Source: Carcharhinus longimanus
Taxonomy: Eukaryota
DNA: 62,078 nucleotides
NCBI GenBank assembly: GCA_030264375.1
Contig: JASCQW010000190.1
Span: forward strand, 54,822,873-54,884,950
Reading direction: 5' to 3'
The stretch's first letter is position 1; each line of letters starts with the position of its first letter. The position numbers and the translations under genes were made by a program. The notes under the pieces are model-generated. The model had not been told where the DNA came from. It worked only from the letters and a program-made list of their open reading frames with translations, and ran no database searches. Positions 1-62,078 of the stretch are shown here, in pieces.

Positions 1-13
1 TACAATGAAGGAG

Positions 14-202
14 AATTTAGCATAGCCAATCCACCTAACCTGCACATCTTTGGACTGTGGGAGGAAACCAGAGTATCTGGAGGAAACCCACGCAGATACA
101 GGGAGAATGTGCAAACTCCGCACAGACAGTAACCCAAGCTAGGAATTGAACCTGGGTCCCTGGCACTGTGAGGCAGCAGTGCTAATCACTGTGCCACCAT
201 GC
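14..202 (-). mobile_element. tRNA-derived V-SINE (HE1-like), 5' part
   Basis: Reverse complement reads GGTGGCACAGTGATTAGCACTGCTGCCTCAC (A-box), GGTTCAATTCC (B-box), then V-domain-like GAGTTTGCACATTCTCCC...GGGTTTCCTCC...CAGTCCAAAGATGTGCAGGTTAGG. Confidence 0.85.
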
Positions 203-574
203 TAGCCATAGTGGAAGTCCTAGCATTGTGGGTCATGTCTGCCTACAGATAGAGAACTGAAGAAGAAGAACTGTGAATGATACTTTTTTTTGTTACTGCA
301 AAGAACATTTGAGCAACAGAGAGAAGTGAATGATCAGTGGAGTTTAGGGGGAGAACTCCAGAGAGAGAGAGAGATGCCTAAGTGGCTTAAAGATTAACAG
401 TGGGGACTAGGGCATGAGTTCAAAGGGTTGGATGCAGCATGAACAATCTTTCTCCACTGATGTCTATTCTGATATAAAAGAAAGCTACAACAGATGCCAG
501 AATTTCCTGTCTATTTTGCCAGCATTCACTGCCTGTCCCAAAGTGGGTCAGACCCAAGTTTATATATTTACCAT

Positions 575-835
575 CCATGCCGTGGGGACCGGAGGAAGGA
601 GGGTGGGGACCGGATGCCTCAGCCTCTCAATCTGCATAACAGGTTTGAGGTTCTTGCGTCNNNNNNNNNNNNNNNNNNNNNNNNNNNNNNNNNNNNNNNN
701 NNNNNNNNNNNNNNNNNNNNNNNNNNNNNNNNNNNNNNNNNNNNNNNNNNNNNNNNNNNNATCTTACTGAATGGCGGGGCAGGCTCGAAGGGCTAGATGG
801 CCTACTCCTGCTCCTATTTCTTATGTTCTTATGTT
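575..835 (+). mobile_element. CR1 LINE collapsed across the 100-N gap (ORF1 fragment on the left, 3' tail on the right)
   Basis: Left of the gap PQPLNLHNRFEVLA, an LxNRFxxL motif typical of CR1 ORF1. Right of the gap the CR1 tail gaatggcggggcaggctcgaagggctagatggcctactcctgctcctatttc(ttatgttc)n. Confidence 0.7.
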
Positions 836-1257
836 TTTCAGGTGATTTACCTCACATAACCACTTTTTCAGATTCCTTTTATTAACATCACAGAATATAT
901 GAGCTTCCTTGATATTACTGCCTCAAAATAAGTTCTTCTTAACTCCAGTTATGTAAGATACTTTTACAAAACTTGACAAGTAAAATGTATTTTTAATGAA
1001 GAAAGGAACAGGCTGAAGCCAAGTTGTATCACCCACTACCACCACCCTGAGTTGAAAGGTAATTCAAACTCCAATGGGAAATGTTGTGGAGTTCCTCCTC
1101 CTCCAGGTGCTATGACTTACAAAGATGTTGGTGACCATGGACTTCCATTACATTAATGCTTTAGCAGAGTACTGCAGTGGTTTGCAATTGGCTTCTGCAG
1201 TATGGCTAACCAGAAAACTCTCCTGATCCTACTGCCATTCTGGAAGAATCAACCTTA

Positions 1258-1691
1258 AAGCAAAATGTTACATATGCTGGAATTCTGAAATAATAGCAGG
1301 AACCAAGGAAAATCTCAGCAAGTCTGGCAATATCTGTGGAGAGAGAAACAGAGTTAATATTTTGAGTCCAGAGTCATACCGGATTCCAAAGTTTAACTCA
1401 GTTTCTTCCTCCACAGAACAATGACACATTCTCCTATTGCACACCTTAGAAACTAATGGTCATCAATATAACAACATATCAGAATCATCTGAAGCTAAAT
1501 TCCATTCACTTTTTATATGACTACTACATTGATCTGTGTACATGGATTCCTAAATCTCTTTGGGCATCAGAGAACATTAATGAAAAGATTTACATATATG
1601 TTGGACTTGAAACATTCACTCCATTTTCTCTTTCCACAGATACTGCCAGATCTCCTGAGCATTTCTAGCACTTTCTGTTTTGATTTCAGAT
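1258..1691. mobile_element. Short Penelope-derived fold-back family (other copies near 22905-23040, 38430-38565, 44470-44590)
   Basis: Recurring aaatgctggaaaa.ctcagca.gtctggcagcatctgtggagagag and its reverse complement. Confidence 0.6.
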
Positions 1692-2254
1692 ATGTTATGA
1701 ACATGCTTTCCGTTAAATTGACAAATACTTGACTTGAATCCAAAGCTTCTGTTTCAGAGATAGGTTTGCCAACTGGAATTAAGTGTTGTTCTGCCTTCTT
1801 ATACCAATTGCAAAGCAAAAAAACTCATTGCCCATGAGGATATGTTCGGCTGTTAAGCAAAAAAGCCTTGCCCATCCCTTCCATTTTTCAATACTTATAT
1901 ATCTAGTAAAGAGAAATGTCCGAAGTTTTTCTGAAAAGCACAATTTTTTAAATCAAAAGAGAAAATACTGGATATTTTTAAAATGCCCTGATGATTTTTC
2001 TCCAGGGTTTCATAGAGTTGTGATCTGCAGATTGATCCTAGATTGCTCACGACTCATATATGTGCATTAAATAGGTTTCTTGCATATTTTTGTTAATTCT
2101 TTCATGCAATGTGGGCATCACTGGCAAGGGCAACATTTTTTTCCCATTTCTAATTGCCCTTGAGCTGAGTGGACGGATGGGCCATGTCAATCCAACTCAG
2201 AGGTAGGGGACACCATTTACTTTTATTTCTTCGGATTTATGAATGGAATAAATT

Positions 2255-2283
2255 ATGAATGAATGCATGAATGAATGAATGAA
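2255..2283. repeat. (TGAA)n microsatellite abutting the 590-N gap
   Basis: atgaatgaatgcatgaatgaatgaatgaa. Confidence 0.8.
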
Positions 2284-2874
2284 CNNNNNNNNNNNNNNNN
2301 NNNNNNNNNNNNNNNNNNNNNNNNNNNNNNNNNNNNNNNNNNNNNNNNNNNNNNNNNNNNNNNNNNNNNNNNNNNNNNNNNNNNNNNNNNNNNNNNNNNN
2401 NNNNNNNNNNNNNNNNNNNNNNNNNNNNNNNNNNNNNNNNNNNNNNNNNNNNNNNNNNNNNNNNNNNNNNNNNNNNNNNNNNNNNNNNNNNNNNNNNNNN
2501 NNNNNNNNNNNNNNNNNNNNNNNNNNNNNNNNNNNNNNNNNNNNNNNNNNNNNNNNNNNNNNNNNNNNNNNNNNNNNNNNNNNNNNNNNNNNNNNNNNNN
2601 NNNNNNNNNNNNNNNNNNNNNNNNNNNNNNNNNNNNNNNNNNNNNNNNNNNNNNNNNNNNNNNNNNNNNNNNNNNNNNNNNNNNNNNNNNNNNNNNNNNN
2701 NNNNNNNNNNNNNNNNNNNNNNNNNNNNNNNNNNNNNNNNNNNNNNNNNNNNNNNNNNNNNNNNNNNNNNNNNNNNNNNNNNNNNNNNNNNNNNNNNNNN
2801 NNNNNNNNNNNNNNNNNNNNNNNNNNNNNNNNNNNNNNNNNNNNNNNNNNNNNNNNNNNNNNNNNNNNNNNNNN

Positions 2875-3685
2875 GGCGGCTCCACCTCAGGCCCAGAACC
2901 AGGGCAGCCCAGTTCCGCCGCAGGCCCCTAACCGTCCCGAGGCCCCGGCGGCTCAAGCCACTCAGTGCAGCCTGTGCCACTCCCGAGGCCTGCCGCCGGC
3001 CTCGGGGCCGCGCTCCCGGAGCCTGGCAGCCGGGCCTTCCCATCCCCCTCCCTCTCCTTCCCCGGCCGCCTCGGCAGCGGGTGGCTTGGCCGAGGAGCTG
3101 CGCCTGCTACCCTGCCGCCACTCCTTCTGCCAGGCCTGCCTGGAGGCTCACCACCACCAGCGGCGTCGGGGACAGCGCCCGCCGCCCAACCGGCACCGCC
3201 CGGGTAACGGACCAGGCCCCGAGGCTGAGGCCTCGTCGTCGTCCTCGTCCTCTTCCTCCTCCTCGTCGTGCTCGGGCACTTCGGCCGAGCTCAGCTGCCC
3301 GATCTGCGAGCGCCTGATGCCGCCCGCCGACAGCGAAGGGCTGCCGGCCGAGCTGCTGCTGCTCAACAACCTACTGGACGTGGTATCGGCGGCCGAGGAC
3401 GAGCTGGAGCCCGGCGGGGGCAATGCGAGGGGCCGGCCCCGGCCCAAGAGTTCACAGGCCGGCTGCAGCTCGTGTGATGAGGGCGCCCCGGTGACTTCCC
3501 GCTGCCTGGACTGTGCCGAGTATCTGTGCGATCACTGTGTGCGGGCTCACCAACGGGTCCGCCTCACCAAGGAGCATATCATCCACCGATTCAGGCAGCA
3601 GCAACAACACTACAACCAGCAGCCCTTCCCCAGCCTGCCGCTCACACATGAACGGGTCAGCTACTGCCAGCAACACGACAACGAA
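2875..3685 (+). CDS. TRIM71: TRIM71/LIN-41 coding exon 1, 5'-partial (start codon in or at the edge of the N-gap): RING finger, B-box 1, start of B-box 2
   Basis: Frame of ORF 2279..3808 reads CSLC...LLPCRHSFCQACL...CPIC (RING with long loop insertions), LLNNLLDVV, GCSSCDEG...CLDCAEYLCDHCVRAHQRVRLTKEH (B-box 1) and CQQHDNE, matching vertebrate TRIM71. Phase-0 donor GAA|gtaggt at 3685/3686. Confidence 0.93.
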
Positions 3686-3752
3686 GTAGGTTTGCCCACT
3701 TACTCGGTTTCAAAACGTGAAGAGGCCGGAGGGCATTTGCTCACACTCTTGA

Positions 3753-3966
3753 TTCGTTGGTTGCACGGGATTAAAATGCAGCCCGTTTCGTTGGTTGCAC
3801 GGGATTAAAATGCAGCGCGTTTCGTTGGTTGCACGGGGTTAAAATGCAGCGCGTTTCGTTGGTTGTATGGCGTTAAAATGCAGCGCGTTTCGTTGGTTGC
3901 ACGGGAATAAAATGCAGCGCGTTTCGTTAGTTTCATGGGGTTAAAATGCAGCGCGTTTCGTTCGTT
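3753..3966. repeat. 34-bp minisatellite, 6 full copies plus a partial copy
   Basis: Consensus TTCGTTGGTTGCACGGGRTTAAAATGCAGCGCGT. Units start at 3753, 3787, 3821, 3855, 3889, 3923 and 3957 (partial). Confidence 0.95.
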
Positions 3967-6759
3967 TTACAACATTTTTCGTAATTTCGGGAGACAATGC
4001 AATAAATCTTTCTTTTATTAAGTAAAGACGAACGCTTTAGTTGCATTATTTCAGATTTTAAAACTTCGAAAATGTTTGTGTTTTGAAAGGTAGCACCGAG
4101 AGGGTTTTAGTTATTTGGGAAGATTTGAAAAAATACGTTCTAATCTCTCATGTAATGTTTGATTATTTTCAATTCAATATTTGTATCTAATTGCTTTGGT
4201 TTCATCAGTAACATTGGCTTAATGTTATAAATATTTTGATTTAATACCGATGACACCAATGGTCGTATCAGTTAAGTTGTGTATGAGTTTAACCTAATTT
4301 AAAGATTACAACTGCTTCCAGCATGTTTCCAAAAATATTTTAAAACCTTATTTCAAATTCAAACTGTTTCTTCGTGTTCATGTTTAAGATCGGAGGTTTT
4401 GTGTTTGTGAAATTACTTTACGTGCTGGGTTCCCCTTTTTTCAGATCATTTTAATTTGTATAAGAATTTAAACTGGTCGCAAACATTTCGAAATTAGGCC
4501 GTGTAGGATTTACTTTTAATTTTTAATCTGCCCGTTATTTGTAGTTCATTGAAACAATCTGGAGGCAACGTGTTCTGACTGGATTTGCAACCTATCTTCA
4601 GTCTAATATCATAAATATTAATCCTCACTTTTTGATTTCGATTAAACATTTGGCTTCGTATTACAGGAGTTTTCGACATCTTGATAACTGTTATCATCCT
4701 CGCTGTCTTGTCTACGTATTTGAATTAAGTAAAATTCACGTTTTCATGTGAAACCGTTGCATAATTTTTCGAAATTCTGGGTTAATAGTCGTAAAATGCA
4801 GGTATCTAGCATGCGGTTGGCAGTGTATTCAAACGGGTGTTAACGAAAAGGGCGGTGTGCTCATAGAAAAATCTGGAATGTGTGAGGCGAGGCTGGATCG
4901 TGCCGTGTTTCGAGGAATTAATTTGGTCAATTCTTTGTTTCCACAAACCATGGTATGGCGAGACGCCAAGTATTTTTCATCGCGACGGTATCAATGTGCT
5001 AAACGTGTCTCATGTTCGGCAGCTTGGTAACAATGTCCTCGGAAACGTGGTATCGGGCAGCACAGCAGCCCTGTTAACATGTTGTGTCCATTCATGTTCT
5101 GCCCAGTGTGGATTGCACAACATATCAATAACGTATTGATTGATCTTGGAATGTCGTGATTAGCGGCAGTATTTTAATTCAGCACTCTGGAGAAAATCGC
5201 GTTTGGTTTAATATCTCAGAATTATTCGATGCTGGAAGATGTGGATTTGGTTTTGTGTGTAGACACACGTGTCCTGTCCTTCCAGTTCAGGGGTGCTGGG
5301 CAGTTTTTTTCCACCAAACAAAATGGTGCCGGTTGTTGGGCGGGCGAGCTCACGAAGTATGCAATTCACTTTAAGGAGATTGGGTCCAGTCGTACTTTGC
5401 ATTCTGTAAGCGAAGCGCCATGCTTTGTGTGTCTTCTCCTCCTCTTCCCCCCCCCCCTCCGGATATTTCAAGTAACTGCGTGAAGGCAGCGTCGCTTGTC
5501 GAAAGCACCAAAGTTGTCATTAATATTGGGACTATTTTGTTTTAGTGAGATACTTCCCATCCAGGGGAGCAAAACTTCTTTTGATTTAAAGAATTGCAAT
5601 ATACGATTTTTCGGCTTGACCAATGTAACAGTGGGAACACAATCCAATTTCCGTTGGGGAGAGGTGAGATATTTTTAATACACATAATTGGCCAAGTAAA
5701 GAGATGCAAATTTTTAATAGTACACAGTGCTCATCAGGATGGGTTAGCTCATTGGTCAGTGGAGCCCAATGCTCAGCAGTACCGAATGAAAACGCAACAG
5801 ATTGCAGAAAATCTACATACAACTCCAGAATCAATTTAAATGATTCTGGTATGTTGTGATTAGTTGCTTTTATTATGCAGACGTTCCAAGAGCCTGTTTC
5901 TTCATGCGAATAGCTTCACATTTAGAGAAGGGAGTGAGGTGGGTCTGCATATTATGTTCTTTGTGCTCAGAGTCCAAGACTGGTTCTGCTAAATTCCTGT
6001 TTAACAAAAAAAGCTTATTTCCATTTTGCATACTAGTAAACATAGCTATTTTTCTTATAACTTTCTAATCAGTTACAATTTGAGTATAGCATTCTTCATA
6101 GCAGGACCTTGACTGGGGAGGTTAGAACTGCCTGCTCTATTATACTATTTGAAGTGGTGAATTCTCCTGGACTCCTTGCCAACGCTCTTATTGTGATTTG
6201 CTGGACTTTGCACACAAAAGGACTGTTGCATTCAGCTCAGTGACAGGACAGAAGTAATTTAATACATGCAAATTACTATGGCAGATTTCTTGAGTGACAT
6301 GACATGGTGCTACATAGTTGCAAATTAATTCCTGACCTCGATCTCATTAGCAAACTCCTTTTCCACTGCAAAAAAGGTCAGCACAATACATGGATAGGAA
6401 TGGAGATGTTGGATAAGGTTATTCCATCAAAATAATCGTTGGTGCTGTGTCTAGATATGTTTTCATTTGAGCTGCACGATTTGGGATGAGATTGCTAGTC
6501 TGTGTAATGTTTTGAATGCAGCCCTTCCATTCAAAGTCTGGGTTTTAATCTACCTTAAACGTCTCCTTTCTGATTTAAAATAGTAGAATTTTACATTGGG
6601 AACATATTTGCCTGCCTTCTGAATAGGCTGCCACATTTTTTTCTTTAACATAACTGAAAGGATGTGTTGTGGATTTTCTTTCTACTCTATTCTAATGATA
6701 CTCGTGTATTGAATAAAATTATTATAATTATTTAGTGACGTTTGAGTGTCCACTCAAAT

Positions 6760-7070
6760 ATTAAGTCAGTCTGTGGATGCATGCCCCATTTGGAACACAA
6801 CATAAGCTGAGGGAATGCTGTATTGTCAGATGGTGACTTTGAGATGTTTCCACAACTGACCATAAAAGAAGTGTTTGGAGGAAAAAGCAGAAAGGTTCTT
6901 ATGTATCCACCATTGCTAAAATAAGTTATCTGGTCATTTATTTAATTGTGGGATCTTGTGTGCAAATTGGCTGGCATGATTAACTAATTTCAGCATTGAC
7001 TACTTCACCTTATGATTTCTGTAAAGAGTTAGGATGCTCTGAGATGGAGAGTCACTAAATAAATAAGGCC
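6760..7070 (+). mobile_element. Ancient DeuSINE-like (AmnSINE/SacSINE type) remnant
   Basis: ttatctggtcatt...tgtgggatcttgtgtgcaaattggctg and an L2-like tail gtaaagagttaggatgctctgag. Recognised from memory of the family consensus only. Confidence 0.5.
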
Positions 7071-7829
7071 TTCCTCATGATCCTTGATTTTCTGTATTCC
7101 AAACCTTTTAGAATTTGGATGAGTCACTGACCAGCAAAAATCATTTTTCCAGCTTTAACTACTCGAACATCTCCATTTTGAATTAATTTATAGATGTGAT
7201 CTGATGAAAAGCAGCCACTAAATTATAATCCGTGATAGAAGAGTTCAGTGAATTTTTTTTGCACTTTCTATCTAGGTTTGATATCCTTCGTAAAGGAAAA
7301 AGGGTTTAAAACTGGGTATGTTATTCCAGCTGGCCTGGCGCATTTTGTGCAGACTTAGCATTGCATCTTTTTTATGCTATTCAGGTTTTTGAGTTGTCTG
7401 CTCACCTGAGTTGTGAATTTTTATCCAACCTCCTAGACCTCAGTAAAGTTTGACCCTTTGTGTCGGATCGCTGTGCAATATATCACTTTGCAATTCTCCA
7501 AGAACTAGATTTTTGATCTCAAGGGAGTCGAGGTGGTAGGCCAGAAAGTGGAATTATGTCAATCAGATTTGTCATGAATTCTTATTGGAGCAGCTGAATT
7601 ACCTCCCTTTTTTGATATTGTAAATGTCATCTGATCAATTTGTCTCTGATCCCTGAGACTTGCCTATAGGTAAGCACACTCATTCCTGTCATTTTTAAGG
7701 TCCAAGTAGGGAATTTTGGTCAGTATTTTGAGAAAGGAGAGATGAATTATTGCAAAATCAGGCTCCTATTGATTATTTCTTCTGATATATCAATGGTAAG
7801 CCAGAAATGAAAGTAGTATGACTTGAGTA

Positions 7830-8497
7830 TTTTGCAGATGATACAAAGATAGTTGGAGGGATGGTAGTGTTGAAGAGGCAGGAAGGCTGCAGAAGGACTT
7901 GGGCAAAGAATTCACAGATGGAAGTGAAGTTTCGCACTTCAGAAGGAAAAATAGAGGCATAGAGTATTTTCTAAATGGGATGAGTTCAGAAATCGGAAGC
8001 TCAAAAAGACTTGGAAGGACTGTGTAAGATTAACTTGCAGGATGAGTTGGTAGTTAAAGGCAAATGCAATGTTAGCATTTATTTTGAGAGGACTACAATA
8101 CAAGAGCAGGGATGTACTGCTGAGGCTCTTTATGGCTTTGTGGTATTGAGAGCAATTTTGGGCACTGTAACTAAGGATGGCTATGCTGGCCCTTGAGAGG
8201 GCCAGGAGGAAGTTCACAGGGATCCAATTGCACAGCCTCAGAATAAAGGGATGACCCTTTGGAACCTAGATGAGAAGGAATTTCTTTAGCCAGAGGGTGG
8301 TGAATCCATGGAATTCATTGCTGCAGAAAGCTGTGGAGGCCAGGTCATTGAGTATATTTAAGACAGGTGCTTGTTTGGTAAAGGGACCAAAAGTCATGGG
8401 GAAAAGACAAGAGAATGGGGATGAGAAACATATCATTCATTGGCTGAGCAGACTCTGGGCCAAATAGCCTAATTCTGCACCTATATCCTAGTCTTAT
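7830..8497 (+). mobile_element. Degenerate CR1 LINE 3' fragment
   Basis: FADDTK RT motif (tttgcagatgatacaaag), MRRNFFSQRVVNPWNSL C-terminal motif and a CR1 tail. Confidence 0.88.
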
Positions 8498-11400
8498 TGT
8501 GTAAGAGACGGGGAAGAGAAAGCAATTGGTTTGGTTTTTGTTTCAGACAATTTTTCACGTAATTCCATATTAGGAAATTATGAATGTGGATTGCTGTCTT
8601 TTGAGGCGAAGTTGGAAAGCTCAAGTAACATTGTGGGGACATAATTGAGTTTGCGGTCGAATATTTATTAACAGTATAGTTGCGCATGTACAGCAATTGT
8701 GAACAAGCTGCATTAAAGTTCTTAACTTCAGATTTTTAGGAGAAGCGGGATGTTGGGTGGGGTGGGGGTTCTTGAAGTTAAACGAAGGTTTTGAATATGG
8801 AGATAGTGTGGGGAAAGTGGCAATTATGTCATTGAAGGATGAACTTCCTGTGTGCCTCCGCATCTTGGAGATGAAGCGGTGGATGAAATTGAGGGGTATG
8901 ATGGGGTTCTGCTAGTTATGTATAGCAAAGTTAATGATGGGAGTGAAGTTGATGCAAGAGACACATGATTTGAGGAAGAGGATTTTTCAGTATTCAATTG
9001 AGATTATGAATTTTTTTATAATTTTTTGTCCGATGAAGTGCATCATGGCTATTTTTCTGGTTTTTTAAATTGGGGTGATACTGGAGGTTTTGAAGTATTA
9101 GGATGATGTCTTTTGATTACTTGATAACTAATCATTAGCAGTCTGTTACCTATGTAGATTTACCATTGATAGACACAGACATTCTTGAATGAAAATTCAT
9201 AATCGAGCCGTCTGAATAGTTTCTGGCAGTTGTTTAGCCTTGAAGGGCAGAAATTGCATTAAGCTAACTAATCTTTTGGATTGGGTAGTTACACTTCATT
9301 TTTGCTGGATGGTGTGGAGGAGGAGCATACTGACTTGTTCAAGGCCCCTGTTGCAAGTTCTTGGTTAAGATAACGATTGGGCCCTGCAATGCTTAACCAT
9401 TTTGTACCTATCCAAGTTCTGAGATTATCGCATCAAAATACTGGCAGACTGACTTTTTGTCCTTCAAAGATGTTGGCTTCAGAAGTAGTGGATAAATGAA
9501 CATTTATTCAATTAAAAAAACACAGTGCACTTTGCACTAGGCAGAAACTTAGTGAGATGTAGAACTTTATGGGTTTCCAATGTTAACGGTAGTAGATTGA
9601 GTAGGAAGATTTAGTAACCATTGCAGTTGGGCTGCATCTAGACTTCAATCCACAAATAAGTATTTCATGTGGCTAACTACATTTTCTCCTTTTGCTTGGA
9701 GGGCCTTATCAAACTTGGAATCCTGCAGATTTGTATCAGTGTAATTGGGATAAAGGTTACCTTATCTTGGTGCTGAGCTTATTGTGAGCCCACCTTCAAT
9801 TATTTATACTACTCCTCAAATTCTGTCAATATTAGCAATATCTTCTAATGTAAAATCACTTTTGTTAGAGTATATAAAGGTTTTGTTAATTAATTCCCAG
9901 CAGCATCTGCTTCATCTGACCTTTCTCCACAGAATGCTGTGCAGCTGTATAGTTTCATTGATTGCAAAGAAGAGGGACCCCATCGTGCTGAACTAATTTT
10001 AATGCTGTGCTGGAGACCTTTTGAGATCTATATATAGGTTCATTCCTGCGAATCAGTTAACAATGTGTCCTGCTTAATTTTTTTCTCCTGGCATTGCAGT
10101 TATTCGCATATGATAATGCTCTGCTTTTAAACACCTCCATTCAACTGCCATTTGTTGCTGCTCTCAGCTCCCTTCCAAGCATAAGAAGCAACTTGCTTAC
10201 TGGTAATGAGCGGGAGTAGGTTTTCTTTGTACGTGCTACTAATTTAGAAATATCAGTGTTTTATGTAGGTGAAGCAAGCCAAAAGGCAAACAATGCTAAT
10301 TACATTGTGTACAGGCAATTGTCCCTTTGATTTCCATTGCTCCACCATCTTTTCAAGATATTTCAATTACTCCATCATCAAGGCTAATGGATGGTGAGTT
10401 TCAGTTAGTTTCCATGAAATCCCCACAATGTGGCTTTTATATGCAAGTCAAGCTGCTTTTTTTAAAAAAACTAGGAATTTAGTATCATACTGAAGTCGGA
10501 TGTTTCTCGATTGGATGTTAAGGTTGGATCTGACTGGACTTCCAGGATATAGCAATGGTTTCGGTTGATTACTTTGTACAGATGATGCTGAGTTACCAAT
10601 CCTTCCTTCAAGCATGTACCATCAAGAATTGAACATATGTCACCATTGTTTAATTGCTGGATCAAAATCTTTCAGCTCTTAAGTAATGGTAATGGAGAGT
10701 ATTTGCCACTTAGATTGTGGTGTTTCAGGAAAGCCCACTGTAACCGTATCGAGGATACAAGAGAGAATCTGACCAAGTCAGGATTTATTGTTTGTTGGGA
10801 AAAGGGTAACTCTGAAAAGGATCTGGCTGAATTGACACCTTTCCCGACTATGGACAAAAGCCCACGGTCACCTGTATATGGTATCCATTATGACCACTGA
10901 GCTAATGTATTACGGGCAGTTAATGCTTGTGGAACTAAACTCACAATGTGATTTTTACCACACAACCAATTTTTGTAAAACACCCAGGCATAGTTGGCTG
11001 CTTTTCTCTTCATTTGAGGATCAGCCAAGTCAATATGCTAGGTCTCTATTATCTTTATCCTTTTGCTCTGTGTGGGTTAATGCACCAGATGAGACATGCC
11101 CACTGAACTGCCAACAGAATTTTTCTCATTCTGTACATGCAAATAATTAAAATTGTTAATGTGTGGATTGTGTTTATCACCTATATGTGTTTGAGTCAAC
11201 GTTTTCCATGTCAAGGAAAAAAAGCACTTAATCTTTTTCCCATTGTCTTAAGATAAAGAACTAAAGCTGTCTTGACTTAATGTCACATGGCAGTGGAAGC
11301 ATGTTTTTTGAAGTAGTTGGAAAAGAGTAGAAGGGACTTTATATGTTGTTCTTGGTCTTGGAGTGAATAATATTGACACTAGATGCCTAAAATGGGAAGT

Positions 11401-14290
11401 GTTCTGGTCCCTTGTGTGCTATCATCCTTCACCTTGAGCACAAAGTTCACAAGTCATTTGAAGATTCACAAATCACTTTTTTTTAAAAATAGCTTTGCCT
11501 CTGAGTTTGTAATTCACTTGGCAATTCATTTTCAAATCGCCTGTTAGGAACTGGTACCAATACGACTAGACTATTCTGTAAAGGTTTGAAATTGGTCTCT
11601 GACTGGAATCTTTCCCCTACCCTTTTTAAAATACTGAAAGTCTTGAGTCACCCAAGTTACCCCTCAGATCTGCCAAATTAAAATGCTGTAGAAATTATTT
11701 CAGAATGTCCTTTACTGGAAGTCATAGTTGCAGGCAGTTGTTCTTTTGGCTTTATGGTCTTAATTTAGAATTTAAACTGATGGGGTAAAGAAATATCGGC
11801 AAATGTCTTGAATAAAATTTAATTTGGGCTATCTGAAGAGAAGCAAATTGGTGCTGGACATTCTCCATCCACTGATGTACACAAAGCAGGCAGTGGAAAA
11901 AAAAACTCATTGTAGTAAGAACAGTTTTGAATACTGTTCGTGACTTGATGTAGACCTTGGATGCAAATTTTCTATTTAAATTTCTTCAGTCAATTTTCTT
12001 CAACATTTACTCCAGAAAAGCTGTTGGCTTTACTGGCTTCGCCTGAGCCTAGATTTATGGTGGTAGAGTGTAGAATTGAGAAGTATGCTGGTGTGTAGAA
12101 ATTAGGCATATGTAGTAGAGGACAGTATAGGAACGTAATATCTCAACTTTTCACTGCAAATTAGTGGCTTTAATCCAATGTATTCCATGATTTAGTTTTT
12201 TGTTAAGGATCTCATGGGAAGTGTGGAATTAATTGTATGCTAAAAGGCCAGTAATTTGAGCTGGAATTTAATTAGACACTGATCGGCACCAAAAGTTGTT
12301 AATATTGCAGTTGAGTCAATTTATTGGAGGGGGAGGTGAATGTGTGCAAGAGAGAACTTTTTATTTGGCTCTCTCATTTTCTCTTGAAATATGTTCTCGA
12401 GTTTCTCTCCTTCTCTCCCAGTTTCTTTGCATGGAGTGCAGTTCCACAATGGGAAATAATTTTTCTTCCTTTCTTATAGTTCTTGTCAACTAGATAGTGT
12501 CTATTTTGATAGAGCAAAGGGTAGCATCTAATCGTGAAATTACTAGTAAACCAGCTATGTAGCCAGCTAAAACTAGCAGCATGGAACTTGCAATCTTACC
12601 CCAAATGTGTTCTGTGTGTGCACCTTCAATTATTTCAGAGACTTGGTGGCTAAGTAACTGTTAGAATGGCAGCTGCTGTTAATGCCTTTCTGCCATTTGT
12701 TATTAATGCATGGCACTTTTTTTTGTCACTGGTGACCTTGTGTTCCTGAGGATATGACCTTAACATGCCTCTTTCTTTGAATTNNNNNNNNNNNNNNNNN
12801 NNNNNNNNNNNNNNNNNNNNNNNNNNNNNNNNNNCTTTACTGCAGATGGTCTTATTTACTGTGTTTTATGGGACTGAGTTTGCTTTATGTTCAAATCTTT
12901 TATTGCTTGAAACTTGCTGTTAGGAAAGGGAATTTTGAAGTTGGGGTAGTTTGACTGCCTCGCGTAATGAGAGGGAACAGTTGATGGGATACTCTGTCGT
13001 GACTCTGAATAAGGACAGAATCTAGCTTGTCTCTGACATGGTCAAATAAGTAGGTTTTGAAGTTTACTCAGGATGGAGAAAGGAAGATGAGCCAGAAAAG
13101 TGTTATAGTTGGCTTTGGGAGGTGACAGACTTGGAGATTTTCTGCAGCAAGTGGGTTAAGGTGGGGTGGGTGTGGGAAATTTTCATGGTGGATTTGTTGC
13201 CTTGCAATCTTTCCATTGTGACAGATTGGATCTGCCCATTGCACCATTCCCTCCTGTAATTCCATGTGGAGACGAGGCTAGTAGGAATGAAACATTTGCT
13301 TTAAAAGTTAGTGATTTGTCCTCTCTTTCAACAACTAATTTGCCAGTACAATTTAAGATAACTGTATCCTCCATCACCTACGAGTTTTTCATTTCTTTAC
13401 TTTCAAAAAGGGCATTGCAGATAAAACTGGCATTGCAGTGATGCTCAACTCTGGGGTATTTTGATAAATTAGGTTGTACCCTGGAGCATTAGAGTTATGG
13501 CATCAAATAGTCACATTCTGATATTTTGGAGTTGTGAAAACATTGGCGTGATCTTCAAGAGTTATGTATCCTTCCTTGTGGAGGGAAGGGGATAATTTAA
13601 CAAGAGGCTGCAATAAATTGAGAGGTAATTTAAGTTGAGATGCTAATTGGTTGGTCTGTTACACGTGCTGTGTTTTTTTTAAACAGGAATTTTTACATTA
13701 CATCATCTTAAAATGAAAGCTTGTAATGTGTGTTTACTGAGCCACCCTACTGGCTCTTCTTCCTAACCTCTGAATTTCTTGTTAGTCAGCCATTAATTTC
13801 TTCACACTTTTTTTCCCAGCATCTAATGAAAATACTCTGGCGTTCTGCCAGAACAGTTAAAGCTGGCTCAGGTCCAGATGCTGAAGTGTCAATAACTGAA
13901 AGTTAAATAACGATTATACATTTTTATTATCCTGTTGACAGTGAGGTTGAAGAAAAGTTATAAAGAAGAACATTTGTTTTATGTATACTATTACCAGTTT
14001 AATGTCCAGATTAACCTGCTGTTCATGCACACGCTTATAAATGTGGATCGTCAGTTTTTAAAAACTTAATTTTTCTGTAATAGTTTGCAGTGAGTGCTTT
14101 TCATTCACTTTGAAATCTCTTTTTCTCCCCACCCTACCACCATTTTAAGTGTTGAACAATTATTTTGAATTGATTCTTTAATGTGCAGATCAATCAAGAT
14201 TTACAGCACACTGGTGTTTCTTTTTTGGATTACTAATAGGAATTTCTACAAGAGACTGAAAGTTAAAATGCTTTGAACCAGAAACTGGAT

Positions 14291-14569
14291 GGCGTGGTGG
14301 CACAATGTTTAGCATTGCTGCCTCACAATGCCAGAGACCTGGGTTCAATTCCAGCCTTGGGTGATTGTCCTTATGGAGTTTGTATGTCCTCCCTATGTCT
14401 GTGTGGGTTTCCTCCTGGTGCATTGGTTTCCTGCTACAGTCCAAAGATGTGCAGGTTAGGTCAATTGCCTGTTAGCGTCCCAAGATATGTAGGTTTCGGG
14501 GATGGGGCTTGGGTGGGGTGCTCTGACGGAAAGTTGGTGCAGACTCAATGGGCCAAATGACCTCCACTG
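14291..14569 (+). mobile_element. V-SINE (HE1-like)
   Basis: Same A/B boxes and central domain as 14-202, plus a CR1-type tail (gcagactcaatgggccaaatgacctc). Confidence 0.85.
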
Positions 14570-17500
14570 AAGTGGTCTCTAAACCGGAGTCAAAATTGTT
14601 TATAATTTGGCATAAACAGACCTGGACATGGAAAGAGTTAACAAATAATGCAGTTGACTAGAATGTGCTTCTGAGATGCAGCGTTCACTTACTGAACATA
14701 TCACAAGCTGCTGTACTTCTAACCTGGTGAGAGTTGACGTTGATAATGGGTGCTCAAAATGGCAATGTATCATTCACCAGGTGTAGTGTTTTTTAATGGA
14801 CACTGAAGCATTACCAGCAGTTATTTGGCATGAAATTTCAACAGTGCAGAATGTTTGTCCCATACTGGGAATGCTTAAATTCTGTAAAAAAAAAAAGCAA
14901 TCCGCCTCTTGAAATTCTAATGTTAATGTAAATAATAATGCAAAATAAACAGGTAGCAATGGCAAACTGAGTCATGTCTACTGAATGCAGGAGTACAGCT
15001 TGTTCTCTTGTAGTTGTGAGCTAGGCTTGCACACAGTCTCAATCCTTACAATATTTTTAAATTGAGTGAGGTATTTAAATTTTTTGTTCGTCTTTTTGCT
15101 GTTCTTTGTCTTGTTGTAGCTTTTCTGACTGCAGTTTGATTGGAAATGTATTGCTGTGAGGTGGCTGAGATACCTGTATGGATGGATATGTTAGCTGAGA
15201 ATTTGTTGGTAGATATTTTAGTTTGTGGGGGGTAAGAAAGAAATCCCAGCAGCATCTGTTTTGATCCTTATCTGATTTGTATGGATGGGCACTATATAAT
15301 GATCAGATGCTTCTGCTTTGATTTCCCCCCTCTTCCGTCAGTTTGGGCCAACGTGGCCAATTACCCTGTCCTTTGGCTAGGTAAGGATCAGGAAGTGAAT
15401 TTCATATTGTTCCTCTTTAGATTTTCATGTGAAGATATGATTGGGGCCAGCCAGAAAAGTTCTTCACGTTCCCCCCGATCAAGGAGGCTGCCACATGGCC
15501 TGAATGAGTTATTGAGCTTCTGACCATTCCATCGTCACTCAGCAGTTGTAGAAGAGCAAAGTTGGAGGGCTTTTGAGATTAAATTCTTATACTAGCAGCC
15601 TGTACCCAGATGTTCACATTGTATAGACATGGTGCTGTGTGTAATTATTTAATAGTCCACATCAAAGAACACCAGAGAACATCCTTCAGCTATGGAGAGT
15701 TTCTTGCTAGTTCAAAAAGTGGAGGGACAGAAGTGAAAAAGCATGAGAAACCAAGATGCTCTGAACAGATTGATCCAGATTTTCTGATTCCTGCTCATTT
15801 TTCATAGTTCTTCAAATCTCTCCCAGAGTATACACTGCCATATTTGTTCAGTTTTTGCTGGCTGTTATTTACTGTCTTTTGGTGGCCTTCATATTGCCCT
15901 TTGTGCAGAAAAGAGAGTGAATGGTAAGCTTGCTGTTTAAAGGAGCTGGGTAACTAGCAACTGGTGAGGCAGGGGATGATGAGCAAAATGGTAGTGTAAG
16001 GCGCTACCTGTGGCATCTCAGGAAGAGAGATTGCAGGAATTGTGACTGCATGTGTGGTGAATGAATTGTGATTGGAGCAAGCACAGTCTGATTGTCTGCA
16101 ATTATGTTTGCCCTTTTTGCTTAAAATTCTAACCTGGGGTTTTGGTAGATCTTTAGTGCCTCAAACGGTGTTAACTCTGATCCTCAACTCGCCCAATGTC
16201 CATGTTGAAACCATTTTCTTTCTCTCCTTTTTTCCTCCTACCACTATCATACCAGTGCACATAACACAGGGTATTGAGAAAAATGTATCTTTTCAATACT
16301 GCTACTAAGATCGCCAAACTTGGCACATGCCAGAGATTGAACTTGGGGCCTTCTTGACATAGTACTCACTGGGGAAATAACTTGCAATGGAGCTCTCCCT
16401 ATGGAAAATATTCATAACGTGGCACCAGTGGATTTTGGAAGGAAATGGCTGATTTTTTTTCTCTGTAAAGGATGTTGGTGAACATAAACAGTTATCATGG
16501 TCATTAATGCTGAAGCTAGCTTTATATTCCATATTTAAATTTAAATTCCACTAAATGCCACAATTTGAACATGTCCTAGAGCACTAGCCTGTGACCCTGG
16601 ATTATTAGTTCAGTGACATTGCAGCTGCACCACAGTCTCTCCTGTGGAACTTAACTGGGAACCAATTTGCAATTTGGGGAAGGAGATGACATGGTTTGTG
16701 GAAGTAATGTTGTTTTGAGTAACACCAACCCAGTTGAAGTGTATTGCCTATAAATCGTATCTTTGCAAATCAGCTTGTTACACGGTACTTTGATAAATTG
16801 TGTTATGATTTGGAAGCATTTTGATATTTAACAGCTGGGATGTTGCCAGCATTAAGCTGGCAGATACCCAAGTGATGATTGTACATGCACTTCTGTTCAT
16901 AAATTAAGGAAACCAGGGCTTTAAGTTTCATGCATTCTTTAATATACAATGGAATCATAAAATCATTAGATATGTTTGCTGAATGGTGGTTATAAAACTA
17001 TTGAGGTAATTCTTGTTCCCCAAACTGGAATCACTGGCTACAATTTCACAATTTGAAAATGGTGCTGAGAATGTTGATTTGGACAGCAGAAAGATGCTTT
17101 GTTTTCCTTCAGCTTAACAATATTGTAATTACCTTGAGGCAATTTTTAAAAAAATCCACAATATGTAGGCAGCCTATACTTGTTGCTTATCGCAAATTAT
17201 TCTTGAAGAGGTGGTTTCGTGCTGCTGTCTTGAATTGCTATAGTCCATGTAGTGTAAGTACACTCTCCGTGCTATTAGGGACTATGCTAATGTTCATTGG
17301 AGAGCCTGGCATTTTGTTTTGGAATCCTCTAGCAAGGCCCTATGGTGGTTGGCATGCAGTAATCACCTATGTTAAATAAAAATCACTGAGACCTCAGTGC
17401 CACATAGGCATCATAGCTGACAGACTCTGATGCCTTGACACCAGTGTTGCCCTAAATGAAACTTGACATAACCAGAGCCTCATGTTTCAAGCACCACCTG

Positions 17501-18939
17501 CCCACTAACTGATGGAATCGGCAGATTGAAATCTGGATTTAGCAACAGCCATCTTGGAATCCATCAGACCATAGTGAAATAAGTTGCCCTCTATCCCAAG
17601 GATCTGCCTAGGAGAGAATGTTATTGAGCTCTAAGATTTTGATCCAGCAACATTGAAGGAATATTGAAATGCTTGTAAGTCAGTGTGACTGGGGGAACTA
17701 CAGGATTTCATTATAATTGTTCTTTGTGATGGTAGGTGTCATGGCGTGGAAGCTGCTATCAAAAAAGCTTTGACTGCAGTACGTTTTGTAGATTGAAATA
17801 TAGAAAATGTATGGCACAGGAGGAAATCTGCGAGCTGGAAAGAGCTATCCAACCGAATCCAACTTTCAGCTCTTAGTCACACACCCGTGCAGACAACTGT
17901 TTTACTGGAGGGGTGTGGGGGCAAGAGGGTGAATGTTTAAGGTAGTGAATGGAGCACTAATTTAAAAAGCTATTTGTTGTGGATAGTATTGAGTTTTGTT
18001 GTTGAAGCTGCACTTATCTTGGCAAGAATGTTCCATCACGCTCCTACCTTCTGGACAGAATTGAGAGTAGGAATTGAGTTAATTGCCACGTAATTCCCAG
18101 CTGCTGGCCTGCTCAGGTAGCCACGGTATTTGCATGGCTGGTCCAATCCAGTTCCTGGTTGCTTGTGAACCTGAGTGTCTTAATTTGGGATTCAGCGATG
18201 GTAATGGCTAGAGAAATGTGATGGGAAGGCGGTAAGCTGACAAAATGTTGAGAAGTAAAAGTTACTGGTTACGTTGATCAAGTATTGTACTACAATCTTC
18301 CACCAAAGGGAGTTTTCTAATGATTAGGTCATTTAATTTTTTTGGCCCAAGTCTTTTTAATAGAAAATNNNNNNNNNNNNNNNNNNNNNNNNNNNNNNNN
18401 NNNNNNNNNNNNNNNNNNNNNNNNNNNNNNNNNNNNNNNNNNNNNNNNNNNNNNNNNNNNNNNNNNNNAAAATAATTGAAGATGCTGTAGCAGTAATAAA
18501 CATTGTTCAAATAATTACTTGTACTAACCAATTAAATAGTGTATTCATGTACTGTTCAGTTGCCAATCAACTTTAGTTGTGCAGTATTTGTCTCTAATCA
18601 ATGTGTTCCTTGGTTTTTCAAAAATCCCTGCCTCTAAATGTTAGTACTTTTGTCTATTTTTGCAACACATTCAGGGTATGTTTCTTTGGTGGATTGGCCT
18701 GCTATATTGTCCCTTGGTTTATTAGTGTAACAACTAGACTTGCATTAACACTGCAAAGAAGTAACTGAAAATTACCTCATTGTCACATTCCAGAGTCTAT
18801 TTGGGTACTGTTGCAAAATTGAGTTTGTGAAGTTGGAATTTGATGTTGGTAAAGATGTAAAAAAAATTGTAAAAACAGGAAAAAAATGTATAGCATGTTC
18901 CCTTAAAAGCTGGTGTTTTGTTACAATGCTTGGAGGTTT

Positions 18940-19641
18940 AAAATGCAAAGTATTTTGAGTCGAAGCTGAAACATTTGTATCAAAAGTCAAGCAGCAAGTC
19001 TAGTCTTTTTTAGCTTGACAAGGCAACCTGTTTGAATTTTGCCCAATCAATTTAAAGCAGGCACTCAGCTCCCCAAAACCTATAAGATTTGAATTTGATG
19101 TTGACAACATCAGACCAGTCCTATTATAGGAAAGTTGATAGTCATCACAAGTATAAAAGAGTGCGGGGGAAAAGCAGGAGAGCAACTGAAGGACTGCCGC
19201 CTCTTATGGCTCTAGAGGGGCGGAGATGCTCTCAACTCTGTCAGCTTCAAATATCTCAGAACACACCATCTAACTAGCGAAAAAGTACTAAATCAGAAAG
19301 AACTTGCAGACAGGAACTTTAAAAGTTTCTAAAAGCCACAATACCTGCTTGTATTTTTAAGTGATTGAATTCGATTATAATTCTTTTGTTAATGAATGAA
19401 TATTGTACTCATTTGAATCACATTCCAGTAGAATCTTATTTTATTTGATATGATTCTTCAGTTAAAGTTCCCTATTAGTTAAGTAAGTGTTCATTATAGA
19501 GTATCAGGTATTAGTTAACTGCTAGATGTCCTTCAGTAACATTTAGCAAAATGCAAAGTACTTGAGTCCAAGCTGAAACATTTGTATCAAAAATCAAGCA
19601 GTAGTCTTTTTTTAGCTTGACAAGGCAACCTGTTTGAATTT
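18940..19641. repeat. About 100-bp direct repeat (18940-19039 / 19548-19641)
   Basis: aaaatgcaaagta.ttgagtc.aagctgaaacatttgtatcaaaa.tcaagcag...tagtcttttttagcttgacaaggcaacctgtttgaattt occurs twice. Confidence 0.92.
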
Positions 19642-19750
19642 CACACCTTCCCGCACACTTTTTTTAACCGATTTACGAGGTGAGGTATTTCTCTCTGGGG
19701 ATTTGGCATAACCCTGCACAAAGTGGGTCAACCTCCCCATCATAACAGTA

Positions 19751-19934
19751 CACTGAAGAAGAATTTAGCATGGCGAATGCTCCTAACTAGCACATCTTTT
19801 GGACTGTGGGAGGAAACTGGAGCATCCACAGGAAATCCATACAGACACAGGAGAGCATGCAGATTCTGCAAAGACAGTGACCCAAGCTGGGAATTGAACC
19901 TGGGTCCCAGGCACTGAGGCTACAGTACTGACCA
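19751..19934 (-). mobile_element. V-SINE (HE1-like), partial
   Basis: Colinear with the 14-202 copy (gaatttagca...ggactgtgggaggaaac...gaattgaacctgggtccc). Confidence 0.8.
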
Positions 19935-19944
19935 ATTTTGTCTT

Positions 19945-20095
19945 TTTAAAAAGCATTTAGACAGTTACATGGGTAAGATGGGTAAAGAGGGATGTGGGCC
20001 AAATGTGGGCAATTGGGACTAGCTTAGGGGTTTAAAAGGGAGGCATGGACAAGCTGGGCCAAAGGGCTTGTTTCCATGCTGTAAACCTCTATTAC
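19945..20095 (+). mobile_element. Short CR1 3' tail, same subfamily as 22097-22255
   Basis: Both copies share aaaaagcatttagacagtt...gggccaaatgtg...gggcc.aagggct.gtttccatgctgtaaacctct. Confidence 0.75.
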
Positions 20096-22096
20096 TGTGT
20101 GCCGCAGGGTTAGGTGGATTATCCATGGTAAATGTCTGTGGGATGGGAATAGGGGCAGAGGGGAGACCCTGGATTTGATGCTGTTTCTGAGAGTCGATGC
20201 AAACTTGTCACATGGCCTCTTCCTGCACTATAGGAATTCTATGAATCCAGTGGTAAAGCTCTAAAAGATGATGTTGGATAATTGCCTTTTGTACATTTTG
20301 AATTTATATTTTCCATGCCACATTGCAAGAGCTAGGATTTAGCAGATTTCTTATGCCACCAATAGTGTAAATGATGGAGAGAATATAAAATAATGAACAG
20401 CCTAATTTTTCAAATTGTTTGCTATATTTGAAATGTTGGATTCGAGTTGCTTTTATGCCACCAAGCTAACAAACAGATAAATGATTCTGTTGTGAGGCTC
20501 GTTTAAAGTCACAAAGCAAATGAGACTTTTTTGGCTTGGAAGCAATTGTTAATAGAATCCATTAATGTTTGCCACAAGTGCTTGGGTACATCTATTGTGT
20601 TATAAAATTGCTGCTTTTGGCATGCAAAACGTGAATATGATTTCATGAAAGGACATCTGGACAATATGCAACATTGTTTTCATTAGGAAATTTCAATCTC
20701 CCTTTCTTCATAACCGTCTGCATTCTGCTAGTTCTGACCTCTAGTGTAGTCCAAATTATAATTGTGTTCTCATTGACTATACCTTTAGTTGCCAAGGGCT
20801 TAATCTCTGGAATTCCCTTCCCCGCCTCTCCACCTCACTTTCCTCCTTTGACACATTCCTTAAAACCTTGCTGTTTGACCAAGCTTTTAAGCATGACCTA
20901 ATGTGACTGGGGGATATTACACTTTCTTTTTATAAAGATTGTGTGAAATATGTTTCATTCAGTCAGTTTTTAAACAAATGCAATGTATACAGCTGTAGAA
21001 TTTATAATCTGACTGAGATGATGTATATTTACATTAAATTTTTGAGATTTGATAAAATAATGTAGCCTAGTGTTGATTAAAATCTCTAAAATGTGCAAAG
21101 CATTTGACAAAATGCATATCCACTTGGGGTGGCCTTGTTTATTCAGAAGAATGGTTTTGAATTAACTGCATTTAATGTAGATGTGGAATTCTTGCCTGAT
21201 CCATTTCGGTGGAGCTTTGAAAGGATAGTGCCCCTCCTCTCAGTTGTGCTGCTGTCGAGGGTTAGATTTCAGAAGCGTAGCATTCCATTTATATTCATCT
21301 GGTTATTTAAAAAAAAATAGAAGTTGAAAGAAACTGGTATGTTTGTGTGACCACCAGAGGAGCTATTCATGAATTTAGCATTTTCTTTGCAGTGGTCTCA
21401 TTGAAGCATTTAGCATATGCTCCTCTGCTGTACTGCTTGAGGAGGGAGCAAAAGGTGATTCTTTTGACCTGCTGATCATGTTTCCTATTCTCTTTCCCCC
21501 CCCCCCCAAACTCCAAGGAGATTCTGAATGGTAATAGAGCCTTTGTTTTATATGCTAATTCCATACAAAACAGGATTTTACTCCCCTGCCTGGTTAGCTG
21601 TGTCTTGAAAGTTTTAAGAATCAAAATTTCTTTGGACTGTGGGTGAATGGCTCTAAAGTTCTAGTGCTTTTCAGTGGGTTTAGATTTCAGTCAGTGTTTT
21701 TTCTAATTTGGTTTTGTGGGCCAGTGGATTGTACACCAATGTAGAAAACGGCTGAGAATTTTGAGAATTGTTCTGAAGTGCCATAAAGTTATCAGTTTTA
21801 TTGGGGTTTTGACAGGAGAATTTGTCTTCCATTTTCACGTGCTGAAGCTTTTCACCAAATACTTTTTAAAACTTCATATTTTCCCCTTTGAAGCTTGTTT
21901 ACAAGGCTTGAGGATTCAATTGTGGTCTATGCTGGTTAGCTAATTTCAGACAGGGTGAAGAGTAGTTATGTGGAATTAATACTAGAGAAAGAAATTAATT
22001 TTCCCATGCAACTGGAATTAATGCCTAGATCACAAGTTGCTAATAATTTGGAGAATCTCGCTTTAGATGAGATAGTGGAGGTGAATTCTGACTCTA

Positions 22097-22255
22097 AAAA
22101 GCATTTAGACAGTTGCATGGTTAAGATTGGTATAAAGGGATATGGGCCAAATGTGCACAGTTGAGACTAACTCAGTGATTAAAAATTGGGCAGCGTGGTT
22201 AAGTTGGGCCGAAGGGCTGGGTTTCCATGCTGTAAACCTCTCATTCTATGACTCT
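22097..22255 (+). mobile_element. Short CR1 3' tail
   Basis: Colinear with 19945-20095. Confidence 0.75.
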
Positions 22256-25200
22256 ACTTGGTCCATTTTGGAACTGATCAGCATGAGTTAGTGCCCACAG
22301 AAAAGATGTAGAACAAAATCTGTTTGGAGAGCCAAAACTTCAGGTATCCTGCCTCTTGAGAGGCTGTGGTTTGCCTCTGCCTTGTGTTAATGCAATGGGA
22401 ATCAATGTCCTTTTCTTCTTTGGTTTTAACAAATGTCACCAAATCCAGTATATTCATCTTTTTTCTAAATAGAAGCTGAATGAAAGCAGTGTTTGTGTGA
22501 GATTAAAGGGGTTTTGCCCTTCAAACAAGCATACATTCTTTGTGTCATGTGTTGAAAAAGATGTAATGAAAGTTGACTTCCCTTGCCCAATTGCAAGACC
22601 GTGGTCTGGAAACCACTTGTTTTCACATTTAATATTCAAAATCCTAGCAACATTTTTGGGCCTGGGATAAATGTACTCCACCTGTGAAACTGTAGGAACC
22701 TCACTTGGATGTCTACAAAATAAAACTGCATCTAAAAATCCTCCCAATTATTTGACTGAAATACATTCTGATACAAGTCATCTTGCATTATGATCTTGTA
22801 TTGTAGTTCTAGATCTTCCAGCACTTGTCTATGGGGCCTATTTGTGCAGATTCTTGAGGCAAGAGAAAATACCAAGTATCCCATGTGGTCTCTCCTGCAT
22901 CACACTAATAACAGAAAATGCTGGAGAAACCTAGTAGGTCTGACTGCATCTGTGGAGAGAGAATAGAGCCAACGCTTCGACCCTTCAAAGACAGCATTTG
23001 TTTATATTTCAGATTCCAGAATTCACAGTATTTTGTCTTTAACAGACTAATAATGTTTCCTTGAGTCATAGTTTTTATATGGGATAAGTGCTGCTGCAAT
23101 CAATAGCACTTGTTGTGTGCACCATAAAGATGGAAAAATCTGGAGCTCGAATTCTACCATACCATTGTCAATCTCTAGAGTCCATTGGATCCCAAGATTT
23201 CCAGTCCAATAGTGCTATTCTGGAATCCATCTGGATAACAGAATCATGTCTGCACAATGGTACTGAGACTTGCATGGAGTTAAATTGAATTAAGGAGGTC
23301 TGTGAATTTAGACTTTTATTCTTTTGAGGATATGGTGGAAAGAACATTAACATGTTCTTAGTGCAAAGCTTGAAATCTGTTGTGTTCATTTCCTGTCTCA
23401 CTCCCTTTTCACAATTTAACTAGCATAATCAATATCTCAATGTTATCAAACCTTGACATTTATCTGTAGCAAAATAAATGGCTTAATTTATACTGTCCAA
23501 TTTGGTTGTGTTCAAATCTATGCTGAAATTCTGTAGTGCCCTGTTGTATCTGGATGACAGTGGTTGTGGCCATCCAGGCTCCAGAAGCTATACGAATGAA
23601 AGCATTATGCTCATTCATATGTCAGAAAGAAGAGCTATGACTGACAGTTTGATTATTGTTTTGAATCTTTTTGTCCTGGTGTTTAGGTAGTGTGGAGCAG
23701 CAAGGGCGAGGCTTATGTTAAAATTAAGAGAAGCATTCTTTCTATGAAGCAATTAGAAAGATGTTGGAGGTAACATTTTTGAGGGTGGGGAAGTGATGCC
23801 AATTACCTTGTGTTGAAATAAAATGCATCTTGAAACACATGTCTTTTTAATCAGTGGACTGGGTTAAATTGAACTATTTGTTTTGGCCACTGGCTTTAAA
23901 GCCCAAGTATTCCAAAACCAATGCATGGCAAACTTTGACATTAAGGCTGATCTGTTTTGACTGGTCTTGCCAAGTGCTACCAGTCTATGTGCCGAAGCAG
24001 CCATGATTGATAGGACATCATCTCTGTAGGAACAATACTATCCTTTGCATGTACAGATAGACTTGCACCTGCATGTATTGATGGGTGCACAAGATGCAGC
24101 TAGCTTACAGGGAGGTGAAATAAATGTTTATTGAAATAATTGTTCATTTAATTAAAAACAATAAAAGGTTTTTGTTGCAATATTTTGGAACAGATTATAA
24201 TAGATTTTATTATATCTGGCTTTAGATACTAATTTGTGTTCTTAGAAAGTTGAAGTGTAGCATGTATCATTTGGCGATGTACAAATCCTCTGCCTGTGGT
24301 TTTGATGTTTAAGTTCTATCTAGACCCATAATAAACATCATTTTCCCTGTTACTAAGACTTCTTAAAAGTAGACAGATTGATAATTTGACCTGAGAAGCT
24401 GTTTAAAATTGTACCAGTAAAGAAAGCCTAGATGTTTATATACAAGATTAACTAGGTAGAACTTAATGTAGGATTTGCAGCCCTAGACTGTGTGTAAATC
24501 TGATATCTGTTCATTGAAGATGCTGCAGTTTTGATGCCGCACCCACCATTTGTCTGTAGGCTTTTTGTTTTTGGTATTCAAGGTGCATTTCTCCTGTTTT
24601 TTGACAATCTGTATATTCTTGTGAGCAGGCAAATGAGTTGATTCATTCTGCTTTACTACAATTGATAACCTTGCAAAGCATAGGAGCAATTTGTTATTCA
24701 AACATAGTACTTTCTCATATGACCTAATGTTTAACTGATGGCTGGAATCTTACATATATGAATTGGGAACAGAGTAGGCCATTTCTCCCCATGAGCCTGC
24801 TCTACTTGGTAAGATCATGGTTAATCTGATTGTGGCCAAAACGTGATATTCCTGTGTACTCCCATAACCATTAGCTCCCATGTTAGTCAAAAATCTATCC
24901 ACTATGATCTATCCTTTGCAGACTCTGTCCTCTTTGCAACTTAATTTCCTACTTATCTTTGATTAGCAATCATTCATGTGGTCTTTTCATTCACATCATT
25001 ATTGTAAGAATTGAGGGCCCAGACTGAACCTAATGGCACTCAACTTGTCACATCTTGCTGACCAGAAATTGGCCCTTTTGTTGATACTGTTTCTTAGCCA
25101 ATTAATATGTTACCACCTACACCATGAGCTCTTAATTTGCGTAATGACCTTTCATGTGGCATCTAATCAAATACAATCTGGAAATCATATTGTGTGTGCA

Positions 25201-25459
25201 GTTAAGTGGTGGGAAATTGTTAGATGCCCATGATTCTCTTAGACATGGTTTTAGTAATATTTTCTCTGACGTTCTGAACTAGTTGAAGACTACTTACTTT
25301 CATCAATGATGACAGGAAAACAAGGAAGGAACTTTTCACAAAGCATTTGTAGACTTCTTGGCACCATGATCAGAACAGCACTAATGGAAGCCTTGGGGTG
25401 GGTCTGTTCCATGCTACCTGCCACATTTGACCTCAGGAGCCAAAGCATGCCAGCATCTT

Positions 25460-26440
25460 CACATAGAAACTAGAAGCAGGTATAGTCCCTTCTGAGCCTG
25501 GTGTGTCATTCATTTATGATCATGGCTGATCTCTAAATTCAAGTTCCCCCTTCCCCACCATCCCTTGATCCCATTAGCCCCAAGAGTGATATCTAATTTC
25601 TGCTTTAAATCAGACAATGTTTTGGCCTCAACTACCTTCTGTGGTAGTGAATTCCACACTCTGGATGAAGAAATTTCTCCTCACCTCAATTCTAAAAAGT
25701 TTGCACCTTATCCTCAAACTATGACCCCAAGTTCTAGACCCCCTCACCATCGGGAACGTTCTTTGTGTCTAACGTATCTAACCCTGTTGGAATTTTATAA
25801 GTTTCTGAGATCCCAACTCACTGTTCTAAACGCCAATGAATATAATCCTAACTGATTTAGTCTCTTCATATGACGAACCTGCCATCCCTGGGATTAGCCT
25901 GGTAAACCTTTGCTGCTCTCTTTATATGGCAAAGTCATCGGTCCTCAAAGACATCAAAACTGCACACTACTTAAGGTGTGGCCTCACCAGTAGGCCCTTT
26001 TGAGCCTTCACCTTCACCTCCACTACCACCCCCAAATACTTTCCGTGGTAGTGAATTCCACACATTCACCATTCTCTGTATGGGGAGAGACTTACAATTC
26101 TCTATATTGTAATTGCCCTATACAATTGCAGTAAATCATCCCTATTCCTATACTCAAATCCTCTTCACTGCCTACTGTCTTCACTGCCTGCTTACTTTCA
26201 GCAGCTGATGTAAAGGACACCAAGGTCTTGCTGAATATCCACTTCTCTCGATTTACATCCATTGAAGTAATAATCTGTCTTCCTATTATTGCTACCAAAA
26301 TGGATGACCTTACATTTATCCACATTATACTCCATCTGCCATGCATATATCCACAAACTCAGCCTGTCCAAATCTTGCCAAATCACTGCATCCTCCTCGC
26401 ACCCAACTTTGTAATGTATTCAGATTTGCAGATGATACAT
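25460..26440 (-). mobile_element. Degenerate CR1 LINE 3' fragments
   Basis: Minus-strand QDLDRL..WQMEYNVDKCKVIHFG motif. Tail is similar to 47350-47680. Confidence 0.85.
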
Positions 26441-26529
26441 TTTAGTTCCTGTTTCTAAAGATATAGTATCATACCTATGATGTATCTTACTCTGAAATAT
26501 ATTTGGAAGATGTTTTAGCTGAACAATCC

Positions 26530-26945
26530 CACGAGTTCACTACATTGAATAGAGTTCAAGAAAGGCATGTGTCTATGAAAAGGACAGGAAAGGCTGGATT
26601 CGGGGACTGTGGATGACCAGAGAAATTGAGAATCTAGTCAAAAAGAAAAAGGATGCATACACGAGATCTAGGCAACTAAAAACAGATGAAGCATTTGAAG
26701 AATACAAGGAAAGTAGAAAAGAGGTCAAATGGAGTTAGGGCAAAAAGGGATCACAAAATGTCCTGACATTAAGGAGATTTCCAAGGCATTTTATACATAT
26801 ATAAGGAATATTTAAGACTTATCTTGATAGACATATGAACATCAGGAATAGAGGGATATAAGCAATTGGTCTACATAGGTAAACGTGATTGGTGCAGGCT
26901 TGGAGGGCCAAAGGACCTACTCCTTTTCTGTACTGTTCTTTGTTT
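26530..26945 (+). mobile_element. CR1 LINE fragments (EN-RT linker and 3' tail)
   Basis: WMTREIENLVKKKKDAY-type linker, aaggcattttatacatatataagg, and a tail ending ggacctactccttttctgtactgttctttgt. Confidence 0.7.
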
Positions 26946-27103
26946 ATCCCAAAACTTAAACAACAACATTGAGTGTTTTTATTCTGCAGGTAAATGAAGT
27001 TGTTTCTTATTTTGAGCAAAACTGATTCACAAAGCAAGCCTTAAATTCAGTTTAGTCCTACATCCTAATTTAGATAATTAACATCGATTTTCTTCCCTTC
27101 CAG

Positions 27104-27271
27104 GTAATGCGTCTGTACTGTGATACTTGTGCTGTCCCAATTTGTCGAGAATGCACAATGAGCCGTCATGTAGGGCACAGCTTTGTCTACCTCCAGGATG
27201 CCGTACAGGACTCCAAAGAAATTACCCTACAGTTGTTGGCAGATGCACAGCAAGGCCGACAGGCAATTCAG
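27104..27271 (+). CDS. TRIM71: TRIM71 coding exon 2 (168 nt): B-box 2 and start of coiled coil
   Basis: Acceptor ttttcttcccttccag|GTAATG. Translates [56 protein letters not shown]. Donor CAG|gtttgt. Phase 0-0. Confidence 0.96.
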
Positions 27272-27779
27272 GTTTGTAAATATGAACCTTCAAGAAGTAA
27301 AAATATTCTCCCATATCTTTCTTTTGTTCTGATTTCTTGAATCTTTTCTCGTTCTGTCCTCGTTTTGGTTTAACTTCATGAGTCACAAGACTTCAGTTAT
27401 ATTTCTTAGCTTATTACCTCCACTTTTGCCTTTTTCCTTGTGTGTTTCCTCAGCTTCTAAAGGAAAGACCTTTAAAATACTTCAGTAAATGTCCTCAGTA
27501 TATGTACAGATTATCCCCACAGTAATTCCCAGTTGGCCAGGAAGAGTAAAACCTTTTATTACAGCTGAGGTCTTAGCACTAATCATTATAATTAACATAG
27601 TACCATTTATGCTGTTAACATTTATCTTTTATTCTTCCCTCTTAAGAGCTCATAAACTTGCCTCAGTGTATGGTGTGATGTCACCTTCCATTATTATGCT
27701 CTTGCAATGCTCCTAATTTTGTTCCCTGTTTATTTTTGCACAGGTTTCTGTGGGTCTTGATGGCAATGATCACTAAAAA

Positions 27780-28850
27780 ATAATCACATGGGCAAATGCA
27801 GGTTAATTAAGGAAAGCCAGCGTGGATTTATCAAAGTCAAATTGTGTTAGCAAACTTGTTTGAATTTTTTGAGGTAACTGAGGGTTGTTGCTTCTGCTGC
27901 TGATGTGGTGCACGTGGACTTAGAAGGCTTTACTGTGCAACACATCAGACTTGAACAAAGCTAGAGCTCGTAAAACAAAAGGGACAATAGCAACGTAGGA
28001 AATGGTAATAGAAGTTGATTGTTTTCAGACTGGAGTAATGTTTGTAACAGAGTTCTCCAAGCGTTAGGACCACTGACCTAGACACTGATTTGAAGAACTC
28101 GATTTCAAAATTTGCAGATGGCTCAAAACTACACATTGTGAACTGAGGGTTGTATAGCATTTCAAAACAATACAAGGTGTTGGGGAAATGTGTGAACAAA
28201 TAGCAGGTGAGATTTAATGCAAAAAAAAAAGTGAAGTGATACATTTTGCTAGAAAGAATGTAGAGACTTTTAAAATAAGGGTACAATTCTGAAGGGGGGT
28301 GCAGACACCAAGGGAACTTGGGATTTTACATATAAAGTAAGGAAGTTGTGCTAAATTTGTATGAAACACCAGTTCTACCTCAACTGGAGTATTGTGTTCA
28401 GTTCTGGTCACCACACTTCAGGAAGGATATGAAGGCTTTAGAGTGCACAAATTCAAAATAATGCTTCTAGGGATGAGGAATTCAAGTTATCTAGAAAAAT
28501 CGGAGAAGCTGGGATTGTTTTCCTTAAAGAATAGGTTGAGGAGATTTGATAGAGGCATTCAAAATCATGGACATGGGTGTGGACAGACTAGATGTACAGT
28601 AACTATTCCTGTTGGAAGAATTGAGAACAAGAGGGCACAAATTGAAGGCAGTTAGCAGAAGAATCAATGGCGACATGAGGAAAAGCTTTTTCACAGTCAG
28701 TATTTGGGATTTGTAATGCACTCAGTCTGGTGGAAGTAGGGTCAGTTGAGGCATACAAAAGGGAATTGAATTATTAGCTGAAAAGGCAAAATGCAGTATT
28801 TTAGGTAAAAGTAGGGGGAATGGCTCCGTTAAATTGCTTCTTCAGAGAAC
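27780..28850 (+). mobile_element. Heavily decayed CR1 LINE RT region
   Basis: agccagcgtggattt (SQxGF), tttgcagatg (FAD), ctggagtattgtgttcagttctggtcacca (LEYCVQFWSP) and KLGLFSL. Confidence 0.85.
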
Positions 28851-31800
28851 CAGCGCAATGTGACTGTTTCACAGATTGTTGCTATTGGAAATTAGTTTAT
28901 CAGCAAATTTATAACTGCATATCCAAATTGTGTATTTGAAGAGCAGGAGATCATATTTAATTTCTGAGCATCTTACCAGCCTAAAAAGCTTTTGGGTTGC
29001 TTCCAACTCATGTTTAAGTCCAAACAAAATATGCATTTTTTTATCCTCCTGTACATCACTCTAAGGAACTATTCACGTGCCCAGTGTGTACTGTTTAAAA
29101 TAGGCTTCATTGCAACTTCAGTTTTCACTTGTTCCCTCTTTTTTTCCCCCCCCAAGTTGACTAATTATGTTGTGATTGAACATCTACACTTCTGGTAGAG
29201 GCCTATATAGTTGTATTTCAATGCTAAATCTGTGACCAGTGATTTTTTTGCACCTTAGCACAAAAAATGAGGAAGTCGGTTTTAGCACCGCTAGCTGAGG
29301 TCAATTAACTGAACTCAAACTAATGTTTGCACCTCTGACCTATATAGCTCTGCTATCAGTTTGCTGAATGTCATAACAGGGTTTCAAATGTTAGAATGTA
29401 AATAAGCAGTGAACGATTGAATTGAAGTCTACTATTTATACACTTAGAAACAAATATTTCCAGGTACACGCTACATATTGTGCACCTCCTATGTATTGCC
29501 AACGCCTAAATGTATTTTAATGCTTCGGGTGATATGTAGTTAACATTAAAAGCCACTTTAACTGCATCCTGAACGTTTCATTAATTTTGGCAGCTGCCAT
29601 ATCGATAATTTGTTATCATGTGTTCACACCCAGCTGAACGGCTGTTACAGGAGTGTGAGCTTCAGGTAAGTAGCTGTGTATATGCAGCACTGATTTTTTT
29701 TGCTCCTGTGATTTCAAAGTGAATGAGTGCTTGCTCTGGAATTATATTTTGTGCTGCTTTTTAAATGCTGCCTGCAGGATACCTAAACCTTTTGTCCTGC
29801 TCAAACATTCCTGGTGTGGGAAAATCATTAGCACACATTGAATTTTGCTTATTTGTAGGGATGTTAAGAGTACTTGCAATTGAGTTTTAAAACAAAATTA
29901 GGTTTTCATTCTCTGGAAATTGAAATACGCATCTTGCCAGGAGTGATGTGGCTGACTTTGTTTTTTTTTCAAAAAGGGACCATCAACTATCATTACAGCA
30001 GTTTTTAGTGCCCTCATTCCTGTCTTCATTTCTGAAGGTGACTAAAATGATGCACTGTGCCTGGGGAGCGGTAAATACTCTGCTTTGCACATACGAAAGA
30101 TTATTCGACCACAGTTGAAGTGTCATTGTATAGCATCCTAATCTTGTCTTTAAAACCCTTTGTTAGTGCAGTTTCACCAGGATTGATGGTTACTGGTTAG
30201 AACATGAACCTTGCTTTCTGTTTGTTTGACCATACTCTGCTCCAGTCCTGTTAGACAAACATTACCTCCTGCATTTGGACATTGTGAATTGTTGGACTTG
30301 GGGTAAATTAAGTGTTTTAGTGAAGCTTTTCCTATTCAGTCATTGCTGTGTTGTATATCATCCAGCTTATTAGAGATGATGCAATGCCGCTATCCTTATT
30401 TGGATGTAGCTCAAAGGATGCACAATGGTTTTCTGTGGAGGTTGCACCCATTTTGCTAATTTCACTTTGCACTTTAATTTCCTGCTGATCACTGCACTTG
30501 CTGGAATATAAACATTTGCATAATTATGCACAATATATTTAACAGCATGGAAGATGTGGAAGCTGTTTGATCTTTAATTTGACTTGCACTAATACCATAA
30601 GATATTAAAAAGACACAGGATTTAAAAATGATTAAAATTTCATTGTAATGCCAGAAAAATTATATTGCACCCAAAATTTTGGTTGTAATTTTGGACCTTG
30701 GGGTAATTGTAGGAAATTCACATGTATGCCTCTTAAGCTGGGGCCAGAGCCACCATCAGTGATTTGGGATATATTACACTCAGTTGCTGAATGCACAATT
30801 TGCAATGGATCATTGGTTTCTTCTCTGGTGTAGGAGGAGATTTTGGCAACATGCAGAAAGGCCATTCCCTAAAATATAAGCCGTATTTGGTGCTTGCAGA
30901 AGTGTTAAGCATTGATTGTCACTGACGTGCTCTGCTCAACCTTCTTCAGTATTGGCTGTTTGTATTCATCAGGAAACTGCCACTTCGTGCTTAGCGTCTA
31001 ATAGAGCATGAAATTCCTTTTCTGGAAATGTAGTCTAATGAGAGTATTTGGGATGGAATTTCTTTTGTTAATTGAAGAAATTTTAGCTATAGTAAGCTTT
31101 TTTTGGCTACTCCATTGATGCAATACCCTTGCCTGTGCATTTAGCTCAAGACATGACCCAGTGAATTAAACCTTGAGTCCAAAAAGCTGAGGAATTAACA
31201 TCCCCCGTTGTTAAACAAAAGCCTGTTGAGAGTTTTTTCATGAAGTATACTTCCAATATTCTAATGCCTCTATCCCCCTCTGAATCTTGTTTACTCCCTG
31301 ATGACTCATTTGTTCAGAGTGTACATCTGGTGGAGTACAGAGGCTTGCAGATTGCAGAAGCCCAGGTTTGATCTCCTTGTTCTATTATTAAGTTGCGTCA
31401 GCAGTTAGTAACTATCTTTTGGATTCCCAGTTCTGAGACTTCTTGGGCACCATACAGTCAGGGTTCATAGGATTTATTATCTAGTGAACTTTACAGTAAA
31501 TTTTGAATTGTCTTCTAGGGTCAGTGTTTTTGCCTGTCCCACAGTAAGCTTGGCTGGTTGGGCGAATTGCACTCAATGGAGACAAGTGAATTATTTAATT
31601 CCAACCTTTAGAAGATATATTGTGAATGAAGCATGATAGATGATGTGCTTGTATCTTCATTTAATGCCTGAATCTACAATTTTTTTCACTTAATTTGAGA
31701 TGGTGACAATTTATAGTACTTGTATTATGCACAGGTGTATGTATATAATGTGTACATTAGTTTGTGTAACTTTCACAAGATTCAATAACTCTAGATTCAT

Positions 31801-32509
31801 AATAAATAGATACCTAATTGGAAAATGGGTTCTGTCAGCCTGGGAATCGTTCCACTGTCACGTGTAACTGAACAGCCATGGCTTAATTTCACGTGTCCAC
31901 AATTGTCCTCCATTATAATCTAAATTGGATTGCTGTGATGTCTTTTAAAGACTGAGATCCTATACCTTGAGTTTTCAATTTCACATCAATTGGGGTCATT
32001 TCTTCTAAGTTCAAAACAGCTTAACTAGAATTCTAAACACCATTTAAATGGAGAGGCTGGATTATATTTACAGTCCTTATGAGCTATCCTGTAATGTATT
32101 ATGTGGGCATGATCCTTTTGCTGCATTAAAAACATCTTCCTGGGAGGCTGAGGGGGTGGGGTGATGACGTCTTGGTAAACTCCCCCAATTTGAAGTGCCA
32201 CATTTTTGTGAATCAGCTGCTGGGCGATGGGAGGAAAACCAAGTATAAACATTACGTTCATTTTCCTGGGTTATGTTCCTGCTTTTGTTAGAAGAGGAGA
32301 GCAGACTGAGCTTTGGAGAAAAATGGGAAAGTGGGAAAATTGCCAAGTAATGGATCTTGTGAAGGATCCTAATGAGACATAAACTGGGTTATAACTGCTG
32401 TAAGGAATTTGTCTCTGGTTACACAGTCACTGTTTAAAAGGTTAGTAAATCTGTAAATTTAAAGTGCCAGCAGTTGAAATGGAATGTACTTGGCTGTTTA
32501 TCATTTAGC

Positions 32510-33288
32510 TGATCCATCCCGACAGCCAATGTACAAAGTAAGGTTCCTCAATAATGATTCTTGGGTCTTGCCATTATTTACCCAGATAATGGGCAATAAA
32601 GGCTGCATTTTAAGCCTCAAAAAATTGCAAGTAACTTTATTTTGCTTTAATATCTTATCTGCCATTTGAATAAATTGAACTGCATGTTGCTCTAAAATAG
32701 AGTCTGAAGTTGCAAATTGGTGAAAAGAAAGATTGTTCTGTCCATACAATCCCCTAAGGATGAACAACCTATAGTGACAAAACTGGTCAAAGGAGCTGTG
32801 CTGATGTCTAATATCTGCAACTTGGGCTGAACCTGATCTGGCTTCTGTAACTCTCGCCCCCAACTCATTTCTGCAATATATCAGTGCTTCAAATGAGCTT
32901 TACTGAAATAATGGGACTCAAATTTCAAATTCTTTTTCCAGCTGAGGGATAGTCTTCGAATTGAATCTGCTTTTCAGTATATCCAAAAGTGACCTAACAT
33001 ATGAGTAGGGGCAAAGACCATCCTGTAATGGTCTGTGGGAGATTGTCACAGCCAAGCCTAATGTCATATTTCTGGCATCACTAAGTGCATTTCTAATGAG
33101 GTGTCCACATAGCAATCAAACTGTGTTTTTGGTCTTATACTTGCTCAAGTTCCAAAGTTATTCCAGTAAGCAGACTTCTATGATTCAATGTGCAGCCTTT
33201 ATTGCCCATTATCTGAGTAAATAATGGCAAGACCCAAGGATCATTACTCAGGAACCTTACTTTGTACATTGGCTGTTGGAATGGATCA
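32510..33288. repeat. 98-bp inverted repeat (32510-32607 / 33191-33288) with a 583-bp spacer
   Basis: 92/98 identity by manual alignment, no indels. The ORF track shows the same peptide QPMYKVRFL.ND.WVLPLFTQIMGNKGC on both strands. Confidence 0.93.
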
Positions 33289-35467
33289 TAAGCTGCTTTC
33301 TTTGAAATGGGATAAACCTTTTGGTAGACAGAGACTGAGCTTTTTTTATTTACATAAGACAAATAATAAGTGGATAGTGTATGCCTGTTCTCCTTGATGT
33401 AACAAAATACCACAATTATTTTTCTTAAGAGATGTTAAAACAGAAAATTCGCTTTGTACTGTTTTAATATAGCTTAGTCTTAGAATTGTTTCTGATCTTC
33501 TGGTCAGTACATTCTACTCTGGCTGCTCTCTGCAAAGTTGAAGCACTTAGTCTAAACCTGGATAGAACTATTCCTGAGATTTTCCCAATCTGCCACAAAA
33601 TTTAGAAGCCAAGATGATGCAGTTTAAATGGCCATTTCTCACGCAATTTACATTTTGTGGGAGAATGAGCAACATTCCACACCTTCAAGTCAATAGGCTG
33701 TCAGTGATTCTGCCATCTTAAGCCTGTTTTTGCCAAGCTGTCCACAAAAACATCAAGCAGCCTTTGAAATGTATTGAAAGAAACATCGAGATGACCACAC
33801 CTCAATTCTACTATCCAGAAACGGCTGTATTTCTCATCAGTATTGAACAGAAGGTCAACTGTGGTTGACCATGGTTTGTGATTGTGAATGCTGTGTTAGT
33901 TAAACAATTAAAATTCTAAATTTAACACTCTGTACTTGCTGTAAAAACACTCATCAGATGGAGCCCAACACCACCCTGTTTTCAGTTGGCAAGTAACCTG
34001 TGATCTGGAACCTGAGCTCCTTTCAAATGACTCCATAAAGAGCTGACTCAATCATTTTAAGATTTTTATATTCCTTGGCTTCAAAGCGAAGAGTTATGGC
34101 TGTGAATTGGAGTTTTTATAGGAGCTTGATTGCTGCGTTACTGGCATAGGAAGCTATCCTGCAAGGATTGAACTGGAATTTTTGAAATGTCTCGCAATCT
34201 AACAACCCAGAGAAACGTCCATAATTCTTGCCTGTTAGTAGACTTGGTGGTAATCATTAAGGCATGTACGACTTTAGCTCATTTTTATTTTCAGATGTCT
34301 ACTTTGAAATAAGCTGCGATTTTGGACAAAAGTGGGGAGTGGCTATCTGAGTACAAGTCCTAATTCAGAGGAACAAGTCTCCTGCTTACCCTCTTGCTGT
34401 TGTGGGTGGAAAGCTGAAAACACACTTCGTAATGGGACTAGATGTGAGTCATTCCTTGTAGCATAGTTTGGGCAAATAAGCTAGTGTAGGTTAATTTCAA
34501 GTCTAAAGACAAAACCCTAAATGGGCTTGTGCTGTGAAAGGTTGCTATAGATGTAGAAAATTGGTATGAAACAGTAACGTGCCATAATAACATTTTTGTA
34601 ACTAGCTGTGCACATGGATATTGGAGAAGGTTTTTCCTGGTGGCTGGAATGATGTGGAAGTAATACACAAGATGCATGGGGACAGCACCCAGATTTCTGT
34701 ACATGCTTTAAAAAGATTCCCACTCGTCTCTTGGTTGCTTTGAAGAATAGCATCCTGCAGATAAATTGAGGCAGCTGGTTTCAGTTGGCCTGAGAGTTAA
34801 TCTCTCAGTAAAAGCCTAGGTTTCCTTTGGCAAGCAGCTTGGATGTTTGTGGTATGGAATTCCTGAGTCAGCAATTACCTAAAGGGTTTGTGCGGGTGAT
34901 TGAGTGAGAAGGGTTTTACTACCAGTAATGGAGTGATTGCTCCTGGCCTGTCTGTCAGCAGAATAGCCACGATTGTTGTTGAGATTAGCTGGGAGACTAC
35001 TTGAAAATTATCTGTTTTTAAATTTGTTCATGTTAGCAGATGTCAGGACGTCTTTCCGTTATTTTGAAAAGGATACAAACTTACCTCCTCTCTCTATCAG
35101 AACATTAAAACAAAGTGGATTCTGAAAAGAAGTTGGAGGTGACCAGCCCATGTCCCATCAGTAGAAAATATAAACTGCCTGCTCATCCTCGGATTGCTGT
35201 TGCTGGTTTGGTGTGTCCCGGAATTAATCAGAGTTCTTGAGGATTCTAAATTTTGATCTGCAATTTTTAATCAAATGGAATGCTTCAACACCATCGCTCA
35301 CTTTGCTCCTGGTTATAAAGTTGAAATGTTTGAGAGATTAGTTCCACAAAGATTTCATTTTACAACTCAAACAAGTTTAGTTTTCTATAATAGAAATGTA
35401 ATGTGGTCATTGATGTAGGTCCTTGTTCCTTCCTAACTATGCTAGATAACTCCAGTGGACCAAGAAG

Positions 35468-35798
35468 GGGTGGCATTGTGGCACAATGGTTAATACTGCT
35501 TCCTCAGCTCCAAGGACCTGCGTTTGATTCCTGGCTCAGGCCACTGTCTGTGTGAAGTTTGCACATTCTCCCTGTGTCTGCATGGGTTTCCTCCAGTTGC
35601 TCCAGTTTCCTCCCAAAGATGTGCGGGTTAAGTTGATTGGCCATGCAGAATTGCCCCTTAGTGTCCTGGGCTGTAAAGGGTTAGAGGGATTAGCAGGGTA
35701 AATGTATGGAGTAGCGGGGATAAGGCCTAGGTGGGATTGTTGTCAGTGCAGACTCAGTGGGCCAAATGGCCTCTTTCTGTACTGTAGGGATTCTATGA
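35468..35798 (+). mobile_element. Full-length V-SINE (HE1-like)
   Basis: tRNA-like head, V-domain and CR1-like tail ending gggccaaatggcctctttctgtactgtagggattctatga. Confidence 0.85.
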
Positions 35799-38700
35799 AA
35801 GCAGCTTACCACCCACCACCACCTTTTAAGGGCAGTTAGGAGTGGCCAGCAATTGTTGGGCTTGGTAGTGTGTTTATATCAGTGAAAGAATATCAAAAAT
35901 CTCATTGATTCCATGTGAAGATTTTTTTGCACTCCCTTGCCAAAAATAGATTGGGTGAGTGTTGTATGACTGAGATTGCAAAATATCCAAAACAGACACC
36001 AGAGGTATTGGAGTTCACAAAGGGAGAATTGCAATTAAATTTGACTGCCTAGCTGTGGTTATCATCTTGGTCTCCATGTAGTCATTTTTGAATTAGTCAT
36101 AGCAAAATGGAATGTTCTGATGTTGAGCCTTGAACTGGACTTCCAGCCTCTAGTTGAAGTCGCATATTGTGGACCACAGTCAAGACAGTACTTTTTACAT
36201 GCTGAGGCAAGACAGATTCTTAACAATTTGTCCCCTGTTCTTGACTGGCTTAAAAGTCCTAGATGCTATCAATGTTTTTTTTTTGCTGGAGTTACTTCAA
36301 AGTACTGAGTTTAAATGAAGAAAGAGATCAGATGCAATGAATAGTTTTACTACTTCATTCCTGAACAAAGTGGCTTAATGCCGATGCTTCTGAAAGCTAG
36401 GAATATTGACTACCTCTCTGCTTGCTTGTCTTAGTGGTCGTTAAGTATATGACCAGATTATTCTGATTGAAGAGGTCATAGCATTAAAGCTTACTTAACT
36501 AACAAATGACCGATGCAGGTTTTCTTTACTTCAACCAAATTCTAGTGTTCCAAGTGGCATCGGAATGTGCTATTTTTACTTTTTTTTAAACTCTGGGTTT
36601 AATTTAAAAAAATTAGCTTGTTTAAATCATCTGAAGATCCATTGATAAAATCGTACTTTGGCATGGAAGAAAATATTTAACATGGAAAGGGGGACTTGCA
36701 AAAGATTTCTATGAAGTTATCATGTTTGAGTTCAAATATAAATTGTAGCTTTCCTGCTCCTACTCTGGTCGTTTTCTTCCATTCATTGTTTGCAAAGAGC
36801 CTACGCTGTGGTCCAATCTCTTCTGGGTACCTTATGATGTGGTTTGTAGGCATGTTCCTTTTCAGGATAGCTACTAGTTTGGAATTGGTGCATTATCTGT
36901 AGTGTGAAACTGTGCACTTCTGCAGTTCACTTGACACTTTATGGACAGCTGCCTTCACTTGTGATTCATCCCCTTGATTTATGGTGCTTTTTTGTATATT
37001 TGAATAAATCATTTTGATTAGCAGTATACTCTAAATCATGTTTTGTTTTTACGTTTGAAAATGTTACCCATTGAAGGAAGACTGTTTTGAGTGTCTTTTT
37101 CTCTATGAACCTTATGCAGTAACTTCACTTGAGGGGGTCAGAATAGAACAGAACCACCCTCTCTGAAACAGGCTATGACTGATCAATAGATTTTTGAACA
37201 CCAAAGAAGTAGAGGAATATGAGGATAGTGGCACCATCGAGCAGGATTAAAAGCTGGACAGTGGTGCAAGTTCAAGGACCTGTATGAGCTTCTTATTTCT
37301 TAATAGTTGGGGGTGATGTGTTTTGGTTAAAGTGGTTTGTATATATTCATAAATACAAGCTGTGGGATAATTCTGCCTTCCCCACAAATGCTTGGAGTAT
37401 GATGTTGTGTTTTGTAGTTTGTTGCATGCTCATATTGTATATCTGAGCTCCTTACTTTTTTTGCCTTTATGGGATATTGCCAGTTAGGCCAACATTTATT
37501 GCCCATCCCTAATTATCCTTGAAGACGGCGGTGTTGTGCTTTCTTGAACCACTATTCCATGTGTTCTACAAACAGCCACAGTGTTTTAGGAAGGAAATCC
37601 TGGATGTTTACCCAGCAACAGAAGGCTGTGTTGTTCCCACCCATCTGCCCTTGTCCTTTTTTAGGTGGTAGGATCTGCTGAAGATTTCTCAGAAATTTAG
37701 CATTAAGCTGGTTAAGCTAATACAAAGACTTGTGGAGACAGTATCCTGATTAAAGATGTTTATTTCCCAAGCTTGATTCAACGCATGAAGAGAAGTGGCT
37801 TTGGTGGCATCCCCAAATCACACTCAGTACATCAGTGTTTATAGTTTTTAAGTCACTTCCCTGCCCTCCCTGCTCACCCCAACCGGGGGTGAGCCAGTCG
37901 TCATTAATATGGGTTATTTACCTTGGTCGATAACATTTATCCTCTGACAGCATTTGAATGCATGAGCTTGTGGACTTTGAGAGTCTCCTAGAATTCCCTA
38001 GATTCTTCCTTGTCTTGTGTAATGTATGGTCTATTGAGTTTTCTCGCACTCGTTGGCTAGTGAAACTCTTATTCACTACGGCCTTCAGAGACATTGATAA
38101 GAATTGCTTTTTCCCTTCACTCAGTAGCTGTATTGTTCTGAAGAATGTGGCCCCTTTTACTTGACTACATCCCATCATGCTATTGACAAAGCTTTTAATA
38201 CAAATATAACTTCTTAAAAATACATGTTTAAATTCTCTAACGGTTATATGTAAACACTATCTTTGTAAAATATACAGGCACTTTGTGACTTCACTCTAAA
38301 TGAATCTACTCTGATTTGCTAATCTTTTAGTCCGAAGTTATTTTAAACCCCTCCTATTGGATCGTGAGTTTGGAAGGTGCTGTTGAAGGATCCTCATTGC
38401 TGTAGTGCATCTTGTAGATGGTACACATTCGGGTCTGACAGCATCTGTGGAGAGAGAAGAGAGCCAGTGTTTCAAGTCAGAATGACTTTGTCAGCCAGAG
38501 CTGCTGAGTTTCTCCAGCATTTTCTGTTTTTGTTTGATTCCAGCATTTGCAATATTTTGCCTTTATCCTGTTGATGTCAGTTTTGCTAGGGTTCCTTGAT
38601 GCCATTACTTGGTTACATGCTGCCTTAATGTCAAGCACAGTCACTCCTACATCAGTTCTGGAGTTCAGCTCTTCTGTCAGTGTTTGGACCAAGACTATAA

Positions 38701-39639
38701 TATAGACCAGGAGCTGAGTGGGCCTGGTGGAACCTGAACTGAACGTCACTGAGCTAGTTGATGCTGAGTGAGCGCTGACTGGTAATCAGGATTGATGGGA
38801 TGTAAATTGGCCCAGTTGGATTTGCACTGCTTTTTGTGGACAGGACATTTTTCATGTGGACAGTGGCTTTCCACATTACTGAGTAGATGCTGACACATTT
38901 TTGCTGTACAAGAACAGCTTGCCAAAACCCAAGTTGTATTTCTAGATTGATGTTTTGTATTCTAACCTGCACAAGAGATTTGTGGTGTATAGAAATTACT
39001 TTTGTGTTGCACTCTGAAATTATGTTTTCACCTCACGTAACAATGAGGAAACCTAGTTTATGATCTCATTTCAGTGAACAGAAGAGTTCTTTCCAGAACT
39101 GAGTTGCACCCACAGGCTTGAATGTGCACGCCAAATCCATAAAAACTGTTCTCAGACATTTGTCACTATTCTATTCTGCTTACTCCATGCTGACGTACAA
39201 ACTTTGGTCCTTGTCAACAGTGCCACCACAGATCCTATCTCTGTGGAGACTGGGGTCAGGAAATGCTGTTCCATGGCATCAGCTCTGTTGCCCACCTGGT
39301 GGANNNNNNNNNNNNNNNNNNNNNNNNNNNNNNNNNNNNNTCTTTTGCACCTCCCCCTCTCCCCCCCCCCCCCCCCCCCAGTAAACTACCCATAGTTGTG
39401 GAAATAATTTACAGAGCAAATAAACTATTCCATCTGCAAATACATGTGTGCTGTGTAGGTGGTCAGTCAGAAACTGAACTGTCATGTTGATCAGCCCAAA
39501 ACCAGCCTTGCTTCCTAGGGGTTGATTTCCTTGAAGAGAAGATTGAGGGGAGACTTGATGGAGGTTTGAGGACAAGGTTGACAGAAGGATCAAAAAAAAA
39601 GCCATCAATTTAAGGTGGCCATATTGTGGAGATGCTTCC

Positions 39640-40480
39640 TAGGACATGTTCGTATGCTTGTCACCAAACTCCTGACTCCAGATTACAGTCATGACAGGAA
39701 GCTCCCAGGAGGACAGTGGAATTGATTCAGGGTGTCCTGAAAGCATAGTAAGAAGTCTCCCAACACCAGGTAAAGTCCAACAGGTCTATTTGGTAGCACA
39801 AGCCACAAATTTTCGGAGCATTGTCCCTTCAGGTGAATAGGAATTCAGTTCACAAACTCAATTTACAAGATAATGGTTGGAATGTGAGGCTTTATAGGTA
39901 ATCAAGTCTTAAAGGTACAGACAATGTGAGAAGGTTAAGCACAGGTTAGAGATCCAGCCAGGACAGTGAGATTTTGCAAGCCCAGGCAAGTCGCGCAGGT
40001 TACAGATAGTGTGACATGAACCCAAGATCCCGGTTGAGACTGTCTTTGTGTGCGGAACTTGGCTATCAGTTTTTGCTCAGCGATTCTGTGCTGTCGTGAA
40101 GGCTGCCTTGGAGAATGCTTACCCAAAGATCAGAGGCTGAATGCCCCTGACTGCTGAAGTGTTCTCCTACAGGAAGAGAACACTCCTGCCTGATGATTGT
40201 GGAGCGGTGTTCATTCATCTGTTGTCATAGAGTCTGCGTGGTCTCCCCAATTACTGAACTTTATCTGAAATCCACATTATGGTCCTCAAAGCATCCAGAG
40301 ATCAAACATCCCTGATGCCTCCCTGGAAAACTCTGGCTTGTGACCGACCAAGATGGAAACAGTTAATTCTGGAAGGCATCAACTGCATTGGAACATGTTG
40401 GAAACAGATGAAGTTGAGGCATGAAAGAGGATGCAAAAAGAGCAACTCTTTGAGCATGTGCCGAGTCTGCAGATTAGCAT
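39640..40480 (+). mobile_element. RTE-clade LINE C-terminal fragment, split by the Penelope insertion
   Basis: ORF 40279 reads LKAS...WKTLACDRPRWKQLILEG, matching the RTE WExLAxDRxxW motif. The upstream half carries catgttcgtatg...ccaggaggacag (HVRM...GGQ). Confidence 0.55.
39747..40281 (-). mobile_element. Penelope-like element 3' fragment (GIY-YIG endonuclease C-terminal part and terminal repeat), nested in an RTE-like LINE fragment
   Basis: Minus strand from 40251 reads IGETTQTL*QQMNEHRSTI...LPVGEHFSSQGHSASDLWVSILQ, then (frameshifted) EQKLIAKFRT. Flanked by a 13-bp near-duplication gtcctgaaagcat (39734) / gtcctcaaagcat (40282). Confidence 0.82.
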
Positions 40481-41170
40481 TGTATTTAGCTAAGGGGCAT
40501 GTTTTTCAGAAATGGTGAATGTCTGGAATGCACTGCAGGAGGTGGTAGAGGAGGAAGCAGATTCTATAATATTCAGGAGGCATCTGGATTGATATAGGTA
40601 AGGAATAGAGGGATATAGACCACATCATGGCATCTGTGTTGGCACAGATTTGGTCGACCAAAGGGCCTGTTCTATCTCACCCATCAAAATGGAGTGGAAG
40701 CAACTTGCCCTCAGGGAGATATTTGACCATAATGCTCCAGGGCTACTGAAACGAAGTAATAAATTTGGTCTCACTTCTTTGAGAGGTGAAATATCAAATG
40801 CTGTGATTGACCTGATCATAGTTTACGTCACTGTCTTTTGGGCTGAAAAATGATCACGTGTCCATCATTATGGTGTGAGCAAATAGTATACAAACAGTTG
40901 TTTTTTTAGAATTGATCCTTACAGCATAAAGGAGCCATTTGGCCCTTGTCTGGACTGGCTCCCTTCAAAAATGATTCACCTGGTCCCATTCATCTACATT
41001 TTCCCCATAGTCATGCAAATATTTTTCTCCAGATAATTATCCAGTTCTCAAAGGCTTTGATTAAATCTGCAGCTTCACACACAATGCATTCCAGAGCCTA
41101 ACCACATTACATAAAAAGGATTTTTTTTGCATGTTCTCAATGCTGGTTTTACAGATCAGCTTAAATTGAG

Positions 41171-41520
41171 AGATCACATGACACCAGCTTATAGTCCAAC
41201 AGGTTTATTTAAAATCGCCAAGCTTTCAAAGCGCTGCTTCGTCAGGTGAAGTGGAGTGAGGTACGTAGGCACAATAGATAGCCAGATACTATCAGCTAAT
41301 CAAGTGTGTGAAAGGATAGGTACAGACAGTGTAGTCCAACACATTTGATTACCTGTTAGTGTCTGATTATGTATTCTGTGTCTGTGCACCTCGTTCCACT
41401 TCACTCGATAGAGGAGCAGTGCTCTGAAAACTTGATTTCAAATAAACTTATTGGACTATAACCTGGTGTTGTGTGATCTCTCTTGTCCATCTCAGTCCAG
41501 CACCAACATCTCCACATTAT
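41171..41520. mobile_element. Palindromic Penelope-derived element (inverted terminal repeats plus tail)
   Basis: Arms 41171-41273 and 41377-41479 are reverse complementary (atagtccaacaggtttattt / aaataaacttattggactat). Same family as the 39755 terminus. Confidence 0.75.
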
Positions 41521-43924
41521 GGCCACCTTGGTGGCTTTTTTGGTCCTTCTGTCAACCTTGTCCTCAAACCTCCAAGATTCCCCTCAATCTTCTCCAAGGA
41601 AATCAACCCCAGTTTGTCCAATCCATTTTCATGCCTTCATAACTTTCCTGGACACGATGGTTCAGCTTCAACTGGAACAAGTGTTAGATATAGGTTTACC
41701 ATAACTTGCTTTTGTATTCTGCCCTTATTAATAAAGTTTGTGTCTTACATGGCTTATTACTTTGAAACTGGCTGATTTGTTTACATATGCCCCTAGGTCC
41801 CACTACTCCTGCACCCATTAGAATTGCATCTTTTTGTCTTGTGCCTCACGTTTAATGTACCAAAATGAATCCCTTTATACATCACTGGAAGAAATATGGG
41901 TATTTGTTTGCTCATTTCACCAGCCTAGGCTCTATTGGAGTTTATTACTGCCCTCAACAATTCATAATACTTTGAAGTTTTGTCACCTGAAGATTTTGAA
42001 ATTGTGTCCTGAACACCAAAGTCTGGATCATTAATATAAAGCTAACATAGAGGACCTAACAGTCCCTGAGAGATCCACTATGTACCTTCCTCCAGCCTTG
42101 AGTTGTATTCACAACTGTTTTTGTCACTCAGACAATTTCATATCCATGTTGCTATTGTCTTTTATTTCATAAGCTCTAACTTTCCTAATGCTGTTTGTGG
42201 CATGCTATGCCTTTTGAAAGTGCAATTTTGTACTATACAATGAAGGAAGAAATAATGGAAACTTGCATTCATTAAATTTAATTTGCTTAGTTACTCAATC
42301 TAAAATCCATCCTGATTTAGTTTTCCAGGAATAAAAACCTAATTTCAATTTAATAAAATCAGAATAATCTGTTCAGTGATAACTTGTGAATTCCGTTTTG
42401 ACTTGGACATAGTCCTGAAAAATGCTTTGAAATCTTTTAACATCAATCTGGACAGGCAGGCACTTCAGTTTACTATCTTACCTGAAAGGGAGCACCCCCA
42501 ACAACACAACACTTCAAGTACTGCTCTTAATTTCTGGAGTTGCCCCTTAAGCAGGAAACAATGGGGAAAAGGCTGAGATGTGTTTTATGTATTCTACAAT
42601 TTTATCCCAATTATTTTTCTTTGAACTTTCTACATAAACAGCAACACCAAATTGTGCTCAGAATTTAAGGATAAGAGGACTAATTGGGTTGAAGTAATTT
42701 ACAATTGCCTAGCCAATAGGTCAAATTAAAATGACTTTTAAAAACTTCCATAGAAACTTGTTGTGCAATTCAGATTAAGTTCAATGCAAACAGCCTTGCC
42801 ATCAGAGATCAGTCCCCCAATCAGAAAAGGGAAGTAACCCATTTTCTAGTTGTAACTATTTTTACTGAAAATTAATACCCATTATATTTTGAGATGGTTC
42901 ATGTTATTGGAATGAATTAGAAGGAATGTGATGTGCAGTCAGCTATCTTTCACAAATTTCTTTGGGTATATTTCTAAAATCTGATCTATGCTATAGCTTG
43001 AATCCACTGATATCTTTCTTGCACTGCATTATTCTGCTTGTGCACTAAACAAGTAAGATGAGTCGAGAGTGGGTGGTATAACTAGGCATTTTATTGATAT
43101 CTCTTGAAGGAAGAAAGGTCCTGTGCTGTAATGGTGTTCCAGACTGAGATTTTTGTCATGTTGGCTCCATTTTGTAAATGCTGAAATGGTTTCCCAAATG
43201 GTGCATAAACCACAGCTATAAGCATTCTTGCCTGTCATTCAAAATATTTAGATTAAAATAAGTACTCATCTAGAGTGCTGTAAAATGAGATAATCAACCT
43301 GTTCCCTTCTAATACCTGTTGAGGCTGAATGTTATAAAGTTCTGCCTGGCTAATCCAGGGTAAACTTGATCCTCTTGGTGTTTGTTCTGAGTAGCTCCCT
43401 TCTCTAATACTGCTGTGGCTTAACACCAAAAACCTGGTTGGGTGTCAAGTAGTCTGAGAATTCAATTCAGCTGGTTGCGCATTGAATGAAAGTAGTTTTG
43501 CATTAATAGCTGTAGCTTCAATTGCAGTAGAAATTTCTGGTTAATATTGTATGGGGGATTAATGTAACAACTGTCCAAACCGTTGTGTATAAAAGATGGC
43601 CTAATGATGCAGCTGGCCACGTCTGTGAAAGCCGAGTCATACAGGCCAAAGAAGTTTGATTCCATATGTTGTAGTGGGGTGCTATAGCCAGCTAGTTGTT
43701 TTATCCTGGGTTGGGAGGAGGCAAAATGCAGCTGCCACTTCTGATTCCCACTGTTTAGGACCTATCAGCACAAGAAGTTCTTGGAATGTGTGGATGTTGC
43801 TGTGAACAGATTTGTGACTGGTGTAATCACCCACCCTCCTGGCCAAAATTCTTCACATTCAAAAGTAAATTTGCAGAGAAATGTTTAATTATACTTCTGT
43901 TTCTCTTCCACACTATTCTTACAG

Positions 43925-44059
43925 CTCAGTATAGAGAAAGTCAGGGCCATGGTGGAACAAGTTGAAATGAAAGCTCAAGTGATTCGGTCAGAAGTCAAAG
44001 CAGTAACTTCGCGGCACAAGAAGGCTCTGGAGGAACGTGAATGTGACTTGTTAAGAAAG
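43925..44059 (+). CDS. TRIM71: TRIM71 coding exon 3 (135 nt): coiled coil
   Basis: Acceptor ttctcttccacactattcttacag|CTC. Translates [45 protein letters not shown]. Donor AAG|gtgagt. Phase 0-0. Confidence 0.96.
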
Positions 44060-45239
44060 GTGAGTTACTCTTGCAGTTTGTCAAATGCAATTTGGTATCT
44101 AAACAAGCTAAGTCATCAATGGTTTGTGATTCAGTGCTTAATGCTGAGTGTTTACATGAGAACTGAAATTAACATATCTTTTTCATCAGCTCTACCCTGT
44201 CCACTCCAGGTGGTGAGTTGTGCTGCAGTATACTTTTGTGCCATGCTCACGTTGGAGCTTAGCTGATTGAAGGCTATTGCGCTATGATGATGGGATGTTG
44301 TGTCAAATTAAAGCTACGTCATAGGCCTACCATCAGACTGAATAATAGCTGATGCTGTCAGATATAAACACACATGGCATTGATTGCCTGTACTGATTAG
44401 GGGGCTGTGAGGAGTGGGGGAACAAGCAGTGGCCTCCCTTGTCTGGTGAATTATCTTGAATTGCTGGATAAAAGCAAGTTACTGCAGATGCTGGAATCTG
44501 AAACCAAAAGAGAAAATGCTGGAAAATCTCAGGAGGTCTGGCAGCATCGTAAGGAGAAAGAGCTGAGACCAGATGCCCTTTGTCAAAGCTGGGTCATGAA
44601 TTGCTGTGACTCTTGCGTACGTATACAATCATGATCCTGCAATTGACAATTAGATGAGTGACCACTTGAATCTGTTTTTGATATTGATCGTTACTGGAGA
44701 ACCTTCGCTTAAAACAACATCATGGAATTGAACATCTGCTGAAACGGTTAAATGGCAGTTTCATGGAATAGAATTTGCAGTGTAGGAGGCCATTTGACTT
44801 TTAATACCTGGTTCTTTTGGCTGTCCTATGCCCTATCCCAGTGTTTTTTTCCCCATTACTCTGTAAATTAGACCCCTTTAGATGAGCCTATTCAGTTGCT
44901 TTTTGAAAAACCTAATGGAATCTGATATCCCACCACCTCAAGTAGCCTGCTCCAGATCTTGACCCTCCTGTGAAGAAATTCTCCTTCCTCCAATTCCTTC
45001 CAATTAATTATCCATTTGCCAGAAGAAAAAGCTTCTCCATATTGCTATAATTTTGAATACCTCTTAGATTCTGAAATGTCTCTCAGGAGATCAATTCCAT
45101 TTTCTATATACTCTCTGCATAACTGAATACACACATTCCTAATACCATCCTAGCTTCCACTTTGACCTCTCCAGGCCCTTGACACCCTTAAAATATTATT
45201 CACAGAATTTTTCAAGAACAGGTAGGGGACTGAGCATTC

Positions 45240-45740
45240 TGCGGCCTGTAATTCACCTCCTGACTCTTCAAAGCATGTTCACCATCTACAAAGCACAAGT
45301 CAGGAGTGATGGATCTCCACTTGCCTGGATGAGTGAAACTCTGAACACTAGTTGCTTGATTGCACCCCATTCACTATTTCAAAAATTCACTCCTTCCAAG
45401 GCATAGCGGCAGCAGTGTGTACTGTGTAACATTGCAACAACTCAGTGCGACTTCTAACAGCACATTTCCAAACCCACAACCTGTACCATCTAAGGATGGG
45501 GGCAGCAGTTGCATGGAAATGCCCCCACCTGCAAGTTCCCATCCAAGCCACACGCCGTCCTTTCAAAGAGGAAGAACCATATTGCCATTCCTGTCACTGG
45601 GTCAAAATCCTGGAACTCCTGGCAGTGTAGCTACACCTACTCCACAGGGACCGCAGTGGCTCAAATTGGCAGCCCACCACCTGAAGAGCAGTTAAAGATG
45701 GGCAGCACATGCTGGCTTAGCCAATGGCACTCGCATATTG
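45240..45740 (+). mobile_element. LINE (CR1/L2 group) 3' fragment
   Basis: TIYKAQVRS..SPLAW motif and tail cagcccaccacc...gatgggcagcacatgctggc. Related minus-strand fragments appear around 17200-18230 and 37480-38880. Confidence 0.7.
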
Positions 45741-46164
45741 TAGAAAAAATAGAATTGTGCACAATATTCCAGCTAAGGTCAGACCCCATTTTAAAAGTGT
45801 AGCATGACTGCCCCTCTTTAATCCCATGTACTTCTATTTTCGAAAATATCACCATTTTGGAAGTCATTACATATCTTGTTGCCTCAGATAATTCTGATCA
45901 ACTTAGACATAATTTGCCTTTTAACAAATCCATGCTGGTTGTCCCTTATTAACCCATGTTGCTCTCGATAGAACTTAGCTGTTCCTGACAATTGATTTTG
46001 GACTAGTTAGAATCAAGATAAATTTACAGCAAAGAGCTAGAACATTCAGCCCATCACATCCGTGTCAACCAACACTTACCCATTCGATCCAATTTCACTT
46101 TCCCAACTCTTAGTTCATAGCCATGCACTTACAGTAGTTTCTGGCTCTACAACATTTACAGGTT

Positions 46165-46512
46165 TTAAGTCGGTCTGCCTTGTTGCCCAACGAGGGGCAT
46201 ACACGCGATGGGTCGCACTTGGGCTTCTCTTGGTTGTTTGAGATTGGCCTAGTGCTTCATGTTGTTAGTGTGTGCTTAAACTGGACCAGATGCTGGGCAA
46301 GACGACAGCTCAGTGACTATCACTGTTTGCTGTGCAGACANNNNNNNNNNNNNNNNNNNNNNNNNNNNNNNNNNNNNNNNNNNNNNNNNNNNNNNNNNNN
46401 NNNNNNNNNNNNNNNNNNNNNNNNNNNNNNNNNNNNNNNNTCTTATTGAATGGCGGGGCAGGCTCGAAGGGCCAGATGGCCTACTCCTGCTCCTATTTCT
46501 TATGTTCTTATG
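46165..46512 (+). mobile_element. CR1 LINE collapsed across the 100-N gap (putative 5' end on the left, 3' tail on the right)
   Basis: Tail 46441-46512 differs from 762-833 at only 2 positions. The left side is CpG-containing and encodes DYHCLLC, resembling the CR1 ORF1 zinc finger. Confidence 0.62.
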
Positions 46513-46519
46513 AAACAAT

Positions 46520-47680
46520 CATAGAGTGCAGAAAAGGCCCTTCGGCCATCGGATCTGCTTTGGCAATAGCTATCACTAAAATCATGCCAGTCCCATTTTC
46601 CTGCACTTGTCCCATATCCTTGAATGTTGTGAAATTTCAAGTGCTTGTCCAGCTATTTTTTTAATGGACGTAAGGTTTCTGGCCTCTGCCACCTTCCTAT
46701 GCATTTTAAATTCCCACCACCACCTTGTGTAAAACATGTTTTTCAAATCCCCTCTGAATCTCCTGCTTCTTAGACTAAAACTGTACCTTCCCTTGACCCC
46801 TAAACCAAGGGAACAGCTGCTGCCTAATCGCACTCAATCGCTATACATTTTAGACCTCAATCATGTCTTGTTCTTCTCCATACACACACACGCACACACA
46901 TACATATACGCATAAGCACCACCACCACCCCCCAACTTTCTGCCTTCCTTGCTCTAAAGAAACCAACTTGAGTCTTAACACTAGGTTAAAGTCCAACAGG
47001 TTTATTTGGTAGCAAACACCACTAGCTTTCGGGGCTCTGCCTCTTTGTCGGATGACTCATCTGATGAAGGAGCAGAGCCCCAAAAGCTAGTGGCATTTGC
47101 TACTAAATAAACCTGTTGGACTTTAACCAGATGTTGTGAGACTTCTCACTGTGTTTACCCCAGTCCAACGCCATCATCGCCACATCTAAAGAAAATAATC
47201 CAATCCTATCCTAACCAGTCTCTTGTTATAGCGCAAATGTTCCATCCCAGGCAACATCCTGGTGACCTTCCTTTGTACACCCTCAAGTACAGTCTCATCC
47301 TTCCTATAGTGAGGTGATCAGAACTGCATGCAGCACTCCAGCTGTGACCTAACCAGCACCATTTATCTTGATTGATGCTGATCATAGAATTCAATATCCT
47401 GATTCCTCCCCCCACCCCCTAATCTCTTGATCCCTTTAGCTCCAAGAGCTATATCTAATTTCTTGAAATCGGACAACGTTTTGGCAGCAACTACATTTGG
47501 TGTTAGTGAATTCCACACATTCACCACCCTCTGGGTGAAGAAATTTCTCCTCACCTCAATTCCAAAATTGGAATTTATCCTCAAGAGGATTCCCTTATCC
47601 TCAAACAATGAGCCCTAGTTCTGACTTCTCTAGCATTGGGAGCATTCCTTCTAAGCCTACCCTGTCTAGCTGTTAAAATT
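46520..47680 (-). mobile_element. Stack of minus-strand CR1 3' fragments, interrupted by a palindromic Penelope-derived element
   Basis: ORF 47363..47608 reads VRRNFFTQRVVNVWNSL...FKKLDIAL. ORF 46582..46833 reads RRFRGDLKNMFYTR. Confidence 0.8.
46971..47185. mobile_element. Palindromic Penelope-derived element
   Basis: About 170-nt near-perfect fold-back (ggttaaagtccaacaggtttatttggtagcaaa / tttgctactaaataaacctgttggactttaacc) plus tail ccccagtccaacgcc. Flanking duplication ctaaagaaa at 46954 and 47186. Confidence 0.8.
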
Positions 47681-48835
47681 TTTGAGATTGCTATAATAGG
47701 TGACTCTCCAGCTACATCCATGCCATTAGAATAGGCATTACGTAAATGCTGTTGGTTATGTTTGAATGTATAATCTATAGAAATCATTAAAATACAGTAG
47801 AATATTTAAGGATACACAAAGATACTGCAGCTTTAGAATTTGGTGTATTAAAGTCTAGGCTTATTCAGGAGAGACAAGGGTGAAGATTCATTTTTATATA
47901 TTTGTGGTGGGCAGTCTTAAGGCCCAGGGCTACATGCAGCTCACAAAACATTTTGTTGACTGCCCAAGGGCAGGGTTGCCACATTCCACTGACTTCTGTC
48001 CTTGTAGTTTTTTCCTACAAGTCTGACTGAAGTGATACTCATGTAAAGCCAAGAAAAGTGAAGTGAGGTGCAGGTTGCTTTTGCACAACTGACTGAGCGC
48101 CCTACGCTCCCTTTCCAAAGTGCAAATGTTTATTTTGTTTTTACTATTTCAAATTGATAGTTCTAGTAATATATGAATGATTACACAATTTCTCTAACTA
48201 ATTATAAAACACTTGGCAAGTATTCAATCTTATTCCTATGGTCATGTTTAGTCAACAAGCTCAATTTCCCAATCACGAGCCTAGGTTGCGCCTCACCATC
48301 AATCATTGAAGGTAGTCTGTAACTTGAGTTCGGTGCTAATGTTTTATTTTTTCACAATACAAACAATAACTTGACAAGACTCAACTTGAGCTCAGTGACT
48401 CTAGTGTGAGGGCCCAATTGAGTTTTGCTTGGAGCAATCTGAGGTAATGAATTGCAGTTTTAAGAGCTCCAATAATTTCAATCAATATAGTGCTTTTTTT
48501 TGAATCATAAGTTTGAGCATCTAGTTTCCAGCATGAGCTTCTCTCGACTAAGTTTGGATGTTTCAGCTGAATTTAGTGCCCCTAAGTTAGAAAGTCTTCG
48601 GGCCTTGATTTTGATGATTAAACCCTACTGCAACAGCAGCAGATATGGATGTCTTGAGGACAGACTCTGCCTTGTATTTGTATTAAAACAGTCAATTGAC
48701 CTCTTGGATGTCAAGCTGTAAAGATGTTTTTGCAGCAAGGGGAGAAAATTGATTGCATCAGTAAGTTACTTGGATATAGTGGGTGAAGTCAATAGAATTG
48801 TGTTCAACATTCTCTTTTTTTCACCATGTGAACAG

Positions 48836-50287
48836 GTTGAAAAGATCCGGCAGATGAAGGCCAAGACTCTGCACCTTCAGGTGGAAGCACTGCGTGAGAA
48901 TTTAACCAGGCTGGAGAGCACTATTGACTGTGTGCAGAAAGCCTTACTGGATGGGCGAGATGTGGATGTACTCTTGGCAAAAGAACAAATGTTTGTCCAA
49001 ATTCAGGACTTGAAGAAACTTCGGAATCTCCTTCAGCCTCAAGATGATGACACGCTTTCTTTCATTCCACCTGATGGTGTCCTGTACAAAGCCATTAAGT
49101 CCTTGGGTATAATCAGTAGCAGTGCATATGCCCCAATATGTACGGCTACTGGCGAAGGGTTGAAACGAGCATTACGTGGGAAAATGAGCACCTTCACTGT
49201 AATCACCAAAGATCACACTGGTGAAGGAAGATCTTCAGGTGGTGATTTGGTTGTAGTTGTTATCATGGGACCTGATGGCTGTCTCTTTCGTGCTGACGTT
49301 CTTGATCATCATGATGGCACCTACACAATTAGCTACTCCCCACATCTAGAAGGAGAACATGTAGTCTCGGTGACGATTCGTGGCCAGCATATTGAAAACA
49401 GTCCCTTTCGAGTAATTGTCAAAGCAGGTCGCAATTATGCTGGAATTGGGCTTCCGATTTGTTCCTTTGGCGGAGAAGGGGATGACGATGGACAGCTTTG
49501 CCGACCTTGGGGTGTTTGTGTCAACAAAGAAGGCTACATTATCATTGCTGACCGTAGCAACAATCGTGTTCAGGTCTTCACTCCAAGTGGAACCTATCAC
49601 CACAAGTTTGGAACAGCAGGTGCCAGACCTGGGCAGTTTGACCGTCCTGCCGGTGTTGCTTGTGACCACAATTGTCGTATCGTAGTGGCTGATAAGGACA
49701 ACCACCGCATTCAGGTTTTCACCTTTGAGGGACAGTTTGTCCTCAAGTTTGGGGACAAAGGAAGCAAAAATGGCCAGTTCAACTACCCTTGGGATGTTGC
49801 AGTCAATACTGATGGAAAGATTCTTGTGTCTGACACTCGCAATCATAGAGTTCAGCTTTTTGGCCCAGATGGAAACTTTGTAAGTAAATATGGTTTTGAG
49901 GGAGCTTTGTGGAAGCACTTTGATTCTCCTCGTGGGGTGGCCTTTAACCATGAAGGACACCTTGTGGTCACAGATTTCAACAACCATCGGCTGCTGGTAA
50001 TCCATCCTGACTTCCAGTCTGCACGCTTCCTTGGCTCTGAAGGCACAAGTAATGGTCAGTTCCTCCGACCTCAGGGTGTAGCTATCGACCAAGAAGGGCG
50101 CATCATTGTGGCTGACTCCAGGAACCATCGCATTCAGATCTTTGAACCAAATGGCAACTTTCTGTGCAAGTTTGGGACCCAAGGCAGTGGTTTTGGGCAG
50201 ATGGATCGTCCGTCCGGAATAGCCCTGATGCCAGATGGACTAATAGTAGTCGTCGACTTTGGCAACAATCGTATCCTCTTGTTTTAA
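48836..50287 (+). CDS. TRIM71: TRIM71 coding exon 4: end of coiled coil, filamin domain, six NHL repeats, stop codon
   Basis: Acceptor tctcttttttcaccatgtgaacag|GTT. Reads [10 protein letters not shown]...GQLCRPWGV...GQFDRPAGV...GQFNYPWDV...HFDSPRGV...GQFLRPQGV...GQMDRPSGI...[10 protein letters not shown], near-identical to the vertebrate TRIM71 C-terminus. TAA at 50285-50287, followed by a second TAA. Confidence 0.98.
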
Positions 50288-50328
50288 TAATGCTGTGTGC
50301 TTTGTTTTTCTATATTGTGGATTTGTTG

Positions 50329-50336
50329 CTCAGGGA
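50329..50336 (+). promoter_or_regulatory. miR-125/lin-4 8mer target site (CTCAGGGA)
   Basis: Exact 8mer 41 nt after the stop codon. lin-41/TRIM71 is an established target of let-7 and lin-4/miR-125. Confidence 0.8.
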
Positions 50337-50395
50337 CAATGTCTTAATTGTTTTCCCTAGAGAAGACAGGTGTTTTTTTTCTGTGCTGCAGTCAT

Positions 50396-50468
50396 CTACC
50401 TCATGTTGGTAAAGTGTGAGCTGTGAGACTACTTCAAAACTACATAAATATATAGCAGACCTACCTCA
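50396..50468 (+). promoter_or_regulatory. Pair of let-7 8mer sites (CTACCTCA at 50396-50403 and 50461-50468)
   Basis: Two exact 8mers, both with plausible 3' supplementary pairing (TGCAGTC and TATATAGC against let-7 nt 11-19). A G:U seed variant CTACTTCA lies between them at 50429-50436. Confidence 0.88.
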
Positions 50469-50995
50469 CTGCCTACAGATGTTGGGCTGACTTAATGTTT
50501 GGATATTTCCATGGAACTGTGCAAATGTGTCCAGGCAATTGGTGCCTTTTATGACCTGAATCCAAAGACTTGTTTCTTAGTATTAAAATTGTCCTGTAGC
50601 TTTATTTAAAAAAAACTCTCAGGTAGGAAGACTATTGGCCACTTCTATAGCCTAAAAAATGGCCGTTTGTGGGTGACTGAAAGGCTTTGGCTGCCTACCT
50701 GCATACATTTTGTTTTCAGGGATTATTTGATATTGAATATCTCATGTTAAGCCCTACACTCTTTTGAATGTAGCCCTACGCTCCATCTGAATGTAAACTA
50801 AATACCTCCTTTTTTGTTTTGTCTTTAAGGTTTAATGTTCTTTGGCTTGATGCACATAATGGTGAACATAGAAGTTAAGGGTTCTTCAGAGTGTTTATTA
50901 GGGGTATTTGTGTAAGGAAGATTTGGGTTGTCATTTGATACCCTGAAGATCAAAGTATATTACCTGGGATAATCAAATTATATTTACTTCGACTG

Positions 50996-51003
50996 CTACC
51001 TCA
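50996..51003 (+). promoter_or_regulatory. let-7 8mer site
   Basis: CTACCTCA in the 3' UTR. Confidence 0.7.
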
Positions 51004-52350
51004 GGTACCTGTATAAAATCAATTTCCTACTGATTTGGTAGGCTGTATTTGGTTTTGGAGGCAGTATTACTTTGTGTTGGAAGTGTGAATTGGTTGNNNN
51101 NNNNNNATCACTTTTTCCTTGGCTCTTGTTGAGCCCTGGTTGGGAATCTGCGGAAAAAATGAGTTTAGGGTGGGGAAAGTCCACTAGTCCTGCTTTGAGT
51201 GTGGTACTGCTTGGATGCACACACGCTGTTACAGATGCCATAAACGGAAAATTAAATGAACATCTAAATTAATTAGATTCTCAATGCTAAGCTTTCTAAA
51301 TGAGGGAATTTTTAATCACCCAAAGCTTCGTTGAAACATAAAGTATTTGGAAGTGATATCTTTATGATAAAAATATCGTAAAATGCACCTGCAAGCTGAC
51401 CAGTTCTTTTACAAACAGGAATTAGGCAACGGGGTTACATTGTCCTGTCCTTTTAAGTAGAAAATAAGTCACTCCTTACAGAGCATTATTGTAATAGTTT
51501 GTGTGTGTCGTGCGCTGGAGCGGTAGTAACACTTGTAAAGACCCGTAAGGACTGGCAATAATTGCTGATTGTAACGGCGCTGTTATGTGAATATTCTGCC
51601 AGGGTTCTGGTTGTACCTAATAGTTAAGGAAATATATATATATTATATATATATGCTGTAGTGGTAGGAACATTGGTAGCATCCATGGATTTTTCCAATT
51701 CTGAATCTTCAATTTTTCCTGTAGCCCAAAAGTGACCAATTAGTTTAGAATTGAGACTACGTCTCTTTAAAACAATTTTAAATTAAGTTTATGCAAATGA
51801 TTTCCTTCACAGCCTTCTCTTAAATACAGATTTTAGAAAAAAACAGTATTTTTACAGTCTAGGAACACAGCATGTAAACGTGACATTTTACAGAAGCCAC
51901 ACTGAATATTTTTGCAAAACAGAAGTGGTTAACAGCCATAAAATTTAACTCTGAGCCAGTTTCAGTACATCTGCTAAGTTACTCCAGTTATCCTGCCTTG
52001 CTAGTCTGGTGATCAGAGTTAAAGGCACGCTCCCATTTCCATTTCACTTAGTCATTTGTCTGCCAGTTATTTGCAGCCATGCTGCAGTCTACAAAAATGA
52101 CACATTCCATCTTTATGCTAAAGTGGACATTACCTTTTAAGATGGAAGGGGGTCCAAACATTTTAAAGCTGTGAAGGTTAGTGATTTTTCAAATGCGACA
52201 GAACTGTTTTCTTCGCATGATCGGGAGACTGGCTTCATTTTCAATCAAAAGTGACATGGTCAGTTATGGAGGCAGGCTTGCCTTTGGAATAACTTATTTA
52301 GACCATATCCCCAAATCAAGGGGTTAAAGAACTAATGAATATAGTTGGAC

Positions 52351-52358
52351 CTACCTCA
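52351..52358 (+). promoter_or_regulatory. let-7 8mer site
   Basis: CTACCTCA preceded by ATATAGTTGGAC, which resembles the context of the 50461 site (ATATAGCAGAC). Confidence 0.72.
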
Positions 52359-53842
52359 ATCCTTTTGTGGTCAGGGTTCAAGTGCAAGAGCTGCTGTTTA
52401 CTTAAAACTTGCATCAGTTTGGCTGTTTTATCATTCCTCTGAATTGGTTGAAACAATGTCTTACTTTTGAATTCTTGGAAGGATGGAAAGCAGAGGCATG
52501 CTAGCCAGTAAAATCATAATAGAAAATCTGTAATGAGGGGTAGCATTAATGTAAATTGAGGTTTGCAGTCCTCGAGTCTGAAAAGGGTGGCTGTTTGTGG
52601 TTAATCTTCAGTAAGATTGGAAAATATTTCAGAATTTGTGTGGAGCTGCGTCCATTTATAAATGTTAGTATCCTACTTTATTATATGCTCCCTAATGGAT
52701 CAATTTAGCTTTCAGGATGAAACTGGCTAATGTGCTGCTTCAGATTGTAACAGTTGGTTGAATATGTCGTGGTTAGATGTTGTAGCATAGAATGGCTTTT
52801 GTTTTACACATTGGGAAATTGTTCATGAGCAGTGGTTAATGATTAACACAAAACTGTTAAGGGGCCCATCAATTTGAAATGCACATTTAAACGCCAGCTT
52901 TTCAAGTATGAAATAGGTTTTGTCTTTAAAATTAAATAAAATCCGACAAAGCCTAATTCTTGTAATTTGAATACTGTGCTCTTTAGCTTTGAGGTTTATG
53001 CAGTTACAGCTTTGGGTGGACTGCATTAGAAATATCTCTTGGAGCCATTTTTTCCCCCTTTTTAGCACAAATTTAAAGATACAAGCACACATTTGTCAGC
53101 CCCGCTTTTGGGGTATTTTTAAAAATAAATATTCAGCCTTTAAAAATCAACTTTTACAAAACAAAGTTGTTTTTGTATTGAGTTCCTTTTGGGATAGCAA
53201 AATTAATAAATCTCCCAATCAAATTGAACCTGTTTAAAACAAAAACATGTCCTTAATCAAAACACTGTTCAAAATATATCTTTTTTGTTGCTATGTTTGA
53301 AGTTATTAGCATGACACAGGAATCACAATTGTCTGCTGGCTAGAATATTGGCTGCTGATGAACTTTGCTAATATAAAACGTGAGATGACCCCTCTGATCA
53401 TGTTGTTTGTAATGAGGTTATCAGCTAAACATTTGGTGGAATGGTTGTTAAAATCATACACTTGTTTTTGAACTAATTTTTTGAACATTCTTTTCACATG
53501 AAATATAGGTGACCCTTTACAGGTGTAAAACTTCAAAGTCCATGGGAGATGATGAAGCCCTTATTTTAAAAATTCACCCATTTTAATCTTTTCTATTTGG
53601 CTTGTGTCTGCTATCCAATTGGTAACTTATTCTCATTTGGTTTTCTCTGCATTTTGAATTGGGTCAGAGTTTGGAGTGTTCAAAACTCTCGTTACTTTCC
53701 AACTTTACAACTGGACAAATCCCCAAAGTCTGTTTTAGCTTGAGTATTCACAAAATTTCATAGTTTTACAAGCAAATGCAAAGAGTTCACTAAAAGTGCT
53801 TAATGGATTATGTTCACAATTCTTAAGTCAGGCACAGTACCT

Positions 53843-54056
53843 TACCTCAAATAACCTCAAGAAAAGATCAACTTGCAGAACCCCAAGAGGCCAATTAATT
53901 CAGAGATTAGGATCTAAATGATACATAATTCTCAGGGAAGTGATCCTACCATCTCTGGAGGGTAATAGGGGTGCAAGATCTGGTTCTGGTGCCTTGTCAG
54001 GTAATGGCTTTCGTCTACCTCGGTGCCTCTTTCTGCGGCAGCTTCAAACTACCTCA
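53843..54056 (+). promoter_or_regulatory. Distal miRNA site cluster: let-7 7mer-A1 (53843), miR-125 8mer (53931), miR-124 7mer-m8 (53989), let-7 7mer-m8 (54015), let-7 8mer (54049)
   Basis: TACCTCA, CTCAGGGA, GTGCCTT, CTACCTC and CTACCTCA within 214 nt. Confidence 0.72.
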
Positions 54057-54548
54057 TGTTGGAACCCAATTGTCTCACCATTGGGTGAATAACTTGCACC
54101 GGGGGCTAATGTGCAGTTTTTTGATATTGGGCTTTTAATGCAACCCATGATTCAGCTGCTGAAAATGGCATTGAACAAAAGTATATGAATGATGATGGTG
54201 TAAAAACGCTCCTGGTTTGTCTCCTCCAGCCACAGTCCCATTCAGCGTGCAATTGGGATCATCACTTTCATTGCATCTGAAGTTAAACTTAAGGGAAAAA
54301 AATCCTTCCACAATCTGAACAGAACTCCTTCTGAACTTCAAATAGGGAATTATCATTGTTTAAAATTAATCATACATAAAAGGCCATACACCCAGGTATT
54401 TTCTGTTAACTTTGTGACATCAAAGGGAAAACTCCGTGACAGATGACTAGCTTTTTGACTAGCCCTGCTCTCTGCTGAATGATACAGTTTTATTAATAGT
54501 TGCATAATTTTATATAGTGGCATCACCAAGCAGGCCAACAAAAAATCT

Positions 54549-54555
54549 CTACCTC
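54549..54555 (+). promoter_or_regulatory. let-7 7mer-m8 site
   Basis: CTACCTC. A Pumilio element TGTACATA lies nearby at 54602-54609. Confidence 0.55.
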
Positions 54556-56022
54556 TTTTGCACACAGATGGATTATGTTATATTTAGATATAATATAGAC
54601 ATGTACATAAAAATGGGATGGTTGATTCACAATTTAATAAACATGCTGGCCCAATAGGTGTTTGTCCTACTGTTCCAAAATTTTTTTGGACTTCCATAAT
54701 TGGAGGTGTGTGGTTGGCAGCAGATGGGTCAGTGTCGGTCAAATTACTGGAGTTTCTCATCAAGGTTATTGAGTTGATGTGGCATTCTTTTTGTTTTCCT
54801 TTTTCTGCTTGTCAAATGCAGTTTACTCCAGAAGTGGGGGGAGTGGGGCTGTTATTCACTGGGAAAAAGGTGGCAGTGCCATACTTGGGGGCAGGGGAGG
54901 AGTTGGTGGTAAGGTTGGCTTCAGAAGCAGTTGGATTATATAGCCAGTTTGCTGCTTCATTCATGTGCATGCTTGCAAAATAGAAAATGGTGATTTAGGC
55001 ACTTGGAGTTGATTTTCTAAACTTGCCAGCAGATTCAAGTGGAGTCTTGCAGGGTTTGTTTGACCAATTACAAACCAGTGCAGTTTATTCAAAGCCTAAT
55101 GATAAATTTAATAACCCGTTTAACACACCAAATAGTTGGACATTGTTAAAATGTAGACAAAGGAGTTGTTGGCTTTTTTCATTGACAAAATGTGATCCCA
55201 GCTGATAGTGGGAACACCTGATTTGCTGTTTGTTTAAACAAATTGTTTTTGTGAACTGATTTTATGAAGTGCTTAAGTTGTTTTTTTTTATATTGTGAAA
55301 CTGGGTTTCAAACCACTAGTTAAGCAGACTTTATTCAAAATTTATTCTTGAGAATTTAAGTGTCTGGTCCAAGATCCAGAAATCCTGGCTGAGAAAACGT
55401 AATATATAGCTTAAAGAAATTTTCGCTGTTTTCTAAAAACGGTGAAACCAAGTTCTGGGCTCAAATTATTTTAGAGGCAGAGCTGCAGTAAAATCAGAAG
55501 TTCTATTGAGTTGTATAAGAAGTGATTTTGCTTATTGCCTCTGTTTATCTTTTTCTAATTTTAACTTTGTAGTCTGTGTTCTAGATTAAGGGGATAGCAT
55601 TAAAATGTCTGGTGCAAGTGGTCAAAGGCCCTTTTCTCAAACTTAGACAAGTGCCTCAAAATGACGGAGCCTATTTCTGTATTTAAAAATGTCCGAGCAG
55701 TATTGTTTAAGTTACTGTTGTACAACAACCCAGCATTTAATGTTCATCGGTGGTTACCACTGCTTAAAGGAGAGGGGAAATTGGGGTCCTAGACTACCAG
55801 AAAAGTGTTTGTTTTAAAAGAAAGTTCCTCTTGGGACTTGTCTTTACAGTAAGGTGACGGGTAATTTTTTTTGTTTCACCCTTTTGTATAATTTCCCTCT
55901 AATTGTAAGATCCAGCCTCTGCACCAAAGAATGAGGTTTACTGACCTGGAACACTTCTTATTCCTGTGTGTTTGAAAGCCTAAAAATTGATGTTTGTGCA
56001 ATTTTTATCTGGATGAAAGTTC

Positions 56023-56028
56023 AATAAA
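56023..56028 (+). terminator. Likely distal polyadenylation signal
   Basis: AATAAA followed by T/GT-rich sequence (ttgtgccatttttttt...gttgtgtt). It sits near the end of the repeat-free block. Confidence 0.55.
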
Positions 56029-56707
56029 ATTTGTTTACAATTGATGAACTCTTGTGCCATTTTTTTTGAAAGTTGTGTTAAATCCATGCACGATGTACAA
56101 CAAAAGCTTCAGAATTACCATGTGGTATTATGGATGGAAATGAGCAGAGACCCAAATTTCATGTAAATCACAGCATATCTGAATTAAGAGTTTGATCTTG
56201 AGTAAATTGAAGTCCTGTGCTTTCAATTCCTGCAGTATGTTCTTACAGGAGATGAAAGTTGGTTTAAAAACATGTGATTTCACACTCGTATTCTAATTTT
56301 GTTACTGTGTAAGTCCTAATTTGGTTATAATATTGGGAGCAATTATAAAGGGATCATAATTTCTTAATCAGTGGACCCCAGCTGATTAAAACCGCTAATC
56401 TGTGTTTTGTGTGGATGTTGCACTTATTCTTAATTGGCTCATGTATTGGAGCTTACCCGACAGCAAATGGATATGAGCTATCAAAAATTAGCAAATGGTC
56501 CTTATAAAGTGTTCATGTTTAAAACATGTATGGACTATTCAGAAATGTTAACCTAGGACTTGGGTAATGTTTCATGATCTCCAGGTTCTTGTAGCTCCAA
56601 GTAGCAGGGCTGCTAGAGTAGACCAGTGTCGCTATACATTGTACCCTTGGACCAAAACAATGCGGCAGTGCCAGTGAAATATAATGTGTAGAATCCAACT
56701 TAAATTG

Positions 56708-57080
56708 ACAGTGTAGTGGTCATTGCTAGTGAATTAGTAATCCAGAGGCCTGCACTAATTCAGGAAATGAGTGCTTAAATCCCACCATAGAAGTTTGAGA
56801 ATTTGAATTTCAGTTTTGCTAGAATCAACTTCAAGTGCAGTTGAGAATGACCAATAAATGTTGGTCTAACATAACATGTCTGAAGTTGCTGGACTGTTGT
56901 AAAACTCCTAGGTCACAAATGGCCTTTATGAAAGGAAATCTTCCATCCTTACTGTGAATGCACATCTTGACTCGGACCCATAGCAATGTCGTTAACCTTT
57001 CATTCTCCTCTGAACTGGCCTAGCAAGTTAATGAAGGCCCACCAGCTTGGGAGATAGATGTGTCCAATAAATGCTGGTGG
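56708..57080 (+). mobile_element. tRNA-derived SINE, family distinct from HE1 (related pieces near 16470-16642 minus and 60104-60160 plus)
   Basis: gtgtagtggt...tagtaatccagag...aaatcccaccat...aatttgaatt...aaggaaatcttccatccttac...caataaatgctgg. Confidence 0.6.
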
Positions 57081-57661
57081 TAGCTGTGTGCTGTAGTGAA
57101 CAGGCTTATAGGAACTTTGACTTACTATGGCATTACAAAAGTAGGATCTTTTTAAAGCTGCATCTGGGTATTCTAATGACATGTTGCTTCACTTTGGATA
57201 CTGTTCAGTGCAGTGCTTCTGGCATTATAAAGTACTTCAGTCATCCCTTCTCTTGAAGTTTTGTAAGCTTCCATTTTATAGTCTTTGTCCCTTTCTCAGT
57301 AAGCCTGTGCCGTTTTTACCATTTATGCTGGCTCCCAACAAGAAGTTAGTGAAGAACCAGTGGCAAATAAGTGTTCTGGATTTTTGGGGTGGTCACCTAC
57401 GTTTCACTGCATTTGTAATGAGCAGAGAATTGGAAGGCAACAAAATGTAGCTCAGCTGCTAAATGACATTGGCAGTAAAAGTGGAACTGAGCCTCTGAAC
57501 CATGCAATTCCCCATGTGTCTCAGGATGGAGGTCAGCAGATTTGTTTGCCCAGGGCATGGAATCAAGTTGTAGTAACCTTCCATTCGCTCCTTATCCTGT
57601 GAAATGTCACAGGTAGCATACCATTTCTCTGCATACTGTACCTGATACTGTCAGAAGTTCA

Positions 57662-57712
57662 TACCCTGGATGGTTTAGATCTCTACCCTGGATGGTTTAG
57701 ATCCCTGCCCTG
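57662..57712. repeat. 22-bp tandem duplication plus a partial third unit
   Basis: taccctggatggtttagatctc / taccctggatggtttagatccc / tgccctg. Confidence 0.85.
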
Positions 57713-58764
57713 CCAGTGATTATGTCCTGTAGCATATCAAAATTTGAGTTACAGGGATGAAGACAAAACTGTACTTACAACTTCACCTAGTAAGTACTCA
57801 GACTGGTGTGAGGTTTGATGTCTGCTTGGACATATTGACAAAAGTTCATAGCGCACATTAATTACAATAGCATTCATTTACAAAATCACAGTAAATTATG
57901 CCCTTGTAGCCTCAGGTATCTTTCCCAAGTGATGAAAAATACTGAACAAATAAGTGTTTTGGGTTCAAATTCAATAATTGGAACCATGGTTATTGCAATC
58001 CAAGATTCTGGCTGGAATTCTCCAGCATTGCACACCCACCCATGGGGTGACGATGGGAATTCCTATTTACAGTGGCGGCACCAGAGAATTCCACCACTAG
58101 CAATGTGCCACCTCCTGTTTCCAGGAAACAGCTGGGAGGTCTAACTTTTTTAAAAATGTCTTATTGCACAAACTGCCCAGTCAAAATAATTCACTTCAAA
58201 ATTTTTAACTAGATGTATATTACAAATTTGCTAGTTTTAGATGCACGGTCTTGAAATGAACGTTCACATTGTTAAGCAATTACATAGGTTGCATATGTAC
58301 TGAAAAGTGTGAAATAAATGATATTCGCAAGATGTGAACCCAAGGAAGTTGATTTAACAACCAAAATATGAATGTGGTTTCAGCACAAGATGGTTGTTTG
58401 ACGCATTCAGGTCCTGGCTCTGCGAGAGCAATTTAGCCAATCCTGTTCCCCCTTTGCCTTCCCCTATTACCTCAGTGAGGTACTTATCCAATTGCCTGTT
58501 GAAAGCCACAATTAAAAGTGCCTTCACTCTATCAGGCAGTGTCATCAAGATCATTGTCACTTGTGTGTGTAAAAAAAAAAAATTCCTTCACATTGGTTCT
58601 TTTGCCAAAGACAATCACTTTAAATCACTGATACCTGGTCATGATGTTTCAGCTGAGGGAACAGTTTCTATCTAGAAATCTCGTGATTTTGGATTTATCA
58701 AATTTCCTCTGAATTTTCTCTGAAGAGAGAAACCCCTCCTCCATGCTAATAACACAGCTAAAGT

Positions 58765-59425
58765 TTAGTTGTGCAGAACTTGAGTATTGCTGGAAAAAAA
58801 AATGCTATCAGGATAGCTTGCAAGAAATACCAGCTGTGTAGGGAGCAACATTTGTACTGCGTGAGAGGAGAGTGCTAATTGGTTGGCAGCTGAACTCTGG
58901 TAAAGGCATTGCTATGGAGAATGCAGCAGAGTTAACTGCCAAACATTTTTTAAATTCAAACCAGGTAGGTTGGTCAAAACCTTCCACAGAACCAGGGAAT
59001 GGCTAACCCCAAGCTTTTGTTAGTTGAAGGTACAGTGTGAAAACATGCTCCTCAGCCTGCAAAGGATAGTCTTGTGTATGTAGCTTCTAGCATGCAAAAG
59101 TACATACTTGTGAGCCCAACTGATGATCATTCAGCCTATCGCACAAATAAATGAATAATGTTATGAATTTCAGTGCCTATGTAATGCTGTAAAGACAGGC
59201 TGTACATCCCAACAACTGGTGAATCACATCAAAACACAAGTTGCTTCGGCAGTTTATAACAGGCAGGGTACCAACTGTACGTCAGTCACGATTACAGTAG
59301 GCTGACTTCCACTTGTAGTAGCCACAGTGTAATTTGTTTTTCAAACAACTGATATTTCTTGCAAGCTGTTCTGATGAATTCCAAAATGAGAAGCTTTCAT
59401 GGCATGCCTTTTTTCAGCAACAGCT
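58765..59425 (+). mobile_element. Penelope-like remnant with inverted termini and a GIY-YIG fragment, inserted in a minus-strand CR1
   Basis: Termini atcaggatagcttgcaagaaatac / gatatttcttgcaagctgttctgat. Interior YEFQCLCNA..GCTSQQLVNHIK resembles the GIY-YIG N-terminal motif. Confidence 0.6.
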
Positions 59426-60344
59426 AAAGTTCCTCATCTCTGGAATAATTTTTGTGCATCTTTTCTGAACCTTCTCTTAAACGTTTCATCCTTCCTAAAA
59501 GGCCCTTAAATGGACACACTGCTTCAATTTGAAGACAAACTAGTGTTTTATAAAAGTTCAACGTAATTTTCTTGCTTTTCTGTTGGTTGTGTGTAAAGGT
59601 CAGAAGCTCATGTGCCTTATTAACTGCTTTCTCAATGATTTGCGTTCATGCACCTAAGGTCAGTCTGTTCCTGCAGCTCCTTGAATTGTCTTATTATTGC
59701 ATGTCAAGTATGGCCTTACCAATGTACAAGTTCAATACATCCCCTGTTCTTATCATAGAACATAGAACACTACAGCACAAACAGGCCCTTCGGCCCACGA
59801 GTTGCGCCGAACACATCAACACCTACCAATCTATAGACCTATCCCATTAAACCCCATATACTCATCCAGAAGTCTTTTAAAAGACCCCAGCAAGTTCGCC
59901 TCAAAATGTAGCACTTCACATTCTTCTGCTGTTACGTCGTGTAATTCTACCACTCTGTCCTCTTGAATTTTAACACCTGGATTATCCTTGTGCATTTTTG
60001 TGAATAAGAGCGTAACACTTCAAATTCTCCAACTGTCTTGCACCACTCCAATGTTGACATAGGAGATTATGGTCTGTACCTTTACAATTTCTACCCTTAA
60101 CCTGGGGAGGCTGTGGCGTAGTATTATTATTACTAGACTAGTAATCCGGAGACCCACGGTTTGCTTAGATTAACCAGACTGCGTGCATTTTTGGTGCACA
60201 ACTGACCCAGAGCTGAGCTCCTGTCACACATCTGTCATGACCATGTTTCCACCTCTGCTGCTTTGCCTGACTTAGTCCACATCTCAGCTTATCTGCTGCT
60301 GCAACGTCAGATATGATTTCCAATGCACTTCAACTAATGTCCCA

Positions 60345-61830
60345 TCTTCCACAATCAAAACACAAAATGCTCAAATACTCCAGGTCAGGTATTAGCTGTG
60401 GAGATGTGTCAAGTCAACAATCCTTCATCGTAACTGAGGAAAGATAGAAATTTAATAAGCTCACTTAGTTGAGTGAAGAAAGAACAAAAGGTTTGTGATC
60501 AAGTAGAGGCTAGGTGAGGTTAAGTGACCAAAGGCCAATCAAGGTGGCAATAGAAAGAATAAAAAAAGGCAAAGATAAGAACGTGCCCAGATAAAGTGTG
60601 CATAGCAGGCTAGCTAACATCTGAATGCAATGTGAAGGAATAAAGAAATGTGAAAAAATTGAACTGGCAAAATGAATGGAGACTGAGATTATGAATAAGT
60701 CATGAGTTCAAACTGGAAGTGTTGTCAAGCTTGCATTGAGCTTCACTGGAAAACAGTCTGTGGACAGAAATGTCAAGAGTGAGAGCTAAGTGGTGAATTG
60801 AAATTAGCCACAAGAAGTTCAGGGCCACTCTTGTAAACTAAACTGAAATGTTCTATCATCCAGTCTGCATTTGGTTTCACCAATATAGAAGAAACCGAAT
60901 CAGAAGCAGCAAATACAGCCTGCTATCTTAAAAGAAGTACAAGTAAATCATGGATTCGCTTGAGGGTAGAAGGTAAGAAGAGAGGTGGTGAAAGGACAGG
61001 TGTTGCATTTCCTGTGCCTGTGTGAGAAGGTGCTGTGGTTAGGGGTGCCTGAGGAGGGGGACCAAGGTGGTGCAGAGGGAATGATCTCTTCAAATGCTGA
61101 AAGAGGGCAGGGGGAGATGTGCTAAAATGATGGATGGTGATCTGTTCACCATGGAGGTTGATGGGATGAAAGGTGAGGACAAGGGGAACCCTATTGTGAT
61201 TCATGGAGGGGGGGGGGGTGCGTGGGGAGCGCAGAAGGAACGGGGTGAGTAGATCTGACACAGTCAAAGGCTTGTCAACCATGGTGGCAGTGGTTCAGGC
61301 AAAAAAAACTCAAAACACTAATGTGAAACACAGAATCTTCTAAACAGATGCAATAAAGACTGAGAAATTGGGGGTGGGGAATGGAGTAGAGACTTTCATA
61401 GAAATGGGACATAAGTGCATTTAGTCAGTGGACTTTCCATGAGTATTAGTTGGCATCTGATACCCAAAAATGGAAACAAAAGTCCAGGCAGAGTCAGAGA
61501 TGGTCCCTTGAAGGTGAGAAAAGGGTGGAATTGGAAACTCCCACAAAATTTTCTAGTTCATAAAATCAAGAAGTTGCATCAATGTATCAAAAGGTACATT
61601 TGAGGGAGGGAGGATGCTGGAGTAGAACTAGAATAAGAAGTGTTCCACATAGCTCACCAAAGGACAAGCTAAGAACCAACCAAATACCCATTTATTTGAA
61701 CTGAGTGGAGATGAAGGAGAAATAGTTTGTGCAAATACATTCAGCCAGGAGGAGGAGAATGCTGGTGGATGGGGATAGTTTGGGAAGCTGCAAACCTTCA
61801 CCTGCCCTGGTGGGGAATGGAGGTCGTGAC
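60345..61830 (-). mobile_element. Decayed Penelope-like retroelement (RT C-terminus, linker, Zn motif, GIY-YIG, terminal repeat)
   Basis: NRVPLVLTFHP linker (ORF 60923..61282), RKCNTCPFT Cys motif, YIGETKCRLDDR near 60855-60888. The terminus resembles the short aaatgctggaaa..ctcagcaggtc family. Confidence 0.75.
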
Positions 61831-61912
61831 GTGAAGATGTCAGTGTTGGACTGGGGTAAACTCAGTAAAAAGTCTCTCAACACTGGGTTAAAATCCAACC
61901 GGTTTATTTAAA
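61825..61912 (-). mobile_element. Terminal fragment of the same Penelope-derived family as 46971-47185
   Basis: gttggactggggtaaac...tcaacactgggttaaaatccaaccggtttattt. Confidence 0.65.
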
Positions 61913-62078
61913 TGGAGGTGTCGAGGAAGTGGACATTCGTGGCAAAGGGGAGACAGGGCCAGGAAAATAGAAATTGTTGAAATGACATAGAGCATTACAA
62001 ATCGCAAAAACCCAGTCTGCAGGTGATCAAGAAGGCGAATGGAATGTTGGCCTTTATAGCGAGGGGGATAGAATATAA

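What the first reader, a model, noticed from the sequence alone, without database searches (positions are those of the whole stretch)
50288..54609. Dense, modular let-7/miR-125 heterochronic code in a shark lin-41 3' UTR
Seen: five let-7 8mers (50396, 50461, 50996, 52351, 54049), three 7mers (53843, 54015, 54549), two miR-125 8mers (50329, 53931) and a miR-125 7mer-A1 (50716). A rough composition-based expectation is well under 0.1 copies of a given C-rich 8mer in 5.7 kb, so five is strong enrichment. The proximal layout (miR-125 site followed by paired let-7 sites) recurs 3.6 kb downstream at 53931-54056. Established: lin-41/TRIM71 is the canonical let-7 and lin-4/miR-125 target from nematodes to mammals. 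Inference: this cartilaginous fish keeps, or has amplified, a second full repression module.
Basis: partly seen in the sequence, partly recalled or inferred. Interest (0 to 1): 0.7.

Follow-up and report, generated by a model that had tools for sequence, protein, structure and literature searches.

The report
Hidden lin-41 paralog with let-7-rich tail
This shark gene's long 3' tail carries eight let-7 and three miR-125 docking sites, far above chance but ordinary for the lin-41/TRIM71 family; the surprise is that the gene is likely not the counterpart of human TRIM71 but an ancient duplicate that mammals appear to have lost.

Summary
All 11 seed sites are where stated. Five let-7 8mers against 0.045 expected (0 of 1500 shuffles). 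Spliced transcript contigs from related organisms run through every site; the UTR likely ends near 56040 (about 5.75 kb). The distal cluster sits in a conserved ~290-nt block; the last site (54549) is lost in one relative. It shows no sequence trace of being a copy of the proximal trio, and the density is not shark-specific: human TRIM71 has a 6-kb UTR, bird- and teleost-like genes share the proximal trio, and invertebrate lin-41 loci carry 4-5 let-7, 2 miR-125 and miR-100 sites. A miR-100 site (55857) was missed. New: trees group this gene and all chondrichthyan 'TRIM71' with coelacanth/lungfish 'TRIM71-like', not with canonical TRIM71 (99/96; AU p=0.014-0.019). It lies beside LRRC29 and near CBFB, on a different chromosome from the 3p22-type markers, and is the only lin-41 found in this assembly. 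Likely reciprocal paralog loss, with the microRNA code older than the duplication. The scan's notes hold no earlier TRIM71 finding. Repression is untested here.

The parts
48836..50287 (+). Coding part of the last exon of lin-41/TRIM71-like (coiled-coil end, filamin, six NHL repeats), stop at 50285-50287
   Evidence: Pfam NHL x6 and Filamin; PDB TRIM71 E 8e-217; GT..AG intron 44060-48835
50288..56045 (+). 3' UTR, about 5.75 kb; end inferred
   Evidence: Contigs end at 56013, 55980, 56015 and 55925 in 4 runs, depth 0 in bin 56121-56721; AATAAA at 56023. A weak hint by the tool's own terms; no DNA run was laid across the end
50329..50468 (+). Proximal trio: miR-125 8mer (50329), let-7 8mers (50396, 50461)
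   Evidence: same order after the stop in bird-like L009 (+29, +83, +162) and teleost-like L023 (+311, +361, +445)
50716..50722 (+). miR-125 7mer-A1
   Evidence: conservation not resolved
50996..51003 (+). let-7 8mer
   Evidence: conservation not resolved
52351..52358 (+). let-7 8mer
   Evidence: conservation not resolved
53780..54071 (+). Conserved distal block: let-7 7mer-A1 (53843), miR-125 8mer (53931), let-7 7mer-m8 (54015), let-7 8mer (54049)
   Evidence: Run X6: 1 substitution in 292 nt against 22 in the next 560 nt; single-copy in the genome; no stable fold, z 0.29
54549..54555 (+). let-7 7mer-m8, not conserved
   Evidence: Two substitutions at 54549-54550 in run X6 break it; no listed substitution in it in X7
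   Evidence: expected 0.09 and one such site also lies antisense, so it rests on comparison with other lin-41 genes
56023..56028 (+). Likely terminal polyadenylation signal AATAAA

Best explanation
This is the 5.75-kb 3' UTR of the only lin-41 gene found in this shark assembly, carrying eight let-7, three miR-125 and one miR-100 seed matches that likely let those microRNAs switch the gene off as cells differentiate, and the gene is likely the paralog of mammalian TRIM71 rather than its ortholog. Mechanism (inferred from the family): Argonaute loaded with let-7, miR-125 or miR-99/100, clustered in this genome, pairs with canonical seeds and triggers deadenylation and translational repression. 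Separated sites add up; the distal let-7 pair, 34 nt apart, falls in the reported cooperative range. The distal cluster most likely built up by site gain and retention under selection, not by copying the proximal trio. History (inferred): an early vertebrate duplication gave two lin-41 genes. Chondrichthyans kept the copy linked to LRRC29, CBFB and DYNC1LI2; tetrapods and ray-finned fish kept the 3p22-type copy; coelacanth and lungfish kept both. The miR-125/let-7/let-7 trio behind the stop, present in both lineages, would then predate the duplication.
For: Enrichment and strand bias. One spliced 7361-nt contig (run X2) joins 44057 to 48834 and runs to 54847 across all 11 sites; an X1 contig spans 49715-56013. 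Conserved distal block. Nine let-7 hairpins, two mir-10-family (miR-99/100-type) hairpins 1.4 and 4.3 kb upstream of let-7 genes, and a miR-125-type hairpin 23 kb downstream of one on the same strand. Paralogy: window + chondrichthyans + Latimeria/Protopterus 'TRIM71-like' 99/96, 99/98 without the long lungfish branch; AU rejects shark + canonical at p 0.019 and 0.014. Canonical bony-vertebrate proteins are 87-94% identical among themselves, the shark gene 75-76% to them. Derived shared residues 9 (shark + coelacanth-like): 4 (shark + canonical): 2. An LRRC29-like gene lies ~70 kb downstream, CBFB 4 Mb away, and the DLIC gene on this contig is closer to human LIC2 (140 against 128.5 bits). The other DLIC, an STT3 and a GLB1-like gene lie on C132. 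Two tblastn searches find no second lin-41.
Against: No reporter or Argonaute-binding data. The seeds alone are not shown conserved beyond chance (P 0.13-0.25 for no change in 30 nt); the relatives laid are only about 2-4% divergent, and some difference rows were not listed. A strict count of derived residues was uninformative (2:2:3). AU p-values are moderate. Human map positions are recalled, not from a call; no LIC1 chain was listed for a reciprocal test; the STT3 paralog on C132 was not typed. The assembly has gaps (68,774 contigs), so a canonical copy could be missing from it. The miR-125 hairpin scored below Rfam's cut-off. The neighbours of coelacanth 'TRIM71-like' were not seen.
Confidence: 0.75

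Rival explanations
1. The gene is the ordinary TRIM71 ortholog that moved chromosomes in the chondrichthyan lineage; the tree grouping with 'TRIM71-like' is an artefact of shared ancestral residues. The UTR is then simply shark TRIM71's let-7 target tail.
For: NCBI names these proteins TRIM71; identity to canonical (75-76%) equals identity to the coelacanth-like copy (75%); strict derived-residue count 2:2:3.
Against: Two models and two taxon sets reject shark + canonical; lenient count 9:4:2; linkage to LRRC29, CBFB and a LIC2-like gene; bird- and teleost-like proximal UTRs align with each other (score 49, above 200 of 200 shuffles) but neither aligns with the shark's (score 26; 18 and 36 of 200 shuffles as good).
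Confidence: 0.15
2. One reading: the distal cluster is an amplified copy of the proximal module, a cartilaginous-fish increase in repression.
For: Same order of sites, P 0.017-0.034; sites 50396 and 54049 share 6 further nucleotides after the seed (P about 0.02 over 28 pairs and two sides).
Against: Best flank-pair score 27 against a null mean of 27.8 (P 0.62); seed-masked module alignment 15 against a mean of 22 for other UTR segments; not among the 20 largest repeat families shown of at least 60; invertebrate loci have similar let-7 density. A very old duplication could have decayed beyond detection.
Confidence: 0.12
3. The distal block is a cassette switched by alternative polyadenylation: cleavage at one of three AATAAA signals at 52935-53205 would drop four let-7, one miR-125 and the miR-100 site, giving a less repressible short mRNA.
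For: The three signals lie just upstream of the block; the block is conserved as a whole, not only at seeds.
Against: AATAAA is common in this AT-rich DNA (12 hits in 49000-62078); single contigs cross the signals in runs X1, X2 and X6. Contigs drop rare forms, so this is not exclusion.
Confidence: 0.15

Closest known systems
Mammalian TRIM71/LIN41 3' UTR (let-7, miR-125, miR-99/100 target)
   Same: TRIM-NHL filamin-NHL exon; long UTR (human 6013 nt, PMC11977657 passages, printed there as '6013 kb'); miR-100 and miR-125 seed matches (same paper); miR-99a reporter repression (PMC8962266 passages); top-ranked let-7 target (TargetScan 6.0 table in PMC3380223).
   Different: Likely the paralogous gene on another chromosome; UTR sequence not alignable with the bird-like UTR apart from seeds. 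No published count of let-7 sites along the full mammalian UTR was found.
Coelacanth and lungfish 'TRIM71-like' (XP_006001234.1, XP_043937363.1)
   Same: Sister group in all three trees that held them (coelacanth only in 106).
   Different: There it is a second, shorter-annotated (583 and 705 aa), faster-evolving copy beside canonical TRIM71; in this shark it is the only copy found. Their UTRs were not seen.
Multi-site let-7 targets such as HMGA2
   Same: HMGA2 has eight let-7 sites (PMC5346756 passages), the same count as here.
   Different: Unrelated protein; miR-125/miR-100 co-targeting not checked for it.
C. elegans lin-41 LCS1/LCS2
   Same: let-7 control of a lin-41 family mRNA (PMC4382986 passages).
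   Different: The worm sites are imperfect seeds with strong 3' pairing (recalled); the shark sites are perfect seeds without long 3' pairing.
Hidden paralogy in chondrichthyans (nanos1, Nodal/Lefty, globins)
   Same: Differential retention of early duplicates between sharks and bony vertebrates (search listing and abstract openings only).
   Different: None of the 25 listed papers of 52 mentions TRIM71.

Membership tests
lin-41/TRIM71 family | Filamin domain followed by six NHL repeats, best match to TRIM71 | tested here: met
lin-41/TRIM71 family | N-terminal RING and two B-boxes | tested here: inconclusive
   Cys/His-rich ORF at 2279-3808 runs out of an N gap; the Pfam call on it failed on frame and was not repeated; 98%-identical shark relatives carry PF00643
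Canonical TRIM71 (ortholog of human 3p22 gene) | Groups with bony-vertebrate TRIM71 in a tree rooted on invertebrates | tested here: not met
   AU p 0.019 and 0.014
Canonical TRIM71 (ortholog of human 3p22 gene) | Linked to DYNC1LI1, GLB1, STT3B (human positions recalled) | tested here: not met
   Such genes lie on C132; the window is on C190 near LRRC29-like, CBFB and a LIC2-like gene
Canonical let-7/miR-125 target 3' UTR | 7-8mer seed matches on the sense strand above chance | tested here: met
Canonical let-7/miR-125 target 3' UTR | Sites inside the mature transcript | tested here: met
   Spliced contig across all 11 sites; runs are RNA by the tool's guess and by the skipped GT..AG intron, and come from related organisms
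Canonical let-7/miR-125 target 3' UTR | Seeds conserved above background | tested here: inconclusive
   Distal block conserved (p 0.001-0.057), seeds alone not significant, site 54549 lost in X6; proximal trio shared by order with L009 and L023
Canonical let-7/miR-125 target 3' UTR | Cognate microRNA genes in the same genome | tested here: met
   let-7 and mir-10-family hairpins over Rfam cut-off; miR-125-type hairpin folds at -35.3 kcal/mol but is below cut-off
Canonical let-7/miR-125 target 3' UTR | Seed-dependent repression | not testable with these tools
   Needs reporters or Argonaute CLIP
Internally duplicated regulatory module | Sequence similarity between modules outside the seeds | tested here: not met
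   one 6-nt flank match as the only hint

The most novel reading that the evidence does not exclude
Sharks, rays and chimaeras run the let-7/lin-41 developmental-timing switch through the genome-duplication twin of TRIM71 that tetrapods and ray-finned fish lost, having lost the copy we use. The miR-100/let-7/miR-125 code on lin-41 is a bilaterian inheritance that survived the swap, and the conserved distal block is a cooperative second repression hub particular to this paralog.
Probability: 0.55. Interest if true: 0.6.

Novelty: new member of a known kind. Interest (0 to 1): 0.45.

Why it matters
The let-7/lin-41 link is textbook, so the site density alone adds little. If the paralogy holds, database 'TRIM71' entries for chondrichthyans are mis-assigned, shark-versus-mammal comparisons of this essential embryonic gene compare paralogs, and the shared proximal trio can be dated to before the early vertebrate duplication. 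Coelacanth and lungfish, with both copies, become the test of how microRNA site codes diverge after duplication. The distal block also matters practically: the human full-length UTR could not be cloned in one study, so distal sites in this family may be little tested.

Tried and rejected
Module duplication: rejected. Conserved RNA structure: none (z 0.29 and 1.07); Rfam gave 3 weak matches far below cut-off. Strong 3'-supplementary let-7 pairing: longest perfect run 6 nt, at most 5 at the other sites. Site accessibility: mixed, no pattern. Alignment of the shark UTR to the bird-like UTR L009: no significant hit; that contig ends 3918 nt after the stop, so distal sites there are unseen. No run is on record as RNA ('no RNA holder listed'); contig depth was not used as expression. 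Run X10 did not cover the distal block; X17 showed only 3 of 9 substitutions. GTDB scan gave 5 prokaryotic NHL loci; the viral-contig pattern scan was off target and its loci were not examined. Rfam lin-4 search of the genome found nothing and had no positive control. MARVEL search did not locate CMTM genes. tblastn of 200 kb beside the C132 DLIC gene found no TRIM71 remnant, but about 26 kb of it is N and the locus may lie elsewhere. Four papers were not held. No published let-7 site count for the full mammalian UTR in searches; the mouse site map in PMC13302136 is a supplementary figure that could not be read. No shark lin-41 UTR study among the 20 of 118 listed. The ohnolog database's one held supplement has no TRIM71; its data tables and bioRxiv supplements were not visible and may bear on novelty.
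Full report
OBSERVATION. All 11 sites are at the stated coordinates, downstream of a stop codon ending at 50287. Over 50288-56040, five let-7 8mers compare with a shuffle mean of 0.045 (0 of 1500 reach 5) and eight let-7 sites of 7 nt or more with 0.36 (0 of 1500). miR-125 is weaker: 3 of 1500 shuffles reach two 8mers, 18 of 1500 reach three sites. The antisense strand has no let-7 or miR-125 site. The exon encodes filamin plus six NHL repeats, best matched by TRIM71 structures, and is 98% identical to named shark proteins.

TRANSCRIPT. Four runs from four studies and four coded organisms were laid on 43500-61500. The tool only guesses they are RNA, but contigs in X1, X2 and X6 join 44057 to 48834, which is a GT..AG intron (44060-48835). 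One 7361-nt X2 contig carries that splice and continues to 54847, across all 11 sites. Contigs end at 56013, 55980, 56015 and 55925, the next bin is empty in all four, and AATAAA lies at 56023. The UTR is therefore likely about 5.75 kb; the end is a weak hint, as no DNA run was laid across it.

CONSERVATION. On 53780-54640, all 23 substitutions of X6 were listed: 1 in 53780-54071 and 22 in 54072-54631 (Fisher p 0.001, boundary chosen after seeing the data; p 0.015 for the site span 53843-54056). X7 had 18 of 19 listed, all beyond 54071; the unlisted one lies somewhere in 53780-54025 (worst case p 0.006 and 0.057). X17 showed 3 of 9 substitutions, X10 did not cover the block, and 12 of 21 indel rows were shown, so a hidden change in a seed is not excluded. 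Site 54549 is broken in X6. The seeds alone are too short to show constraint at this divergence (P 0.13-0.25). The constraint covers the whole block, which has no stable fold; what else it holds is unexplained.

IS IT A SECOND COPY? The layout recurs more than random placement predicts (P 0.017-0.034; four of eight sites within 215 nt, P 0.013). But flank similarity between let-7 sites equals that of random positions (P 0.62) and the seed-masked modules align worse than other UTR segments. The only hint is a 6-nt shared run after seeds 50396 and 54049 (P about 0.02). The distal let-7 pair is 34 nt apart, within the 13-35 nt range reported as optimal for cooperation (PMC1874663, abstract); the proximal pair, 65 nt apart, is not. 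Pairing to this genome's own let-7 sequences shows plain seed sites.

IS IT SHARK-SPECIFIC? A metagenome scan returned 55 loci; I examined the 19 most lin-41-like. Of 13 with at least 400 nt after a resolved stop, 10 have a let-7 site and 6 a miR-125 site; L015 (8 kb) and L021 have none. Bird-like L009 and teleost-like L023 (placed by tree) have the miR-125/let-7/let-7 trio. Two loci on the annelid-mollusc branch carry 5 let-7, 2 miR-125 and 1 miR-100 sites in 5 kb (L014) and 4, 2 and 2 in 10 kb (L016), with a miR-100 8mer aligned between them; their UTR ends are unknown. Human TRIM71 has a 6013-nt UTR with miR-100 and miR-125 seeds (PMC11977657, passages) and a TRIM71 reporter responds to miR-99a (PMC8962266, passages and supplement rows). 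Trim71 ties with Lin28b near the top of a TargetScan let-7 table (PMC3380223, passages); HMGA2 has eight let-7 sites (PMC5346756, passages). Conserved let-7 and miR-125 sites on lin-41 are stated in PMC4382986, PMC3916362 and PMC8208056 (passages). The shark UTR also has a miR-99/100 7mer-A1 at 55857; alone it is not above chance (expected 0.09, one antisense). The genome holds nine let-7 hairpins and a miR-100/let-7/miR-125-type cluster on C160.

WHICH GENE IS IT? The shark protein is only 75-76% identical to bony-vertebrate TRIM71, which are 87-94% identical among themselves. A 38-row quick tree placed chondrichthyan proteins with coelacanth and lungfish 'TRIM71-like' (SH-aLRT 99), apart from canonical TRIM71 of the same two species. 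Careful trees on 18 and 17 chosen rows, lamprey left out, gave 99/96 and 99/98, and the AU test rejected the default shark + canonical clade (p 0.019, 0.014). Derived shared residues favour this 9:4:2 under a lenient rule but tie 2:2:3 under a strict one. Synteny is independent: an LRRC29-like gene (46-47% to named amniote LRRC29; NCBI calls the shark genes FBXL2-like) lies ~70 kb downstream, CBFB 4 Mb upstream, and the DLIC gene on C190 is closer to human LIC2 than the one on C132. C132 also holds STT3 and GLB1-like genes. From recall, LRRC29, CBFB and DYNC1LI2 are human 16q22 genes and DYNC1LI1, GLB1, STT3B and TRIM71 are 3p22-23 genes. Searches with the shark and the bird-like NHL find one lin-41 in this assembly, and every named chondrichthyan protein in the 240 listed homologs and 10 clusters read is 94-98% identical to the window's; those lists are cut and clustered, so loss is inferred, not shown.

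MECHANISM. Shown: sites, enrichment, inclusion in a spliced transcript in relatives, block conservation in close relatives, cognate microRNA genes, tree and linkage. Inferred: seed-dependent repression during differentiation, cooperation of the distal pair, reciprocal paralog loss, and an age of the proximal trio before the duplication (it is shared by order and position, not by alignable sequence, so convergence is possible).

NOVELTY AND SCORE. The paralog swap was not found in print (25 of 52 listed, none mentioning TRIM71), and the scan's notes hold nothing on it. Interest 0.45.

Noticed in passing
window 55857-55863: miR-99/100 7mer-A1 about 165 nt before the terminal AATAAA, completing targeting by all three members of the miR-100/let-7/miR-125 cluster.
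   Followed up: partly
window 52935, 53124, 53205, 54636: Internal AATAAA signals flank the distal block; possible alternative polyadenylation, no evidence in contigs.
   Followed up: partly
window 50562, 54602, 55923: Two miR-9 seed matches (50562, 55923) and a Pumilio-type motif (54602) (motifs recalled). A preprint lists Trim71 as a predicted miR-9 target (passages).
   Followed up: no
L002:1258-1992 (G000:C32 near 19.52 Mb): Another NHL-repeat exon, 46-47% identical to lin-41, outside the lin-41 group; not identified.
   Followed up: partly
P0100, P0114: Turtle 'TRIM71-like' proteins fall inside the amniote canonical clade, so they are younger duplicates, not the shark-type paralog.
   Followed up: partly
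L014 +3007-3329 and L016 +4370-4689 after the stop: A 326-nt block 77% identical between two invertebrate lin-41 downstream regions, without a let-7 or miR-125 seed; conserved element or repeat.
   Followed up: no
L072 (G000:C162 near 126.21 Mb): A let-7 hairpin whose mature arm differs at position 1 and position 10 from the common form.
   Followed up: no
window 44467-44558, 46150-46450, 46970-47590, 59770-59900: Highly repeated, heavily covered elements (likely SINE/LINE pieces) in the last intron and downstream; none in the UTR.
   Followed up: no
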